From: a virus | Taxonomy: Duplodnaviria; Heunggongvirae; Uroviricota; Caudoviricetes | Virus record (IMG/VR): IMGVR_UViG_2778261526_000005 | DNA length: 57,324 nucleotides | Strand: one strand, 5' to 3' | Part shown: positions 1 to 57,324 of the stretch, piece after piece | Layout: each line of letters begins with the position of its first letter | Position numbering within the stretch: position 1 is the first letter of the stretch | Program-made: the position numbers and the translations under genes | The notes under the pieces: generated by a model | Databases searched by the model: none | Told to the model about the DNA's origin: nothing | Seen by the model: only the letters and a program-made list of their open reading frames with translations

Positions 1-1476
1 TCAAGGCTGCCCAGTCTTACCAGCATCAGCAGAAACAGCTTTGAGGATATAGGGTTCCAGAAGTCTGGCAACGGCTTCAAATACTGGCACCACAACGGAG
101 TTACCGAACTGCCGATATGACTGAGTATCTGAAACCGGAATACGGAATGGTTTCCCTCCAGGTTTTTCAAACCCCATAAGGCGTGCGCACTCTCGGGGAG
201 TCAGCCTGCGTGGTCGACGAGCCTGGTTACTCTCATTCATAAAGTCAGCCTCTCCCGTTGCCATATCCCAACCACGATCAATAAGAATTTCTGATCCGTC
301 TTTGTGATATCTGGCAGAAAGTGTGCGTGCAATGCTTTCCTTATTCTCAGGATTGACCAACCCAAAGCCAAAACCATTCCCCTTGGCTGCATGCTTTTTG
401 GCGTAGTTATAAAGGTACTCCCATAGTTTTGGCGTAAGTATATATTTACTGTCGACTACAGGCTCCAGCAATTCACCAAATGATGGGCGGTGTTCCGGAT
501 AAAAACGACTGATATCACGCAAGGTAAACCCCTTGTGAATATTCAGATCTCGTCTAAATCCGACCAGAACAATGCGTTCACGATGCTGAGGCAAAAAATG
601 CTTCCCATCGATAATCTTTGGATCGTTTTTTCCCATTTCTGCAGCATCGGCAACTTCGTAGCCCAGCTCGTCAAGGGTCTCCATAATGACTTTGAAAGTT
701 TTACCCTTATCATGGCTCTTCAGATTTTTGACATTTTCCAGCACAAAAATTGCCGGTTTTTTTGCTCGTATAATACGTGCCACGTCAAAAAAAAGTGTTC
801 CTTGTGCTTCACATTCAAAACCATGCGCACGACCAAGTGAGTTTTTCTTACTAACACCAGCAAGGCTAAATGGCTGGCACGGGAACCCCGCAAGAAGCAC
901 ATCATGATCCGGCACATGCTCATCAATATATGCATAAGCATCCGTTTCCAATACATCGGTTTTATCACTCAGCGTGACTTCCCGAATATCGAGATTGAAT
1001 TTATGCACCTGTTCATCGTTAAACCAGTTGGCCTTGTATGTACGCACAGCATCTTTATTCCATTCACTGGTAAAAACACACTGACCTCCAATGGCCTCAA
1101 AACCTTTCCGTATCCCTCCAATTCCAGCAAATAAGTCAATGAAGCGGAAAGCATATTCCGGATGGTTTGCAGGTGGTTCTGGTAGCATCTTACGCAGAAG
1201 AGACTCTTCTACTGAAGTCAACGATTTTGGTAAACACTTGCCATTAATCCAGCGGTTAATGGTTTCACGGCTCCACTCATTTTTTCCGACTTTTCTCAGT
1301 AATTCAGCCACATACTTCTGATCATAGATTTCCAGCACTTTCTCGATAAGCTTTTTATCATTTTCCTGTCGCAGCTTTTCTTCCGCCTCGGCTTCCTTCA
1401 GCAGATGCTGTGCCAACACTTCAAATTCAGACATAATTCCTCCAAGGGGTCTAATGGGTGAAACTTTATCACTCAT
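1..1476 (-). CDS. DNA-cytosine C5-methyltransferase, Dcm/M.EcoRII-like (full length, stop at 1-3)
   Basis: Motif [11 protein letters not shown], motif [22 protein letters not shown]; collinear over whole length with E. coli Dcm as recalled. No vsr downstream. Confidence 0.85.
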
Positions 1477-1739
1477 TCAACCCAGAAGGAAATGTTTTAT
1501 CTGGATATTTAAACAGTGACTACAACGTAATCTAGCACTGGTGATGCTTTGTTAGGCATAGAGAATCATTCTATATACGACTAATGACAGAAAAACAGCA
1601 GACAAGTAGTTTGTTCATAAATTAACGCATACAACGTGCCTGCGGTTTTTGAGACCGGTCCGATCATCAAACGAAACATAAAATTAGCTCACACTATGAG
1701 GAAAAGTATCTTTTTTACTATGTAAATTCAAATGATTAG

Positions 1740-2609
<870 letters not shown>

Positions 2610-2666
2610 GTCTTTAAGTGATAAGCATAAACCGCAGCACGATCTTGCATACGACGTGCTACGGTT

Positions 2667-3041
2667 TCATTTATCTCCGACCGGAAACTTCTTATACAGT
2701 GTCGATATACCAACATCATAGATGATCGCCACCTTCTGGCGAGGAACGCCTGATGCAATTAATCGTCCGGCCTGTGCCCATTGTTCTGGTGTAAGTTTGG
2801 GACGTCGTCCACCAATTCGTCCCTGTGCGCGAGCAGCTTCCAGGCCAGCTTTTGTTCGTTCAACAATCAGTTCTCGTTCCATTTCAGCCAGGGCACCCAT
2901 CACATGAAAGAAGAAGCGCCCCATAGGCGTACTCGTATCGATGCTATCCGTCAGGCTCCGGAAGTTAACACCTTTCTCCCGCAGTTCCTCCACTAACCCA
3001 ACAAGATGTCGCATGCTGCGACCGAGGCGGTCACGCTTTCA
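2667..3041 (-). pseudogene. Serine DNA invertase (Pin/Gin/Hin family) remnant; C-terminal part intact, premature TGA at the conserved Trp codon, N-terminus degraded
   Basis: Minus-strand reading GDTLVV*KRDRLGRSMRHLVGLVEELREKGVNFRSLTDSIDTSTPMGRFFFHVMGALAEMEREL matches Pin-type GDTLVVWKLDRLGRS...; TGA at 3039-3041; no intact catalytic N-terminus upstream. Confidence 0.7.
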
Positions 3042-3174
3042 GACCACCAGCGTATCGCCTTCAGATATGCATCCTTGCTAAACTTAGATCGCCGGTCACC
3101 AACTAAGCATGCAGTATGCGTTATGTTTTTTATTGCTCCCAGGGTAATGTGTCCACTAACTAAACAAGGAGATA

Positions 3175-3729
3175 GTGATGCTGCATACTATGAATTTCAC
3201 GGTGCCCGTAAATCAGTCCACCGTTAACGCTTTAATTAGCAATTGCCTTGGAGCTATCAATCAGGGGGCGACTGAGTTAAACATTTACATTTCCAGTCCG
3301 GGCGGTGACCTCGTTGCAGGTTTTACTGCTTATCACTTTCTAAAGGCCCTACCAATCCCAGTAAAGACCCATAACCTTAGCAATGTTGAATCAGTCGCTA
3401 ATATCATTTTTCTTGCAGGGTCTGAACGTAAGGCGAATCCTGGGAGTCGGTTCTTACTGCATCCTTTTCACTGGGGCTTGATGGGCCCAAGCGTGGATCA
3501 CTCACGCGTCAGTGAGTGGAGCGCGTGTCTCAATAATGACCTGGAGCGTTTTGTCGATATTTTGGAGAGTCAGATTGAGCTCAGTAAGAGCCGCAATGAG
3601 TGGAAGGAGGTTATCTCCGCCGCCACCATAGCCAATGCCTCCACAGCTCTGGATTGGGGGATGGTTCACGAGGTTGCCGCCGCCACTTACCCGCAGGCAC
3701 CCGGCACATACTGGTGGATTAACTGTTAA
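3175..3729 (+). CDS. ClpP-like (S14 family) serine peptidase homolog
   Basis: IYISSPGGDLVAGFTAYHFL resembles ClpP IYINSPGG; Ser in VESVAN and His in LLHPF at positions equivalent to the ClpP Ser/His; strong RBS AAGGAG upstream. Confidence 0.55.
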   Translation: MMLHTMNFTVPVNQSTVNALISNCLGAINQGATELNIYISSPGGDLVAGFTAYHFLKALPIPVKTHNLSNVESVANIIFLAGSERKANPGSRFLLHPFHWGLMGPSVDHSRVSEWSACLNNDLERFVDILESQIELSKSRNEWKEVISAATIANASTALDWGMVHEVAAATYPQAPGTYWWINC

Positions 3730-3888
3730 CATAATTACCTCTCAAATTTAAATTGGGCAGAGATGCCAGCATCCAGGCTCGCGCCTGGACGATTGTCTGA
3801 TGATGAAAAGTGCAGTTTAATCTGTGGCTGGATTATCTGGATGCACTGGAGCTGGTTGATACCTCCAGTGCGCCAGATATTGAATGGC

Positions 3889-4323
3889 CTACTCCTCCGG
3901 CAGTTCAGGCCAGATGACATCCGGTGCGGTGCTGGTATCTGTTGCCGTCACAGCGTCGATATAATCCAGCACAACGTTAAGTCGGGTAGTTTCTTCTTGC
4001 GTCAGTTTGCGCCCGGCCTGCAGCTTTAACTGAATCACGCTGATATTGACCATTGCTGCGTCTATCAACGACTGTTTTTTCTGTTCAGCGTCAGCTACCA
4101 GTTCATCATGAGAACGTTCCGGAGGGAGCGGCGCAGTAAATACCCCGTCTGAATACGCCCAGCCGATTCCGGGCTGCTCACTGATATCAGAAATATTAAT
4201 GAGCTGCAGATTATCCGGCACAGTGAATTCATCCTCGCCATCCCAGACAATGACATTCACAACCATCCCATTTTCAATAACTGCATATGACGCATTCATT
4301 ATGCAAACTCCTCGATAATACAA
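3889..4323 (-). CDS. Tail fibre assembly protein (Tfa)
   Basis: Position directly after tail fibre gene; C-terminal [10 protein letters not shown] typical of Tfa family. Confidence 0.7.
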
Positions 4324-5225
4324 ACCCCATCAGCACCTTTCCCGCCCGTCATACTGGTTCCGCTATAACCTGCATCGTATGCACCACCTCCGCCTGAACC
4401 AAATGCCCTGCCTCTAACGCCACCGCCAGCGCCTGCACGTCCACCGCCTCCCCAGTACGATGCACCGCCTTCACCGCTGACGCTGATATTCCCGGACTGA
4501 CCGTCGCCTCCATCTCCACCAGTGATGCGGATATCGCCAATATTCGGTACGCCTCCGTTACCGCCGTTTGTGTTTGTGACTCCTACTTTTCCGCCGCCTT
4601 CACCACCAGGGGCTATTACCGATCCGAACGAGCTATCACCGCCCTTGAGGCCGTTCGTCGCACCAACGCCGCCGGCCCCACCTGCGCCGATAGTGACAGG
4701 ATAACTATTCTGTGTCGGGGTCAGTATGGTGATTACTGTCCCTCCGGCCCCACCGCCAGCACCGAAAAACGTTTCGTTACTGGATATAGCCTGGCAGCCA
4801 CCCCCTCCGCCACCGCCGCCCGTTATTGTGACCCTGATCCGTTTTGTTTCTGGTGATGGGGTATACGTACCTGATGACGCGAAAGCCCGGGTACTCAGCC
4901 GGCGTCCCACGTATCCGCTTGTATCTCCCAAACCAAGGTTTTGAAGAGCCGTTTTCACCGTGCCGTCCGATTTGATATCGCCAAACGGATTTTTGCGACT
5001 TAACAGCAGCGCACGAAGCGCGGTAAGCAGCTGGTCATGCCGCCCCTTCTCCAGGCTGGCACCGGATGCCTCCACCACGCTGCAGAGCTCCTCCTGCAAC
5101 ATGTCAAAGTAGTCATCATCCAGATCGGTGGCAGGCGTGCCGGTCTGGGGGTTACCACGGGTAAAACCGTTCTTACCCGCGCCGAACTTATCCTTCTGCG
5201 CGGTTTTCGTGTCTATACGATGCAT
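4299..5225 (-). CDS. Glycine-rich tail fibre protein
   Basis: Conserved phage N-terminus [34 protein letters not shown] followed by long Gly-rich repeats. Confidence 0.7.
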
Positions 5226-5228
5226 GGA

Positions 5229-5813
5229 TTACTCCGGATATTTAAAAATTACGTAGGTATGCGACGGGCAGAGTTTGTTAAGCACGCACTCGATAACGGT
5301 GTCCCCCCAGATACGCAGTGCGGAATCGCAGGGATCGCCACATGTCATCCAGGTGGTGTTGGTGGCAGCTGGCATATTGACCTGCCAGTAATACCGCCAT
5401 TCCGGCGCATTCACCGCGTCAGTACAGGCCGATGAGCAGGTGAACGTGCTTTTGTCGTATCGCGTGATGGTGGCATCTGGTCTGCCCAGGGCAGCAAGCT
5501 GCGCAAGGTAAAAATCCTCATTGATGCCACCCGCCAGGTTAACCTTCGCATCCAGCCGTTGCTGACGCTGGCGAAGGGTCTGCGTCCCTGCCGGAATACA
5601 TTCATCCGGCAGGCCGCACAGACGCTCCCAGCGGTTTATCAGTTCGGTGGTGGTGCGCGGATCCAGCTCCCGCATCAGGGCATCCGCACGCTGATGAGCA
5701 CGGGTTAATGACGGTGCCGCACCGGCAATCGCCGGATCGCTGGCTGACCACGCCGGACCGGGGGGCAACAGTGCCGACAACAGACGGATGTAATCATCGT
5801 TTGTCACGTCCAT
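5229..5813 (-). CDS. Phage tail protein, Mu gp48/YmfQ-like (DUF2313)
   Basis: Position between baseplate J and tail fibre; family recalled from Mu-like prophages. Confidence 0.55.
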
Positions 5814-6862
5814 GAAATCGTCCCCAGTACCGCCAGTTCATTTTTTGCAATGGAGATATTGTCTGCCGGTGCAAGCAACTGATGGCTGTATTCCCCGTTC
5901 GCACCGGAAATCGCCTCACTGATACGCGATACCTTCAGTTCTCCCTGCGGATAACCATCACGCAGAAGAAACGAACGCAACTCCGCGGTGATGGCGGCTC
6001 GTATTTCTGGTGTGTCCGGCGTCACGCGGATATGAAAATCCACTTTGTGCGCCACCGGCCTGAATACATACAAATCAGAGCCTGCCACCGGGGCCAGTGG
6101 CACGATATGTTGTCTTGCTGCCGTTTCCGTTGATTCTTCCGGAATGGGATTAATCAGGTCACTGCTGGCAATCATCACACCGACAGTTCCCGTTCCCATC
6201 CAGTGACGGTATGTCCATGCGCGGGTAATGCCGGGCACTTCTTTAGCCCAGACGACATAGTCCCCGTCAGCCCCGCCCTGAGGCGTCCAGTAATACCGCT
6301 CAATGACGCGGGCGCGCCACGTTTCCAGCTCTTCAGTATCAAATCCGCCTGTAAGGGTGTCAGCCACACCGGAAGACGGCAGACCATTCACCGGCGTGAC
6401 CAGGATTAATGCCGTACCGTCGTCAGCGTTACCGACCGCACCTGCACTTGAGCAGGCGATCGGCACGCGCAGGACACCACCGGAGCTGGTTGCATCGGCA
6501 GTTGCCGTGTACTGAACCAGGTCATCGCGCTGAATAACACTCCCGGCGGTCACCTTCAGGCCATCGCTGACACCTTCCCAGCGCATATACCCGCTGGCAG
6601 CCGTGGCCCCCTTGCGCGGACACCGTTTCATCGCAGCATGTCGCGCCAGCCAGGACTCATCGCACAGGTCAGGCAGCATGTTCATTGCCAGATAATCGAT
6701 GTAACCGTAAACCGTATGCAGCGCCGCCGCATACACCTTTGCCCGCACGTCTTCATCCATGCGCCGGAGCGTGTCGCTGACGTCCAGCCTGGCGAATAAA
6801 TCGTTACGGAGCATACTGATATTTTCTGCCAGCGTCGGGCGCTGAAATTCACTGTCCGCCAT
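5804..6862 (-). CDS. Baseplate J-like protein (Mu gp47 / P2 J family)
   Basis: Size and position in a Mu-type baseplate cluster; overlapping start/stop coupling with neighbours. Confidence 0.75.
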
Positions 6863-7277
6863 GCGTTATCGCACTCCACAGATCATCAAAAGAAATCATT
6901 ACCGGTCCGTCACGACGCCAGAGAGTGATACTGTTACCCAGTTCATTAATCCCGGTGCGGCGGATATCCAGATCAATACGGGACACCACGCCGTCATCAA
7001 TCATCCATTGCAGGCATTCGCGGATATACCCCCTTACCGTCTGCACCAGCTGATTGGTCAGTTTGCTGCGCTGAAGCAGCCACAGTCGGGAGCCGTAACG
7101 GTCATTCTGTACCGCAGGCCAGGTATCCCCCCACCATCCCATCGGGACGTCGGCGTTGTCATCAGGCTCCGCCCGCCGCCAGGTAAACAGGGAAATCACC
7201 ACGGCGCGGGTCAGCGGATCCAGTTCTGCGCTGGCGCAGGTGCGTTTACCGTTCACCGTCAGCCACAGTTCCATCAT
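6849..7277 (-). CDS. Baseplate protein, Mu gp46-like
   Basis: Position and size in baseplate module. Confidence 0.6.
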   Translation of the reverse strand: MMELWLTVNGKRTCASAELDPLTRAVVISLFTWRRAEPDDNADVPMGWWGDTWPAVQNDRYGSRLWLLQRSKLTNQLVQTVRGYIRECLQWMIDDGVVSRIDLDIRRTGINELGNSITLWRRDGPVMISFDDLWSAITHGGQ

Positions 7278-7822
7278 GCCTCCATCGCTTTATCAGGTTT
7301 GTCGGTGTTACTGCCCTGACCGTTCTCTCTGTGACGATGCCCGTTATAGGCAAGCCGCATCGCTGACATGGTGGTACCGCCGGAGTCGCACAGGTCTTTC
7401 ACCTGTCCGGTCACTTCCAGGTCCATTTCAAAACGTGCTCTGGGCGCATTGCGAAACGTGATCGTTTTACCTGCACCGTCCACCACGATCCCCTCCCGGG
7501 TCAGCGTCACAGACTGCCCCTGATCGTCATAGACAGCCACCTCACCCGTCTGCAGCCCTTTCAGGCGGTAGCGCCGGTCCGACACCGTAACAACCACCGC
7601 ATGAGAACGGTCGCCATCCGGAAACAACACCACCGCTTCCGCACCGCTGTTTGCCCTTGCGGTAAAACCGTAGGGTTCAAGATGTTCAACCCCGGCTTTG
7701 GGTTCACCGGCAATCAGGGACACATCCACGGTCTGACATTTCGTGGCGGCACTGATGCTTTTCACCACTGCCCGCCCAATCAGGCCGAGAAGTTGTCGCT
7801 GCATGGCTTCAATCGTCCTCAT
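7274..7822 (-). CDS. Baseplate assembly protein V / Mu gp45-like
   Basis: Position and size in baseplate module. Confidence 0.65.
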   Translation of the reverse strand: MRTIEAMQRQLLGLIGRAVVKSISAATKCQTVDVSLIAGEPKAGVEHLEPYGFTARANSGAEAVVLFPDGDRSHAVVVTVSDRRYRLKGLQTGEVAVYDDQGQSVTLTREGIVVDGAGKTITFRNAPRARFEMDLEVTGQVKDLCDSGGTTMSAMRLAYNGHRHRENGQGSNTDKPDKAMEA

Positions 7823-8901
7823 CAGAACGGGTCCTCCTGTACTCTGGCTTTTTTCTTTTTCCGCGCACCGGGATCTTCGGGTTCAGGCAGATAAGCATCA
7901 GGTGGGCCGACACGGATTTCCGTCAGGGTGCCGTTCTGGTCCTGAGTAAATGTGACTTCCGAAACAAGCAGTTCGGTATTGTCGAAACCACAGACCGGAT
8001 CAAAGACAATCACCCGCTGGTTGGGCTGCCACAGCGTACCGTTACCCTGTCGCCAGCCCTGCACCACATAGGTGGTTTCATCCGTCCGCGCCGCCCGTTG
8101 TCGGGCTTCAAAGTCCGCACGGGCAATACAGCCTGCCCCCGTAGCCTGCCCTGTCTGCCTGATATACATCGGACGGTAACGGGCAATAAATGCGTCCTCT
8201 GTGCGGGCCCGCAGCGCGGTGGTGGTGGCCTCACCGAAATCATCGTCGTTTCCGGCACGCTGCCCCGCCACCTGGTAAACAGAAAATCGCTCCCGGATAC
8301 TCTTCTCCGTATCGCAGGAAAGGATGTTTTCCCCGAGTACCAGCGCAGTATGTGCCCGCGTTGAGCCAATACCGCCAATCACCAGCCTGCCGTGCGGGTC
8401 GTCGTAAGCCAGTGCCTGCTGCTGACCGAGTATTTTGTTGATTACCTCAATCACCGTTTCACCGTGATCAGGCTGAACATCAGGAATAACACCCGACGGC
8501 GCACCGCTGTTCACCACCTCAATGCCGAAAGGCGCAGCAAGCGCCTGCGCAATCTGCACCAGCGAGCGTCCGTTAAACTGTGTCGGTTCGGCTGCACAGT
8601 CAATCAGGTCAGCCGTCAGACTACGTCCGGCAATACCGGTGCTGACCGAACGGGCATCGTAACGAACGGGAGTCGCCTCCACCCAGCCGGTGATCACCAG
8701 CTCATCACCAATCAGCACTTCCACTTTTGAACCGTTTTTAATGCGCGGCTGAAGCGTGGTGATACCCTCATCTCCCGGCCACTGGCGAGTGATCTCCACA
8801 CTGAAATCCCGCGCCAGCCGTTCAATACCGGCACCGATGCGCACCGATGTCCAGCCATTCCACTCCCGGCCATTTACCCGTAGCGTGACATTGTCGTTCA
8901 T
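7822..8901 (-). CDS. Tail/baseplate hub protein, Mu gp44 (P) / P2 gpD-like
   Basis: Position after DNA-circulation protein; size about 360 aa. Confidence 0.65.
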   Translation of the reverse strand: MNDNVTLRVNGREWNGWTSVRIGAGIERLARDFSVEITRQWPGDEGITTLQPRIKNGSKVEVLIGDELVITGWVEATPVRYDARSVSTGIAGRSLTADLIDCAAEPTQFNGRSLVQIAQALAAPFGIEVVNSGAPSGVIPDVQPDHGETVIEVINKILGQQQALAYDDPHGRLVIGGIGSTRAHTALVLGENILSCDTEKSIRERFSVYQVAGQRAGNDDDFGEATTTALRARTEDAFIARYRPMYIRQTGQATGAGCIARADFEARQRAARTDETTYVVQGWRQGNGTLWQPNQRVIVFDPVCGFDNTELLVSEVTFTQDQNGTLTEIRVGPPDAYLPEPEDPGARKKKKARVQEDPF

Positions 8902-10226
8902 TGCACTGGCACCTTCAGAGGGATCACCGGCACAAAGCCGGGATGCGTAATGGCATTACGCCGGATAATGTCCGCGTCACGCGCCGCGTTATCAAACCAG
9001 GTCGCCGCCAGCACCAGCGCGGGTAAAACCTCATCCGGCGTGCGCTGAATGATCCGTGCAGACTGTTCAAGGCGCGTGTTGATATCCGCATTCAGATCTG
9101 CTTTCACCCGGCGCAGCGCCAGAAACAGCGCATCACTGGTTGTACGGGACAACTCCTTATCAATTGCCGTATTCAGTGTGTCGCGAATGTCGGTCAGTTC
9201 TTCCCACGTTGGCAGGTCAACCGTGTTTTTCACCGCCGGTGCATTGTTCAGTGCCGGATGCGTGACAGAAGGCCAGCCTGTGCTCTGCGCGGGTGTTGTT
9301 GACTGCCCCACTGTGGCATTCTGCATCACCGCGGAAGTTGTGGGCGCAGGCAATCGTGTGACGGCATACGCCGCTTCGCTGATTGCGGTCGTACGAAGGG
9401 TGCTGGCAACCACGTTACGCTGCTGCGTCGCCGTGGCGGTGGTTTTACTGTCCGTTTTCCAGACGCCGCGCGGTTGCAGATCGCTGCCGAGGCTGACACC
9501 GGAAAGCGTTTTGATCATGGTGACCAGGTCGCTGGCGTTACCATAAAGGCGTTTCCCGGTACGCCACATTTTCTGCACCTGCTCAACGAAATTTTTGCCT
9601 GACGATGGCGGCGGCAGAAGTACCGAGATATCCCCCTGCAACAGCCTGGCGGCATCCGATACGGCAGAATCCACCACTTTCATCGCATCAGAAACATACC
9701 CAAGCATTGTGCTGGCATTACCGACGACGTCGTTCTGCACAAAATCTGCCACGCCATCGATACTGAAACCACTGAAGCTGTCACTGATGCAGTCATCCAG
9801 TGTAGAACAGGATGACATCAGCGTCTGCGCCGTCGCCGCACCTGAAGTGGGGTAAGAGAGTTCTCCCGCTTCGACAAACTTCAGGTCAAAGCGGACAATA
9901 CGCCCTTCACTCTTCGATGTGCTGACCCGAACTTCCCCGTCAACACAGACTTTCAGCTCACCGTAAGTCGGATGGACAAGCGTGCCGGGACCGGGTTTAT
10001 TCAGCGCGTCAATCAGGCGATCGCGCTGGTCAAAGCAGTCATCTCCCACCACATAAGCTGTGATGGACGGGCGGAAAGTGATTTTCCCCAGGTCTTCGGT
10101 ATAGGGTTTGTCGCGGTTCGGGTATTCGTGCGTTTCCACACGACGACCGGTTCCCGCACTTTCTTCTTCAACCTTAAATGGCACACCGCGAAATGACGCG
10201 TCCTGAAGTCTGTCTTTCCACGTCAT
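8898..10226 (-). CDS. DNA circulation protein (Mu N/gp43-like); start placed at internal MTWKD Met
   Basis: N-terminal MTWKDRLQDASFRGVPF; GGAG RBS before the internal ATG; the upstream part of the track ORF overlaps a terminator hairpin. Confidence 0.65.
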   Translation of the reverse strand: MTWKDRLQDASFRGVPFKVEEESAGTGRRVETHEYPNRDKPYTEDLGKITFRPSITAYVVGDDCFDQRDRLIDALNKPGPGTLVHPTYGELKVCVDGEVRVSTSKSEGRIVRFDLKFVEAGELSYPTSGAATAQTLMSSCSTLDDCISDSFSGFSIDGVADFVQNDVVGNASTMLGYVSDAMKVVDSAVSDAARLLQGDISVLLPPPSSGKNFVEQVQKMWRTGKRLYGNASDLVTMIKTLSGVSLGSDLQPRGVWKTDSKTTATATQQRNVVASTLRTTAISEAAYAVTRLPAPTTSAVMQNATVGQSTTPAQSTGWPSVTHPALNNAPAVKNTVDLPTWEELTDIRDTLNTAIDKELSRTTSDALFLALRRVKADLNADINTRLEQSARIIQRTPDEVLPALVLAATWFDNAARDADIIRRNAITHPGFVPVIPLKVPVQ

Positions 10227-10241
10227 ATAAACTCCGTACAT

Positions 10242-10263
10242 AAAAAATCCCACCGGAGTGGGA
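10242..10263 (-). terminator. Intrinsic terminator downstream of tape-measure gene
   Basis: Minus strand reads tcccac-tccg-gtggga followed by tttttt. Confidence 0.55.
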
Positions 10264-10286
10264 CTCATTAACAGATTAATTTTTCA

Positions 10287-12122
10287 TTACCTGCCAAAGC
10301 GCGTATAGCCAACATCATGGCTGACATCAAAACCGCTGGATCGCGTTTCCATAACCCGCATACCCGGAGGCGAATTCACAAAAGAGACCTTGATCTCACC
10401 ATCAACTTTTGGCGCAGAAGCTTTGTTAATCATGAAGGGATTCGGGCCTGTGGCACCGGAGGCGTTGTTTGACTGAGCCGGATCCACCGCCTGATAAGGT
10501 GTGTATCCCCGTGCCGGTATTCCCGTCCCATAAGCATCATAAGCACCCGCGCCCCACTGCGCAGAGTTAATGGCATCGACCGTGTCACCGGAACTGTCGG
10601 TAAACCACTCAATAATTGGCTTCAGCTTGTCCCACATATCCTGAAACCACTTAACAACCGGTCCCCAGTTATTGATTACCATCCCCAGCGGCGACCAGGC
10701 AAAAACCTTCTTCAGAAGTTCCCAGCCAGCCTCAAAATAAGGACCAATGGTTTCCCAGAGCTTCTTGAAATAAGGTCCGACAACATCCCAGTTAGTGATA
10801 ATTAATCCCGCAGCCAGGGCTATCGCCGTCGCAATCATGCCAATCGGCGTCATCGACATGATCCTGCTGACAATACTGATGGCACCGCCAACGCCCATCA
10901 ATCCCAGTTTCAGAATCGCAAGACCGGCAGCAAGCCCGACGACGCCGCGAATAACCCGGGGATTTTCATCCGCAAACTTCGTGAATTTTTCCCCTAACTC
11001 CCCCAGCCATTGCGTGATATTTTGGGCGTCACCAGAAAATGCGCCGCCAATAGCTGCAAGACCGTTAGTTGCGGTCCCCGTCATTGCCTCCCACAGGTTG
11101 GACAGCGTACCAAGCTGTGCCTGAACACGTTTATTCAGGCTGGCCTGTTTATTCATCTTCTGCTGGATCTGATCGTAACCATCCTTTCCTTTATCGATCA
11201 GAGCATTGACCACCTGAAGGGTTTCAGCATCATCACCAAATATTGCCTTAAGTACACCTGTTCGCTTAACGTCGGTCAGTTTTCGCAGCTTTGCCAGTTG
11301 CTTAAACATGTTATCAAGACCGCCAAAACTCCCTTTGCCATCAGTAAAATCGAGCTGCACTCCGAGTTTCTGGCGGGCCATGACTTTATTGACGTCCCTG
11401 ATTTTCTTAACGCTTAATCCGGACTGGATAACTTTTCGCAGGGCATTACCTGCCGACTCCCCGTTCATCCCCATCTGATCCATCATGACGCTGATAGGGG
11501 CAAGGCTCTGTGCAGCCTGAAGTCCGTCCTTGTTCACCATCTTCAGAACAGAACTGGTTTTAGTGAAGAAAGACAACATGTTGGTATCGTCAACGCCCAG
11601 ATAAAACGCCTTCTGGATAGTGTCGAACAGCCCCATCATGTCTTCTGACGCCGTTCCGGTAGCATCCTGCATCTTTGCAGCAAACTCAGCAGCCGCTTCC
11701 GGTGTTTTTTTCAGTTGTACCGCAAGATAAGCTGTCGCTTTACCCACACCACCAAGAATGTTTTCTGCCGGGATCCCCTGACGCACCAGCATCTGCATCA
11801 TGTTCTGGAAATCAGCCGTTGTACCGGGTAGCTGGTTACCCAGGCCAATAGCCAGTTTATTGATGTCCTGAAAGCTCTTTCCAACCTCGCCGTTCGCATC
11901 CATCATGGCGACTTTCAGCCCGGTGGCGGCGTTTTCCTGATCGGCATAAGATTTCAGGGAAAGCGTCAGACCCGCTGCCAGTCCGCCACCAAGCGCCAGC
12001 CCACCCTGTGACGCTTCTTCCGCCTGGCGTTTAAATCCCCGGATTTTCTTTTGCATTTTCGACAGCGCGGGAGAAAGCCTGTCGACACCGGTGATCAACG
12101 CCTTAAGCTCAAATTCAGCCAT
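10287..12122 (-). CDS. Tail tape measure protein
   Basis: 611 aa, Ala/Gly-rich helical protein with C-terminal hydrophobic segments, after the frameshifted chaperone pair. Confidence 0.85.
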   Translation of the reverse strand: MAEFELKALITGVDRLSPALSKMQKKIRGFKRQAEEASQGGLALGGGLAAGLTLSLKSYADQENAATGLKVAMMDANGEVGKSFQDINKLAIGLGNQLPGTTADFQNMMQMLVRQGIPAENILGGVGKATAYLAVQLKKTPEAAAEFAAKMQDATGTASEDMMGLFDTIQKAFYLGVDDTNMLSFFTKTSSVLKMVNKDGLQAAQSLAPISVMMDQMGMNGESAGNALRKVIQSGLSVKKIRDVNKVMARQKLGVQLDFTDGKGSFGGLDNMFKQLAKLRKLTDVKRTGVLKAIFGDDAETLQVVNALIDKGKDGYDQIQQKMNKQASLNKRVQAQLGTLSNLWEAMTGTATNGLAAIGGAFSGDAQNITQWLGELGEKFTKFADENPRVIRGVVGLAAGLAILKLGLMGVGGAISIVSRIMSMTPIGMIATAIALAAGLIITNWDVVGPYFKKLWETIGPYFEAGWELLKKVFAWSPLGMVINNWGPVVKWFQDMWDKLKPIIEWFTDSSGDTVDAINSAQWGAGAYDAYGTGIPARGYTPYQAVDPAQSNNASGATGPNPFMINKASAPKVDGEIKVSFVNSPPGMRVMETRSSGFDVSHDVGYTRFGR

Positions 12123-12297
12123 GTGTGCGTTTCTCCTGCTCTATCCTGTTTGCCTGACTGACCAGCAAGGGAATTTCACTGATCGGCATATTCAGCAATT
12201 CGAAGGGATTAATGCGCCAGTAACTGGCGCAGTCAAAGAAGCGATCAGTGAGGTATTCAGCCGTCAGGCCTGGAGGAAAAAACCGGCCACAAGCCAC
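12115..12297 (-). CDS. Tail assembly chaperone -1 frameshift extension (long form C-terminus)
   Basis: ORF in -1 frame overlapping the 3' end of the chaperone gene; reading after slip gives FFPPGLTAEYLTDR... Confidence 0.6.
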   Translation of the reverse strand: MACGRFFPPGLTAEYLTDRFFDCASYWRINPFELLNMPISEIPLLVSQANRIEQEKRTHG

Positions 12298-12533
12298 GCC
12301 GCTGCATTCAGGTCTGCCGGAGACATCTGGTCGACAGAGCTTTGCGGCACTTTCGCCAGCCGCACGATGTATTTCGATACCACATGCGCCAGAAGTCTGA
12401 CGGACTCATCCTGATTCATCTGGTAGGGATATCCCAGCTCGCGGACATCTTTCCCGGTGGGCTCATCAAACTCCAGTACGGAGAGTGTCTCGCCATGAGC
12501 GGTAATCGGTTTCTTTAACTCAAGCTCTTTCAT
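12264..12533 (-). CDS. Tail assembly chaperone (short form)
   Basis: Position between tail tube and tape measure; ends just after slippery heptamer. Confidence 0.7.
   Translation of the reverse strand: MKELELKKPITAHGETLSVLEFDEPTGKDVRELGYPYQMNQDESVRLLAHVVSKYIVRLAKVPQSSVDQMSPADLNAAAWLVAGFFLQA
12266..12272 (-). promoter_or_regulatory. Slippery heptamer T-TTT-TTC for programmed -1 ribosomal frameshift
   Basis: Minus strand GGT TTT TTC in the zero frame (plus strand gaaaaaa). Confidence 0.6.
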
Positions 12534-12889
12534 TACTGGTAATCCCCTTCTTCACCGTGGAACTCAAGATCGACCGTGCCTTCTTCGGCATTATGGTTCG
12601 CTTCGCCGTGCAGCCAGGCAGACGACAGTACATAGACCTGACCGTTTGCCAGCTCGGCAGTGATGGTCATCTCATCAGACGAGGTGATTTTGCTCACCGG
12701 AAAATTCTTCGGCACCTTGAAGGTCCCTTTGACATAAGGCGCACGGTGAGTTTCCTTGCGGTCCACTGAACCGTCCAGGCCGATGATGTCATCATTGACC
12801 GTCCTGTTCATGGGCACCTCAATGCCGCCGGTCAGCGATAGCTGCTGACCGTCAATTTTGAAATAACAGGTTCCCCCGATACGGGCCAT
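12533..12889 (-). CDS. Tail tube protein (Mu gp40-like)
   Basis: 118 aa directly after sheath gene. Confidence 0.7.
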   Translation of the reverse strand: MARIGGTCYFKIDGQQLSLTGGIEVPMNRTVNDDIIGLDGSVDRKETHRAPYVKGTFKVPKNFPVSKITSSDEMTITAELANGQVYVLSSAWLHGEANHNAEEGTVDLEFHGEEGDYQ

Positions 12890-14385
12890 TATGCAGACTC
12901 CTCTGAATACTGAAGACGGAACTGGTTAACCACGGCAAAGACACGCAACTGGTTAACATAGTCAGGCGGGAACAGCGTGTTCAGGCGGTTCGGATCGCTG
13001 GCATCACGCTCCACAACCAGGTACTGCTTGAACAGTTCGTAGTTTTCCACGATCCCCGCACGCTCAAGCTGACGGTAGGTTGCCAGCAGTTCCCCTTTGA
13101 TCACCGCCGGGGTGACAATCGCCTGACCGGGACCAAAGCGGGTACCGTCGCTGGCAAGCTTGTGACGCCCGTACTTACTGGTAATGACGGATTTCAGTTT
13201 GCGCAGTACATACGCACTGGTATGCAGCGTCTCGCTGTCGAGGTAGCTGTTATCCGCAACCCCGTAAGCGTTTTTCCTGTACGTGGTGACATCACGCTGA
13301 ATGCGCAGTACCCCGCTTTCGACATACGCCGTTGCCACGCCATGAGACAGCAGGGTCTGTTGTTCGGTCATCGTGAACCGTTTCCCCTTCGGCGCAGGCA
13401 GCATACCCACCAGCTCACCGGTCTGCGTGGGACGTGCCGGATCGTTGCGGATAAACACCGCTGCGCGGGCGGTACGGCTTGCCGCCAGCTCGTCGGCAGG
13501 CGTCTGGGTGTCTTTTTCGTACCCCGCCAGGGTAATGTGCTGCTGGTTAAACTGGTCACCTGCGGTCACCAGTTCTGACAGCGTGCCGGTCTTTGCCGTA
13601 TACACATGACCATACAGCTGACGCGCATAGCTCCAGCGACCGCTGGTATCGTTCATCTCGGTCACCAGCGTGTTAACGGAGGCCGTGTCGTTGAACGGCA
13701 GGCCAATATAATCAAACGGCTCATCCGCCATTGCAGCCACCGCGCCGGTGAGAACAGGAGAGCCCGTTCCGGCGGTACCCGTCGCCACGGCAATCTGTAC
13801 TCCCGCTGGCAGCACTTCGCCCCCACCAAAGCCGTAGTAATTGAGGCTGACAGGAATTTCATTCCCGCAAAGCCCCTTATGACGCGCGGTCAGTGTGACC
13901 ACGCCTGCCGAAGATGAAGCCGTAAACGGCAGGGTCGGAACGGCATTGATGGCATCCTGGATACTGCTGGCAATCATCGTGACGTTATCGCCGTTAGTCA
14001 CCGGTGCCTGCACGCGGGTACGTCCCACATACACATTCACCGTGCCGGTTTCGGTTGCCGCCCCGGTCACCGTCAGCGTAACCGTTGCCGCCGCGCCTGT
14101 GGATTCAGGAACGGCAATCACATACAGCTCGCCAAACGGGTCAGTCTGGCGATAAGCCTCGACCATACGCGCCAGCTGACTTCCCGCACCACAAATCTGG
14201 CGTGCATAGTCTGCCGACGGCATCAGTACCAGACTGTTGGCAACAATCTCTGCACCGTTATTGGCATGACCAATCAGCAGCGATGCTCCGCTGTCCTGTG
14301 CAGTATTCGCCGCCTGGTTATCCATTTCCGCATAAAACAACGGAACCAGCGTATTCGACGGAATGGTGTTAAAGCTTATCGTCAT
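12889..14385 (-). CDS. Contractile tail sheath protein (Mu L/gp39-like)
   Basis: 498 aa, position and size. Confidence 0.85.
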   Translation of the reverse strand: MTISFNTIPSNTLVPLFYAEMDNQAANTAQDSGASLLIGHANNGAEIVANSLVLMPSADYARQICGAGSQLARMVEAYRQTDPFGELYVIAVPESTGAAATVTLTVTGAATETGTVNVYVGRTRVQAPVTNGDNVTMIASSIQDAINAVPTLPFTASSSAGVVTLTARHKGLCGNEIPVSLNYYGFGGGEVLPAGVQIAVATGTAGTGSPVLTGAVAAMADEPFDYIGLPFNDTASVNTLVTEMNDTSGRWSYARQLYGHVYTAKTGTLSELVTAGDQFNQQHITLAGYEKDTQTPADELAASRTARAAVFIRNDPARPTQTGELVGMLPAPKGKRFTMTEQQTLLSHGVATAYVESGVLRIQRDVTTYRKNAYGVADNSYLDSETLHTSAYVLRKLKSVITSKYGRHKLASDGTRFGPGQAIVTPAVIKGELLATYRQLERAGIVENYELFKQYLVVERDASDPNRLNTLFPPDYVNQLRVFAVVNQFRLQYSEESA

Positions 14386-14539
14386 CGGTATTCACCTTTT
14401 TATTCACGCGCCGGATATCACCCGCTGCTTCACGGCGCAGCCAGTAGTTGTTCTCGTCAACATTTCGCCCTTCGGCGGGCAAAAGGTCGCCGCGGGCAGG
14501 ATCAGGAACTGACCGCCCTTTAACAGGTTTGACAAACAT
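14369..14539 (-). CDS. Small tail-module protein (Mu gp38/DUF2635-like), 56 aa, not in ORF track
   Basis: Translated by hand: MFVKPVKGRSVPDPARGDLLPAEGRNVDENNYWLRREAAGDIRRVNKKVNTDDDKL; stop overlaps sheath start. Confidence 0.4.
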   Translation of the reverse strand: MFVKPVKGRSVPDPARGDLLPAEGRNVDENNYWLRREAAGDIRRVNKKVNTDDDKL

Positions 14540-14547
14540 GAGGATCC

Positions 14548-15108
14548 TCAGGAAGGAAGGGTTATTTCGGTGTGATGTTCGATATCGCCGTCAGGCCCGT
14601 TACCGGGATCGAGATAATCAACATCAATCGCCAGCGTTCGCAGTTCATCCAGACTGTTCAGGTCATCCTGCTGGCGGGTATCGTCTTCGGTCAGCTCGCT
14701 GATGACCGAAAAATCGAACTGATAAATCAGCTCATGACGATTCAGATCCAGCAGCGTGCCGCCGTCATAGGTAATCGGGTTACCGCACGCCTCCGGGTTC
14801 CAGCCCAGCAGAGCCTTAAAGAGCATCTGCCGGACATCGTCCACCACATCATACGAGGCAAACTGACCGCGCTCATCACGCCCGTTACTCAGTATGACAA
14901 CCACGGAGAAACCCTCTTTCAGCTCCTGCCAGTAGTCGGTCTGGCTTTTGTTTTCTCCCGGAGAATCATCACCCGGTACCACATACGCCGCCGGGAGTCT
15001 CAGCTTTCCGACCTCCGGCAGATTTTTGAACTGGGCCGCGCCTGCAACCCGGTTTTCAAAATACGGACAGCGGGCACGCAGTGCAGCAATAACGGGCGTC
15101 AGTTTCAT
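14548..15108 (-). CDS. Phage protein, Mu gp37-like (DUF1834)
   Basis: Position upstream of sheath. Confidence 0.5.
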   Translation of the reverse strand: MKLTPVIAALRARCPYFENRVAGAAQFKNLPEVGKLRLPAAYVVPGDDSPGENKSQTDYWQELKEGFSVVVILSNGRDERGQFASYDVVDDVRQMLFKALLGWNPEACGNPITYDGGTLLDLNRHELIYQFDFSVISELTEDDTRQQDDLNSLDELRTLAIDVDYLDPGNGPDGDIEHHTEITLPS

Positions 15109-15611
15109 CTGTGTCGTCGCTCCGGCTTCAGTGATTTACGCAATTCCCGCGCCAGAAAATAGCGTGTCCAGCTGCGGTTCTTTTCAAGAGTTTCCACCAT
15201 GAAGTTATTACGTGGAGCCAGTCGCCAGCCGCTGCCACCGGATGCACCACGATGATGGCCGCGACGACGCTTTGCCCCTCGCCTCACGCCATAGAACAAA
15301 AAAGCCGGATAAAAATCACCGGTGATACGGCGGTTTCCCTCTCCATTACGCTGGTTAGGGGCTATACGTGCCATAAAACCAGGGCGATGTTTACTGGCTC
15401 TGGGTACCATGTAACCAATTGAACGAGCCAGGCGTCCGGTCTGATAACCGGGGTTTTCACCCGGTGCCGACCGCGCACGGCGCATCACCAGCCGACGGGC
15501 ATCACGCATATGACGCTGACCAATCGTGACAAACGCCCGCCGGACACGGGCGCGGTTAAAGCGCATCTCCGCGGGCTGCTGAAAATCAACGTGCAAAAAG
15601 GAAGTCGTCAT
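15105..15611 (-). CDS. Arg-rich tail completion / neck protein (HK97 gp10-like)
   Basis: Position between head-closure and tail genes; basic composition. Confidence 0.45.
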   Translation of the reverse strand: MTTSFLHVDFQQPAEMRFNRARVRRAFVTIGQRHMRDARRLVMRRARSAPGENPGYQTGRLARSIGYMVPRASKHRPGFMARIAPNQRNGEGNRRITGDFYPAFLFYGVRRGAKRRRGHHRGASGGSGWRLAPRNNFMVETLEKNRSWTRYFLARELRKSLKPERRHR

Positions 15612-15996
15612 TGTTGCCTCCGTGACTCTGCCTACATTCGCCCAGCTCCGTACACTCCAGCAGCAGAAAGCGCCGCGCCCCGTTCAAATCGCGCTGACGT
15701 TTCACCCGGTACACACTGTCACCGCAGACCACCTCATAATCAGCGGTGATCCCCCGGCGGTAACGAATGGTGATGTAATGGGTGATGGCGTCCCCGGTCT
15801 GCGCGGTTTCCTGCCAGGTGGTGGCACTGGTCTGGATAACCTTCGCCCATGTCCGGAACGTAACCGGGTATTGAGGCTCCACGCCAAAGTTATCCGCGGG
15901 CATATCCACCCGCTGGCGGATCAGGACGCGTTTATTCAGTTCACCGGGGTCCGGCAGAATGTAGGTTGCGCTGGTCTGCGCCTGACGAATTTTCAT
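15586..15996 (-). CDS. Head closure / head-tail adaptor protein
   Basis: Position after connector protein. Confidence 0.5.
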   Translation of the reverse strand: MKIRQAQTSATYILPDPGELNKRVLIRQRVDMPADNFGVEPQYPVTFRTWAKVIQTSATTWQETAQTGDAITHYITIRYRRGITADYEVVCGDSVYRVKRQRDLNGARRFLLLECTELGECRQSHGGNNDDFLFAR

Positions 15997-16316
15997 TGCG
16001 GGAAATACCTGTACGGGCCGACAAGCCAGTTAAAGCTCATTGGCAACTCCATTTTCTCAACGTCTGTAACCGACGAGCGATTTTCGTAAAAATGGCTGAT
16101 AAGCATCAGCATCCCCAGACGAATATCATCCGGCAGGTGCAGCCCGTCCGGATCGCTGTCCGGAATGGTTTCATCCGGAGCATAGAGCTTCCGGTTCAGA
16201 TACGTTTCCGTCCGCTTTTGCGCCGCACAGGCCAGCAGTTGCAGATGGCGGTCATCAGCATCGAAATCCTCATCCAGCCGGAGTTGGGCTTTAATCTCTT
16301 CCATTGTCAGAAGCAT
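15993..16316 (-). CDS. Head-tail connector protein (gp6-like)
   Basis: Position downstream of major capsid gene; size about 107 aa. Confidence 0.55.
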   Translation of the reverse strand: MLLTMEEIKAQLRLDEDFDADDRHLQLLACAAQKRTETYLNRKLYAPDETIPDSDPDGLHLPDDIRLGMLMLISHFYENRSSVTDVEKMELPMSFNWLVGPYRYFPQ

Positions 16317-16318
16317 AC

Positions 16319-16519
16319 TCAGCTCTCTTTACTGGTCGTGGCTTTTTTCTCTTTTGCCGCTTTACTGCTTTTTGCACGGGTTCCGCGCTCAGCTAACCCG
16401 GCCTGAAGTGCAATCTCCTGCACCCGGACAGGAAGCGCCCCGTCGTCATACTCACCGGCCCGAATGACCTCAACACGCATACCGTCCGGTGACCATTTCA
16501 GATCTTGCTTCAGGATCAT
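16319..16519 (-). CDS. Small hypothetical head-module protein with Lys-rich tail
   Basis: ORF between capsid and connector genes. Confidence 0.35.
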   Translation of the reverse strand: MILKQDLKWSPDGMRVEVIRAGEYDDGALPVRVQEIALQAGLAERGTRAKSSKAAKEKKATTSKES

Positions 16520-16568
16520 GATTCTTCACCCGTCAGAACAGGGGGCGCGGTTCCGCGCCCCTGAGTGA

Positions 16569-17774
16569 TTACGCCGCTGCAATCTTCAGCAGTTTGATGG
16601 CCTGCGAATCGACCAGCATCCCGCCGGTGCGCTTGGTGGTATAAAAACCGACAAACGGTTTATTGGTGTACGGGTCACGCAGAATGCGGGTGCCGATACG
16701 GTCAACGATGGTGTAACCCCGTTTGAAGTTACCAAATGCAATGGCTTTCGCATCAGCGGCGATATCCGGCATCTGTTCGTTTTCAGCGATACCGTAACCC
16801 GCCAGAGAGGACGGCTGCCCCAGTTCCAGCCCCGGACGCCACAGATAGTTACCCTCGGTGTCTTTCAGCAGACGGATGGCAAACAGGCTGTTGTTGTTCA
16901 TCATGAACTTCGCGCCAGTGCGGTGTGCCTTACGCAGCGTGTAAATCAGTTTGATAATGGCGTCTGCGGTCACCGCGGTCGCTTCGCCGGATACAATATG
17001 CTGAAGTTTGCCGAACGCCCGGACCTTGTCGGTTTCATCAGTGGATTCATACGCCAGGAACCCTTTCGGCTTCTTGGTGCCATCGCCTGAGGTAAAGGCA
17101 ATTTCTTCCTGTTCGGCAAATTCGGTTGCCAGCTCGCTGTTGATCCAGGCCTCCACGTTGAAGAAGGCATCGTCCAGCATTTTCTGGGTAGCCTGCGGGT
17201 TGCCGTAGATTTCCCCCATGAGAGGTTCAATCAGCTCCAGTCTGGAGGTGGCAGTCTGGGATCGCGTATCCGTTTCCCCCACCCATCCGGAAGCCGTACC
17301 GCCCAGATTCACCAGTTTTTTGTAGTCGGAACCGCCAACGGTGATCACCGTGGCTTCCTGACGCATCACCACTTCATCTTTCAGCAGGTTAAGAATGTTG
17401 CGATCCAGTTCTTCCGGCACGGCGTAGCCACCGTCTTCATCGGTACCCACCTGCAATGCCTTACGCTCCAGATCGCGCAGACCGTCTTCACGGCCTTTAC
17501 GCAGGAAGCCCACAAACGCCTCTTTATGCTCGGTGGCCAGTTTATTTTGCGCTCCACCTGCCGGACGTTTCAGCTCAAGCAGCTCTTTTTCAAGGTCGCT
17601 TTTGAGATTTTCCAGCTCGCTGAGTTTCCCGTTCAGGGTTTCCACCTGCCCGGCAAGCTTGCCTTTTTCCTGCTCAATCGCATCCACGCGCTTGTCGTTC
17701 TTTGCTTTGAAGTCGTCAAACTTCTGCTGCAGCTCCTGCGCGACCTGTTCGACATCTTTAATATCAACCGCCAT
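16569..17774 (-). CDS. Major capsid protein, HK97 family
   Basis: 401 aa with N-terminal coiled-coil delta domain and HK97-fold C-terminal region; follows the prohead protease. Confidence 0.9.
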   Translation of the reverse strand: MAVDIKDVEQVAQELQQKFDDFKAKNDKRVDAIEQEKGKLAGQVETLNGKLSELENLKSDLEKELLELKRPAGGAQNKLATEHKEAFVGFLRKGREDGLRDLERKALQVGTDEDGGYAVPEELDRNILNLLKDEVVMRQEATVITVGGSDYKKLVNLGGTASGWVGETDTRSQTATSRLELIEPLMGEIYGNPQATQKMLDDAFFNVEAWINSELATEFAEQEEIAFTSGDGTKKPKGFLAYESTDETDKVRAFGKLQHIVSGEATAVTADAIIKLIYTLRKAHRTGAKFMMNNNSLFAIRLLKDTEGNYLWRPGLELGQPSSLAGYGIAENEQMPDIAADAKAIAFGNFKRGYTIVDRIGTRILRDPYTNKPFVGFYTTKRTGGMLVDSQAIKLLKIAAA

Positions 17775-17788
17775 CGTATTTCTCCTGA

Positions 17789-18475
17789 TTAGAAGTTCAG
17801 ATTTTTCAGTGCATTCAGTGCAGAGCCCACATCCTCAGCGTCGCGCAGGGACAGTGCGCCATAGCCCCCGGCCATGAATGCTTTGGCCTGGGTACGGGAG
17901 AGTCCGACATCACGCAGGACTCTTTCGATTTTTTTCTGTTCGGGGATTTCCCCGCGGGCCAGTGCGTTCTTGACGTCGCTGATCCGCGCCTCGTCGTTAG
18001 ACGGGAACGTCACCAGGCTGACTTCCCAGAGGTCGATTTCTTTCAGCAGAAAGGCTTCTTTGCTCCGGTCGTATTCCCAGTCTTTCAGGACGTACCCAAT
18101 AGAAAGGCCGGTTAACGAACCGGCCTTCATGTGTGCATGTGCGCGTTTTGCGAGGGGATCATCATCAATAAGCAACCGTCCCCTGACGTAAAGCCCGACA
18201 TCGTCTTCCTTCATTTCGGTGTAAACACCGATGGGTTCATCCATGCGGTGCTGCCAGAGCAGCGCAGGTAACGCTTTTCTGTCACTCCACGCCCGCAGGG
18301 AAGCAGCAAATGCCCCGGACATCACCACATCATCGTGGCTGTCCTTTACACCAAAGACGGAGCCATACCCTTCAAACTCACCGGAGTCACTGACAGATTT
18401 CAGACTCAGCGGTACATCAAGACGTTGTTTCGTCTGCATTGGCGTTATCCTTCTGCTTACCGGCTTTACTGCCAT
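17789..18475 (-). CDS. Prohead protease, HK97 family (start may be an internal Met)
   Basis: Position between portal and capsid; family recalled. Confidence 0.8.
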   Translation of the reverse strand: MAVKPVSRRITPMQTKQRLDVPLSLKSVSDSGEFEGYGSVFGVKDSHDDVVMSGAFAASLRAWSDRKALPALLWQHRMDEPIGVYTEMKEDDVGLYVRGRLLIDDDPLAKRAHAHMKAGSLTGLSIGYVLKDWEYDRSKEAFLLKEIDLWEVSLVTFPSNDEARISDVKNALARGEIPEQKKIERVLRDVGLSRTQAKAFMAGGYGALSLRDAEDVGSALNALKNLNF

Positions 18476-19658
18476 CGGAGGGTTTCGTGGTCATGTTCAT
18501 CGGTGTGAGATAGACATCACCACCGGGACGCGGATTCATATCTTCCAGGTCGCGGCAGTCATTGGGAGAGTAAATTCCCCAGTTGATCCCGGTGGCGTAG
18601 GCTTCAAAACGGGACTTCATATCCCCGCGCAGTAACGCCCCGGCGTTAAATTTGGCGTAATAAACGCCCTGCTTACTTTTTCGTACCAGTCCGGTGTTGA
18701 TCCGCTGTTCGATGCGGGTCAGATACGGCACCAGTGAATAGTTGATAAATCCCAGCCCCAGCTCTTCGATATTGTTGAAGGTGGCGCGATCGGTGTTCTG
18801 CACCATGTGCAACGGCACCCGGAACAGACGACAGATTTCTTCAAGCTGAAACTTGCGGGTTTCCAGGAACTGGCTGTCCTCGGCGTTCAGCGCCATCGAC
18901 TTCCAGTCCAGCCCCATCTCAAGGATCATCGGGCGGTGAGCATTGCCAAGCCCGGTGTGACGCTCCTCAAAATCTTTCTTCAGGCGCTCGTAAGCCTGAT
19001 CTGACAGCGTCTGCTCTGTACGCAACACACCCGACGTCACCGCACCATTGCTGAACAGTCTGGCCCCGTGCTCTTCGGTCGCTGCCGCCAGCGATATTGC
19101 CTCGCGGGCATAGGCGACGGGATTCAGCCCCACCAGTCCGTCCAGCGTCAGCGTGCGCACATGCCAGATATCCTCCTGGCTCAGTACATCCGTGGAGCCA
19201 TCCGGGAATGTGACCTGATAGACCGGCTCCCAGCTACTGTTAAGCTTCGGTACCACACAGCCGGGATCGACGGGCAGCAGTTCAGCCACTTCGCCAAATG
19301 CTTTCACTTTGTAGGCGTAAAAGTTTCCCCGCAGGCACAGACAGGTGACCACCAGCTCCCAGAACTCCTGCGGCGTCATATAGCCATTGGGATGCGTGGA
19401 GATCAGCTTATGCAGACGTTCGCCAGTGGCTCTCTGCTTCAGGCTGCCGTTCAGGTGATACAGGTTGCAGGGCAACATCCCGACCGACTCCGCCAGCACC
19501 CTGACACAGGAAAAAACCGCCGTCAGTCGCATGGCCCGCTGGCTGCTGATCTGCTTTCCGGTATAGGTGTCGTAGGACAACCCGATAGCATCCGCCAGCT
19601 CTGCTGGCGTGGTCACCGGTGCGTCACTTTTTCGTTGAAATAATCCCGAAAAGAACAC
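18417..19658 (-). CDS. Portal protein, HK97 family
   Basis: 413 aa, position after terminase. Confidence 0.85.
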   Translation of the reverse strand: MFFSGLFQRKSDAPVTTPAELADAIGLSYDTYTGKQISSQRAMRLTAVFSCVRVLAESVGMLPCNLYHLNGSLKQRATGERLHKLISTHPNGYMTPQEFWELVVTCLCLRGNFYAYKVKAFGEVAELLPVDPGCVVPKLNSSWEPVYQVTFPDGSTDVLSQEDIWHVRTLTLDGLVGLNPVAYAREAISLAAATEEHGARLFSNGAVTSGVLRTEQTLSDQAYERLKKDFEERHTGLGNAHRPMILEMGLDWKSMALNAEDSQFLETRKFQLEEICRLFRVPLHMVQNTDRATFNNIEELGLGFINYSLVPYLTRIEQRINTGLVRKSKQGVYYAKFNAGALLRGDMKSRFEAYATGINWGIYSPNDCRDLEDMNPRPGGDVYLTPMNMTTKPSDGSKAGKQKDNANADETTS

Positions 19659-19840
19659 TATTTACCTCCGCCGACAGACGACTGTGTACGGTCGAGATAT
19701 CGCGCCACCAGCCACGACCAGAACAGGCACAACGCCCCGGCAACAACAAACCCCGCCGGGGGATAAATCAGCCAGGCACCATACGCCAGCAAAAGCGCCC
19801 CCAGTACGCCCACCAGAGGCGCGAGAATCAGCATGATCAT
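19658..19840 (-). CDS. Small 2-TM membrane protein between terminase and portal
   Basis: Hydrophobic 60-aa ORF with GAGG RBS. Confidence 0.35.
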
Positions 19841-19851
19841 AATTACCTCAG

Positions 19852-21585
19852 TTAAAGCGAGCGGATCCCATAGAACTCAATGTGGTCAGACAGCGTGTCT
19901 TCTTTCTCGTACAGCATGGCTCTGCCAACCGCCATAATCAGCGCAACTGCACCATCGATTTTGTTTTCCGCCTGCTCTTTGACGGGCTTCACCACATCAT
20001 CGTTACCCGGAATGGTTTTGCCGACCACGTTGCCGATACACCAGGTCATGATGGGATTGCCATCATGATGAAAGCGCCCCGATTCAATTGCCGCTTCCAG
20101 CTCTTTCATCGGGTCGGACATGTTGGTGTAGTTCTGAATGATGGTGACGGGGTTCAGGTCTTCATCAGCAAGGTCATGTGAGAGCCCGGTCGCCCCGAAG
20201 GGGTCGATGGGTGACTCACTGACCGGGCTGATTTTGTTCGCCGCTTTGGCCTCCTCAAGGATGTAGCGATAATCCACCTCCGCACCATCGGTAACGGTCA
20301 GAACGCCCATTTCCACCCATTTCTGAAAGCGTTCGGCTGTCCGACGATCTTCATTTTTCTCGACGCTGTACACCGTGTCATACGGTACCCAGAAACGCGG
20401 GGCCACACTGTAGTAATGCGTTTTACCGTCAATCTCGCGGGTATAAAGTCGCGCCATGCTGTTCATATCCAGCTTACGCGCCAGGTCAAAGGCCAGAATG
20501 CACGGCTGCCCCCCGAACTGCTCAAGGGACAGTGATTTATCCTCGCAGCTCTGCCAGCTCACCAGGTTGAAATACGCAGAACGCGCCGACACCCAGATAT
20601 TGAGGTGTTTTGTTTTAAAGACGTTTGCCAGACGGGCGTTATTTTTCGCACGCTGCTGCTGACTTAACAAAAATTCGCGATAAACCGACACGCCAATATT
20701 TGGATTGGCTTTTTCCAGCACCTGCGGGTCGGTCCAGTCGTCACCTTCATCAACGGTATAGATGATCCCGAACAGTTCATCGTTAGGCACCGAGCCGTTG
20801 AGCATCTCGATGACTTCCCGCCGCTTGTCGTAGCACGGCCCCTCAATGTTGTACCCGGCGGTGGTGATAGCCCACATCAGTGGCTGACGTCGCGCCCCCA
20901 TCCCGGTAAGCATCGTGGTGTAAAGCGCATCGGTGGCGTGCTCGTGATATTCATCCACCACAGCACAGTGGGGTGATGAACCATCACCTGGGTTGCCGAT
21001 CAGCGGTTCAAACCGCGCGCCATCCTCCGGACGGTTCATGTTTGAGGCGTTAACCTCAATCCCGAACGCTTCCGTCAGCATGGGTGTGCGTTTACACATC
21101 AGTCGCGCCGGGCGAAAGACTTCCCACGCCTGTTTCTCTGTCGTGGCACCGGAATACACTTCCGCGCCAAACTCGTTATCACAGGCAAAACAATACAGGG
21201 CAACACCGGCAGAGATTGCTGATTTGCCGTTCTTACGGGGGATTTCGGTGTACACCTCCCGGAAGCGGCGCAACCGGGTGCCTTTATTGACCCAGCCAAA
21301 CGCACAGCAGATCACAAATAGCTGCCACGGCTCCAGCGTGATGGGCATCCGTTTGAATGCCCACTCCCCCTTGGTGTGCGGCAACAGCTGAATAAATTTC
21401 GCGGCCCGTTCAGCCAGGTCCTTGTCGAAGCGGTAACGAAACGACTTACTTTTTTCCGCCATCAGGTCATCAAGATGGCGCTGGCAGGCCTGAATCACAA
21501 ACTGGCAGGCAACAATCTTTCCGCGCACGACATCCCGGGCATACTGATTTGCAGCATTTACGTTGGGGTAAGATTTCCGGCTCAT
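19852..21585 (-). CDS. Terminase large subunit
   Basis: 577 aa, ATPase/nuclease architecture, position after small subunit. Confidence 0.9.
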
Positions 21586-22085
21586 GATTCGATAATTTTC
21601 AGAAACGGGTTAGTGGCTTTCTTCTTCCCCGCCAGGCCAATCAGACGCTGGCGGCTGCTGGGGTCGAGTCCGAGCATTGCCCCCGTACTGCTCATCTCGG
21701 ACTCCTGTTCTTTTTTGGCGGTCAGCTCCGGATTTTTGACCATACCGCCCATTGCACCGGTGATGGTGTTGCCCTGTCTGGCAATATTTTTCACGGCACG
21801 TCGCCAGAACTCGTAGGCCACGCACCACCGCTCAAGCACCGCGAGGTCAGTCACGCACAGCAGGCCCTGACCGCAGAGTTCTTTGGTTGTCAGTTGCCAC
21901 ATGATCGTGGCGAGAGGGAGATCTTCTTCAGCGAACCACTCCGGTGGCTCAACACCTTTGATGGGCGTAAAAACAGGTTCATCTTTATTCAGGGCTCGCT
22001 TGCCGGGGTTTCCGGCCAGCGCCTTGCGCGCCGTTGGCTTGGGGCGACGCCCGGAACGCCCCGCCGTTCCAGCCATATGCGGCAC
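21582..22085 (-). CDS. Terminase small subunit (P27 family)
   Basis: Overlaps large subunit start; family recalled. Confidence 0.75.
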
Positions 22086-22201
22086 TCCTGGTTAAATTTC
22101 ATTTTTCGCGGGTATAAAAAAACGATGGGGCGGGCAGTCCGGAAGACGTCAGGTCACAGAGATTTGACCCGCCCCTCCCCTCAGACAGTTGAGAATTATG
22201 A

Positions 22202-22552
22202 TCACTTTAGCCGTTCACGGGCCGTCTTCGCCTTATGGCACGGCCAGCACAGGCTCTGCAGATTGCTGTCGGCATCTGTGCCGCCATGCGCTTTAGGGAT
22301 GATGTGGTCAACGGTTTTCGCCTCACGTACCACACCAGCACGCAGACATAACTGACACAGGCCTTTGTCACGTTGCAGCACACGCACACGGATAACATCC
22401 CACTTAGAACCATAACCGCGCTGATGACGGGACTGACCTGGCTTGTATTGCTTCCAGCCTTCGCTTTTGTGGCTTTCGCAATAGCCTGACGAGTCAGTGG
22501 TGGTATGGCGGCAGCCGCGAACGCGGCAGGCTTTTGGGGTTCGTGGGGGCAT
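22202..22552 (-). CDS. HNH endonuclease (terminase-associated)
   Basis: Cys/His-rich: CRVRGC...C..H, HIIPKAHGG, CWPCH; immediately upstream of terminase. Confidence 0.85.
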   Translation of the reverse strand: MPPRTPKACRVRGCRHTTTDSSGYCESHKSEGWKQYKPGQSRHQRGYGSKWDVIRVRVLQRDKGLCQLCLRAGVVREAKTVDHIIPKAHGGTDADSNLQSLCWPCHKAKTARERLK

Positions 22553-22560
22553 AAAAACAC

Positions 22561-22588
22561 CAGTAAAAAGCCTCGCTAATGCGAGGCT
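22561..22588 (-). terminator. Intrinsic terminator after the moron membrane-protein gene
   Basis: Minus strand: agcctcgc-atta-gcgaggct followed by ttttactggtgtttt. Confidence 0.5.
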
Positions 22589-22630
22589 AATTCATAGTAA
22601 CAATTTACTCTGACAGTACCACGACTGTAG

Positions 22631-23320
22631 TTAAATCTTTGTTCGCTGATAATCAGCAGAATCAATTAAATTATACATACCATTCATATCATGCTCATAA
22701 TGATATTCAGATTCATACGAATACCCCAATATACTCTCATAAGTCAAAACGACCCGAAAATGTTCAGGCACATCTCCAGCATTTATTTTATTTTTAGGAA
22801 GTTTAATTGCGCCATTGCTACTTCTAAAAAAATGCGAGCTATATTCCCCGATAGGAGGGTCAAAAGTTAAGCTTATATTTTTCGCTGTTTTACCATCACT
22901 AAATACCGACCAATTATACTCATACTGATCACCACTTTTAACTGACCATCCCAGATTCAACATATATAGATCAGGCTTCGTTTCTTTTTCTCTTTCCAGC
23001 CTTTCTGTCATGGCTTTGATTGATTCATTTTCTAATTGCTGTTTAGAAACGGAAACCATCTCTTTATATTGTTCGACTGAGTTTTTCAACTCAGTGGCTT
23101 GTAACTTTAACGCTTCAGTATTTTGCTGTAGTTCTTTTTGTTGCTGTAAATACCCAAGCACAAGCCAAAAAAAGGCCACTGGGGAAAATGCACCAGCAAG
23201 AAAATCTCCAAACTCATTCCACGACGTCATCTGGTTCAAATCAAGAACATGGATCGTAATACCTAAGCCAAAGAAATAAACGACACTAACTAAAACACCG
23301 CACCCAAAAATTCTCATCAT
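22631..23320 (-). CDS. Moron membrane protein (2 N-terminal TM helices, coiled coil, C-terminal domain); start at MMRIF
   Basis: AT-rich gene between Rz and HNH; GGAG RBS; own promoter-like and terminator-like elements. Confidence 0.5.
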   Translation of the reverse strand: MMRIFGCGVLVSVVYFFGLGITIHVLDLNQMTSWNEFGDFLAGAFSPVAFFWLVLGYLQQQKELQQNTEALKLQATELKNSVEQYKEMVSVSKQQLENESIKAMTERLEREKETKPDLYMLNLGWSVKSGDQYEYNWSVFSDGKTAKNISLTFDPPIGEYSSHFFRSSNGAIKLPKNKINAGDVPEHFRVVLTYESILGYSYESEYHYEHDMNGMYNLIDSADYQRTKI

Positions 23321-23341
23321 TCTCTCCCCATTTGGAGAAAA

Positions 23342-23371
23342 CATTTAACAACTGTCAAATAGTCAAGGTCA
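23342..23371 (-). promoter_or_regulatory. Candidate sigma70 promoter for the moron gene
   Basis: Minus strand TTGACC-N18-TTAAAT. Confidence 0.3.
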
Positions 23372-23830
23372 ATGCAAACACTGCAACTTTACATACTCCT
23401 GCAAGTAGTTAACCTGCGCCGTTATCTTGTCGATTCCACTTCGGAGACGGTAATAATTGAGTTCAGCATCTGCTGTAAGTCTTGGACTTTCTCCATCGCC
23501 CATGCCGCTGGCTCTGGTCGTTGACTTTGCACAGGTGGCAGCGACTTGCAGGCGCTTACGCCCAGCAGAAACATCAGCACGGAGACTTTCGATAGTCGCG
23601 TTAGCATCAGCAAGCTCCTTTGTGTATCTGGCGTCAAGTTCTGCTACGTCACGTTGACGCTTCTGCATATCAGAGATGGTCGCCATAGCCGAATCTAATG
23701 CCATAGCATTCTCATCACGCTGCTTTTTGTATTCAATAGCTTTATTGTGGTAATGATTCACTGAACAGATAAAAGAACCAACGACAGAAACGAAGAAAAC
23801 AGCGATAACCAGCTTATAGCTCAACTTCAT
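23369..23830 (-). CDS. Rz: i-spanin Rz
   Basis: Close to lambda Rz as recalled (AVNHY...QRDKNA..., DVAALDA.YTKELADA). Confidence 0.85.
   Translation of the reverse strand: MKLSYKLVIAVFFVSVVGSFICSVNHYHNKAIEYKKQRDENAMALDSAMATISDMQKRQRDVAELDARYTKELADANATIESLRADVSAGRKRLQVAATCAKSTTRASGMGDGESPRLTADAELNYYRLRSGIDKITAQVNYLQEYVKLQCLH
23422..23607 (-). CDS. Rz1: o-spanin Rz1 lipoprotein embedded in Rz (+1 frame)
   Basis: Signal peptide with lipobox LGVSAC, proline-rich mature part. Confidence 0.65.
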   Translation of the reverse strand: MLTRLSKVSVLMFLLGVSACKSLPPVQSQRPEPAAWAMEKVQDLQQMLNSIITVSEVESTR

Positions 23831-24290
23831 TTACCACCCCACCAGCCTCTTTAAACCGGGCAATCAGGTCATCGATTTTATGTTCATACTGACCGTAACC
23901 CGCACCGGGTAACGACGCCCAGATATTGCTGCAACGATCGATAGCCTGACGGATATCACCGCGATCAATCATCGGTAAAGCACCACGCTCTTTAATCTGC
24001 TGTAATGCCACTGAGTCCTGGCTTTTGGGAGAGAAGTCTTTCAGCCCAAGCTGCTTGCGGTAAGCATCCCACCAGCGTGAAAGAAGTTGATAACGGCCTG
24101 CAGCTGTTGATTTGAGTTTCGGGTTTAGCATGACAAGTTTACGAGGGTGATCGGAGTAATCAGTGAACAGTTCGCCACCGACAATAACATCATAACCATG
24201 ATTTCTCGTTTTCTGCCGTCCGTTATCCGTTCCTTCTGACCATGCCACCATATCCAGGAAAGCTTTACGCTGGGAATTTAGTACCTGCAT
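23814..24290 (-). CDS. R: Endolysin, lambda R-type lytic transglycosylase
   Basis: Near-identical to lambda R as recalled (NQRKAFLDM.AWSEGTDNGRQKTRNHGYDVIVGGELFTDYSDHPRK...). Confidence 0.9.
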   Translation of the reverse strand: MQVLNSQRKAFLDMVAWSEGTDNGRQKTRNHGYDVIVGGELFTDYSDHPRKLVMLNPKLKSTAAGRYQLLSRWWDAYRKQLGLKDFSPKSQDSVALQQIKERGALPMIDRGDIRQAIDRCSNIWASLPGAGYGQYEHKIDDLIARFKEAGGVVNEVEL

Positions 24291-24293
24291 AAA

Positions 24294-24620
24294 TTACTCC
24301 TTAGAGCCACCAAACTTATTACCGATTACTCTCATTGCAGCCCCACGAATAGCATCGACCCCGATCAGCCCAACGCCGCCACCAATGGCAACAGAAAGAG
24401 ATTTAGGCCATCCGACATACTCAAGAGCGGATGCAAAAGTCAGCGTCAGAGCACCACAGAGCAAAATCTCGAGCGTTTTTCGTTTCCAGCCACCACCACC
24501 GCCAAAATAGGCAATGCGCAAGCCAGCCATAACGATCGACATAATCACTGCGCCCAGCGGTGTGTCTCCACGCCACCAGCTCTGGACCAACTCCAGCCAG
24601 GTATTTGGGTTATGAGGCAT
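24294..24620 (-). CDS. Holin (class I, three TM helices)
   Basis: 108 aa, three hydrophobic helices, directly upstream of endolysin. Confidence 0.75.
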   Translation of the reverse strand: MPHNPNTWLELVQSWWRGDTPLGAVIMSIVMAGLRIAYFGGGGGWKRKTLEILLCGALTLTFASALEYVGWPKSLSVAIGGGVGLIGVDAIRGAAMRVIGNKFGGSKE

Positions 24621-24771
24621 TTGTAGTTATCTCTCACCTCGCTGATACAGCAGGTGCAAATTGAGGGAACATCATGTACCGCAAATCAGAAGCGGAAACA
24701 TCAAAGAAGCCGAACCGATGGAGAACTGCGGAATAGGCCAGGACCAACGAATCCCCAGCCACAGAAACGAC

Positions 24772-24794
24772 AAAACCCGCTCGACGGCGGGTTT
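24772..24794 (-). terminator. Intrinsic terminator upstream of holin (tR'-like)
   Basis: Stem aaacccgc/gcgggttt; minus strand followed by ttttgtcgtttctg. Confidence 0.4.
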
Positions 24795-24916
24795 AAGCTG
24801 TGTGGCGAAGTAACCACTCTTAACAGATTACAATGTTTTTTGCGGACCGCGCTAATGATTTCCTCTTTTTTTTGTTGTATTTTTCACACGGTTGCTAAAA
24901 TTATTTCGGATCGATA

Positions 24917-25858
24917 ATGAGTACAGAAAATAAGAATAAAACCAGGCGAGTGAGAGTTGGTTTTTTCACTGGTAATGGAAGCAAAAAAGATGGCACATCT
25001 GCTGCAAAACTAGCCTTTGAGCAAATGACCACAGCAGATACTGTAACTTTTCCAATAACTTACACAACAGACACCCCAAATCGAGGGTTAAAGTTAGTTA
25101 TTCTTCAAAAAGATACCACACTGCAATGTTACTTTGGTTACGTATCGTGGAGAAGGGAATGCCTACTACCGTTCATCGAGGATGCTACAGGTAGTGAGAG
25201 AACAATTCCTTTAAATGATAAAGATTCTGTAGTTGAAAGAACATATTTTATCTATTACTACGAAACGGACTTATTAGCTATGACCCTCAACCATATAGGG
25301 CCCAAAGTAAATGATCTGGCATTCATTTTGTATAACAAAACTGATTTAAAAAGCGTCACTTTTGAAGCCATTTGGAAACAAGAGAGCATGAAGGAACTGC
25401 TTGAGGACGGAAATATCCTACGTAGTTTCGATCTTATAGTTGCTGCTCCAAGAAACTTTAACAAAGCTAATTATAAGATTAAAAACCCTTTAGCTAATGA
25501 AATTATTGACATGGTTGTTGGTATGGGCGGGTCGCATCTAAGATTAAATATGCGAGGTCGGATTCGCCCGAAAAAACAAGGGTTTAACTATCTAAAAACT
25601 TCTGTCACCGATGCTATTAAGGAACTACTTGAACTTTTTCCAAAAGGTTCTGGAGGTCTAAAAATTAAAAAAATTGATGTAACAGAGCCATCCAATAGAA
25701 CGCCCAAAAGTCTACTTGACCAAGTATTGGTCAGTACAAAGACAATCATTGTCAAAAGCGGTTATCCATCCGATTCTGATATCAGAACGGCGATGATATC
25801 TGCTAAAATTGATAACGCGAACTATCTTGCACAGTATGAGCTCGCTAGCAGAGACTAA
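24917..25858 (+). CDS. Hypothetical 313-aa soluble protein, first gene of opposite-strand cassette
   Basis: AT-rich; plus strand inside minus-strand late operon; no recognised motif. Confidence 0.5.
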   Translation: MSTENKNKTRRVRVGFFTGNGSKKDGTSAAKLAFEQMTTADTVTFPITYTTDTPNRGLKLVILQKDTTLQCYFGYVSWRRECLLPFIEDATGSERTIPLNDKDSVVERTYFIYYYETDLLAMTLNHIGPKVNDLAFILYNKTDLKSVTFEAIWKQESMKELLEDGNILRSFDLIVAAPRNFNKANYKIKNPLANEIIDMVVGMGGSHLRLNMRGRIRPKKQGFNYLKTSVTDAIKELLELFPKGSGGLKIKKIDVTEPSNRTPKSLLDQVLVSTKTIIVKSGYPSDSDIRTAMISAKIDNANYLAQYELASRD

Positions 25859-25867
25859 TAACCAAGC

Positions 25868-26329
25868 ATGGAGGACACAATGAGAGAATTAGCCACTTTT
25901 CTCTGGAAATGCGTCCTCTGGATTCTGTTGACCTATGCAGCGACAAAACTGTTTAAACCGATGAAGCATGCTGACGTACTCACAACAGCGGGGGTGCTCT
26001 CGACTATATCAGGCATCCTGTTTGGTTTTGTTCTGGCTGCAATATCTATATTTAGTAGTGCAAACAGCGATAAGGAAGGAGCAATTAATGCCCTTAAGCA
26101 AAACAACGTGTTACCAACTCTGGTAAATAGATTACTTTCAACAGGGTTAACTCTCATCGTCGCATGTATATTTCCATTGATAGCGATGTTTCTACCTGAT
26201 GATGTTATTGTTGCGGGCAAACCTATTGATTTCCTGTTCATACTGTTAGGCTTATCCTCCCTTATAATTTCGCTATATACCTTCGGAAGGTGTTGGTTAG
26301 TGTTACGAAAAATCTTCCCCCACTTGTGA
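25868..26329 (+). CDS. Hypothetical 4-TM membrane protein, second gene of cassette (start likely MRELATF at 25880)
   Basis: Four hydrophobic helices; GGAGG RBS before the internal Met. Confidence 0.5.
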   Translation: MEDTMRELATFLWKCVLWILLTYAATKLFKPMKHADVLTTAGVLSTISGILFGFVLAAISIFSSANSDKEGAINALKQNNVLPTLVNRLLSTGLTLIVACIFPLIAMFLPDDVIVAGKPIDFLFILLGLSSLIISLYTFGRCWLVLRKIFPHL

Positions 26330-26364
26330 CAGGTTGGCCTCATATGGGGCCAACCTGTGCAACC

Positions 26365-26733
26365 CTAAGCGTCCATTTCAAGGTTAACATCCAACATTGA
26401 AAGGCAACCATCAATAAATCCTTCGGCTAGTTGTATTTCTATGCGTACCAATTTTTCATCCTTTCCACGCACCTTTGCAATCTTACGCTTGGATATTCTG
26501 TATAAATAATGTGCCACAAGCAGCGAGTGCTCATCTGGCTTTTTTTGCTTTAGACGAGCAAGACAACCTTCAATAATTAATGCATCACTATCTGAACAAG
26601 CCTGACGTGTTTTGCTTGTGTAGGGAAGAAGCCCCTTAAACCCAGCAGCTATAGGCGAATAGTCTACTCCAGAACTATCACTCGCCGCCCATGCTCCCCA
26701 ACGCTCCAGAACCATCTGAATATCACGCATCAA
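26365..26733 (-). CDS. Late-gene antiterminator Q-like protein
   Basis: Position between DUF968 gene and lysis module; ERWGAWAA...DYSP resembles Q-family proteins. Confidence 0.55.
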   Translation of the reverse strand: MMRDIQMVLERWGAWAASDSSGVDYSPIAAGFKGLLPYTSKTRQACSDSDALIIEGCLARLKQKKPDEHSLLVAHYLYRISKRKIAKVRGKDEKLVRIEIQLAEGFIDGCLSMLDVNLEMDA

Positions 26734-26747
26734 CTTTCTCCACCAAA

Positions 26748-27743
26748 TCAGGCCAACACCCCAATCGCCAGCGCGCGATCGATAAAACGAAATATCAGCT
26801 CCAGTTGGGAGCCATACTTCTCTTCAAATGCCACGGTATCCGCATGCAGCTCGTCGTGATGCTTTCTGCACAAAGGCAACACAAAGAGGTCATGCGCTTT
26901 TGTACCCATTCCACCCTGACCGTGACCTATCAGGTGGTGGGGATCATCAGCAGGCTTTCCACAACATGCACACGGCTGTGTCTTAACCCAGCGCGTGTAC
27001 TTTTCATTAACCCAGCGGCGGCGTTTTGGGCGTAACATAAAAGACTCCAGCGACTCCGGATCCACTTTCAGCGCCAGCACCTTTTTCGCTTTATCCTGGA
27101 TAATGCTGGTGGCAGGAACCGAAGGCACAAGGTCACTTTCCCGGGTGACCGCCTGCACAACAGGCTTCGGTAATCTCAGTGCCTTACGGGCTGCACTTTC
27201 CGGTAAGGCATCCGCCAGGTCATTACGAATCAGCCACCAGCACAGTTCCGGTATTGTCACAACGTGACTATCATCAAAACCGAGATCCCGACGCACAACA
27301 GACAACACCCAGCGGGCACAGTTATCCGTTGCCATTGATTCCAGCCGTTCCGTGAACTGATCGCGCAGCTGGTTATCGCAGTGCCAGCACAAACGGATTG
27401 CGCCCGGAGCGTGTCGCATTGTTGTCATGTTCTCGCTGTGCCAGTCGGAATGAGGCCACTGGCAGCCTTTTTCACGAAGTAACCAGCTTTCAAGACATTC
27501 CACGCCACCAGCACGACGGATCACTGCCTCATTGCGGAATACGGCCCGAACGGCAGGATCATCCGCCAGCGGTTGTGATGCCGCCGGAACGGCACCACTG
27601 GCGAAAGATGAATAACGTTCCGGCTCAGGCTCCAGCAGGACACGCCCCTGCATAAACAGGGGCATCAACTCTGAACCTGGCCTGAACAATACGATCCCCA
27701 TACGCGGGGCAATTTCAGGGGTCAGTAGTGCTCTCACGGTCAC
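26748..27743 (-). CDS. DUF968-like prophage protein with C-terminal HNH-like Cys/His cluster
   Basis: CACCGKPADDPHHLIGHG...CRKHHDELH; size about 330 aa. Confidence 0.5.
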   Translation of the reverse strand: MTVRALLTPEIAPRMGIVLFRPGSELMPLFMQGRVLLEPEPERYSSFASGAVPAASQPLADDPAVRAVFRNEAVIRRAGGVECLESWLLREKGCQWPHSDWHSENMTTMRHAPGAIRLCWHCDNQLRDQFTERLESMATDNCARWVLSVVRRDLGFDDSHVVTIPELCWWLIRNDLADALPESAARKALRLPKPVVQAVTRESDLVPSVPATSIIQDKAKKVLALKVDPESLESFMLRPKRRRWVNEKYTRWVKTQPCACCGKPADDPHHLIGHGQGGMGTKAHDLFVLPLCRKHHDELHADTVAFEEKYGSQLELIFRFIDRALAIGVLA

Positions 27744-27744
27744 C

Positions 27745-28542
27745 TCAATGAACGGTATCGAGCAGCTTTAACAGCTCAGGGAATCGGGATTCGAAGAAAT
27801 GCGGCTGCGTCTCGCGCGGATTTGCGGGACTGGTGATGTTCTTGCCGAACATGCAGCCTTTCGCTGTCAGCGACCAGAATTTTTTGATGTTGTTAATCGC
27901 GGTACGGCTGTATCGTTCGCGCTGCTCGACGATCCCCAGCTTCACCATCTGGTGATATGCCTGATTAGCCGTCAGGCGGATACCATACTGTTTCAGCAGT
28001 GCACTCAGTGACAGCGTAGGGCGACTTGAGCCATCGTGTGCATCAGCAGGAGCATCAATGGCATAGCGCGGTGCCAGATTCGGTAAGCCAACAGCCTCCT
28101 GAAGTTTCTGACAGGCTCCAAGCACTGAAGAGTTAGACAGATTTAACTCCCGGCGCATAAAGTCCAGCAGAATCACGCCAGCCTGCATCTTGTCAGCAGC
28201 CTGTCCGGATAATTTTTCAGGTGCGCTGGTTACCATGTCGAAAGTACGGATCACCTTCAGATGGAATGACGGGCTGATCCACATTGCATAGGCATACACC
28301 AGTTCTTTGCAGACATACGTCCCCTGGTTATTTCCACCACGAATAACGTTAACTGGCTCTATATTGACCGAGTTGCAAATCTGCAACTCGCTTATTAAAC
28401 GTTCAGTTTGCTCATTGCGGAGCCAGAATGCAGGCTTATGCTTATCCAGAGAACCGGCAGCCCTGTGCAGATCGTTCAGGCTGTAACGCCCATAAGCATC
28501 ACGACGAACTTCAATACCATCAATGACCATCAGATTATTCAT
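27745..28542 (-). CDS. KilA-N domain protein (antirepressor-like)
   Basis: N-terminal KilA-N-like region. Confidence 0.5.
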   Translation of the reverse strand: MNNLMVIDGIEVRRDAYGRYSLNDLHRAAGSLDKHKPAFWLRNEQTERLISELQICNSVNIEPVNVIRGGNNQGTYVCKELVYAYAMWISPSFHLKVIRTFDMVTSAPEKLSGQAADKMQAGVILLDFMRRELNLSNSSVLGACQKLQEAVGLPNLAPRYAIDAPADAHDGSSRPTLSLSALLKQYGIRLTANQAYHQMVKLGIVEQRERYSRTAINNIKKFWSLTAKGCMFGKNITSPANPRETQPHFFESRFPELLKLLDTVH

Positions 28543-28561
28543 ACTTCGTTTCTCCTCTTAA

Positions 28562-28951
28562 TCAGGCGGCTGCACCCGCCGGTTTCTCGTACTTACTGAT
28601 AGTGATCTCGACCTTCCCTTCCGGGATAACCGGTCCCCACTCCACCAGCATTCTTTTCACCTGACTGTCGTCTTCCCACACACCCGCGTGGGTCAGGGCG
28701 TCAAACAGCGCCTTGTTATAGTTGTCCAGATCGCGGATCCGGTTATCCGGAGGAAACAACACGATCTCCACTGAAGCAGGTGCCGACGTTGGTTTCGGCA
28801 GACGACGTAACTGCTCAACTATTGCTGCGCACGCCGCGCTCTGGAATTTTCGCCCCGCCGCGCTTATCAGGCTCTTACCAGCAAACGCCCCTTTGTTGGG
28901 GTGTCGCCAGTACGTGTTCACGCTGGGCGGAAAAGGCAGAATCAGCTTCAT
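28562..28951 (-). CDS. rusA: Holliday junction resolvase RusA
   Basis: LPFPPSVNTYWRH, RDLDNYNKALFDALT match RusA motifs. Confidence 0.85.
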   Translation of the reverse strand: MKLILPFPPSVNTYWRHPNKGAFAGKSLISAAGRKFQSAACAAIVEQLRRLPKPTSAPASVEIVLFPPDNRIRDLDNYNKALFDALTHAGVWEDDSQVKRMLVEWGPVIPEGKVEITISKYEKPAGAAA

Positions 28952-29274
28952 ACTTTCAGGCCCCTCTCATGTAACCAGTGGGCTGCACGCAGCCTGGCGT
29001 TTTCCTCACCGGCAAGCAGTGAGCGGATAATCCCGACCGCCTCGCTGTCGTCGTCCTTCACCGCGGTATGAAGCGTTATCCCCCGGGCCACGCCACGCTT
29101 TATCGTGATGACGCCTTTTTTCTCCAGCGCACGAAGATGCTCCACCGCTGCATTCACCGAACGGTATCCCAGCATGGTTGCCACCTCCTGATTGGTTGGC
29201 GGGAAACCACGTTCTTTCTGATAAGAAATCAGCATATCCAGCACCTGCTGCTGGCATTGAGTTAACGTCGTCAT
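28948..29274 (-). CDS. LexA-type winged-helix DNA-binding protein (no peptidase domain)
   Basis: Resembles LexA N-terminal domain (ERGFPPT, LEKKGVI). Confidence 0.5.
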   Translation of the reverse strand: MTTLTQCQQQVLDMLISYQKERGFPPTNQEVATMLGYRSVNAAVEHLRALEKKGVITIKRGVARGITLHTAVKDDDSEAVGIIRSLLAGEENARLRAAHWLHERGLKV

Positions 29275-29923
29275 GCCGCCATCTCCCTGACCAGTTTTTC
29301 CGCCTGCTGACGAACCTGCTCCAGAAACGCCTCACCACATGCCTCAAGTTCATCGCGCCCGATGTAGCTGATTGCCGGTCCCTTCCAGGTCTTGTCGAAA
29401 ACAGCAATAGCACCAGCGAAGAAAGCGCCTGTCGGCACCTGCTTCTCATCCTTCGGGATAAACCAGGCAGGCAGTTCAAAACCAATACGCCCGCGAATAA
29501 AAGCAATATGATCTGCATCTTCCGGCCACCACACTTCGCTGGTGGCAGCTTTGATCAGGAAAACATAGCGCCCGCCTTTATCACGCATGGCACTGGCATG
29601 TTTCATGATGTAACGCATGCCGGTGATGTATTGCCCCTCATGCTGACTGGCGCGGCTGTATGGGGGATTACCAAAGGCAGCACCTTTAAGCTCCGCAAGA
29701 CGTTCTGACCAGTCATGCGCCAGCGCGTTGTCTTCCGCCGTGTAATACGCGGCACATTTGGCGTTATCACCGTCAGTAAAAAGATCCAGAACAAACGGGC
29801 CAAACAGAGTGTTAATTCCCCAGAAAATGTTATCCGGCGTGCGCCACTGATCGCCCACTTCCTTCAGTTCATGGGCTGGTTTGTTCCGTAGTTCCACCAG
29901 CGCCTGGCAATATTTATTACTCA
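29271..29923 (-). CDS. Phage N6-adenine DNA methyltransferase (Dam-like); start at MSNKY
   Basis: NPPY motif (FGNPPYS); start codon abuts upstream stop. Confidence 0.75.
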
Positions 29924-30418
29924 TTAAGCCCCCACGTAATTCCCTGACAGATACCACTCATCACTCGATACAGCGCGCTTGCTGCTTTTCCGTAAACACT
30001 GCTCACGACGCGCCAGAAAATTGTTTCGTTCTGGCTGGGAGTGGCTTTCACGGAATGCCGCCATCCACACCGTTGCAGCACGACGGTATAAGCCCCTGGA
30101 CTCCAGTTCTTCCGCCTGGCGGGTCAGGCACAAAATCACCCGGGGATCGTTAGTGCCGACATAGAAATTGCGCACAGGTCTGGTTTCACGAACTGGTTGT
30201 GGTTCCGGCTCCTGCGCTCTCTCAGTCAGGCGCGGGAAATGTCTGCGTGTATCTCCTTCACAACGGTGAGCCACACGCCCACTCTGACGTAACTTGCTTG
30301 CAGACTGCAGAACGCGCTGCCGTGAGTAACCTGCAAAAGCATCCGCAATGTCTCCGGAAGTACACCCCGGATGGGCTTCAATGAATTTCTGAACGTCATT
30401 TAACAGACTCATGATCAC
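29924..30418 (-). CDS. Hypothetical protein with PerC-like C-terminal motif
   Basis: EELESRGLYRRAATVWMAA resembles the PerC/Pch regulator motif as recalled. Confidence 0.35.
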   Translation of the reverse strand: MIMSLLNDVQKFIEAHPGCTSGDIADAFAGYSRQRVLQSASKLRQSGRVAHRCEGDTRRHFPRLTERAQEPEPQPVRETRPVRNFYVGTNDPRVILCLTRQAEELESRGLYRRAATVWMAAFRESHSQPERNNFLARREQCLRKSSKRAVSSDEWYLSGNYVGA

Positions 30419-31356
30419 CCCCTGAATCCTGCCGGGATCTGGCTGTAGTCCACGTTGTCGTAACTGGATTTGAAGTACGGGTCTTCGCGTTTTTCGGTGT
30501 ACGTGCTGACGGACGGTGATAAGCGCAGGGAAAGCTCATCCCATTTTTCCCGCAACTTCGACGGGCTGAGCACGTTACGGCACCAGAACGGATCGCGGCT
30601 GACGCGGCTGTACATCTCGCAGATTTGTTTGTGAGTACGACCATCCTGCACACACATCAGGCGAATTTCGTTTGCCCAGGCTGTCCAGTTCGGTTCTTTG
30701 GGACGAACCACCTCGCCGTCACATTCGGCGGCTTGCTCGTACAGGGCGATGATTTTTTTCCAGAGCCACTGTGCGCAGGTCAAATCATCCTGCGTTCCCC
30801 ACTGGCGCTTTTTAGGGCTGAATACAACCGCATCAGGATGGCGAGTTAAAAAATCCTGTTCATCCGTCTGCGTGTCCGGTTGCGAAGCGTCCGGACGAGA
30901 AGGTTTTTTATCTGACGGATCATGTTTTGATTTTACTGACGGATCCCCGCCAGATTCTGACGGGTGAAAACCCGCTTTTTTGCCAGATTTCGACGCATCA
31001 AATTTTGACGGGTCAGATTTTGATGCGTCAGATTTTGACGGGTCAGAATCTGACAGTTGAGAAAATGCCGCTGCCTGAAGCTTCGCAACGTTAAGCTGAT
31101 AAACATTCGACGCATTGCGGTTACCCTGGCGACGCGCCTTACGCGTTAACCAGCCTTCTGCTTCCAGCCGTGCGATAGCCGTCCTGACGGTACTCATCCC
31201 CGCGCCAATCTGACGGGCAATAGTTTCAATTGATGGCCAGCACACACCTTCGTCATTACTGAAATCAGCCAGGCGGGCCATAATTGCCACGCTGGATAAT
31301 TTCATGCCTGATGCAGCGCAACCATCCCATACATAGCCGGTTAATTTAGTGCTCAT
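30415..31356 (-). CDS. Replication initiation protein (O-like, N-terminal winged helix) with internal origin repeats
   Basis: HTH-like N-terminus; internal Ser/Asp/Lys repeats encoded by DNA iterons. Confidence 0.65.
   Translation of the reverse strand: MSTKLTGYVWDGCAASGMKLSSVAIMARLADFSNDEGVCWPSIETIARQIGAGMSTVRTAIARLEAEGWLTRKARRQGNRNASNVYQLNVAKLQAAAFSQLSDSDPSKSDASKSDPSKFDASKSGKKAGFHPSESGGDPSVKSKHDPSDKKPSRPDASQPDTQTDEQDFLTRHPDAVVFSPKKRQWGTQDDLTCAQWLWKKIIALYEQAAECDGEVVRPKEPNWTAWANEIRLMCVQDGRTHKQICEMYSRVSRDPFWCRNVLSPSKLREKWDELSLRLSPSVSTYTEKREDPYFKSSYDNVDYSQIPAGFRG
30905..31060. repeat. Iteron array (about 8 copies of a ~15-bp unit, consensus cagattttgacgggt); probable origin of replication
   Basis: Tandem near-repeats visible directly inside the initiator gene. 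Confidence 0.6.
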
Positions 31357-31704
31357 GACCGACCTCTATTTCCCTGAATTTACGACGAAACTGTTCGAGC
31401 GGGCTGAAGCACTCATGCTCATAGCCTTCGCGGAGGTAGATAACTCGTTGTGTTTCCGGCTCCCAACGAATGACTCTGACGGGCACTCCGTAGTGATCTT
31501 TGAACCAGCGGTTAACTTGTCGCAAAGGACTGTCTCCTTCTGCCGGTTGAAATCACCCACAGCCCACTCAGCAAAGCTGTGGGTTACAATTTCCCTGTCA
31601 CCTGGTACATTAACTGCATAGCAATACTCCACCTTCGCTTTTCCACCCGGTACAGGAAGCGCAATCAGTTGCGAGCGACGGTAGTGTGTTGTTAAACTGT
31701 TCAT
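31346..31704 (-). pseudogene. Hypothetical early gene with apparent frameshift
   Basis: Frame 1 gives a plausible N-terminus then low-quality sequence; an alternate frame gives [33 protein letters not shown]... ending over the O start. Confidence 0.3.
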
Positions 31705-32309
31705 GCGTTAGTTTCTCCACAGTCACGACACGCCACGGCGCCCGGAGCTGCACACTCGCGGGCGTCATTACTTTCTGAAATGCAAAAGATTTTGTAGACC
31801 AGTGCTGCATGCTCCTGCAGCTTCGAAATTGAGAGATACAGCTCGTCGTTAATTGCTGTCTTCTCATGCGGTTCCACCACACCGTCTTCGATTGCCGAAC
31901 GAATCTGTCTGGAATAACTGCCAATCTGTTCAATGACTTCCAGCAGGCGCTGGTTAATATCGGCGTTGTCCACATCCTCGACGTCAGGAAGAGACACAAA
32001 GACGCCATTTGCAGACTGCGCCACAGCGTCAGCAATGAAGTGAGTTCCACCAGCACGTTGCAAAATCATTGCCCATCCCAGCGGGAAAATCTGATCGCCA
32101 TCGGCACGAAGGCGGTTAAATAATGCGTTTTCTGTTACATCCAGCCAGTCAGCTGCTTCAGCGTAACCACCCGGCAACGCTGCGATAGTTTTTCTGACAG
32201 CTTTCACGTACCACTCAGGCTGTTTTTCTACTTTCCAGTGATGCTTACCCACGGTTAGCCTCATCGTTCTGTGGTTTCTGTTAATCGATTTATCCATTAG
32301 ATTTTTCAT
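31701..32309 (-). CDS. Putative CII-like/YdaT-like early regulator (start uncertain; track ORF extends to 32366)
   Basis: Position immediately downstream of cro. Confidence 0.3.
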
Positions 32310-32490
32310 AAAGCTCAGGTTTAAATGGCAACCGTCCGCAAGTTCTATATGCAGCTTCTGCTGCACGTCCTTTTGGAATTAACTGGCCCGGACGGTTTCG
32401 CCACTGATAAACGGCTTCAGTTGTTATGCCGAAAAAAGCAGCAACTTTCTCAATACTGCCGAAGTAGCTTTCGATATCGTCAGTTGTCAT
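32290..32490 (-). CDS. cro: Cro-like HTH regulator
   Basis: 66 aa, divergent from the repressor gene; AVYQWR HTH-like segment. Confidence 0.7.
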   Translation of the reverse strand: MTTDDIESYFGSIEKVAAFFGITTEAVYQWRNRPGQLIPKGRAAEAAYRTCGRLPFKPELYEKSNG

Positions 32491-32587
32491 ACGCCCTCCA
32501 AACTAAGTTTTATTAGATGCTAATTACAAATCTATCTTTGGTCAATAAAAACTAAGATTACTTAGCAATTCAAGAAATGGTGCTCCT
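32491..32587. promoter_or_regulatory. Immunity switch region with CTAAG-containing palindromic operator candidates and pR candidate
   Basis: aaactaagttt (32500-32510) and ctaagattacttag (32552-32565); minus-strand TTGACC-N17-TAGCAT before cro. Confidence 0.45.
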
Positions 32588-33214
32588 ATGGAAACGGTTG
32601 GTCAGCGTATAAAAGCTCTGAGAAGAGTTACCGGAACGTCCCAGAAAGAATTGGGTAAATTTTGTGGAGTAAGCGACGTTGCTGTGGGGTACTGGGAGAA
32701 AGACATCAATACCCCTGGTGGGGAGGCACTTTCGAAATTAGCGAAGTTCTTCAATACGTCAATAGATTACATTCTTTATGGTGCTGAGTTTGAAGGCAAA
32801 CTCGTCACAAACATGCGCAGAGTTCCTGTAATATCGTGGGTTCAGGCTGGGCAGTTTACTGAGTGCAGGGCAGCAGAAGTGTTTAGTGAAGTGGACAAGT
32901 GGGTAGATACATCATTAAAGATTGGTGATAACTCATTTGCATTAGAGGTTAAAGGTGACTCCATGACTAACCCTAATGGCCTCCCAACAATACCAGAAGG
33001 CGCAACAGTGATTGTAGATCCAGATGCAGAACCTCGTCATGGAAAAATAGTCATCGCTCGACTTGATGGAACAAACGAAGCTACAGTAAAAAAATTAGTC
33101 ATCGATGGCCCTCAAAAGTTTTTAGTGCCATTAAATCCTCGGTATCCCAACATCCCTATCAATGGTAATTGCCTTATCATTGGTGTAGTCAAAGGAGTTC
33201 AATACGAACTCTAA
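32588..33214 (+). CDS. cI: CI-type repressor (HTH plus S24 LexA-like peptidase)
   Basis: N-terminal HTH (QKELGKFCGVSDVAVGYWEKD), C-terminal GDSM serine and Lys of S24 peptidases. Confidence 0.85.
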   Translation: METVGQRIKALRRVTGTSQKELGKFCGVSDVAVGYWEKDINTPGGEALSKLAKFFNTSIDYILYGAEFEGKLVTNMRRVPVISWVQAGQFTECRAAEVFSEVDKWVDTSLKIGDNSFALEVKGDSMTNPNGLPTIPEGATVIVDPDAEPRHGKIVIARLDGTNEATVKKLVIDGPQKFLVPLNPRYPNIPINGNCLIIGVVKGVQYEL

Positions 33215-33378
33215 GACCTCTCTTCTCTAACTAAGGCACCGAACTAAGAAAAGTTTGGTGTTTTCTCTTGCCATAATAACTAAGTTAAATTAGATTTTAT
33301 ATCAAAGATAACGAACAGGCAGGACGCCCACGAAGTAGCCGCCTGGGGCATATGAAGTCCAGGATGATTCGTTGAGTC

Positions 33379-33696
33379 ATGTTGTGCCACCAGGCACTCA
33401 TGTTAAAGCAGGTGTATGAAATGAAAGTCCAGATTTTAAACAATAACTGTGAAGTCGTTTGGTCATACGACATAGCCGCCCCTGTAGATCAGAGCGGCGA
33501 TAGCTGGACCAATGGGAAACATCAGATTATGGCTGGAGTTGTGTTCTCTTTACGCCGTGCTTTGGAACAGGCTGAAGTATTTCCATCAGACCCTGAATGG
33601 AAATGGCCTTTTTCTATTTGTCCAAATTCGGAGAGCACATTTCAGAAAATTGGTCAGAAAGTCGCACTCGAAGAGCATCAGCCAACTGTTTCCTGA
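33379..33696 (+). CDS. Hypothetical protein downstream of cI
   Basis: ORF only. Confidence 0.3.
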   Translation: MLCHQALMLKQVYEMKVQILNNNCEVVWSYDIAAPVDQSGDSWTNGKHQIMAGVVFSLRRALEQAEVFPSDPEWKWPFSICPNSESTFQKIGQKVALEEHQPTVS

Positions 33697-33859
33697 TTTT
33701 TTCAGGTAACTCGTCGGCATCGCAGAAACAACAACGCTCGATCATGTTGAAAGCCGATTCGTAGAACTGTTTCTGCTGAGTGTCGCTGAGACAGGAAAAG
33801 AGCGACGTTACGATGATTTTATTAATTGCATTATCAAGTTCTTTTTCATCAAAAGTCAT
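33614..33859 (-). CDS. Hypothetical protein, convergent and overlapping the previous ORF
   Basis: ORF only. Confidence 0.3.
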   Translation of the reverse strand: MTFDEKELDNAINKIIVTSLFSCLSDTQQKQFYESAFNMIERCCFCDADELPEKIRKQLADALRVRLSDQFSEMCSPNLDK

Positions 33860-34372
33860 TTGATTTTCCTTTTATGTATACGGGCTTAAAAGGATACCAC
33901 CGAGCCTGAAGTGGTGAAAAGACAGGCACATAACAGCTAAGTATTTTCAACCAAAGAGAATCCTTAGCGTTGTGGTGAATGCGGCTCAGCGCACGCGGGT
34001 TAAGGTTGAGGCTGACAGTCGACCTTCTGTGGATACCCACCCGCCTGGTGTGCAACCTTCGCCAGGCACCGGGAGGCACCCTGCACCACAACTTTATGCT
34101 GTGTGTAGTCTTGGCGGTACCAGTTTGTACCCTTGCTTCCGGCTGGTACCATCCTTTTTACAAAACAGAGAAGAGCATCATCGGACGACAGGCTCATAAC
34201 CCAATCCATCCGGGCGGCTGCCACCGCAGGTGTTCTTCTCTGTTTTGTGGAGAAACTAACCGCCCCTACGGGGGCATTTATGGAAATGTAATTGACTCAA
34301 TAATCGCCGGACGGTGAGGGCTTCCTTTTACCCGAATTCAGCGCGGTGCAGCGCATATACGTGGAGAACAAA

Positions 34373-34909
34373 ATGTCATTTATTAAAACTTTTTCCGGGA
34401 AGCATTTTTATTATGACAGGATAAATAAAGACGACATCGTTATTAACGATATCGCGGTTTCCCTTTCAAATATCTGTCGCTTTGCAGGACATCTTTCACA
34501 CTTCTACAGCGTCGCCCAACATGCGGTGCTTTGCAGCCAGCTGGTACCGCAGGAATTTGCTTTTGAAGCGTTAATGCATGATGCAACAGAAGCGTATTGC
34601 CAGGACATCCCGGCTCCACTGAAACGCCTTCTTCCTGACTATAAACGGATGGAAGAAAAAATAGACGCCGTAATCCGTGAGAAATACGGGTTACCCCCGG
34701 TTATGAGTACACCCGTGAAATATGCCGATCTCATCATGCTGGCAACCGAACGCCGCGATCTCGGGCTTGATGATGGCTCTTTCTGGCCTGTGCTGGAAGG
34801 TATCCCGGCAACAGAGATGTTCAACGTGATTCCACTGGCTCCAGGCCATGCCTACGGGATGTTTATGGAACGCTTTAACGAATTATCGGAGTTACGCAAA
34901 TGCGCATGA
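34373..34909 (+). CDS. HD-domain phosphohydrolase (YfbR-like)
   Basis: HD motif in ALMHDATEAY; GGAG RBS before MSFIK. Confidence 0.7.
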   Translation: MSFIKTFSGKHFYYDRINKDDIVINDIAVSLSNICRFAGHLSHFYSVAQHAVLCSQLVPQEFAFEALMHDATEAYCQDIPAPLKRLLPDYKRMEEKIDAVIREKYGLPPVMSTPVKYADLIMLATERRDLGLDDGSFWPVLEGIPATEMFNVIPLAPGHAYGMFMERFNELSELRKCA

Positions 34910-35262
34910 ATGTTTTCGAAATGGAAGGGTTTCTTCGCGGGAAATGTGTACCGCGAGATCTGAAAGTGAACGAAACAAATGCTGAGTACCTGGTACGTAA
35001 ATTCGACGCGCTTGAAGCTAAATGTGCGGCACTGGAAAGCAAAATAATACCAGTGTCAGCTGAACTGCCTCCAGCAAATGAAAGTGTTCTGTTATTTGAT
35101 GCTAACGGAGAAGGCTGGCTGATTGGCTGGCGTTCTCTCTGGTACACCTGGGGACAAAAAGAAACCGGAGAATGGCAGTGGACATTTCAGGTCGGGGACC
35201 TTGAAAACGTCAATATCACTCACTGGGCAGTAATGCCGAAAGCACCAGAGACTAAGAAATGA
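34900..35262 (+). CDS. DUF551 domain protein
   Basis: C-terminal THWAVMP motif. Confidence 0.6.
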   Translation: MRMNVFEMEGFLRGKCVPRDLKVNETNAEYLVRKFDALEAKCAALESKIIPVSAELPPANESVLLFDANGEGWLIGWRSLWYTWGQKETGEWQWTFQVGDLENVNITHWAVMPKAPETKK

Positions 35263-35474
35263 GCGTGATAAAAACTCATACAGGAATTGTTATCACCCGA
35301 GACGGTGAAAAGCGGATGAAATTACATTCCACTGAAACGTCCTGGGTTGCCGGACGTTGTGAATCCTACGACAAAAAGACTGGTTACCGTTGGGGTGCAC
35401 CTAACATGCGTCGCCGTCTGCTACTGGACAGCATCAGGCCAATAAAACAGGTAGCAACCAGGGAACAAAATTAA
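35259..35474 (+). CDS. Hypothetical small protein
   Basis: ATGA-coupled to previous gene. Confidence 0.35.
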   Translation: MSVIKTHTGIVITRDGEKRMKLHSTETSWVAGRCESYDKKTGYRWGAPNMRRRLLLDSIRPIKQVATREQN

Positions 35475-35521
35475 TTATCAGGACTGGAATTTGGTATTAC
35501 TGCCCGTGTGCAGCGGGCTAA

Positions 35522-35740
35522 GTGGAGAAACATATGCTGAACCTCGATTGTGTTCCAATCTCAACTTATTGCAAAGAAACTGGCGAAACTCCTGAAGCAA
35601 TAAACAAACGTGTACAGCGCGGTGTTTGGCGTGAAGGTGTTCAGGTTTTAAAGGTTGAAGGCGTTAAGGAGAGGTGGATTGATCTTAGTGAGGTTGCAAA
35701 ATGGGCCAGACAAAACTGCTCAAACTACCGCGCGGCGTAA
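35522..35740 (+). CDS. xis: Excisionase-like protein
   Basis: 72 aa directly upstream of and overlapping int. Confidence 0.5.
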   Translation: MEKHMLNLDCVPISTYCKETGETPEAINKRVQRGVWREGVQVLKVEGVKERWIDLSEVAKWARQNCSNYRAA

Positions 35741-36897
35741 CAATCAGGAAACACCGCCAGGGCGAAACGATCAATATAACTTTCACCTACAAAGGAGTTA
35801 AATGTCGTGAGCCTCTTTCCAATCTGGAAGTAACACCAAAGAACATTAAATACGCCGAGCGCACACTCGGCGAAATTCATAATAAGATCGAAAGGGGAAC
35901 ATTCATTTATGCGGAATATTTTCCCCGTTCTGCTCGTTTGAAAATTTTTGGTAATGCTGCTGCAGGCAAAACGGTAAAAATGTACCTGGACGAATACCTT
36001 GAAATCTGCGAAACGAGAAAACTCTCACCCTCAACGATTGGTGGTTATAAAAAATGCCGTAGTGCGTTAGCCTCACTCCACATTTGCCCTGCAAGTGAAT
36101 TAACACCAGCAATCCTGAAAGCGTGGATTCAAAGCCAGAAAACGACCTTAAAAACAATTCGCAACCAGTTATCTTTCCTGCGGTCAGCACTTGATGAAGC
36201 CGTAACCGATGGGATACTTCAAATTAACCCCGTATCGTTGGTAACTGCTTCGCGCTACCAAAGTGATAAGTCAGAAGCAGAAAGCTGCTACGTGGTTGAT
36301 CCGCTATCACCAACAGAAGTTGATGCATTACTAGCAGCAGCCGGAAACAAACAATGGGAGAATCTGTTCCGGTTCGCTATACATACAGGCCTGCGTAGTT
36401 CTGAATTATGTGCCCTTAGATGGCGTGATATCGACTTTGTTGGAAAAACTGCCCATGTCCAGAGTGCAAGTGTTGTCGGTGTTATCAAAGGAACAAAGAC
36501 AAAGGCCGGTACTCGTAAAGTTGAACTGACAGAAGAGGCTATGTTGGCGCTGATAAATCAGAAGCCATTTACATTCATGAAGGATGCTACTGTCTTTGAA
36601 GACCCAAAGACCAATAAGCCTTGGGCAAGTGCTGATGCAATCAGGAAAAAAGCATGGGTGCCAACATTACGGAAAGCAGGTATTCGATACAGAAATCCAT
36701 ATCAAACTAGGCATACATTCGCCACCAGCCATATCAGCCGAGGAGCAAATCTGTTTTGGCTTGCAGCTCAAATGGGGCATAAAGGGCCGGAAATGCTTTT
36801 CAGGCATTATGGTTCGTATCTCGTAGACTATGATGGCAAGACAGCTTGTAAGGACCAAGTATCAAAAAATCCGGAGAACATGAAAATTGAGAAGTAA
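35701..36897 (+). CDS. int: Tyrosine integrase (lambda Int family)
   Basis: Catalytic region with RHTFAT and HYGSY (His/Arg/Tyr). Confidence 0.9.
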   Translation: MGQTKLLKLPRGVTIRKHRQGETINITFTYKGVKCREPLSNLEVTPKNIKYAERTLGEIHNKIERGTFIYAEYFPRSARLKIFGNAAAGKTVKMYLDEYLEICETRKLSPSTIGGYKKCRSALASLHICPASELTPAILKAWIQSQKTTLKTIRNQLSFLRSALDEAVTDGILQINPVSLVTASRYQSDKSEAESCYVVDPLSPTEVDALLAAAGNKQWENLFRFAIHTGLRSSELCALRWRDIDFVGKTAHVQSASVVGVIKGTKTKAGTRKVELTEEAMLALINQKPFTFMKDATVFEDPKTNKPWASADAIRKKAWVPTLRKAGIRYRNPYQTRHTFATSHISRGANLFWLAAQMGHKGPEMLFRHYGSYLVDYDGKTACKDQVSKNPENMKIEK

Positions 36898-37007
36898 AAC
36901 GCCCGATAGCACTAGCCCCCCTTCGCAAAACAGTAAAGCTTACAAGAATGTTAGCAGGATGATGAGGATAGTGTACAATGGTTTTAGTGTGCATTAAATG
37001 CAAAGAT

Positions 37008-37038
37008 TTGACGTTTTTTGTCAAATTTGTGCTATAAA
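37008..37038 (+). promoter_or_regulatory. Candidate promoter with palindrome upstream of the ATPase gene
   Basis: TTGACG-N19-TATAAA; palindrome tttgac-N7-gtcaaa. Confidence 0.3.
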
Positions 37039-37087
37039 ATCACTTTTAGTGGTTTTTAAGCTATGGGAAGTTAAAAGGGTATAAATT

Positions 37088-38353
37088 ATGTTGATTGAGT
37101 TTACAGTACAAAACTATAAATCTATTTCAGAGAAACAAACACTGAGTTTAGTTGCATCAAAACTTAACGATTTGCCTAATAATCTGTTCAGTATTGATGA
37201 ACCTAAATCTCTTGAATTGCTTAAAAGTGCTGTGATTTATGGCCCTAATGCTGCCGGAAAATCAAACATTATTAACGCTATTACAACTATGGCTGAACTT
37301 ATTGTCCGGTCTGCTACAGGTTATAAAAGTGGTGATAAACTTGATATCACGCCTTTTAGACTAGACTCAAAGAAGATTAATCAACCATCTGAATTTGAAA
37401 TTAACTTTATTTCCGAAGGCATCAGATACCAGTATGGTTTTTCTGCAACAGAAGATTTTATTCACGACGAATGGTTATTTGCATTCCCCAAAGGCAGACC
37501 ACAAAAATGGTTTTTACGTCTATGGGATGAAGAAAAACAAACCCATGAATGGGAGTTGGGGCCATCGTTGACAGGAGAAAAACAAACATGGTTGAAATCA
37601 ACCAGGCCTAATGCGCTCTTTCTTTCTACAGCGGTACAATTAAACAGTGTACAACTAAAACCTGTATACGATTGGTTTTATTACAAAGTTAAATTTACTG
37701 AATTAACAGGTTGGGATAGTGATTACAGTGCAAAGCAATGCTTAAATGATAAGAAAGATGAGATTCTCAATTTTTTAAAAGCTGCCGATGTAGGTATTGA
37801 TGACATTCATGTAACAAAAGAAAAATTCAATCCCAATGCTCTTCCTGATGATATGCCTGCAGCCATCAAGGAACTAGTGATTAAGAATATGCAAGGCAAG
37901 GAAGAATATGTCATTAAAACACTTCATAATAATGAGGATGGAGAGCCAATTCCATTCGATTTAAAAGATGAATCGCATGGAACTAGAAAAATCTTTAGTT
38001 TCGCGGGTCCCTTATCACATTCACTCGAGACAGGAAACATCCTGTTTATTGATGAATTAAATGATAACTTACACCCCAAATTAGTTGAGTTTATTGTAGG
38101 TTTATTTCACGATAAAAATATCAATAAGAATGGTGCCCAGTTAATCTTTACAACTCATGAGACGTCTATTTTAAATCAAGATGTTTTCAGACGAGATCAG
38201 ATTTGGTTTGTAGAAAAAGACAATTCAAAGCAAACAAATCTTTTCCCACTTACGGATTTTAGTCCAAGAAAAGGAAGGGAGAATTTAGAAGCTTCTTATC
38301 TTGACGGTAGATATGGGGCTTTACCACTCATTGGGAAATGGGAGAGATATTAA
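37088..38353 (+). CDS. AAA/ABC-type ATPase (AbiLi-like, OLD-family ATPase module)
   Basis: Walker A GPNAAGKSN; Walker B ILFIDELNDNLHP. Confidence 0.65.
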   Translation: MLIEFTVQNYKSISEKQTLSLVASKLNDLPNNLFSIDEPKSLELLKSAVIYGPNAAGKSNIINAITTMAELIVRSATGYKSGDKLDITPFRLDSKKINQPSEFEINFISEGIRYQYGFSATEDFIHDEWLFAFPKGRPQKWFLRLWDEEKQTHEWELGPSLTGEKQTWLKSTRPNALFLSTAVQLNSVQLKPVYDWFYYKVKFTELTGWDSDYSAKQCLNDKKDEILNFLKAADVGIDDIHVTKEKFNPNALPDDMPAAIKELVIKNMQGKEEYVIKTLHNNEDGEPIPFDLKDESHGTRKIFSFAGPLSHSLETGNILFIDELNDNLHPKLVEFIVGLFHDKNINKNGAQLIFTTHETSILNQDVFRRDQIWFVEKDNSKQTNLFPLTDFSPRKGRENLEASYLDGRYGALPLIGKWERY

Positions 38354-39039
38354 TGGGAAGCGAAGATCTGTTCAAAAAAAGAAAGGCTCGGCGTAATAAT
38401 GAATTCAAACGAGTTAGTAAAGCACGAGCTCAAATGAAGAAAATTCTTATCGTCTGTGAGGGAGAGAAGACTGAGCCCGCATATTTTACAGATTTTATAA
38501 AACATTGCCGTATAAGCACGGCAAGCATAGTTGAGATTTCTGGAGAGTGCGGCTCAAGCCCTATGAATGTGGTATCTTGGGCAAAAGAAAAATATAATAC
38601 GGAAAAAAAAAGGAGCGACCCTTATGATAAGGTTTATTGTGTCTTTGATAGAGACGCTCACCCTAACTATGATGAAGCTCTTAGCAGGATTAATTCCTTA
38701 AATCCAAAAGGGATTTTTGTTGCTATAACTTCCATACCATGTTTCGAGTACTGGCTGATACTACATTTTGGATACACCCGAAAATCATTTTCACCTCAGA
38801 AAGGCAAAAGTGAAGGCGCACAAATGCTAGCTGAGTTAAAAAAATACATGCCAGATTATGAGAAAAAGGCATCAGGTGTATTTAATAAATTGCAAGATCG
38901 GCTCGATACGGCATTAATCAATGCTAAAAGAGTCGAAGATGCCGCCAAAAAAGACGGTTCGATAAATCCTTCAACTAAAGTTGGCGCTTTGATTACAGAT
39001 CTAATTAACATTCGTGATGACTTTGAAAATGAGAAGTAA
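38338..39039 (+). CDS. RloB-like (TOPRIM-like) protein, AbiLii-like
   Basis: ILIVCEGEKTEPAYF matches the RloB motif as recalled; overlaps the ATPase gene. Confidence 0.6.
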   Translation: MGEILMGSEDLFKKRKARRNNEFKRVSKARAQMKKILIVCEGEKTEPAYFTDFIKHCRISTASIVEISGECGSSPMNVVSWAKEKYNTEKKRSDPYDKVYCVFDRDAHPNYDEALSRINSLNPKGIFVAITSIPCFEYWLILHFGYTRKSFSPQKGKSEGAQMLAELKKYMPDYEKKASGVFNKLQDRLDTALINAKRVEDAAKKDGSINPSTKVGALITDLINIRDDFENEK

Positions 39040-39165
39040 AAATAACATGTCATGATGTAGCGACGGCAGCATGTTTAAGTTCAAATGGCAAAGTGTACGC
39101 GAAGTATACGCGGCTCAAAAACAATAGAAAAAACGTATATTTTACAAAAGATTATATAAATTTTG

Positions 39166-39195
39166 ACGCGGGTTCAACTCCCGCCAGTTCCACCA
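39166..39195 (+). other. tmRNA (ssrA) 3'-end copy, about 30 nt: att core of P4-like element
   Basis: gacgcgggttcaactcccgccagttccacca matches the ssrA 3' end (T-arm, acceptor, CCA) with one mismatch; upstream is not ssrA-like. Confidence 0.7.
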
Positions 39196-39230
39196 AATAA
39201 TGATCCGGATACGTCCGGTGAAGTACAGAA

Positions 39231-39264
39231 AGCCCGCATGGCACAAGCCCTGCGGGCTTTTTTG
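39231..39264 (+). terminator. Terminator-like hairpin after ssrA fragment
   Basis: agcccgca...tgcgggct followed by tttttt. Confidence 0.4.
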
Positions 39265-39379
39265 TGTTTGTCGTTGTCCGAGAACATCCGGCTAAATCCG
39301 ATGATTATTGGTATACGTTTCGGTATACGGTAGGATGTATACCTAAAAGCGTATACCAATTCATGAAGGAGCGGCCACA

Positions 39380-40579
39380 GTGGCACGGACAACACGCCCC
39401 CTGACCAACACCGAAGTTCTGCGCGCGAAAGCGTTAGAGAAGGATCTAACGCTGCATGATGGCGATGGGCTTTTCCTGATAGTGAAAACTAGCGGCAAGA
39501 AACTCTGGCGCTTTCGCTATCAACGCCCAGCAACAAAACAGCGGACTATGATGGGACTTGGTGCTTTTCCTGCCCTTTCTCTTGCTGATGCCCGAGGGTT
39601 AAGAGCAGATTACCTTGCCCTATTAGCCAACGGAATCGACCCGCAAATTCAAGCTGAAGTTGCAGAGGAACAGCAGCAAATCGCTCTGGACAGTATTTTT
39701 TCGACGGTCGCCGCTAACTGGTTCCAGCTCAAAAGCAAAAGCGTTACCCATGATTACGCTAAAGATATATGGCGTTCACTGGAAAAAGACGTATTCCCCA
39801 CCATCGGGGAGATCCCTGTCCAGCAAATCAAAGCCCGAACACTGGTTGAAGCCCTTGAACCGATCAAAGCTCGTGGGGCGCTGGAGACGGTGCGCCGGTT
39901 GGTGCAGCGTGTTAACGAGATAATGATTTATGCCGTAAATACTGGTCTTATTGATGCCAATCCAGCATCAGGCATTGGAATGGCCTTTGAGAAGCCAAAA
40001 AAACAAAATATGCCTACGTTGCGCCCAGAAGAATTGCCTATGCTGATGCGTTCTCTCGTCATGTCAAATTTGTCTGTTCCGACTCGCTGCCTCATTGAGT
40101 GGCAACTCCTGACTCTAGTTCGTCCTTCTGAGGCTTCCGGTGCTAGGTGGGCTGAGCTCGATCTCGATGCAAAGCTCTGGACTATCCCAACTGAACGAAT
40201 GAAGGCTAAGCGGGAACACATAGTCCCTCTATCTCCTCAGGCATTAGAGATTCTTGATGTGATGAAGCTAATCAGTGCCCATCGTGAACATGTTTTCCCG
40301 AGTCGGAATGACCCAAAGCAACCAATGAATAGCCAGACGGCAAATGCTGCTTTAAAAAGGATTGGATTTGGTGGTAGATTGGTTGCTCATGGATTGCGTT
40401 CAATTGCCAGCACCGCATTAAATGAAGCGGGTTTTAATGCAGATGTAATTGAGGCTGCTCTTGCACATAGTGATAAAAATGAAGTGCGCAGAGCATATAA
40501 TCGTTCAACTTACCTTGAGCAACGAATAGGACTTATGAATTGGTGGGGCCAAAAAGTGTACGAGCGCAATCAATATTAG
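39380..40579 (+). CDS. Tyrosine integrase, P4/CP4-57 IntA-like (GTG start)
   Basis: Closely resembles E. coli IntA as recalled; AGGAG RBS. Confidence 0.9.
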   Translation: MARTTRPLTNTEVLRAKALEKDLTLHDGDGLFLIVKTSGKKLWRFRYQRPATKQRTMMGLGAFPALSLADARGLRADYLALLANGIDPQIQAEVAEEQQQIALDSIFSTVAANWFQLKSKSVTHDYAKDIWRSLEKDVFPTIGEIPVQQIKARTLVEALEPIKARGALETVRRLVQRVNEIMIYAVNTGLIDANPASGIGMAFEKPKKQNMPTLRPEELPMLMRSLVMSNLSVPTRCLIEWQLLTLVRPSEASGARWAELDLDAKLWTIPTERMKAKREHIVPLSPQALEILDVMKLISAHREHVFPSRNDPKQPMNSQTANAALKRIGFGGRLVAHGLRSIASTALNEAGFNADVIEAALAHSDKNEVRRAYNRSTYLEQRIGLMNWWGQKVYERNQY

Positions 40580-40608
40580 TTAACTTGTTATACATGGAGA
40601 TATAGTTC

Positions 40609-41067
40609 ATGGAGAATAATCTAGATAATTTATGTTATGAATTCTTTAGAGAGTTTTCACGTTATGAATATTGCCTTAAGGCATGTGGACTTCATCATAA
40701 AATAAAAGATGCTAAAGCGAACTGGGATGAGTATGCAAAGCAAGTTTCTGAAATCATAAATAACACAACTGATCCAGAGCTAATTGCTGCTATCACCTAC
40801 TTTAAAGAACACCCACCCAAAAAACAAATCATAGAAGATGACTCTTTAGTTTGGGATGATTCTTTACCACAAGAAAAAGATTTAGCAAAATTTCTTTTTT
40901 TGTTAATCCGCCGTGTAAGAAACAATCTTTTTCACGGAGGAAAATTTAACGGGAAATGGTTTGAACCTGAACGTAGTGAGGCGTTACTGCAACATGGCCT
41001 TGTTATTTTGAGGCATTGCGGCACAAGGCATAGTGAAGTAAGCAAAGCCTATTCTGGAATAGCCTGA
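40609..41067 (+). CDS. Hypothetical 152-aa protein in int-psu hotspot
   Basis: AT-rich ORF convergent with the helicase gene. Confidence 0.45.
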   Translation: MENNLDNLCYEFFREFSRYEYCLKACGLHHKIKDAKANWDEYAKQVSEIINNTTDPELIAAITYFKEHPPKKQIIEDDSLVWDDSLPQEKDLAKFLFLLIRRVRNNLFHGGKFNGKWFEPERSEALLQHGLVILRHCGTRHSEVSKAYSGIA

Positions 41068-41159
41068 GCGGTGTTATAAAAGAGAAGTTTTTGTTACTGG
41101 AAGAATGATAAAATTCAAAAACTTCTCTATTGATTGTTTAAAAAATCGTCTAAATAAGA

Positions 41160-43742
41160 CTATTGTACCCAAAAGTTACGAAATATATTATGTATTTCGT
41201 TTTGAACTAATTGTGGCAGTTCTTCCATGTCAACTTTATTGTCCTTAATCCAATTAATGCATTCTTCCTCATCTAAACTATCATTAGGAATAAGCTCTGA
41301 AATCATTACAGCAGCAGTTCTTGAAAAGCCAAGCCCTATTAGTGAAATCTGAGTTTTTAAACTTACACCCAGTTCTAAATAAACACCGATATCTTCAACA
41401 TCTTTTGCTAAGTCTGTGCGATCTATCGAAAGATAAAAGCTTTTTAATAAATCATTATAACATCCTAAAAGCCTTGGAGCTTGATAGCGAGCGATCTCTT
41501 CAACATCCTTCATAACCCCTCGTATTAAAGTCGCTTCTTTGAAAACAATATTTTTCTTTTTGTTATATCTTATTCTATCCGAGATCAATCTTGCTAGGGG
41601 ATAACCTTTCATCCACTTGGAAACTAACAAGGCCTGTACGTAAGCTCCTTTTGAATTATAACCTAGCTTCTTACTCAGAGTATCACTAATTCTAGAGAAT
41701 GCGGATACATATGAATCTAACGCATCATTACTACCAGGTTCAGAAAGCAGTAATCTCTCTACAGGTTTGTTTGTATCCCGCGAAAATCTATCCCAAAGGT
41801 TTTGCATTAAAAGCGGGCTTATACCAGGATGCCGCACAACCAATTCGTGTGGAAAAGTTAAAGAATCAAAAACATCAAATATTGCTTCATTTAAAACATC
41901 GATATTTTTTATATTGTACTTTTCCATGTAAGGATTATTATCCAAGCCATTATAAAAATAAAATGATGAACATAAATAACTAAATAGACTCTGGAGATTA
42001 GGATTCCGCTCAGACATACCAAAATGATGCTCTGAAAAAATATAGGAAACCAACTTATCCATGTCATGGGAAATAGCATCCGTGGCGCGAGTTATAAATA
42101 TATTTTTTTTGGTTTTTGGAGGCTCTCCATTCCAAATTTTTTCATTGTCGCTATCGATGCAGATGACATTACCTTGGAATTCTTTTCCCCAACGACCAGC
42201 TCTGCCAGCAAGATTCCAAAAATCCTCTTCTCGCATCGGGGTTGAATTACCCTTTTTAGGGCCTCTTATAAAAATATTTTTACAAGCCATGTTTACGCCC
42301 TCAACTAAAGTTGAGGTACAAATTAAAAAATCAATCTTACCTTTACTAAACAATCGTTCAATCTCGCCCTTTATTATTAAAGGCATGTTGCCATAATGAA
42401 AAGCGACTCTCTTTTTTAGAGTGCGATTTAATGCGAAATTTTTATGTATAATTGTCTCACTAAGCTCAACGAGAGCTAAAATTTCTTCATCCTCAGTCTC
42501 ATTTTCTATACTTGCAGATATTAGCTTGGAAGTAGATTCTGCTTCAGCGGCTCCATTTACGTAAACTACGTTACCAGAAGCCCCCTTACCTAAACAAAGA
42601 GCTACAAAAGGCAATCTTTTACTTTCAGGAGATGGTGCATTTTCTAAAGAAAAGTTTCCTAACTCGCGTTTTTCACCGTTTGCAAAATAATACATCAACC
42701 AATCTTTGGTCTTGCGTGGTTTTTGTTCTACCCATATTAAATTTTGATTAACTGTAACATAGTCACTTTTTATAGTTCTTTTGTTTTTTAATATTGGAGC
42801 ATCACTGAGCAATATTTCAGGATTTAAGGTGAAAGGACTTGCAAAGATAACTTTTGAATCAGGGTTATTTAGACAAGTCAGTTCAATTACATGTTGAAGA
42901 ATAACACCTCTTCCACCATCACCGATCTTGTGTGCTTCATCAACAACTAAGACGTCTATCTTTGGAATTTGTGAGAAATGATTGTAGAATAAATTTAATC
43001 TTTCCTGTGTAAATATGAAGACATTAGATTTTTCGCTCTGGTATACATTACTCAATGGTAGTGTCTGAATATTAACTATATTTGTTAAATTAGGATCCAA
43101 ACGTTTTTGCAACTCAGAATATACTTCTGAAATCAATGCCCTTGTTGGTACGATATAAATAACTAAGCAATTCTTATTTCTTTTTACAAACTGCTCCACC
43201 CAAGATTCCAGGATAAATGATTTTCCTACAGAGGTAGGAGCAGAGACACTAACCCATGAGTTTTCTTGTACCGCATCCCAAAACTCTGATTGAAACCTAT
43301 TAGCATAAATATGCTTATCAGCATCTATTTCAATTGTATATAGAATTTTTCTTTTAGTTAGTTCTAACTGAGCCTTTAAGGGTAATCTTTCTTCGAAATC
43401 AGGGTTAAGATACCCCCTATTTTCAGCAAGTTGTATTGCTGGATTATTAGATAATGAATCAAGAATTAATGCAGCACTATCTTTTCTTGCTTCACTTTTT
43501 TCATTCAATAAGCAATACTGTGCAATCCTTAAGGCTGCATCTTGGCATTTCTCATCACTTGAGAAAGCCAAAGAACTAGCACATGTTAAAAGATAGCCGA
43601 CATCCTCAGAACTAATCTGTGGGATTACATCTGATTTTAACTCTGGAAATTGATCTTTTATCGAGTTAGCGACTAATGCCTGATATTTTCTTAAGAATCC
43701 TTGATTCTTAATCAACCACCCAGATAAATCTCGCAACGACAT
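41160..43742 (-). CDS. Superfamily II helicase, Hachiman HamB-like
   Basis: Motif I SAPTSVGKSF, motif II VVDEAHKI, motif VI-like AGRAGRWG. Confidence 0.6.
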   Translation of the reverse strand: MSLRDLSGWLIKNQGFLRKYQALVANSIKDQFPELKSDVIPQISSEDVGYLLTCASSLAFSSDEKCQDAALRIAQYCLLNEKSEARKDSAALILDSLSNNPAIQLAENRGYLNPDFEERLPLKAQLELTKRKILYTIEIDADKHIYANRFQSEFWDAVQENSWVSVSAPTSVGKSFILESWVEQFVKRNKNCLVIYIVPTRALISEVYSELQKRLDPNLTNIVNIQTLPLSNVYQSEKSNVFIFTQERLNLFYNHFSQIPKIDVLVVDEAHKIGDGGRGVILQHVIELTCLNNPDSKVIFASPFTLNPEILLSDAPILKNKRTIKSDYVTVNQNLIWVEQKPRKTKDWLMYYFANGEKRELGNFSLENAPSPESKRLPFVALCLGKGASGNVVYVNGAAEAESTSKLISASIENETEDEEILALVELSETIIHKNFALNRTLKKRVAFHYGNMPLIIKGEIERLFSKGKIDFLICTSTLVEGVNMACKNIFIRGPKKGNSTPMREEDFWNLAGRAGRWGKEFQGNVICIDSDNEKIWNGEPPKTKKNIFITRATDAISHDMDKLVSYIFSEHHFGMSERNPNLQSLFSYLCSSFYFYNGLDNNPYMEKYNIKNIDVLNEAIFDVFDSLTFPHELVVRHPGISPLLMQNLWDRFSRDTNKPVERLLLSEPGSNDALDSYVSAFSRISDTLSKKLGYNSKGAYVQALLVSKWMKGYPLARLISDRIRYNKKKNIVFKEATLIRGVMKDVEEIARYQAPRLLGCYNDLLKSFYLSIDRTDLAKDVEDIGVYLELGVSLKTQISLIGLGFSRTAAVMISELIPNDSLDEEECINWIKDNKVDMEELPQLVQNEIHNIFRNFWVQ

Positions 43743-43743
43743 T

Positions 43744-44685
43744 TCAACTCTCCAATGCTTTAATTAAACTAGCCCTAAATGCTTTTACTGAAGGAAAAGG
43801 AAGAATAAAAACATGCATAGCAAAGCGATCAAGTTTTTTATTAACTATACCACCTTGCACACTAGTTGACCATTTCCCGACTTTAGTATTAATCAAAGCA
43901 ACTAGTTCACTGATATCAATTGAACTGGGCCCTTGTGGATAATCTTTAAGATCAAACCCAACTAAGCATATTCCTCTGTATTCCAATTTATTAAAATCCG
44001 GGCTATCAGGATCTAAGAATCTTTTCAACGCTTGTTCTAGTTCTATATCATCAACATTTAAGTGCGACTCCAGCAACTGCATATCACGTGTCTCAGCGCC
44101 TTCTATTCCCATAGAACTTTGAAGTAATGGAGCTATACTATCCATACACTCAGAAATACCTTTGCTCAGATTGGAATAGAGTTTAGACTCGCCCCAGTAT
44201 AAACATAATTTTTTATTATCTTTATCTACGCCTATATGTATTCCATCTGCACCATGGTAATGCATTTGAGAACTCGTTTTCAGGCTCATTTTGCAAATAA
44301 TTTGTGGAAATCTAAGGAATTGCTCTGCAAATAAAAAAAGAATAAATTCACCGCCTTCGCCACTATTTGCAAGCCTAGTAAATAATTTTTTTGCTTGATT
44401 TGCTAATTTTGTTATTTTCGCTGTTGATTGTGTTTCATTAAAATATTGCACTGCCTCATTGATTTTTTTCCTTGGAATAGCATAATCAACTACTTTATCG
44501 TTCAAGAATTGGATTAACGCGTCTACCCGAGGACGTCCATTGCCATCAAGATTAAGGCAATGAAAATGACAAGTTGCATTTGTATTTTCAATCAATGAAT
44601 TAACTTTAACTTCACTAAAATAACTATTTAGTGTTTGACCATCATCTCTAATCAGATTTTCAAGCGCGACATGCAGTGCATCCAT
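43744..44685 (-). CDS. HamA-like protein (possible PD-(D/E)xK nuclease)
   Basis: 313 aa immediately upstream of the helicase; D...ESK-type motif (GVDKD...WGESKL). Confidence 0.45.
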   Translation of the reverse strand: MDALHVALENLIRDDGQTLNSYFSEVKVNSLIENTNATCHFHCLNLDGNGRPRVDALIQFLNDKVVDYAIPRKKINEAVQYFNETQSTAKITKLANQAKKLFTRLANSGEGGEFILFLFAEQFLRFPQIICKMSLKTSSQMHYHGADGIHIGVDKDNKKLCLYWGESKLYSNLSKGISECMDSIAPLLQSSMGIEGAETRDMQLLESHLNVDDIELEQALKRFLDPDSPDFNKLEYRGICLVGFDLKDYPQGPSSIDISELVALINTKVGKWSTSVQGGIVNKKLDRFAMHVFILPFPSVKAFRASLIKALES

Positions 44686-45110
44686 GAGTAGGTCCTTGCA
44701 TATTTTATTTTCCTCATCATTTGCAATATATACTTATTTCAATAGCTTGCAACATTTTTACTCGACAATGATACTTACACCACACTCGCTGCTTAAAATC
44801 ATTGTTATCGCTTTAACGTGATAAACGATTCTTTCAATCAGGTACTCATTGAAAGTTAAAAGTTACTTTGACCATACACAGCGTGCGCTGCCCCGCCCGC
44901 CTGCCCGCTTCACTTAACAGACTGGTTTTCATGCACCCCGTAAATCGTCTCAGAAGCCACCACACAAGGGCTTTCGCGTCAAAAATGGCGCATGAGACTC
45001 ATGCGTTTTCATGCGCTATAGATATGCACTCATACGCCTTCAGGCCAGCCAGGGAAAAGGCGTAAAAAATCCCGGTACTGGACCGGGACTACGTGGGCGT
45101 ATTTTGCTAA

Positions 45111-45383
45111 TCAGACAGGAATTAGCTGACGGCTTGACAGCTTTGACGCGGAGCCATAGCGGTTGAGAGTTTGCTGTTGTTTTTCTGGCATTTGTTCTTT
45201 GTCTGATTCCTGTTCATTGCGCCAAGGCTTCATAATTATCGTATCCACGCTTTCCAGAGCGGTAAATGTGCAGGAACATTCCAGATTCTGGCACTGATAC
45301 CATGAGCGTTTAACCGATGGAGCTTCATAGGCGCTGGTTCTGGCGTGAGCGACCGTCCCACATTCAGGACACTTCAGGGCCAT
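45111..45383 (-). CDS. ogr: Ogr/Delta-family zinc-finger late activator
   Basis: CPECG...HARTS...YQCQNLECSCTF matches Ogr pattern. Confidence 0.7.
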   Translation of the reverse strand: MALKCPECGTVAHARTSAYEAPSVKRSWYQCQNLECSCTFTALESVDTIIMKPWRNEQESDKEQMPEKQQQTLNRYGSASKLSSRQLIPV

Positions 45384-45384
45384 A

Positions 45385-45939
45385 TCAGTACCCTCCTTTT
45401 TCATTAAGTCGGTTAAGGCGGGCCAGGAAAACTTTATGTTGTGCCGGGGTGAAACTGGTTGAAGCATCAGCGTACATTGATGCATCCACCGTTAATCCGG
45501 TTTCGTCGATAATGCTCTTGTATGCTGCTGAAATTACCGGAGTACGCACTTCCGTTTGTCGGGCTACAGCGGTTCGTAATATTTTCATTGCCGCCTCAAG
45601 CCCGTATGGAGCGCAAAGAAAAGGAGCCAGTGCGTCAGTGAGTGCATCACCATGCTCGCTCATGAAGTTTTCCGTTGCGCTTGTAACACAACTCTCCAGC
45701 ACAATCTGGTGAGCATAAAGACCATCCCGTGCAGCACAGTTAATCTGCCATTCGAGGACAGCAAGACGCTCACGAAGCTCCTCAAGCTGGCTGGCATATG
45801 CTGCCGGTTTTTCTTCAGTATTCAGCAGAGCCGCCAGACGAAGCTGGTAGGTACTTTGCGTATTACGTAGTGTCAGCCAGCTTTTTATCGCCGAGCGGTA
45901 ATCGTTGAGAGCTTCCTGAGTAATGGTTCCGGCATTCAT
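45385..45939 (-). CDS. psu: Polarity suppression protein Psu
   Basis: Recalled P4 Psu segments conserved (ALAP.L, FTPAQ). Confidence 0.7.
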   Translation of the reverse strand: MNAGTITQEALNDYRSAIKSWLTLRNTQSTYQLRLAALLNTEEKPAAYASQLEELRERLAVLEWQINCAARDGLYAHQIVLESCVTSATENFMSEHGDALTDALAPFLCAPYGLEAAMKILRTAVARQTEVRTPVISAAYKSIIDETGLTVDASMYADASTSFTPAQHKVFLARLNRLNEKGGY

Positions 45940-46721
45940 TTCTTCTCGCCCCCTTTAACCATGTCACGCTGTTTAAGCATCCGTGAACGCGCTGCAGGGC
46001 TGGGGGATTGTCTGGCATCCTGGATGGCTTTATCGTCCGCATAAATGCTGATCCCCGGCAGGGTAATATCATCCTTTGAAGATACGTTACAGGACAGTGC
46101 CGGAGTGGTGAGTTGCTCGCTGATAAATTGCTTCAGCACACTTTCGGGGTCGTTTACGGTATGAACTACACCGATAACAGCAGAAGCGCTTCGGCCCAGA
46201 GTCATTTTCAACAGTCCAAGGATCTGAATAAGTTTCTGGCCGTGTTCCTTCATAAACTCATTCCAGAGCCACACTGCATGAGTTTCAATCAGGCGATTAT
46301 GTTCGCTGATGTAGTGGTTTGCAGCATCCGCAGTTTTCCAGGGCAGGAATTCATTTTCTGCCACCTGAGCTGCCAGCAAATCTTCGAACTCATCCAGTGT
46401 TTCGCGTCCGAGGGCGATTTCTGCCCGCAGTTTTTTCATGCGTGGTGTCATATTTCCCTGATTCTCACGAAACAGGTTTCGCCATTCATCATTAAGCGCC
46501 TGCGTTTCCGTTTTTGTATCTTCCTGACGTTTACGGATAGTTTCAATCATTGCAGCAGCTTCAGTTTGTTTTCGCCGTTCTTCCTGCCAGACAGCTTTTG
46601 CTGCCTTAACTTTTTCCACCGCTTCGCGAATTTTCGGCGGGAGGGAGGATGTAATGTTTGCATCAGAGATCTGGTTAACAGTAGTCATGAATGCTCCGGT
46701 AGTGTTTTGTTGTCGTGTCAA
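45936..46721 (-). CDS. Putative Sid-like capsid size determination protein (start possibly 46688)
   Basis: Coiled-coil-rich protein first in the late operon. Confidence 0.4.
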   Translation of the reverse strand: MTRQQNTTGAFMTTVNQISDANITSSLPPKIREAVEKVKAAKAVWQEERRKQTEAAAMIETIRKRQEDTKTETQALNDEWRNLFRENQGNMTPRMKKLRAEIALGRETLDEFEDLLAAQVAENEFLPWKTADAANHYISEHNRLIETHAVWLWNEFMKEHGQKLIQILGLLKMTLGRSASAVIGVVHTVNDPESVLKQFISEQLTTPALSCNVSSKDDITLPGISIYADDKAIQDARQSPSPAARSRMLKQRDMVKGGEKK

Positions 46722-46760
46722 TTGTGCCGATGCCCATACAAGCGCACTACCGAGGGGGAT

Positions 46761-46778
46761 TGTGTCAGTGACAGAACA
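46761..46778. promoter_or_regulatory. TGT-N12-ACA element (Ogr/Delta-type activator site)
   Basis: tgt-gtcagtgacaga-aca read directly. Confidence 0.45.
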
Positions 46779-47601
46779 ATGACCTTGTTCTGGCTAGCCA
46801 GAGAAATGTGTCATGTCTGATCTTCAACTTTCCTTTAATAAATACTATTCACTACTGTTCACTTTGATAAAAAAATTGATAATACAGCTAGTTAAGAGGT
46901 GAAGGGTTGACAAGGCAGTATTCAGTGACTGTTCATGAGTGTTCATCGGAAGGTAGCGTGATTTATGATTTTTTTTCATCAAAAGTGAAATTTTTATTCC
47001 GAATGATTATTTCATTATTGTTCCTCACAACTATTCACCACTCTTCAGTAGTATTCAACAGATGATGAAATAGACGATTTTTCTTTGCCGGGAAATAACA
47101 TGATTCCCCCCTTTCCCTGGTGTTGCATTTCAATCTGATTTTTATAAAACTAGAACTGCTCGGTCTTTTATGAATTTATTTGGATATATTTTTAGGTTAA
47201 GAATGCGTGGTTATTGATTTTATGCGGTTCTAATTCTTCTGAGCTTGATGCAATTCATGAGTATATCCTGAAGTTAGGTTTGCAATGTAAAGCCATATGT
47301 AGAAATTGTGCATCCCTGCTGAATGGGTTGCGGTTTCAGTACCATTAAGTTCTATGACTTATGGGGTAGTAACCCCTGGATGAAAGTTAGTTCCTATTAA
47401 TGTCCCTGTATTTATAGTTCGCAGACATAATATCTATCATGCCATTTTATGTGGTTTGATATAGTTTTAAATTCCATTAAATCAATATGTGACGCTAAAT
47501 AAATAATGGGTGCGTAAGCGAGAAATATATACATAATAAGGAACTACCTGAATCCGGGGGGATTTATCCGGACTGATGAAGGAATTAAAGAGGGTAGATA
47601 A

Positions 47602-47862
47602 ATGCATGATATTTCTGTTTCTGCGCCAGCTCCGGCTGCGCCATTATTTCCTGTGCTGAACCAGCATGAGCGATTTTTACGTCTTCCCGAGGTGATGCAT
47701 TTATGCGGCTTGTCCCGCTCAACTATATACGACCTGATAAGCCGCGATGCTTTCCCGAAGCAGATCCCGCTTGGTGGTAAAAATGTTGCCTGGGCACAGT
47801 CAGAGGTAAGCGCATGGATGGCGGATCGTATAAGTGCCCGCGGACGGGGATGTGATGCATAA
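47602..47862 (+). CDS. alpA: AlpA-family HTH regulator
   Basis: [21 protein letters not shown] resembles AlpA. Confidence 0.6.
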
Positions 47863-48221
47863 TGATGCCTGAACGCATTAATCCCCATTTTTCTGGCTTG
47901 CATCCTGCAGTCATTTCCAGGTATAGTTTTTCCGCTGCCGCAAAATCGGCAGCCGGAATTGGCGTTCCGCGAAACTCAATGGCGACACCAGACGCGCCAA
48001 GCGTCTTTTTTTTCGTCGAAGCTCTGGCACACCCATTTTCCAGGCTGTGGTGTTTATGCGTACACCGTGGTTCTTTCGAGATAATGGCAGTCCGGGCGGG
48101 GCAGCCTTCGGGCTGGCCGGTATCCATTGAGGCCGGTTACGCCAACCCCGTTCGGGCTGCCACCAGTGAAATTGGCGTTTCCGGTGGTAGCAATAACCGC
48201 TACTCAATGGAGGCTGCCATC

Positions 48222-48413
48222 ATGGCTACAACCCTCACCCCGTTTTACCCGCAATATGTCTTTGTGCTTGCCGCAATCCGCCGTGCTGACACTCAACCCC
48301 GCATCTGTATGCTTCGCACCGTGGCCTGCGATGAGCGCTTTGCACGCCTTTCGCTGGTCCGTGATTATGTGCTCTCCCTTTCTGCACGGCTGCCTGCCGG
48401 GGAGGTGATGTGA
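48222..48413 (+). CDS. Hypothetical small protein
   Basis: GGAGG RBS; ATGA coupling to next gene. Confidence 0.3.
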
Positions 48414-48637
48414 TGAATCACGCCGCAATTTCTTATGACGATATTGTCCGCCTCAAGCATCTTCGTAACGTGGGGGAATTTGTCACCGGAATGGCTGTTC
48501 TTCAGGACTGCTATGAAAAACCTGCAGGTGCTCAATGTGAGCAACTGGTTTCCCTGATTTATCTGATGACAGAACAGCTTGATGGCGTGGTACAGCGTTG
48601 CCAGGATGACCTGATGAACAAGGAGGTGGTGCAATGA
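48413..48637 (+). CDS. Hypothetical small protein
   Basis: GGAGG RBS; coupled chain of small ORFs. Confidence 0.4.
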
Positions 48638-48957
48638 AATCACGCACTCTTCCCCTCTCACTTCGGCTGGCGTTATATCGCCGCGCGGTTGCCTGCGCCT
48701 GGCTGAGTATCTGCCATCAGCACAACCGCCACCTGCAGCTCACTCTGGATGAAATTGAAACCGCCATTGCCCGTGAGCTTGAAGGTTTTTATCTGCGACA
48801 GCACGGGCAAACAAAAGGCATGGAAATCGCCTGCGCCCTGCTTTCAGACCTGATGGAATCCGGTCCTCTAATGTCCTGCCCCGCACTCTCCCAGCTCGGA
48901 ATAGCCGTAATGGATGAGTTATGCGTCCGTCACATTATAAAGCCGGTTTTACACTGA
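48634..48957 (+). CDS. Hypothetical protein upstream of primase
   Basis: ATGA-coupled ORF. Confidence 0.4.
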
Positions 48958-48971
48958 GGGAGAACTGCATC

Positions 48972-51305
48972 ATGTCAGGAATGAAAGTCAGTCAGGCCGT
49001 GAAGGCTGCCCGCGGTCACTGGGCGCGGATTTTGCCAGCGCTGGGTATGAACATACTGAAAAATCGCCATCAGCCTTGTCCGGTCTGCGCCGGTAAAGAT
49101 CGTTTTCGCTTCGACGATCTGGAAGGACGTGGAACATGGTTCTGCAACCAGTGCGGGGCTGGGGACGGTTTAGCGCTTGTCAGCAAGGTACTGAATGTGG
49201 ATATCAGTGAAGCAGCAGACAGGATACATGGACTGACACATAGTCTGTCTTCAGCCTCTTCTGGAGTCTGGACGTCAACCGCAGATACAGATGGCGGGAA
49301 ACAGGCGGCAGCAGCACTTGCCGCGCGACTACTGCAAGCCTCGCGTGAATCTGCCGGAAATACTTATCTTACACATAAAGGTTTCCCGGAGCATATTTGC
49401 CATGAGCTGACTTCAGGTCATAAAACCGGTGGGGTGATGTTCCACCCCGGTGATTTGATCGTCCCGCTCTATAACGCTGACGGGGAACTGGTGAATATTC
49501 AGCTTATCAGTGGCAATGGTAGCAAGTGTTTTCTTAAAGGAGGTCAGGTTAAGGAGGCCTATCATCTGATAGAAGGGGGCGGGAGTTCTGTAAGAAGGAT
49601 GTGGATTGCGGAAGGTTACGCCACGGCGCTTACCATTCGTCATCTGACAGGAGAAGCCGTCATGGTGGCATTTTCGTCGGTCAACTTTCTTTCTCTGGCC
49701 AGCGTTGCCCATAACAAGTATCCGGGATATCAGTTAATTATTGCAGCGGACCGCGATCTGAATGGTTCAGGCCAGAACAGGGCTGAAACTGCTGCAAAAG
49801 CGTGTCAGTGTGACATTGTGCTGCCACCGGTTTTTGGTGACTGGAATGATGCGCTTACCCAATACGGAGAGGAATCCACCCGGAAGGCAATTCTTGAGGC
49901 TTTGAAGCCACATAACGCCAGTCCTTTCGACACAATGAGTGAAGCAGAATTCACAGCGATGAGTGTCAGCGAAAAAGCTCAGAGGGTTCGGGAGCATTAC
50001 AGGGATGCACTGGCGGTTGATCCGAACGGGCAGCTTTTATCCCGCTACGAGTCTGGAGCGTGGAAAGTGATTTCTCAGTCAGATTTTGCCCGAGATGTCG
50101 CAGCCCTTTTCCAGCGCCTCGGTGCACCGTTTTCCTCAGGAAAAATTGCTTCACTGGTGGAAACATTAAAGTTAATTGTTCCGCAGCAGCAAAATCCGGC
50201 ACGTCATCTGATCGGTTTTCGTAATGGCGTCCTCGATACGCGAACAGGGCTGTTTAGTCCGCACTGTAAAGAGAACTGGCTGCGTACCCTGTGTGAAGTC
50301 GATTTCACGCCACCGGTAGAGGGGGAAACGCTTGAAACTCATGCCCCGGCATTCTGGCGCTGGCTGGACCGGGCTGCCGGACACAAGCCAGAAAAACGCG
50401 ACATTATTCTTGCGGCGTTATTTATGGTGCTGGCGAATCGCTATGACTGGCAGCTCTTTCTGGAAGTGACTGGCCCTGGTGGAAGTGGCAAAAGTATTCT
50501 GGCTGAAATTGCGACCATGCTTGCTGGAGAGGATAACGCCACCTCTGCGACCATTGAAACGCTGGAGTCCCCGCGAGAACGTGCGGCTCTGATAGGTTTT
50601 TCTCTTATTCGCCTGCCTGATCAGGAGAAGTGGAGCGGCGACGGCGCCGGGCTTAAGGCTATAACTGGTGGCGATGCGGTATCGGTGGACCCCAAATATC
50701 AGAATGCTTATTCAACACATATTCCGGCGGTTATCCTGGCCGTAAATAATAATCCTATGCGCTTCACTGATCGCAGTGGTGGTGTGTCCCGCAGGAGAGT
50801 TATTCTGCATTTTCCTGAGCAGATAGCACCGGAAGAACGCGATCCGCAGCTGAAAGATAAAATTGCACGAGAACTGGCTGTGATTGTTCGCCAGCTCATG
50901 CAGCGTTTCAGCGATCCGATGAGCGCCAGAACATTGCTTCAGTCGCAGCAGAATTCTGATGAGGCTCTCACCATCAAGCGTGATGCTGATCCAGCATTTG
51001 ATTTTTGTGGCTATCTTGAGGCATTACCTGACACCAACGGCATGTTTATGGGGAACGCCAATATTGTCCCACGCCAGCCACGTACCTACCTTTACCATGC
51101 CTACCTCGTATACATGGAGGCTAATGGATATAAAAACACCCTGAGTCTTACGATGTTTGGCAAAGGGTTGCCAGTCATGCTGAAGGAGTACGGGCTACAT
51201 TATGAGAAACGGCGAACTAATCAGGGAATGCAGACTAACCTCACTTTAAAAGAGGAAAGTAATGCAGACTGGCTACCCAAGTGCGATGAGCCAACAATCA
51301 AATAA
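48972..51305 (+). CDS. Primase/helicase, P4 alpha-like
   Basis: Zinc-binding CPVCAGKDRF...CNQCG, TOPRIM-like middle, Walker A GPGGSGKS. Confidence 0.8.
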   Translation: MSGMKVSQAVKAARGHWARILPALGMNILKNRHQPCPVCAGKDRFRFDDLEGRGTWFCNQCGAGDGLALVSKVLNVDISEAADRIHGLTHSLSSASSGVWTSTADTDGGKQAAAALAARLLQASRESAGNTYLTHKGFPEHICHELTSGHKTGGVMFHPGDLIVPLYNADGELVNIQLISGNGSKCFLKGGQVKEAYHLIEGGGSSVRRMWIAEGYATALTIRHLTGEAVMVAFSSVNFLSLASVAHNKYPGYQLIIAADRDLNGSGQNRAETAAKACQCDIVLPPVFGDWNDALTQYGEESTRKAILEALKPHNASPFDTMSEAEFTAMSVSEKAQRVREHYRDALAVDPNGQLLSRYESGAWKVISQSDFARDVAALFQRLGAPFSSGKIASLVETLKLIVPQQQNPARHLIGFRNGVLDTRTGLFSPHCKENWLRTLCEVDFTPPVEGETLETHAPAFWRWLDRAAGHKPEKRDIILAALFMVLANRYDWQLFLEVTGPGGSGKSILAEIATMLAGEDNATSATIETLESPRERAALIGFSLIRLPDQEKWSGDGAGLKAITGGDAVSVDPKYQNAYSTHIPAVILAVNNNPMRFTDRSGGVSRRRVILHFPEQIAPEERDPQLKDKIARELAVIVRQLMQRFSDPMSARTLLQSQQNSDEALTIKRDADPAFDFCGYLEALPDTNGMFMGNANIVPRQPRTYLYHAYLVYMEANGYKNTLSLTMFGKGLPVMLKEYGLHYEKRRTNQGMQTNLTLKEESNADWLPKCDEPTIK

Positions 51306-51315
51306 TTACAACTAA

Positions 51316-51341
51316 CCCGGCTGATGCCGGGTTTTATTTTT
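51316..51341 (+). terminator. Intrinsic terminator after primase gene
   Basis: cccggc-tgat-gccggg followed by ttttattttt. Confidence 0.6.
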
Positions 51342-51603
51342 GCTGGCACAAGAATGTAGAGTTATCTGTTCACTCTTCACCGTACAGTTAACTTCTATTT
51401 CCTTGATTTTGAATGGTAAAAATCCAAAGTGAACAGTGTGAACAATTTATTGAAAAAAGAGTTTTTTTGAATATAGAAGACCTATTTAGCGTGATTTTTT
51501 TAAAGTTCAATAAGTATTGCACCCCGCTATTGGTATACGCTTAGGTATACAAACAAAAACAACTTAAATAAATAACCAATTAAAACATAGATATAACATA
51601 CAA

Positions 51604-51627
51604 ATTCAGACTCCGCCAGCCAATCAT
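51604..51627 (+). repeat. Degenerate ssrA 3'-end-like repeat (candidate att)
   Basis: attcagactccgccagcc resembles ttcaactcccgccagc. Confidence 0.35.
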
Positions 51628-51782
51628 GATTGGACGGTATAAGGACAACACCAATAAAAACAGGAAGTTAGCAGTCTCAGCAGGACACCGACCAGACGGT
51701 GAAGAGACATAAAAGGATACGCAAAGGAGCCGCGGCTCCTGGTGACATGAAAGCCCACAGATGTGGGCTTTTTCGTTGATGG

Positions 51783-52109
51783 TCAGAACGACCAGTTCAC
51801 ACCAGCTACCCCGTTCCACGGGGATTCCACACCGGCACCATGGCTATACCCCACCCCAAGATGCCCGCTTAACGTACTGCTGAATGAGGCTTTAATACCT
51901 GCCTGGTATATTCCACGTCTGCCCGACAAATCATTGACGAAATTACCGTCACTATTCACTTTCACCCGGTTATCATCGACAAATTCTTTGCGCACAGCCG
52001 CCTTCAGCCACGGCTCAACTTCCATACCGTTCCCCAGACGCATGTTGTAACTCAGCGTTGCACCCAGTTCACGATATAAACTGCGGGTATCGACTGATTT
52101 CGATTCCAT
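51783..52109 (-). pseudogene. C-terminal fragment of autotransporter beta-barrel
   Basis: Ends in aromatic C-terminus ...GVNWSF; too short for a complete barrel. Confidence 0.45.
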
Positions 52110-52137
52110 GCCATTGGATAAATGATATTCAGGGTTA

Positions 52138-55044
52138 TCAGCGGTGAACCCCCGTTAACGATGCATACGGCGTCAGGTTCCAGTTACCATCGGTAAATCG
52201 CATCCCGGTTTCAATGTGACCGCCCAGCCCGTTGCTGCGATAACTGCCGTTGGCGGCTCCACCGCTGCCAACCGTGGAGTCGCGAGCTTCGGTACCTGCT
52301 AATACCAATAAATTACCGCCATTTTCCAGCAACATATTGGTCGCTAAATTGCCGGAAATGGAAAAAGTGCCGTACTGGTGAGTACCGCTGATTTCAATAC
52401 CGTTAGCCGTGCTCGTCTGGAGAGCGGCACCGCTGTTCTGGACGATATCTGTCGCTTTGCCATTATCGTTAACTGTCAGCGTACCGCCTTCATTGATCTT
52501 TGTTTTTATTGCCTCTCCGTTAGCTGAAACTGTTTGTATTCCGCCGTCGTTAATCGTTGTCTCATTCGCCACCCCCTCGACGATTTGTTCGCCGCCGGTG
52601 AGCGTCGTGCCTGTCGCAGTGGCTTTTGTTTTGACGATCTCCCGTCCGCCCGTATTGACCTGTGTTTTGTCAGAAGAGGTGTCTGACTCCACGGTTAACA
52701 CGCCGCCATTTGCCAGCAGGATATTGTTCGCCGCACCCTGCTCGATGCTGAACGCGACGCCATCCGCGCGTGTTCCTGTGACCCGCGTCGCCCTGGTGGT
52801 TGCAACCAAAGCGCCCTGGCTACTCTGCTGTATCCCCGTTGCGCTGCCTTTCTCCCGCACATCGAGTGTGCCGCCGTCATTAAGCACCGAGTTTTCAGCC
52901 AGACCGCCCTCATTAACTACCTGTGAACACCCATTAATAATGGAACCTTCCGCTATCCCGTTTGCCATAATTTGTTGTAGGCCAGAGACGATATCGGTAT
53001 TGATCGCCTTACCATAATTCTGAACGGTTTGTGTGCCGCCATTGATGTGCGTTTTGTCAGTTGACCCACCATCAACAATTTGTTCACCACTTTCAATATT
53101 TGCCTCAGTGGCTAAACCATATACCGTTTGCTTGCCACCTTTGATATTTGCTTTATCAGAAGTGGCACTGGCATATATTGTTTGGGTGCCAGCACTATTA
53201 AGTACAGTGCCAACATCTTTTCCATAAACATCCATTTTGCCGTTGGCATTAATAATCGTATCAACTGCCCGGGAACCAGTGACGACTGTTAATGAGCCAG
53301 CGTTTTCCAGCACTACATTTTTAGCTTCTGAATTCCTGATGTAGAAAGCATCACCATAACTGTTGGTTCCTTCGATAAGGGTTCCGGAAGTTGTGGAAGC
53401 AATTAATGCGCCGCCGGATTGTTGCTCAACATGCTTAGCCTCACCACCGTCCTGAACCTCCAGAACGCCACCATTATTAAGTCTGGTGGTATCTGTTTTA
53501 GCCTCCTTCTGGACAATCAGCTTACCGCCAGCATCAACGGTAGTATTTTTCGCCGAGGTTTTAGCCACTACCGTCAGTTCGCCGGTATTTTCCAGCACAA
53601 CATAATTAGCCTCCCCTCCGGTAATAGTGAAGTGAGAGAGCTTGTTGTATCCTTCAATATCAGTCCCTGCGCCCGTGTTGGCAACTAAAGCACTGCCCGT
53701 CTCCTGGTTAACCCCATGTGCAATACCGCCGGTATAGACAATCAGCGAGCCTCCGGCGCTAATATTGCTGCCAATTGCCGTACCATCTTTCTCAACAACT
53801 TGCTGGCTCCCGGAGGATATAATTGTTGTGTCAGCTTTCCCACCGCTTTTGATATTTTGCGTTCCGCTGTTGATATTGGTGCCTGTGGCTATGCCATAAT
53901 TATTAAGATTCTGTGTGCCACCATTAATTATGGTATTTGTCGCGTTTCCTGCAACATCCATAACCCCGCCATTATCTATTCGGGTCGCATCAGCTTTAGC
54001 ATTCGTTAAAACTGACATTGTTCCTTTATCTTTAATAATCGTCTTGTTTGCGGAATGAGATACTTCTAAATGGCCTCCATTTTCCAGCAACACATTGTCT
54101 TCCACTTTATTGTGGATGGAGAATGCACCTTCACTATTCGTACCGCTCACCGTCGTACCGTTAGTGTTTGTTTTTAAAATTGCACCATCGTGCTGGGTAA
54201 CATTTGTTGCCGTACCACCACTAACATCAAGCACGCCACCGGAATAAACTTCAATAACATCCGAGGTGCTGGTGTTATCAACAATTTGCGTGCCACCAGA
54301 ATAGATCTGCGTAATTTTTGCCGTTGACTTACTATTCAGAGACTGAGTTCCGCCTTCAATCGTCGTGTCCAGCGCACGGCTCTCATATACTCTTTGCTCA
54401 CCGCCATTTTTAATGGTTGTTGTTTCTACTGTGCTCTGTTCAACATACTGTCGACCACCATTTATGGTTGTGTTCGTTGCCAGACTTCCTTGTACTACGT
54501 CCTGAGAGCCAGACTTATTTATCGTTGTACCATCAGCATGCCCTTGAACTTTTACTATCTGGCTACCACCATCAATGAGTATTCCATTCGCACTCCCTCC
54601 CTCTACGCGTGAAGCACCGCCCTTAATTGTCGTTCCATTGCTGATACCCCCTTTATAAACGTCCTGATTGCCACTCTCGATTGTCGTACCTGTGGAAATA
54701 CCCCCGTCATGAATTGACTGTCTGCCACCGTTAATGGTTGTATTATTAGCCTGCCCCACAAAATTGTTATGACTTCCTATATCTTGATATCCACCAGATT
54801 CAATAAGACTTCCATTAGATACCCCGCCATGAACATTCTGCTGGCCATGGTTGATAATATGAGTGTTATTTGTTGTACCTCGTTCATCCACTTTTTGGTT
54901 GCCATCTACAGTCTCATCGTTTACCACACCAATAACATCAGGAGTGAAGGCCGCCATACCGGGCGGGGCATATATCAAGGCAGATATCAATAAGGAAAGT
55001 ACTGAGCGGCGACAATAATGGGGACTGGTCCTGTTCATAAATTT
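52138..55044 (-). pseudogene. Autotransporter adhesin passenger domain; beta-barrel translocator disrupted
   Basis: Extended signal peptide, repetitive passenger, junction motif FTDGNWNLTPYASLTG then stop. Confidence 0.5.
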
Positions 55045-55376
55045 CATCCTCTGAAAAGTGAATACTGAGTAGCGTTTAAGCGACCTTAGCTCTGCTGCAA
55101 CATCAGCCCACAGGCACCAGACCAGGGGATTCATCCTGAAGAGACAGCGCAAGTGTATTGTGTTCACCGCTCATCAAAGACATCATGATGAAATGATGAT
55201 ATTCCACATAAGAAAGAAGCATTTTTTAAACGCAGTGCGCTGAAGTATGGTTGGATAAAAAAGTCAATCTATTCAGGGAATACGGGGGTATTCTTTTCTT
55301 TCGACAATCAGGTCGTCGGCAAAATAAAATGATTTACATAATCGTTTCTGATGAATATCTTCTGCTCACATAAAAA

Positions 55377-55616
55377 TCACACAATAACTTTGAGATCGCA
55401 GATTCTTTTACTTTTACAGCATTCGTCCCCCCATTGTTGGGCAAATATAGATTGGGCCAGAGCACGAAAGTTAATACCACGTTTGCACAGCTCCTCCAAC
55501 AGCACGACAAGATGCCACATACTGCGCCCCAGTCGGTTCGGTTTACAGACTACCCGTGCGTCCACCGCCGATAATGTCCTGAGCAGTTTTTTCAGTCCGG
55601 ACCTCCTGCCACGGTT
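55377..55616 (-). pseudogene. Serine recombinase fragment lacking catalytic N-terminus
   Basis: VVCKPNRLGRSMWHLVVLLEELCKRGINFRAL resembles resolvase/invertase core; stop immediately upstream. Confidence 0.55.
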
Positions 55617-55619
55617 TTA

Positions 55620-55690
55620 CGTTGAAGAGGTAACCCTGAGCACGCAGTTCATCAGTCAGGCGTGGTGTACCGTAACCCTATTATTGATGG
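55620..55690 (-). mobile_element. Short IS3-family (IS911-like) transposase fragment
   Basis: Encodes GYGTPRLTDELRAQGYLFNVK, recalled as IS911 OrfB-like; flanked by stops. Confidence 0.3.
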
Positions 55691-55762
55691 GTAAGATCAA
55701 AAAAACTTTCAGGCAGCTAAGGAAAGTTGAACCAGACATTAGAATAAATATTTCAACCAATT

Positions 55763-55785
55763 ACAGCACCAATTCAGACACCGCC
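55763..55785 (+). repeat. Second degenerate ssrA 3'-end-like repeat
   Basis: ttcagacaccgccagctcaacaa shares 17 of 23 positions with ssrA 3' end. Confidence 0.4.
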
Positions 55786-55950
55786 AGCTCAACAAATAAA
55801 TCAAGGGGTTACGTGAAAGCGTAGCCCCTTTTTCTTTGGTAGTGGCAGCAAAATGGTTGTAGTGTAAAAAATAATCCCGTTTAATCAATCAATAATACAT
55901 ATTGTTTCAATCTACGTTATTATCTCTTTGTAAAAAGAGCCATTTATTAA

Positions 55951-57324
55951 TCATTGAAAACTGCTTTTAGAACTTGATACAACGGGACTAGTCACAACAG
56001 GACTATTCTCAACGGGATCATCCTCAGAGGAACTATCATCAAAGTCATCATCCATAAATAAAATATCATCGAATGGTGCCACGCCCGTGATGAGTTTTAT
56101 TTTATTATTACGATCAGTCAAGACTCCACTTAAACCGTTTTCGCTCACAGGTTTTAATGATTTTTCATTACTCTTGTTGTAAGCAGGCGCATTAAAAATA
56201 CACGGAGTATCAAGATCAAACAATGACGTTCCCCAGTTCACATATTGAATATCATAGTTACTGAAGTTCTGTCCAGAAAAGAAGCATCCCTTAAAATCCA
56301 ATCCACCTAAATTATATAAACCATCCTCTTCTTTTTGGAGAGTAATGTTAATTTTGGCTATCTCCCGGACATCATCGCCATTTTTATATTTGAATACCGT
56401 TTCAAGATTTTCCCCACACAGTTTGACTTCTGGAAATAATTTGAAATCAAAGCCTATATTATTATGTATCAACGTAGATGAACAAAAGATGGAGAAAGCT
56501 TGCAGTGCTGAATTATAGCTTTCGATTTTATCCTGAGGCTGCGCTCTTGGTAAAAACTCATAGCAACATTCATAAAAATTAAGTAGAAACTCTGAAGACC
56601 TTCCATTTTTATCAAATAATATCCCCTTGAACTCATTCACAAACGCATCTTTTTTTTCTTGAATATCTATGGGGTGTTCCTTTGACTCTGACAAAGATGA
56701 AATCTCATCTATTTTGTTTTCATATGAATTACGTGATTCCATACAGACATTTGGCGGCGTTTCTAAAATAACACTACGCGTACTACTTGGCTTAAGTAAA
56801 CCAACATGAAAATCACTTTTTCTTATATTATCGAAAAGGTTCTGTTCATTTCTTTTAGCGCATTCAAAAAACTGATCGGCATTATTTTTATTCGATAATT
56901 TTTTAGTTTCAGAAAACACATTTTCATTGTTTTCCAGCTTTAGTTTAATGAGAAGATTTTCCCAGACCTGCTTGCTTAAACATATTACGTCAGGCTCACC
57001 AGAACTAACTAACTCGTGATTATTATTAAAGTGTACGTTGAATACCTTTAAGTTATTTTCACCAACTTCATATTTAATACGTTTTAATTGTTCTCCAGCT
57101 CCCATAATGACAAAGGCGTTGCCTTCTTGATATATACATTCAGACATCATTTTTTGTAAAGTTTCAAGAGCACCGCGATACGTCTCTGATGCAGCTTCCT
57201 TACAAATTAATTTTAAAATACTATGAGCTAGTAGCTCCATGTGTTTAGAAGATTTATTTTCATTATAACTTCCACTACCCAAAACTGCGCTAGCGTTAAA
57301 TCCGTTGCTTTTACTAACTAACAT
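55951..57324 (-). CDS. Hypothetical AT-rich protein, 5' end at window edge
   Basis: Long low-GC ORF with acidic Ser-rich C-terminus. Confidence 0.4.
   Translation of the reverse strand: MLVSKSNGFNASAVLGSGSYNENKSSKHMELLAHSILKLICKEAASETYRGALETLQKMMSECIYQEGNAFVIMGAGEQLKRIKYEVGENNLKVFNVHFNNNHELVSSGEPDVICLSKQVWENLLIKLKLENNENVFSETKKLSNKNNADQFFECAKRNEQNLFDNIRKSDFHVGLLKPSSTRSVILETPPNVCMESRNSYENKIDEISSLSESKEHPIDIQEKKDAFVNEFKGILFDKNGRSSEFLLNFYECCYEFLPRAQPQDKIESYNSALQAFSIFCSSTLIHNNIGFDFKLFPEVKLCGENLETVFKYKNGDDVREIAKINITLQKEEDGLYNLGGLDFKGCFFSGQNFSNYDIQYVNWGTSLFDLDTPCIFNAPAYNKSNEKSLKPVSENGLSGVLTDRNNKIKLITGVAPFDDILFMDDDFDDSSSEDDPVENSPVVTSPVVSSSKSSFQ

Follow-up and report, generated by a model that had tools for sequence, protein, structure and literature searches.

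The window analyzed here, that is, the whole stretch of 57,324 nt, in all likelihood covers the rightmost 57 kb of an array in which integrative elements have accumulated in tandem at the 3' end of ssrA, the tmRNA gene, in Escherichia coli. From left to right, the array consists of a PhiNP-like prophage, a 31-nt ssrA fragment, a P4-like satellite, a fossil segment, and a fossil attR (Table 1). No integration hotspot of enterobacteria is better known than the tmRNA gene. Stacking at this locus, as read in the original prediction, is correct, and the phenomenon is ordinary and already known: the E. coli tmRNA locus takes prophages, P4-like satellites, and other elements (PMC10121019), and by definition each island in a tandem array at a tRNA or tmRNA gene comes with one fragment of that gene (PMC4383910). 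The window shares with such Islander-type arrays the single fragment per island, the single orientation, and the placement of younger elements nearer the intact gene (PMC4383910). The Islander filters would reject the two oldest members, which have no integrase and whose fragments are too degenerate.

Organization of the array

Two tyrosine integrases, which show no meaningful similarity to each other, use the same target, the ssrA 3' end. Displaced ssrA 3' fragments lie at the far end of each island, all on the plus strand (39165-39195, 51604-51622, and 55771-55785). The prophage and the satellite each have their own integrase gene, which is absent from 51623-55785, where only a serine-invertase fragment is found. 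The tandem mobile elements that had been predicted for 39166-55785 therefore include the satellite but not the segment 51623-55785, which is a decayed remnant without an integrase and not a current mobile element. The left limit had also been set too far to the right; the youngest member, the PhiNP-like prophage, takes up 39 kb beyond the left end of the interval proposed.

Table 1. Features of the window, with coordinates and the basis of each assignment.
Feature	Position	Strand	Content and basis
PhiNP-like temperate prophage	1-39164	.	Lambdoid regulation, HK97-type head, contractile tail; presumably about 1.5 kb more leftward to ssrA
Prophage tyrosine integrase, PhiNP type, ssrA-specific	35701-36897	+	Pfam Arm-DNA-bind_2 and Phage_integrase
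AbiL-type defense pair	37088-39039	+	AbiLi ATPase 37088-38353 (PADLOC 4e-101; Pfam AAA_21); AbiLii/RloB 38338-39039 (PADLOC 3e-29; Pfam RloB)
Displaced ssrA 3' end, 31 nt	39165-39195	+	Prophage attR core, identical with satellite attL core
Complete P4-like satellite with predicted Hachiman	39196-51622		12.4 kb
Satellite P' arm	39196-39379	+	Own ssrA terminator 39245-39259 and T run (terminator scan)
GGTATAC arm repeats of P' arm	39310, 39322; 39337, 39351		First two direct, last two inverted
Satellite tyrosine integrase, IntA/P4 type	39380-40579	+	Pfam Arm-DNA-bind_3, Phage_int_M, Phage_integrase
Predicted Hachiman, satellite variable hotspot	41160-44685	-	HamB helicase 41160-43742 (PADLOC E=0; Pfam DEAD); HamA 43744-44685 (PADLOC 9.5e-136; Pfam HamA, DUF1837)
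P4 late-operon homologues	45111-46721	-	delta 45111-45485 (Pfam Ogr_Delta); psu 45385-45939 (Pfam Psu); sid-like 45936-46721 (weak Psu-family match and position)
P4-type immunity/replication region	47602-51305	+	HTH gene 47602-47862 (AlpA-like regulator role from strain 789 annotation only); Ash/Icd-like gene 47862-48413 (Pfam Phage_ASH)
isrK RNA; C4 antisense RNA	47934-48011; 48080-48167	+	Rfam, 76.7 bits (gathering 50); 84.6 bits (gathering 45)
DUF5375 gene; alpha primase-helicase	48634-48957; 48921-51305	+	Pfam DUF5375; Zn_Ribbon_Prim, Toprim_3, D5_N, Pox_D5
Satellite P arm and attR core	51532-51622	+	GGTATAC repeats 51532, 51544; core 51604-51622, AATTCAGACTCCGCCAGCCA
X, 155-nt flank	51623-51777	+	Directly after intact ssrA in satellite-free strains
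ypjA/ehaD autotransporter adhesin, broken	51783-55167	-	Beta-barrel 51783-52109; AIDA-repeat part 52138-55167 (Pfam Autotransporter, AIDA; pseudogene annotation in strains 789 and W2-5)
pinH remnant, serine invertase fragment	55446-55613	-	Partial recombinase in strain 789 annotation
Fossil attR, CP4-57 family (IntA type)	55721-55785	+	P-arm remnant and ssrA-derived core 55771-55785
Y, ssrA-type downstream flank	55786-55847	+	Strong terminator hairpin 55803-55830 (terminator scan)
ypjCB (DUF5507 and DUF5508)	55951-57324	-	Pfam; strain 789 and K-12 annotation; chromosomal, beyond the array

Searches of the whole window with ARAGORN and Rfam revealed no intact tmRNA or tRNA gene. Strain EC1722-1 is 100% identical over window positions 1-39200, and its ssrA is situated 1478 nt to the left of window position 1, followed by a 155-nt arm, X', and then a restriction endonuclease gene. 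This arrangement fits the earlier guess that the intact ssrA lies outside the window. Because it does, the position of ssrA in the source genome, presumably immediately upstream of the prophage, is read from a relative.

The window as a whole has no match in any single RefSeq genome. The satellite of EC1722-1 has other cargo, whereas strains 190 and 789 match the right part of the window at 99.5-100% identity. Such a mosaic might be explained if the array had not grown stepwise in the lineage of the strain but had been brought in or rearranged as a block through homologous recombination between related arrays, for example from an EC1722-1-like prophage and a 190/789-like Hachiman satellite; satellite hotspots and prophage end slots do swap cargo between otherwise near-identical elements. 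However, cargo exchange within the satellite accounts equally for the mosaic. An en bloc import, which is somewhat improbable, would also touch only the recent history of this particular combination of elements, and to account for the att structure each type of element must still have integrated site-specifically at ssrA.

The ssrA fragment and the PhiNP-like prophage

The core identity on which the array is built is observed directly. The 31-nt fragment, GACGCGGGTTCAACTCCCGCCAGTTCCACCA, agrees at 30 of 31 positions with the terminal 31 nt of E. coli ssrA (reference read from strains 789, EC1722-1, and K-12), and no match like it arose in 100 dinucleotide shuffles. The integrase starts 184 nt farther downstream, at 39380; the strong ssrA copy that had been reported upstream of an IntA-like integrase is thereby confirmed and proves to be one base longer. 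The same junction is present in strains 190, 98208, and NCCP 15734, but with C instead of T at 39188. This C-to-T difference does not follow from simple conservative recombination and needs a later mutation. At the prophage end, the 25-nt core GGTTCAACTCCCGCCAG(T)TCCACCA occupies 39171-39195. Among four independent phage-satellite junctions, the bases to the left of GGTTCAAC are variable and the 25-nt core does not change, a pattern that fits phage-borne sequence on the left side of the presumed crossover.

The gene order of the prophage matches that of the Citrobacter rodentium phage PhiNP. PhiNP integrates experimentally at a 25-bp ssrA 3' end, lysogenizes K-12 at ssrA, and forms a phage-CP4-57 tandem there in the laboratory (PMC6456863). 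The two phages share an integrase (92% identity), the 25-bp ssrA core, an X-like P' arm, an integrase located at the end far from ssrA, and a contractile-tail lambdoid layout. On the other hand, their DNA is similar only in the integrase/xis region (82% over 1.2 kb), the HK97-type head genes of the prophage are unlike those of PhiNP, and the prophage carries type II restriction-modification (R-M), PD-T4-3, and AbiL genes where PhiNP carries hicAB, sat, and dam. Between the phage integrase and attR, the AbiL pair fills a variable slot that holds other genes in related prophages; PhiNP likewise has such a slot, containing an AAA ATPase. A search of a phage collection with the right end of the prophage gave a single partial match, to PhiNP, and the exact attP was found in no sequenced virion genome.

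The order ssrA, prophage, ssrA fragment, satellite is common to strains 190, 98208, NCCP 15734, and EC1722-1 and, from the prophage onward, to the window, and the prophage is the youngest member of the array. It may be defective, because the near-identical copy of EC1722-1 has pseudogenes in place of several tail-fiber and pin genes. The possibility that the R-M and PD-T4-3 genes at its left end form an islet of their own, lying between ssrA and the phage, was also considered. It was rejected: 1-39164 contains no further ssrA fragment, and in strains AH02 and CT01 a 43.7-kb circular record includes the same left end.

The P4-like satellite

The satellite has the P4 core set, comprising integrase, psu, delta, a sid-like gene, Ash, alpha, and an HTH regulator, together with a P4-type RNA-based immunity region (C4 and isrK). 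Its att arms are intact. The integrase is 61% identical to K-12 IntA. The adjacent HamA and HamB genes, on one strand, are by gene content a predicted Hachiman defense system, and in the EC1722-1 satellite the same slot holds other cargo. P4-like satellites with defense hotspots have the same core genes and variable defense cargo between integrase and psu, and the satellite is integrated at the tmRNA locus, E. coli defense hotspot #9; the element described here differs in nothing material and is one more instance. No P2-like genes were found in the window and the resident prophage is not P2-like, so the window offers no obvious helper.

In strain 789, the satellite P' arm sequence directly follows intact ssrA, and the order is ssrA, the same satellite at 100% identity, and then X-ypjA. 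A prophage-free relative is thus available for comparison, as is a strain free of both prophage and satellite, W2-5, in which a synthetic junction joining ssrA to X-ypjA was matched over all 419 nt at 100%. 20KM0223N shows the same empty site, fully covered and 100% identical, as do about 10 of 40 match rows sampled at even spacing.

The closest known counterpart of the satellite with respect to the target is CP4-57 of K-12, which has the same ssrA 3' end as target and an integrase of the same family. Its attR has the same left flank and core as that of the satellite, CCAATTCAGACTCCGCCAGC, and the same X-ypjA to the right. However, its gene content is wholly different: the satellite lacks the K-12 yfj, rnlAB, and abpAB genes and instead carries psu, delta, the sid-like gene, alpha, C4 RNA, and the predicted Hachiman genes. 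The arm repeats are GGTATAC in the satellite and of the GGCCCA/GGACCA type in CP4-57, and the satellite, unlike CP4-57, is parted from ssrA by a prophage. The satellite attR is 5 nt short of the empty-site junction seen in EC1722-1 and W2-5 (CCGCCAGCTCCACCA followed directly by ATCATG), as against a 1-nt shortfall in CP4-57. The CP4-57 attR is defective as well, K-12 being without U357, so that excision inactivates tmRNA (PMC10107115). Like the C-to-T difference at 39188, the 5-nt shortfall of the satellite attR is not a product of simple conservative recombination and needs a later mutation.

Two degenerate attachment sites

The two degenerate ssrA copies of the original prediction, 51604-51627 (AATTCAGACTCCGCCAGCCAATCA) and 55763-55785 (AATTCAGACACCGCCAGCTCAAC), are both present. 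They had been expected to align to ssrA better than random sequence, and on ssrA similarity alone they do not: in local alignment to the ssrA 3' end they score 11 and 12, within the range of shuffled-window maxima (11-16). Unrelated places in the real window reach 12-13, and the octamer CCGCCAGC occurs 14 times. These values speak for the explanation that only the 31-nt copy is a true att site, with the degenerate copies arising by chance and the satellite and ypjA region ending elsewhere. Because the ssrA score does not exceed chance, flank homology was used as evidence instead, and it already contradicts that explanation, which is highly improbable.

The first site is the exact point at which the window rejoins the empty-site sequence of W2-5, and it aligns with K-12 psaA, the annotated 14-nt ssrA pseudogene at the right end of CP4-57. 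Arm repeats situated 70 nt to the left of the 51604 core match the attL repeats, and 6 of the 9 copies of GGTATAC/GTATACC in the window lie at the two satellite ends. The second site, with its 50-nt left flank, aligns without gaps over 74 nt (55721-55795) with the K-12 CP4-57 attR at 57 of 74 positions, with a score of 40 (maximum of 21 in 2000 shuffles) and a blastn E of 9e-8. In BEN5202, moreover, the ssrA 3' end and the sequence directly after it have their counterparts in the last 15 nt of the second copy and the 62 nt downstream (Y), Y there being carried by a P2-like prophage. Flank context thus establishes both sites as real. Their left halves (AATTCAGAC...), taken previously for decayed ssrA, are actually the element-borne side of IntA-type attachment sites and are conserved among the satellite, CP4-57, and the fossil.

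The fossil segment and its flanks

The stretch from ypjA to pinH is usually treated as E. coli backbone beside CP4-57. A different reading, for which the chances seem evenly balanced, is that it is the fused fossil of a phage-plus-satellite-type pair at ssrA, in which a deletion connected the left end of a PhiNP-type phage with the right end of a CP4-57-family island. In that case, the locus would have experienced at least four generations of integration by two alternating integrase families, and both X and Y would be ssrA terminators and integrase arm sites brought in by elements, not native sequence.

The flank homologies are directly observed. X is 91% identical to the post-ssrA sequence of EC1722-1, where it occurs twice, and is a homologue of the P' arm of PhiNP-type phages. 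The pinH remnant and the prophage pin pseudogene (2940-3056) share 61% identity over 39 aa by tblastx, on the same strand and in the same order. The fossil attR is also present, unannotated, in K-12. A scan of species representatives for the ssrA end joined to Y gave matches in Photorhabdus, Xenorhabdus, and Arsenophonus, where a hairpin like that of Y comes after ssrA; by tblastx, the genes farther downstream in these genera were not similar to the BEN5202 P2-like prophage.

Alternatively, only two integrations may have taken place, X-ypjA-pinH'-Y-ypjCB being ancestral, with X and Y captured by PhiNP-type and P2-type phages, respectively, and 55763-55785 duplicated or convergent. X could indeed be ancestral chromosomal sequence captured by PhiNP-type phages. 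In roughly one quarter of the sampled E. coli genomes ssrA is followed directly by X-ypjA. The segment 51623-55785 is without an integrase, and of 5426 complete E. coli genomes at least 2994 contain its right end (55200-56400, with the pinH remnant, fossil attR, Y, and the start of ypjCB). A synthetic-junction search for the fossil-free empty site, ssrA joined to Y-ypjCB, matched none of the 5426. Nevertheless, an ancestral origin appears unlikely. The 74-nt homology to the CP4-57 P arm and core is hard to explain without an IntA-type integration. X has a counterpart (88% identity) inside the direct-repeat-bounded genome of the Citrobacter phage PhiNP, beside its left core. The serine-invertase remnant has the same relative position and strand as the resident prophage pin, and it is adjoined by a decaying gene, ypjA.

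Proposed order of integration

In the mechanism proposed for the array, the attP of an incoming element would bring a copy of the ssrA 3' end with its own terminator. The tyrosine integrase of the element would recombine this copy with intact ssrA, so that element DNA restores the gene and the former 3' end, along with all earlier insertions, is pushed to the far side of the element.

The oldest step would have placed an IntA/CP4-57-type island beside flank Y, leaving the attR at 55721-55785. In the second step, a PhiNP-type phage would have entered ssrA with arm X and, as probable cargo beside a pin invertase, ypjA. A later internal deletion would have removed the rest of this phage and most of the first island; the leftover, X, ypjA', pinH', and the fossil attR, would be what adjoins ssrA in many E. 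coli. The origin of the fossil and the order of these two steps are reconstructed and not observed, since none of the 5426 E. coli genomes has the empty site of ssrA joined to Y-ypjCB. The third step was in all likelihood the arrival of the P4-like satellite (39196-51622) with Hachiman, leaving its attR at 51604-51622, and the last that of the PhiNP-like prophage (1-39164), which displaced the 31-nt ssrA end to 39165-39195.

Natural strains represent state 2 (W2-5), state 3 (789), and state 4 (prophage, fragment, and satellite). As intermediates, W2-5, 789, EC1722-1, 190, 98208, and NCCP 15734 support the successive ssrA integrations that were originally proposed. Under the same mechanism, loss of the phage would create a junction of the ssrA body, the 39171-39195 core, and AATAATGATCC, and loss of the satellite would join the 31-nt fragment to ATCATGATTGG, i.e., TTTTGACGCGGGTTCAACTCCCGCCAG to CCAATCATGATTGG. 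To the left of the window, intact ssrA would be followed by ATCATGATTGGACGG (X').

Implications

The value of these results as a discovery is small, the 25-bp ssrA core of PhiNP, psaA, and P4-like satellites with defense cargo at the tmRNA locus having been published already. Their value for annotation is that exact borders are fixed for a 40.6-kb prophage, a 12.4-kb satellite, and the fossil segment, and that five known defense systems are placed at element edges, with type II R-M, PD-T4-3, AbiL, Hachiman, and neighboring strain-variable slots. In strains in which the satellite abuts ssrA, its excision should truncate tmRNA through the 5-nt-short attR, as for CP4-57 in K-12, where ribosome rescue is reported to switch to ArfA. 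In the array of the window, the interposed prophage would shield ssrA from truncation by satellite excision.

Organization of the array

The 3' end of the E. coli tmRNA gene ssrA is the insertion point of a stack of elements, which run from left to right as a PhiNP-like prophage (1-39164), a 31-nt copy of the ssrA end, a P4-like satellite (39196-51622), a fossil segment (51623-55785) and ypjCB. Neither ARAGORN nor Rfam found a tmRNA or tRNA gene in the window. The intact ssrA, predicted to lie outside, is left of window position 1 in E. coli EC1722-1, which is 100% identical over 1-39200 and has the order smpB, intact ssrA, a 155-nt flank (X'), the gene of a type II restriction endonuclease and then window position 1, at which the cognate cytosine methyltransferase gene ends. 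In EC1722-1 the endonuclease partner is just outside the window. The window starts precisely where the methyltransferase gene has its stop end and finishes precisely at the ypjCB start codon; its borders evidently follow gene rather than element boundaries. Four known defence systems (type II restriction-modification, PD-T4-3, Hachiman and AbiL) are situated at element edges.

Features of the integrated elements
Element	Feature	Position	Remark
Prophage	Type II cytosine methyltransferase	1-1476	ssrA-proximal end
Prophage	PD-T4-3-type GIY-YIG defence gene	1785-2609	
Prophage	pin pseudogene		
Prophage	Contractile-tail and baseplate genes		
Prophage	HK97-type head and terminase		
Prophage	Lysis genes, Q, replication genes, CI/Cro region		
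Prophage	Phage integrase	35701-36897	Arm-DNA-bind_2 domain
Prophage	AbiL-type abortive-infection pair (AbiLi ATPase, AbiLii/RloB)	37088-39039	Between integrase and attR
Satellite	Own terminator	39245-39259	
Satellite	Four GGTATAC repeats		Just upstream of integrase
Satellite	Integrase	39380-40579	IntA/P4 type; Arm-DNA-bind_3 domain
Satellite	Hachiman pair (HamA, HamB)		Variable slot
Satellite	delta, psu, sid-like gene		
Satellite	Ash-type (Ash/Icd-like) gene	47862-48413	
Satellite	isrK and C4 RNAs	47934-48167	Rfam
Satellite	DUF5375 gene; alpha primase-helicase gene		
Satellite	Two GGTATAC repeats	51532, 51544	70 nt left of the 51604-51622 motif
Fossil segment	Broken ypjA/ehaD autotransporter gene	51783-55167	After flank X
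Fossil segment	pinH, serine invertase fragment		After ypjA

The prophage and its attachment site

The near-perfect ssrA copy predicted before the IntA-like integrase is present on the + strand at 39165-39195 (GACGCGGGTTCAACTCCCGCCAGTTCCACCA); 30 of its 31 positions agree with the final 31 nt of E. coli ssrA, taken from three genomes, and no match as good was obtained in 100 dinucleotide shuffles. The prophage integrase and that of Citrobacter phage PhiNP are 92% identical; experiments have shown that PhiNP integrates at a 25-bp ssrA core and lysogenises K-12 at ssrA (PMC6456863). The PhiNP record carries the 25-nt ssrA end at both borders and has the same overall orientation as the prophage, with the integrase far from ssrA. 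Because the integrase and the core are both of PhiNP type, 39165-39195 is the attR of the prophage. The remainder of 1-39164 is a temperate phage, and this prophage of ~40.6 kb, which the original prediction did not include, is the youngest member of the array.

At the same junction in strains 190, 98208 and NCCP 15734, the bases left of GGTTCAAC vary by strain and the 25-nt core is constant, as would be expected of phage DNA left of a crossover within the core. The contents between integrase and attR also differ in each of these strains, and this region acts as a second site of variable cargo; related prophages have there a hypothetical protein of 265 aa, two hypothetical proteins encoded on the minus strand, or an AAA ATPase with a Dam methylase. 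Strains AH02 and CT01 have, as a separate 43.7-kb record (NZ_CP081704.1, NZ_CP081794.1), a phage with 98.5% identity to the left 20 kb of the prophage, and it is also integrated in their chromosomes near 4.46 Mb, away from ssrA; the same structural module is thus coupled to a different integration module.

The satellite and the empty site

Strain 789 shares the sequence from 39196 onward at 100% identity, and there intact ssrA comes immediately before it. The genes are those of a P4-like satellite, whose integrase is 61% identical to IntA, the integrase of the K-12 element CP4-57, and unrelated to the prophage integrase. The Ash/Icd-like reading frame and the isrK and C4 matches share a strand and overlap, and the protein-coding call there may be partly spurious. 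Six of the nine window copies of GGTATAC or its complement are at the satellite ends (four left, two right), so the satellite has both attachment arms.

The two degenerate ssrA copies predicted at 51604-51627 and 55763-55785 are present at these places, but their scores against the ssrA 3' end are only 11 and 12; the maxima of shuffled windows are 11-16, and scores of 12-13 occur at unrelated places in the window. Judged by similarity to ssrA alone, neither differs from random sequence and both would fail the refutation test set in the original prediction; the case for both comes from their flanks. The first motif (core 51604-51622, the satellite attR) aligns with psaA, the annotated ssrA pseudogene at the CP4-57 right end, with an identical left flank (CCAATTCAGACTCCGCCAGC).

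An artificial junction that joins the ssrA 3' end to the window from 51623 onward (419 nt) is matched at 100% identity over its full length in strains W2-5 and 20KM0223N, and full-length matches were seen in about 10 of 40 evenly spaced entries of the hit list. W2-5 is annotated as smpB, ssrA, ypjA fragments, a pinH remnant and ypjCB. With W2-5-, 789- and 190-type strains, the empty site, the satellite alone and the prophage plus satellite all occur naturally, which supports successive integration at ssrA.

The fossil segment and its right flank

The right end of the fossil segment is recognized by 55721-55795, which aligns without gaps to the P arm and core of CP4-57 attR in K-12 (57/74; score 40, where 2000 shuffles gave at most 21; blastn E = 9e-8). 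The site is also present, unannotated, in K-12, and 55200-56400 is found in at least 2994 of 5426 E. coli genomes; none of the 5426 has ssrA joined directly to Y (the flank at 55786-55847) and the ypjCB side.

At the left end, the flank X (51623-51777) shares 91% identity with X' of EC1722-1 and 88% with the PhiNP sequence immediately inside the left core. X is thus the P' arm of PhiNP-type phages, or sequence that they share with the chromosome. pinH resembles the pin pseudogene of the resident prophage, with arm, cargo and pin in the same order and strand. An IntA-type island may have integrated first, next to Y, followed by a PhiNP-type phage at ssrA, and a later internal deletion would have fused the phage left end to the island right end. 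The chances of this reconstruction appear about even; its chief rival takes X-ypjA to be ancestral chromosome. ypjA/ehaD is split into separate beta-barrel and AIDA-repeat reading frames, as in 789 and W2-5, so the allele is a pseudogene independent of the upstream elements. For 55200-55426, upstream of ypjA, many E. coli chromosomes have another copy beside ymgJ, with 82-85% identity.

The 15-nt fossil core (55771-55785) and the 62-nt Y include the strongest terminator hairpin of the region (55803-55830, AAGGGGTTACG...CGTAGCCCCTT and a T run). A similar hairpin, with paired changes on both sides of the stem, directly follows ssrA in Photorhabdus, Xenorhabdus and Arsenophonus; a matching 'Nitrospirota MAG' contig looks like contamination. 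In BEN5202, the core and Y have their aligned counterpart in the ssrA end and the sequence after it, and a P2-like prophage comes next. About 34.6 kb downstream of ssrA in that strain, a fragment of the last 45 nt of ssrA is followed by X; the region looks like another array, the intervening stretch being partly annotated. The hairpin may be the ancestral terminator of ssrA, or it may be element-borne.

Implications for ssrA

The E. coli tmRNA locus is a described hotspot for prophages of several groups, P4-like satellites and other elements (PMC10121019), and the array elements are 99.5-100% identical to elements in complete RefSeq genomes. The original prediction is correct and its interpretation supported, as an instance of a known phenomenon; as a minor point, the second fossil site alone may be undescribed. 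Two unrelated tyrosine integrases, of PhiNP and IntA/P4 type, use the same 3' part of ssrA. Each element brings a replacement 3' end and terminator, so that ssrA stays functional, and the old end moves rightward with all earlier arrivals. Islands at tRNA and tmRNA genes, tandem arrays among them, are explained in this way by the standard model (PMC4383910).

The single mismatch in the prophage attR is C-to-T at 39188 (ssrA position 356, which pairs with G4 in the acceptor stem). Strains 190, 98208 and NCCP 15734 all have C, so the T is private to the window sequence; it would reach ssrA only if the excision crossover of the prophage fell to its left. The satellite attR reads CCGCCAGCCA before ATCATG, whereas the empty site (W2-5 locus, 7076-7100) reads CCGCCAGCTCCACCA before ATCATG; five nucleotides of the ssrA acceptor strand (TCCAC) are missing. 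The CP4-57 attR in K-12 is, in contrast, one nucleotide short, and CP4-57 excision reportedly removes U357 and inactivates tmRNA (PMC10107115). In the window, the prophage would separate the satellite from ssrA. By analogy with CP4-57, a satellite that excises from a site of the strain 789 type should leave a truncated tmRNA, with a loss expected to be worse than the single base reported for CP4-57.

Follow-up and report, generated by a model that had tools for sequence, protein, structure and literature searches.

Csx1, Csm6, Cas13 and the HEPN toxins are HEPN RNases, and it is by analogy with these enzymes that a mechanism can be proposed for ORF152, the small protein described here. The HEPN domain of Csx1/Csm6, as represented by Marinitoga Csx1-Crn2 (PDB 8Y6Z/8Y7F), is like ORF152 in size (about 140 aa) and carries its motif in the same register. 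Csx1/Csm6 proteins, however, possess a CARF sensor and are associated with type III CRISPR-Cas, whereas ORF152 has no CARF, HTH or Crn2 domain and is not near CRISPR-Cas; no cas genes were found among the partners in flank scans of its family. A single domain encoded between an integrase gene and hamB, ORF152 does not belong among the CARF-HEPN proteins, and since it also has no evident ligand-sensing part, the logic of its activation must differ from that of Csx1/Csm6. The HEPN-MNT toxins (SO_3166; PDB 5YEP, 7AE2, 8XDJ) show no detectable sequence similarity to ORF152, whose family differs from them in an extra beta-hairpin (residues 72-83) and in the invariant GGK that follows the histidine. 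No MNT gene adjoins ORF152 in the window, no partner recurs in 80 family loci, and in the Pfam families listed for 148 flanks the sole nucleotidyltransferase is a single AbiEii; having no MNT partner, ORF152 is not placed with the HEPN-MNT pairs. In its proposed mechanism, ORF152 most resembles the Csx1/Csm6 HEPN domain with respect to its motif and the small HEPN toxins with respect to size and predicted fold.

ApeA proteins are several-fold larger than ORF152. ApeA (PF18739) is a single-gene HEPN defence candidate that strains other than this one carry in their P4 int-psu hotspot, where it is listed as HEPN_Apea in Table S1A of Rousset 2022. ORF152 itself is not an ApeA protein, as the PADLOC ApeA model does not match it, and HEPN_Apea touches only one of 33 family members, at an E-value (0.044) below threshold; some ORF152 homologs are nevertheless named "Apea-like HEPN" in UniRef. 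Finally, recurrent nuclease-protease pairs are, like ORF152, small modules appended to unrelated defence systems (PMC12799240), but ORF152 is one protein with what would be HEPN-like chemistry, and its attachment to other systems is known here from gene order alone.

The window, by which we mean the whole stretch of 57,324 nucleotides analysed (IMG/VR virus record IMGVR_UViG_2778261526_000005), contains the following features at and around ORF152:

39380..40579, plus strand: P4-type tyrosine integrase gene (int); Pfam Phage_integrase, 7e-31; ends 29 nt before ORF152
40596..40599, plus strand: GGAG ribosome-binding site, 9 nt 5' of the ORF152 ATG; conserved in the Raoultella-type ortholog locus
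40609..41067, plus strand: ORF152, a 152-aa stand-alone HEPN-like protein of the phrog_19013 family; from the ORF list, ATG start
40918..40950, plus strand: encodes R104-N-N-L-F-H109-G-G-K112-F-N114, a putative catalytic motif of the Rx4H HEPN type; from alignments and the Csx1-Crn2 match
41081..41128, no strand assigned: 13-bp perfect inverted repeat AGAGAAGTTTTTG / CAAAAACTTCTCT with a 22-nt loop; stems at 41081-41093 and 41116-41128
41160..43742, minus strand: hamB, Hachiman helicase; PADLOC HamB1, E = 0
43744..44685, minus strand: hamA, Hachiman DUF1837 nuclease; PF08878, 2.9e-61; PADLOC HamA1, 9.5e-136

The first-pass annotation described an AT-rich, plus-strand gene of 152 aa at 40609-41067, lying between int and a convergent helicase gene. 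The coordinates are exact and the helicase gene is hamB. The GC content of ORF152 (0.359; GC3 0.275) is close to that of hamB (0.346) and hamA (0.348), and that of int (0.483) and the P4 core (0.48-0.51) is higher. An open frame of this length would arise by chance at the GC content of ORF152 with a probability of about 2e-5, as estimated from base composition; the homologs form 696 clusters at 90% identity; and dN/dS against a 91%-identical ortholog is 0.18. ORF152 is therefore not a chance ORF but a real gene under purifying selection. At 50% identity the family comprises 2,022 clusters from many bacterial phyla, its members being about 150-170 aa and nearly always stand-alone. The gene had also been called unassigned, which is true of the databases: it finds no match in Pfam or NCBIfam and no real match in PADLOC, and only phrog_19013, a PHROGs family annotated as of unknown function, matches it over its full length (E = 1e-93; residues 1-152 align with positions 1-152 of a 153-position profile). 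Another IMG/VR record (UViG_2740892440_000004; locus L117:8001-8456) has a 1-base deletion in a GGG run inside ORF152, at about window position 40853; this reflects either faulty sequencing of a homopolymer or, in a single isolate, an allele with a frameshift.

The 29-nt gap between int and ORF152 contains no promoter or terminator predicted by our scan, and ORF152 is probably co-transcribed with int. Within this gap, the window and the Raoultella-type locus L082 have CATGGAGATATA in common. On the other side, the inverted repeat is flanked by the stop codons of the two convergent genes, ORF152 and hamB; the fold of 41060-41165 has an energy of -21.7 kcal/mol (z = -2.9), and in L082 the stems are kept and the loop differs. 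The hairpin is probably a bidirectional terminator common to ORF152 and hamB, a role that we only infer, since a simple terminator scan did not call the repeat. Given their convergent orientation, ORF152 is a transcription unit apart from hamB.

In one respect the first-pass annotation needs correction: it saw no recognisable motif in a protein that carries, as do its homologs, a near-invariant Rx4H HEPN-type block at residues 101-114 (RRVRNNLFHGGKFN). Among 33 homologs of about 50% identity, R104-N105-x-L107-F108-H109-G110-G111-K112-F113-N114 is invariant, and F16, R18, E20, L23, K24, W39, P70, Q73 and W82 are further conserved positions. A wider alignment of 57 diverse homologs (30-50% identity), among them one from a phage and one from a plasmid, leaves E20, K24, R104 and K112 invariant (R104 and K112 in 57/57), with N105, N106, L107, F108, H109 and G110 conserved in at least 96% (N105 and H109 each in 56/57). 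As read from the sequence, the R-N-x-x-x-H of ORF152 is the HEPN Rx4-6H signature, in which N, D or H follows the arginine, with the usual polar follower. The top PDB profile match is the HEPN domain of Csx1-Crn2; its E-value is marginal (0.085-0.14), the alignment covers nearly the entire domain, and RNxxxHGG of ORF152 falls in register with the catalytic R401/N402/H406. No curated HEPN family in Pfam or NCBIfam gives a significant match. The AlphaFold2 model of ORF152 is a single domain (pLDDT 90.4) into which the beta-hairpin of residues 72-83 is inserted, and this predicted fold may resemble HEPN; Foldseek searches of the model against the PDB and BFVD returned no significant matches.

On the far side of HamAB the window has delta/ogr, psu, a sid-like gene and an alpha primase gene, as well as the immunity RNAs C4 and isrK, which identifies the element as a P4-like satellite. 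Some 170 more E. coli genomes carry related integrases (80-90% nucleotide identity), and in these the cargo after int, in the position of ORF152, is SIR2 plus an ATPase or a restriction endonuclease. The homology of these integrases ends at query nt 1127-1178, or about window 40506-40557, which is 20-70 nt before the int stop codon. This is the left edge of the cargo, and ORF152 lies just inside the variable region. As the first-pass annotation had proposed, then, ORF152 lies inside the hotspot: it is variable cargo of the int-psu defence hotspot of a P4-like satellite. The same annotation had considered that ORF152 might prove homologous to a housekeeping P4 gene or fail to be conserved across related elements, and neither is the case. 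ORF152 is present in only 20 of 5,426 complete E. coli genomes, is not conserved at one position across P4-like satellites, and gives way to other cargo after related integrases; it is strongly conserved in related and unrelated elements alike.

In all 20 of these genomes ORF152 is accompanied by this HamAB, in an int-ORF152-HamB-HamA-delta-psu cassette. The cassette also occurs in Raoultella, Enterobacter and related assemblies, with 91% protein identity and integrated beside smpB. When window 39380-44685 is compared with L082:6772-12076, dS for int, ORF152, HamB and HamA is 0.21-0.37, but identity between the two elements is only 43-47% for psu and sid, which indicates that the int-cargo block has been swapped between divergent P4 backbones. 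Exchange of int-cargo in P4 hotspots has been described in general (PMC13586616). In three genomes (E. coli AH04, AH02 and CT01; locus L097, 2501-7225), the IS5-family element ISKpn26 splits hamB, and ORF152 is intact and identical.

The first-pass annotation had offered, as one option, that ORF152 is an accessory of the neighbouring Hachiman pair, and three-gene HamC-HamA-HamB variants of this system are known (PMC13064477). ORF152 does adjoin HamAB and is co-inherited with it in the cassette, but a Hachiman-specific role finds no support elsewhere. HamA or HamB was found in none of 80 species-level family loci from many phyla, so that the association is confined to one cassette lineage; ORF152 and hamB are convergent; and the PADLOC Hachiman models do not match ORF152. 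Conversely, eight E. coli genomes (L104 from PF9285, and 7 others) have a related Hachiman (67.5% nucleotide identity) directly after int, at a gap of 22 nt to hamB, in the same ssrA-integrated P4 hotspot and without ORF152. The psu of this P4-like satellite is broken by an IS21-family element. The same two-gene Hachiman locus without ORF152 appears in Table S1A of Rousset 2022. That ORF152 is a HamC-like third Hachiman gene is rejected in view of the orientation, the lack of co-occurrence elsewhere and these Hachiman-only hotspots. The window HamB matches 8vx9_B at E = 5e-12 only and the window HamA has no PDB match; judging by these comparisons, HamAB here and the ECOR31 Hachiman, whose structure has been studied, belong to different subtypes. 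Because the subtype differs, the published two-gene sufficiency of ECOR31 Hachiman cannot be transferred to the window, and we argue separability instead from the natural Hachiman-only hotspots. HamAB is a neighbouring but separable system, co-inherited with ORF152 and found without it in L104.

The neighbourhood of the family was surveyed in 80 species-representative loci, with Pfam families assigned in 148 flanks. No neighbour recurs in more than 7 of the 80 loci, and there is thus no fixed partner. By a rough count, about 15-20 of the 148 immediate neighbours are recognised defence genes, compared with a genome-wide figure of about 1.5% given in a review (PMC13434031). These include pAgo (5 flanks) and PDC-S32/AbiJ-NTD4 (4), together with type IV and type II restriction endonucleases, mad2, AbiEii, DRT8, HEC-05 and PDC-S06. 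The family gene stands beside DRT8 in Citrobacter, with a CTD12-MC8-DUF2326 operon and a resolvase in Pantoea, and in an IetA-IetS-DUF4365-homolog array beside an ssrA-site integrase in Enterobacter (L004/L100). Since the family is found on mobile elements beside many different anti-phage systems, ORF152 is probably a defence-type module in its own right and not a part of Hachiman. Our preferred reading, which we hold with middling confidence, is that ORF152 may be a minimal single-domain HEPN-like module of the RNase type, carried as defence cargo of the hotspot and independent of the adjacent HamAB. The first-pass suggestion of an independent single-gene defence factor can be kept in this form: the absence of a fixed partner, a plasmid copy with no evident partner and the many unrelated defence neighbours speak for its independence, and what the evidence favours is an independent mobile defence-associated module.

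How such a protein might act can be sketched from the HEPN analogy. Two copies of ORF152 would dimerise, and their paired R104-x4-H109 motifs would form a composite, metal-independent RNase site, as composite HEPN sites are formed from two paired motifs (PMC11317161); other residues that may belong to this site are N105 and the invariant E20, K24 and K112. ORF152 would be carried on the int transcript, which may end at the 41081-41128 hairpin. Phage infection could trigger the site to cleave RNA, candidate targets being tRNA, rRNA or mRNA of the cell or of the phage, and such cleavage might arrest growth or lead to abortive infection. No antitoxin and no sensor for ORF152 can be seen in the protein or the locus.

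The ORF152 family would represent an unmodelled, minimal, stand-alone HEPN-like family that recurs at the end of diverse defence operons. Neither a paper nor a curated model devoted to it came to light, and with no entry in Pfam, NCBIfam or PADLOC the family escapes current defence annotation. No paper mentioning WP_016809720 was found, and this accession is absent from the accessible part of the Rousset 2022 supplementary tables; the P4-hotspot papers report functional tests on other uncharacterised genes, not ORF152. If it is an active RNase, ORF152 would be among the smallest stand-alone HEPN effectors, with no visible sensor or antitoxin, and would raise the question of how a bare HEPN domain stays silent and what switches it on. 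The repeated end position in SPARDA, patatin and IetAS operons could indicate a general add-on layer of immunity. The family, a large blind spot of annotation that may also exemplify a plug-in effector, will not startle a specialist, and the E. coli P4 cassette offers a simple test system for its function.

Rather unlikely, in our estimation, is that ORF152 does not act alone but serves as a portable accessory (a second effector, a back-up trigger or a regulator) of any defence system that it happens to adjoin, which would be Hachiman in the window and SPARDA, E1/E2/JAB-patatin or IetAS/AbiJ-like systems in other loci. Gene order gives this idea its best arguments. A same-strand gene ends 60 nt or less upstream of the family gene in 25 of 74 loci. 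DREN(DUF4365)-APAZ, a short pAgo (about 485 aa) and a homolog of ORF152 form three-gene operons with overlapping stops and starts (L027:7146-10453, L030:5811-9051, L037:7213-10453 and L040:7213-10453; L026:127-899 is cut by the contig end) in Alphaproteobacteria, namely Roseovarius, Paracoccus, Gemmobacter and a MAG. This gene order persists at identities as low as 69-82%, and since the otherwise unrelated flanks share only about 300 bp, the SPARDA-type operon moves as a unit; the SPARDA preprint makes no mention of a third gene of the ORF152 family. The family gene also comes last after a 376-aa protein, an E1/E2/JAB fusion and a patatin, beside a BrxR-type regulator (L105:1339-6453, L110:3-2965, L111 and L112), and after IetA-IetS (Ietat) and AbiJ-NTD4/PDC-S32 (L011, L012 and L013, 5478-10453). 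The latter array is 100% identical in two Mesorhizobium and one Aliihoeflea genomes, which points to recent horizontal transfer. Inheritance of int-ORF152-HamBA as a block between divergent backbones and its unbroken co-occurrence with HamAB in E. coli fit the same picture, and the nuclease-protease pairs are an earlier case of modules that unrelated defence systems have acquired repeatedly. Against this, ORF152 is transcribed apart from hamB, Hachiman is absent from the 80 other family loci and occurs in the same hotspot without ORF152, small plasmid copies have no defence partner, the SPARDA-linked operons represent two lineages only, and the partners are so unrelated in mechanism that a common physical interface is hard to imagine.

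The operons just described suggest a related scenario that we consider unlikely. Members of the ORF152 family might be portable plug-in HEPN RNases, repeatedly captured as an extra last gene by SPARDA, E1/E2/JAB-patatin, IetAS/AbiJ-like and Hachiman systems, all of which would use them as a fail-safe or as a second line of abortive infection. Having no sensor domain of its own, such an effector would be switched on by the partner or by inhibition of the partner.

Several observations on these loci may be added. The E1/E2/JAB-patatin operons resemble type II CBASS accessory genes; a CBASS assignment was not confirmed, and we describe them by their domains only, since PADLOC does not recognise the first gene as a cyclase. 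That the family protein is the HEPN half of a split AbiJ was also considered and rejected, since hhalign gives a probability of 0.5% against the AbiJ-NTD4 family and the pairing is seen in one element only. On an IMG/VR contig (L122:8678-9751), a YaaC-like gene (PF14175, 4.8e-45) with a weak HEPN match lies downstream of a 45% homolog and would be a second HEPN-related gene adjoining a family member.

The preferred reading, an independent defence module, has also to be set against the possibility that ORF152 benefits the mobile element without protecting the cell, for example by degrading RNA of the host or a rival, or an immune signal. The distribution of the family makes such a role in anti-defence, which the first-pass annotation had listed among its options, or in inter-element competition conceivable. 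Besides P4-like satellites, P2-like phages carry the family gene after ogr; in E. coli it is found between icd and a lambdoid integrase; and in a marine conjugative element it lies between the coupling protein and relaxase genes. Escherichia phage vB_EcoM-683R1 and 3 related phages have a 170-aa member of 29% identity (L094:5926-6438) that retains the motif as IRNNLFHGGKY and lies, moron-like, inside a tail/baseplate morphogenesis operon, overlapping the upstream gene. Enterobacterial plasmids of 4.9-6.1 kb also carry the family (L092, pNFYY328-6, 4,942 bp; L017; L093, pMB7964_2), and on the Klebsiella plasmid pMB7964_2 there is no evident partner gene. In the window itself ORF152 directly adjoins int and is probably expressed with it. 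We nonetheless judge the anti-defence reading improbable: in the genome scan the majority of members proved to be chromosomal and to be located within defence operons or at their end, an atypical place for anti-defence genes, and an invariant catalytic-type motif kept across about 2,000 clusters and many phyla is more readily reconciled with an enzymatic effector of a generic kind than with an inhibitor of one particular system. To our knowledge, no HEPN-fold anti-defence protein has been reported.

Two of the mobile-element contexts deserve separate mention. The closest Hachiman-free relatives (66% identity), from Lelliottia and a P2-like phage contig (L098:6262-7480 and L116:7232-8459), overlap an upstream gene for a 249-252 aa protein with no Pfam match, just after ogr, and the two genes may form a two-gene module. 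On the Citrobacter/Buttiauxella plasmid type, which also carries ccdAB, the family gene is in the rep operon after a 157-aa gene. The product of this gene was considered as an antitoxin or paralog and rejected, since it is unrelated to the family and has a signal-peptide-like N-terminus.

Quite improbable, too, is that ORF152 is a non-catalytic helical regulator or binding protein, in which the RNxxxH block serves as a binding site and not as an RNase centre, or that it has no role in conflict. The near-absolute conservation of R, N and H, a spacing and polar follower typical of catalytic HEPN domains, and alignment in register with a proven catalytic motif all argue for an enzyme, as does one family member that is fused to an Mrr restriction-nuclease domain, and the strong enrichment of defence neighbours argues for a role in conflict. 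That ORF152 is an orphan HEPN toxin or addiction gene, stabilising hotspot cargo or small plasmids and held in check by an RNA, a host factor or self-limitation in place of an adjacent protein, is very improbable, as no MNT or other small partner recurs in the 80 loci, no type III antitoxin-like tandem repeats lie near ORF152, the upstream gap is only 29 nt and the downstream hairpin is placed like a terminator.

Some further features of the window lie outside the cassette. The isrK RNA (47934-48011) and the C4 antisense RNA (48080-48167) exceed the Rfam gathering scores and mark window 47934-48167 as a P4-type immunity region. No tRNA or tmRNA attachment site was found in the window. Upstream of the P4-like int is a second integrase gene (35701-36897), followed at 37088-39039 by an AT-rich AbiLi/AbiLii pair (PADLOC 4.2e-101 and 3.2e-29). 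In E. coli D3, two different hypothetical genes occupy the position of AbiLi/AbiLii, after the integrase of a P2-like prophage; window 35701-39039 appears to be another cargo hotspot that directly adjoins the satellite.

What the first reader, a model, noticed from the sequence alone, without database searches (positions are those of the whole stretch)
41160..44685. Hachiman-like pair in the P4 int-psu hotspot
A 313-aa protein with a possible PD-(D/E)xK motif is followed with a 1-nt gap by an 860-aa superfamily II helicase. This matches the HamA/HamB layout, and the location between integrase and psu is the known variable cargo site of P4-like satellites.
Basis: partly seen in the sequence, partly recalled or inferred. 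Interest (0 to 1): 0.55.

Follow-up and report, generated by a model that had tools for sequence, protein, structure and literature searches.

The report
Hachiman defence pair in P4-like satellite
The two genes are an ordinary, intact type I Hachiman anti-phage system (HamA nuclease plus HamB helicase) carried as cargo in the known defence hotspot of a P4-like phage satellite in E. coli, and both the system and its location are already described.

Summary
The observation and the interpretation both hold. On the minus strand, a 313-aa ORF (43744..44685) is followed after one base by an 860-aa ORF (41160..43742).

- **HamA:** the first ORF matches Pfam HamA/DUF1837 (E 2.9e-61) and PADLOC HamA1 end to end (E 9.5e-136). 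It keeps an invariant D147...E166-x-K168 nuclease motif. Its predicted fold finds solved HamA chains as its only significant PDB matches.
- **HamB:** the second ORF matches PADLOC HamB1 end to end (1135 bits). It has intact SF2 motifs (GKS, PTRAL, DEAH, GRAGR).
- **Type:** there is no HamC/DUF3223, no Cap4 fusion and no protease, so this is type I (I-A).
- **Location:** the pair lies in a low-GC variable segment (about 40558..44879) of a P4-like satellite. The satellite carries int, sid-psu-delta, alpA, CI/C4 RNA and alpha primase, and is bounded by an ssrA 3'-end att copy.
- **Variable cargo:** related satellite backbones carry other cargo at the same place.
- **Prior knowledge:** twenty of 5,426 complete E. 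coli genomes hold the same genes, already annotated as HamA/DEAD-box helicase. Hachiman in the P4 hotspot is published.

Function here is inferred by homology and was not tested. Interest is low. A convergent 152-aa HEPN-like gene in the same hotspot is the only loose end, and it looks independent of Hachiman.

The parts
43744..44685 (-). hamA: 313-aa DUF1837 PD-(D/E)xK-type nuclease, the effector of Hachiman type I-A
   Evidence: Pfam PF08878 E 2.9e-61. PADLOC HamA1 E 9.5e-136, full length. D147/E166/K168 invariant. AF2 model pLDDT 86. Foldseek top three PDB hits are HamA chains 8zue_A, 8vxy_A and 8vx9_A, prob 1.0.
41160..43742 (-). hamB: 860-aa Ski2-like SF2 helicase, the sensor/regulator of Hachiman
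   Evidence: PADLOC HamB1 PDLC00186, 1135 bits, full length. Pfam DEAD + Helicase_C + ResIII. Motifs GKS173, PTRAL199, DEAH268, TSTLVEGVN476 and GRAGR. Closest solved chain is 9wh1_B, a HamB of a trypsin-MBL Hachiman, E 3.9e-58 over residues 115-815.
44725..44752 (-). Promoter-like site (TTGCAA-16-TATATT) upstream of hamA, inside the cargo segment
   Evidence: Consensus scan. The number of such sites in the region is no higher than in shuffles, so this is only a candidate.
40558..44879 (.). Variable cargo segment of the P4-like hotspot (orf152 + hamB + hamA + upstream region). hamAB is 34.7% GC against about 48-51% in the satellite backbone
   Evidence: Backbone matches in other E. coli genomes end at query positions ~1549-1558 and restart at ~5880-5891 of window:39000-47000. 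GC values.
40609..41067 (+). orf152: small HEPN-like protein (invariant RxRNNLFHGGKFN), convergent with hamB. It shares the hotspot but is probably a separate gene
39380..40579 (+). P4-type tyrosine integrase, the left border of the hotspot
   Evidence: Pfam Arm-DNA-bind_3 + Phage_int_M + Phage_integrase.
39159..39195 (+). Copy of the ssrA (tmRNA) 3' end, the att site at the left end of the satellite
   Evidence: Exact match to the ssrA 3'-end pattern at 39168-39195. Hits annotated ssrA start at query position 160, which is window 39159. In strain M114 the homologous integrase directly follows intact ssrA. No complete tmRNA lies in the window.
45111..45383 (-). delta (Ogr/Delta zinc-finger activator), the right border of the hotspot
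   Evidence: Pfam Ogr_Delta E 3.1e-16. PGAP coordinates in strain 190.
45385..45939 (-). psu (polarity suppression protein)
   Evidence: Pfam Psu E 2e-35.
45936..46721 (-). sid-like Psu paralogue
   Evidence: Pfam Psu E 1.1e-07. phrog_6165 E 6e-94.
47934..48167 (+). isrK and C4/CI antisense RNA, the P4 immunity RNA region
   Evidence: Rfam RF01394 76.7 bits and RF01695 84.6 bits.
48921..51305 (+). alpha-type primase-helicase of the satellite
   Evidence: ORF. PGAP name 'primase-helicase zinc-binding domain-containing protein' in the identical locus.

Best explanation
This is an intact two-gene type I (I-A) Hachiman anti-phage system, hamA followed by hamB, carried as horizontally acquired cargo in the integrase-to-psu/delta hotspot of a P4-like satellite integrated at an ssrA-type att site in E. 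coli. By homology to characterised Hachiman systems, HamA (a DUF1837, PD-(D/E)xK-type DNase with D147/E166/K168) and HamB (a Ski2-like SF2 helicase) form a heterodimer that surveys DNA. HamB holds HamA in check on intact duplex. When HamB loads onto a free 3' single-stranded end or other damage or replication intermediates produced during infection, ATP binding and hydrolysis switch on HamA-dependent non-specific DNA degradation. That destroys phage and host DNA, which is abortive infection. Shown here: gene integrity, family membership, catalytic motifs, fold and genomic context. Inferred: complex formation, the trigger, the DNase activity and the phage range of this particular copy.
For: HamA: Pfam PF08878 E 2.9e-61; PADLOC HamA1 450 bits, full length; invariant D147, E166, K168; AF2 model pLDDT 86, pTM 0.88. 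The only PDB matches with E <= 0.001 are solved HamA chains 8zue_A, 8vxy_A and 8vx9_A. HamB: PADLOC HamB1 1135 bits, full length; DEAD/Helicase_C/ResIII; motifs I, Ia, II, V and VI intact; 9wh1_B HamB E 3.9e-58. The genes are 1 nt apart and co-oriented, with an RBS inside hamA. None of the five hotspot and upstream-flank proteins scanned matched a HamC model, and no Pfam DUF3223 hit occurred among the ten proteins scanned. Context: int, psu, delta, sid-like, C4 RNA and alpha; variable segment 40558-44879; different cargo on a related backbone; the same subfamily between psu and int of Klebsiella P4-like elements next to smpB. Identical genes occur in 20 of 5,426 complete E. coli genomes, annotated HamA/DUF1837 + DEAD/DEAH helicase. 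Mechanism comes from PMC12278908 (ECOR31 HamAB; E138A/K140A and D431A abolish defence; DNA damage activates) and PMC11914072 (type I-A DEC14B; E150A/K152A and Walker A mutants abolish defence; HamAB degrades DNA non-specifically). Hachiman in P4 hotspots: PMC13586616, PMC11718236, and 'DUF1837 + DEAD/Helicase_C/ResIII' rows in the supplementary table of PMC9122126.
Against: No experiment exists on this copy. Sequence similarity to the biochemically studied ECOR31 pair is very low: a HamA profile does not reach 8vx9_A at E <= 1, and HamB matches 8vx9_B only over residues 430-528. Details such as release versus in-complex activation of HamA may therefore differ, and published models already disagree on this point (PMC12278908 against PMC11914072 and PMC13064477). 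Structural similarity of HamA to solved HamA chains is moderate (TM 0.47-0.57). The promoter call is no better than chance. In three genomes ISKpn26 splits hamB, which shows the system can be lost or may be costly.
Confidence: 0.93

Rival explanations
1. A three-gene variant in which the convergent 152-aa HEPN-like protein (40609..41067) is a functional partner of HamAB, for example a second RNase effector or a regulator, rather than independent cargo.
For: It lies inside the same variable segment and is present in all annotated identical loci inspected. A more distant version of the cassette (HamA 84% identical, orf152 67% identical) keeps the same int-orf152-hamB-hamA arrangement. Its GC content is similarly low (35.9% against 34.7%).
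Against: It is on the opposite strand. Its homologues occur without any Hachiman genes in Pantoea, in an E. coli icd/e14-type integrase slot and in a Rheinheimera island. The same HamAB subfamily sits in Klebsiella P4-like hotspots without it. Characterised Hachiman systems need only HamA and HamB (PMC12278908, PMC11914072).
Confidence: 0.07
2. A different Hachiman class: type II (with HamC), type I-B/AbpAB-like (Cap4 nuclease fused to an inactive DUF1837), or the trypsin-MBL Hachiman whose HamB is the closest solved structure.
For: The second-best PADLOC models are HamA2 (355 bits) and HamB2 (943 bits). The best PDB match of HamB is 9wh1_B, from the trypsin-MBL Hachiman study.
Against: The HamA1 and HamB1 models score higher (450 and 1135 bits). 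There is no DUF3223/HamC hit in any neighbour, and PMC8565338 defines type II by HamC. HamA is 313 aa with only the DUF1837 domain and retains D-ExK, whereas types I-B/C/D have an extra N-terminal domain and lack the motif (PMC11914072). The ORFs inside the variable segment (orf152, hamB, hamA) and its backbone neighbours (int, delta, psu, sid-like) gave no protease or MBL hits in Pfam. The 9wh1_A HamA chain is 528 aa and matches our HamA profile only at E 0.069.
Confidence: 0.03
3. A decayed or silent remnant: the genes are intact by chance, but are not expressed or not active in this host.
For: The promoter prediction is not above chance. IS-disrupted copies exist. The very low GC content suggests foreign origin and possible silencing (inference).
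Against: Both long ORFs are uninterrupted. All catalytic and helicase motifs are conserved. The sequence is >=99.9% identical in 20 genomes from unrelated sources. Homologues at 43-84% identity keep full length, which indicates purifying selection.
Confidence: 0.05

Closest known systems
Hachiman type I-A, E. coli DEC14B HamAB (PMC11914072)
   Same: Two genes, hamA then hamB. HamA consists of DUF1837 only and has a conserved (D/E)xK active site. HamB is an SF2 helicase with an essential Walker A. In that system the HamAB complex degrades DNA non-specifically and protects against T4, T7 and other dsDNA phages.
   Different: It is a different sequence variant: catalytic E/K are at 150/152 there and 166/168 here, and Walker A is at 272-274 there and 173-175 here. 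No direct alignment to that protein could be made with the tools. The activity of this copy is untested.
E. coli ECOR31 HamAB (PDB 8VX9/8VXA/8VXC/8VXY; PMC12278908)
   Same: The same architecture and the same HamA fold (Foldseek prob 1.0). Both have the D-E(x)K motif, a Ski2-like helicase partner, and the DNA-damage/3'-end sensing abortive-infection model.
   Different: ECOR31 HamB is 1174 aa against 860 aa here, and is alignable only over the RecA2 region (E 5e-12). HamA shares 13-15% identity in structural alignment and is undetectable by sequence profile. Motif II is DEGH there and DEAH here.
HamB of the trypsin-MBL Hachiman (PDB 9WH1; bioRxiv 10.1101/2025.09.03.673762)
   Same: It is the closest solved helicase, E 3.9e-58 over residues 115-815, and of similar length (853 aa).
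   Different: That system has a 528-aa HamA chain and trypsin and MBL components (study abstract). None of these is present here.
Defence hotspot of P4-like satellites (PMC9122126; PMC13586616; PMC11718236)
   Same: Cargo sits between the integrase and the psu-delta-sid module. The cargo differs between otherwise similar satellites. DUF1837 + helicase/Hachiman is explicitly listed among P4 cargos.
   Different: Nothing essential differs. In this element delta, not psu, abuts the hotspot, and a small HEPN-like gene shares the slot.

Membership tests
Hachiman type I (I-A) | HamA carries the DUF1837/HamA domain | tested here: met
   Pfam PF08878 E 2.9e-61, profile 2-230 of 230. PADLOC HamA1 PDLC00163 E 9.5e-136, residues 2-312 on model 3-312 of 314.
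Hachiman type I (I-A) | HamA keeps the catalytic D...E-x-K residues of a PD-(D/E)xK nuclease | tested here: met
   D147, E166 and K168 are invariant in 30 homologues. The motif was defined in PMC12278908 and PMC11914072. The mapping to E138/K140 of ECOR31 is by motif and fold, not by a residue-level alignment.
Hachiman type I (I-A) | HamA adopts the HamA/restriction-endonuclease-like fold | tested here: met
   AF2 model pLDDT 86, pTM 0.88. Foldseek PDB: 8zue_A, 8vxy_A and 8vx9_A at E 4.5e-06 to 5.1e-05, prob 1.0, TM 0.47-0.57. The next hits are restriction enzymes at E > 0.02.
Hachiman type I (I-A) | HamA has no additional N-terminal effector domain (this separates I-A from I-B/C/D) | tested here: met
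   The protein is 313 aa and HamA is its only Pfam domain. It is collinear with 312-318-aa homologues.
Hachiman type I (I-A) | HamB is an SF2 (Ski2-like) helicase with intact ATPase/helicase motifs | tested here: met
   PADLOC HamB1 1135 bits, full length. Pfam DEAD, Helicase_C and ResIII. Motifs I, Ia, II, V and VI present. PDB hits include Hel308, Brr2, Ski2 and Pol theta helicases.
Hachiman type I (I-A) | HamB has the N-terminal helical domain that binds HamA, and the two proteins form a heterodimer | tested here: inconclusive
   The HamB1 model aligns from residue 1, so the N-terminal region is homologous to other HamBs. No structure of HamB or of the complex was predicted, and binding cannot be tested here.
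Hachiman type I (I-A) | hamA and hamB are adjacent and co-oriented in one operon | tested here: met
   1-nt spacer, same strand, RBS inside the hamA 3' end.
Hachiman type I (I-A) | Protects against phage through nuclease- and ATPase-dependent DNA degradation | not testable with these tools
   This needs plaque assays and biochemistry.
Hachiman type II | A HamC (DUF3223) gene next to hamAB | tested here: not met
   No DUF3223 or HamC hit for orf152 or any other neighbour. The definition comes from PMC8565338.
Hachiman type I-B (AbpAB-like) | Cap4-type nuclease domain fused N-terminally to a catalytically dead DUF1837 | tested here: not met
   There is no extra domain, and the D-ExK motif is present.
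Trypsin-MBL Hachiman | A trypsin-like protease and an MBL-fold effector associated with HamAB | tested here: not met
   The variable segment holds only orf152, hamB and hamA. None of them has a protease or MBL hit.
P4-like satellite defence hotspot | P4 core genes are present (int, psu, delta, sid, alpA, alpha, CI RNA) | tested here: met
P4-like satellite defence hotspot | The cargo lies between int and the psu-delta-sid module and varies between related satellites | tested here: met
   Homology breakpoints at ~40558 and ~44879. Strain M114 has a related backbone (90.6% identity over the integrase-to-sid match) with Dcm + HEPN-like nuclease + DUF262. Klebsiella P4-like elements carry hamAB in the same slot.
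P4-like satellite defence hotspot | A cos packaging site adjoins the hotspot | tested here: inconclusive
   The 19-nt P2/P4 cos sequence, as I recalled it from memory, has no match with <=3 mismatches in the window and none in the hotspot region with <=5. A G+C-rich tract at 44883-44905 marks the start of the conserved backbone but was not verified as cos.

The most novel reading that the evidence does not exclude
The most novel reading not excluded has two parts. First, the hotspot cassette may be a functional unit of Hachiman plus the convergent minimal HEPN-like protein (orf152), which would give a DNA-degrading and a putative RNA-targeting arm in one satellite cargo. Second, because hamAB is co-directional with sid-psu-delta, its expression may be boosted by Psu anti-termination when a P2-type helper activates the satellite. 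Neither idea is supported beyond co-location and orientation.
Probability: 0.07. Interest if true: 0.4.

Novelty: already known. Interest (0 to 1): 0.1.

Why it matters
It adds little new. It is a clean, correctly read example of a satellite-borne defence system. It shows that the first-stage reader can recognise Hachiman and the P4 hotspot from raw sequence. This subfamily is far in sequence from the two biochemically studied E. coli Hachiman pairs, so it could serve as a compact (313 + 860 aa) comparison system for the open question of whether HamA acts after release from HamB or within the complex. The window as a whole shows stacking of defence cargo on tandem mobile elements at ssrA: PD-T4-3 and AbiL on a prophage, and Hachiman plus a HEPN-like gene on the satellite.

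Tried and rejected
- **Direct sequence link of HamA to solved HamA chains.** phmmer at E up to 10 found nothing. A 30-sequence profile reached only 9wh1_A at E 0.069. The link had to be made by predicted fold.
- **cos site.** Searching with the recalled 19-nt P2/P4 and 186 cos sequences found no convincing match. My by-eye match at 44883-44901 did not hold up, with 6 mismatches without a gap.
- **Second att copy.** I looked for a second ssrA-like att copy at the right end of the satellite, but only one exact copy exists in the window. A 23-nt direct repeat (39306 and 51528) may be an integrase arm site and was not pursued.
- **orf152 as HamC or another known defence protein.** Rejected. The only PADLOC hit is Cas8c at E 0.0093, which is noise. 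There are no Pfam or NCBIfam hits, and Foldseek against the PDB gives nothing significant.
- **hamAB in other collections.** There is no match at megablast level in the phage or plasmid collections.
- **Published tests of this exact pair.** The RefSeq protein accessions of the identical locus are not in the searchable literature. I could not establish whether ECOR04 or ECOR28 Hachiman (PMC12278908) is this variant.
Full report
**Observation.** ORF listing shows a 313-aa ORF at 43744..44685 and an 860-aa ORF at 41160..43742, both on the minus strand. On the coding strand the junction reads GGAGAG-TTGA-A-ATG. Exactly one base separates the stop of the first gene from the start of the second, and a Shine-Dalgarno-like GGAG lies within the end of the first gene. 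This layout is typical of translational coupling. The pair is 34.7% G+C, against 48-51% for the flanking satellite genes and 48.3% for the whole window, as expected for imported cargo.

**The first protein is HamA.**
- It matches Pfam HamA (PF08878, formerly DUF1837) at E 2.9e-61 over the whole profile.
- It matches PADLOC model HamA1 PDLC00163 at E 9.5e-136 over residues 2-312.
- A database search returned 973 homologues, all with PF08878 among those listed.
- In an alignment of 30 homologues down to 43% identity, D147, E166 and K168 (GADG...YWGESK) are invariant, as are E110 and E113. This is the D-E(x)K signature that Tuck et al. and Cui et al. identified as the HamA active site (PMC12278908, PMC11914072).
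- Sequence searches could not reach the solved HamA chains, so I predicted the structure instead (pLDDT 86, pTM 0.88).
- Foldseek against the PDB returned three matches with E <= 0.001, and all three are HamA chains of solved Hachiman complexes: 8zue_A, 8vxy_A and 8vx9_A, with probability 1.0 and TM 0.47-0.57. Type II restriction endonucleases followed far behind.

**The second protein is HamB.**
- PADLOC HamB1 PDLC00186 scores 1135 bits, aligning residues 1-856 to model positions 1-860 of 864. The next 13 hits are all HamB models.
- Pfam finds DEAD, Helicase_C and ResIII.
- Motifs I (GKS 173-175), Ia (PTRAL), II (DEAH 268-271), V and VI are intact.
- Against PDB sequences, the best match is 9wh1_B (E 3.9e-58, residues 115-815). 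This is the HamB of a trypsin-MBL Hachiman. Then come Ski2-like helicases (ASCC3, Brr2, Hel308, Ski2, Mtr4, Pol theta). ECOR31 HamB (8vx9_B) matches only over the RecA2 region.

**Subtype.**
- Type II Hachiman is defined by a DUF3223 HamC gene (PMC8565338), and none is present.
- Types I-B to I-D have an extra N-terminal domain on HamA and lack the catalytic motif (PMC11914072). Here HamA is DUF1837-only and has the motif.
- No protease or MBL gene is present.
- This is therefore type I, subtype I-A, which is the majority class.

**Context.**
- The pair lies in a P4-like satellite. Its parts are:
  - a P4-type integrase at 39380..40579 (Arm-DNA-bind_3, Phage_int_M, Phage_integrase);
  - delta at 45111..45383;
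  - psu at 45385..45939;
  - a sid-like Psu paralogue at 45936..46721;
  - an AlpA-like HTH at 47602..47862;
  - isrK and the C4/CI antisense RNA at 47934-48167;
  - an alpha-type primase at 48921..51305.
- A copy of the ssrA 3' end at 39159-39195 marks the left att site. In strain M114 the homologous integrase directly follows intact ssrA and smpB.
- Megablast of 39000-47000 against 5,426 complete E. coli genomes shows backbone homology ending near 40558 and resuming near 44879 in more than a thousand genomes. Only 18-20 genomes carry the segment in between.
- M114 carries Dcm + HEPN-like nuclease + DUF262 in that slot.
- Klebsiella P4-like elements at smpB/ssrA carry a 63%-identical HamA, with its 859-aa helicase partner, between psu and int.
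- This is the hotspot of Rousset et al. (PMC9122126). Their supplementary table already lists 'DUF1837 + DEAD/Helicase_C/ResIII' cargos. Later papers name Hachiman as a P4-specific cargo (PMC13586616) and show it in psu-linked loci (PMC11718236).
- RefSeq annotates the identical genes as 'HamA C-terminal domain-containing protein' or 'Hachiman antiphage defense system protein HamA', and as 'DEAD/DEAH box helicase'.

**Mechanism (inferred by homology).**
- HamA and HamB form a heterodimer.
- HamB binds and scans duplex DNA and keeps the HamA nuclease in check.
- Entry of a 3' single-stranded end, or DNA damage produced during infection, triggers HamB ATPase activity and HamA-dependent indiscriminate DNA degradation.
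- This kills the infected cell before phage release (PMC12278908).
- Other studies find that HamA is inactive alone and cleaves only within the HamAB complex, stimulated by ATP binding (PMC11914072, PMC13064477). Which of these applies to this divergent subfamily is unknown.
- A promoter-like site lies upstream of hamA inside the cargo (44752-44725), and a terminator-like hairpin follows delta (45005-44989). Both come from a consensus scan that is not enriched over shuffles.
- hamAB is co-directional with sid-psu-delta, so read-through under Psu anti-termination is conceivable, as speculated in PMC11718236. It is untested.

**The extra gene.**
- A 152-aa ORF (40609..41067, plus strand, convergent with hamB) shares the variable segment.
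- It has no Pfam, NCBIfam or credible PADLOC hit.
- It has 696 homologues with an invariant RxRNNLFHGGKFN block, which is an Rx4H HEPN-type motif.
- Its confident model (pLDDT 89) has no significant Foldseek match in the PDB.
- Homologues occur in other islands without Hachiman, and Klebsiella hamAB lacks it. I therefore treat it as separate cargo. One more distant cassette keeps the same arrangement.

**Verdict.** The feature is an already known system in an already known place. It is intact and probably functional, but it has not been tested in this form.

Noticed in passing
[not shown]
   Followed up: partly
window 37088..39039 (+), with integrase 35701..36897 (+): An AbiL-type pair lies between a prophage integrase and the satellite's att copy: AbiLi (AAA_21 ATPase, PADLOC E 4.2e-101) plus AbiLii (RloB, Pfam E 1.1e-39). 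In strain 190 the same slot holds a different gene, a 265-aa hypothetical. The prophage therefore has its own integrase-adjacent cargo slot.
   Followed up: partly
window 1785..2609 (+): A 274-aa protein matches PADLOC PD-T4-3 over the full length (E 2.7e-140). It lies near the far end of the prophage, and is a third known defence gene in the window.
   Followed up: no
window 39159..39195 (+) and 1..~39150: A tailed prophage (terminase, tail tape-measure, LexA-like repressor, integrase) and the P4-like satellite sit in tandem, separated by a copy of the ssrA 3' end. No intact tmRNA gene is in the window. The right-hand att of the satellite was not identified. A 23-nt direct repeat occurs at 39306 and 51528.
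   Followed up: partly
window 45111..46721 (-): The gene order is sid-like, psu, delta, so delta abuts the hotspot. The Klebsiella P4-like elements fetched here have sid, delta, psu. E. coli M114 has the same order as the window.
   Followed up: no
L010 (NZ_CP081706.1, strain AH04) 1501..6225; also AH02 and CT01: In three otherwise identical loci an IS5-family ISKpn26 element is inserted in hamB. It splits hamB into a 140-aa fragment and a 738-aa fragment, while hamA stays intact. This is natural inactivation of the helicase gene.
   Followed up: partly
window 24917..26329 (+): Two plus-strand ORFs (313 and 153 aa) are embedded among minus-strand prophage genes. They have no Pfam or PADLOC hits and fall in PHROG families of unknown function (phrog_7651, phrog_8552). 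This is a moron-like insert.
   Followed up: no
window 47934..48167 (+): There are Rfam matches to isrK (76.7 bits) and the C4/CI antisense RNA (84.6 bits). They overlap an ORF that PGAP annotates as an Icd-like cell division inhibitor. This is typical of the P4 immunity region.
   Followed up: no
window 52138..57324 (-): AIDA-repeat autotransporter adhesin genes (ypjA/ehaD-like) flank the satellite on the right. The 1009-aa ORF has 12 AIDA repeats. In strain 190 the corresponding gene is annotated as a pseudogene.
   Followed up: no
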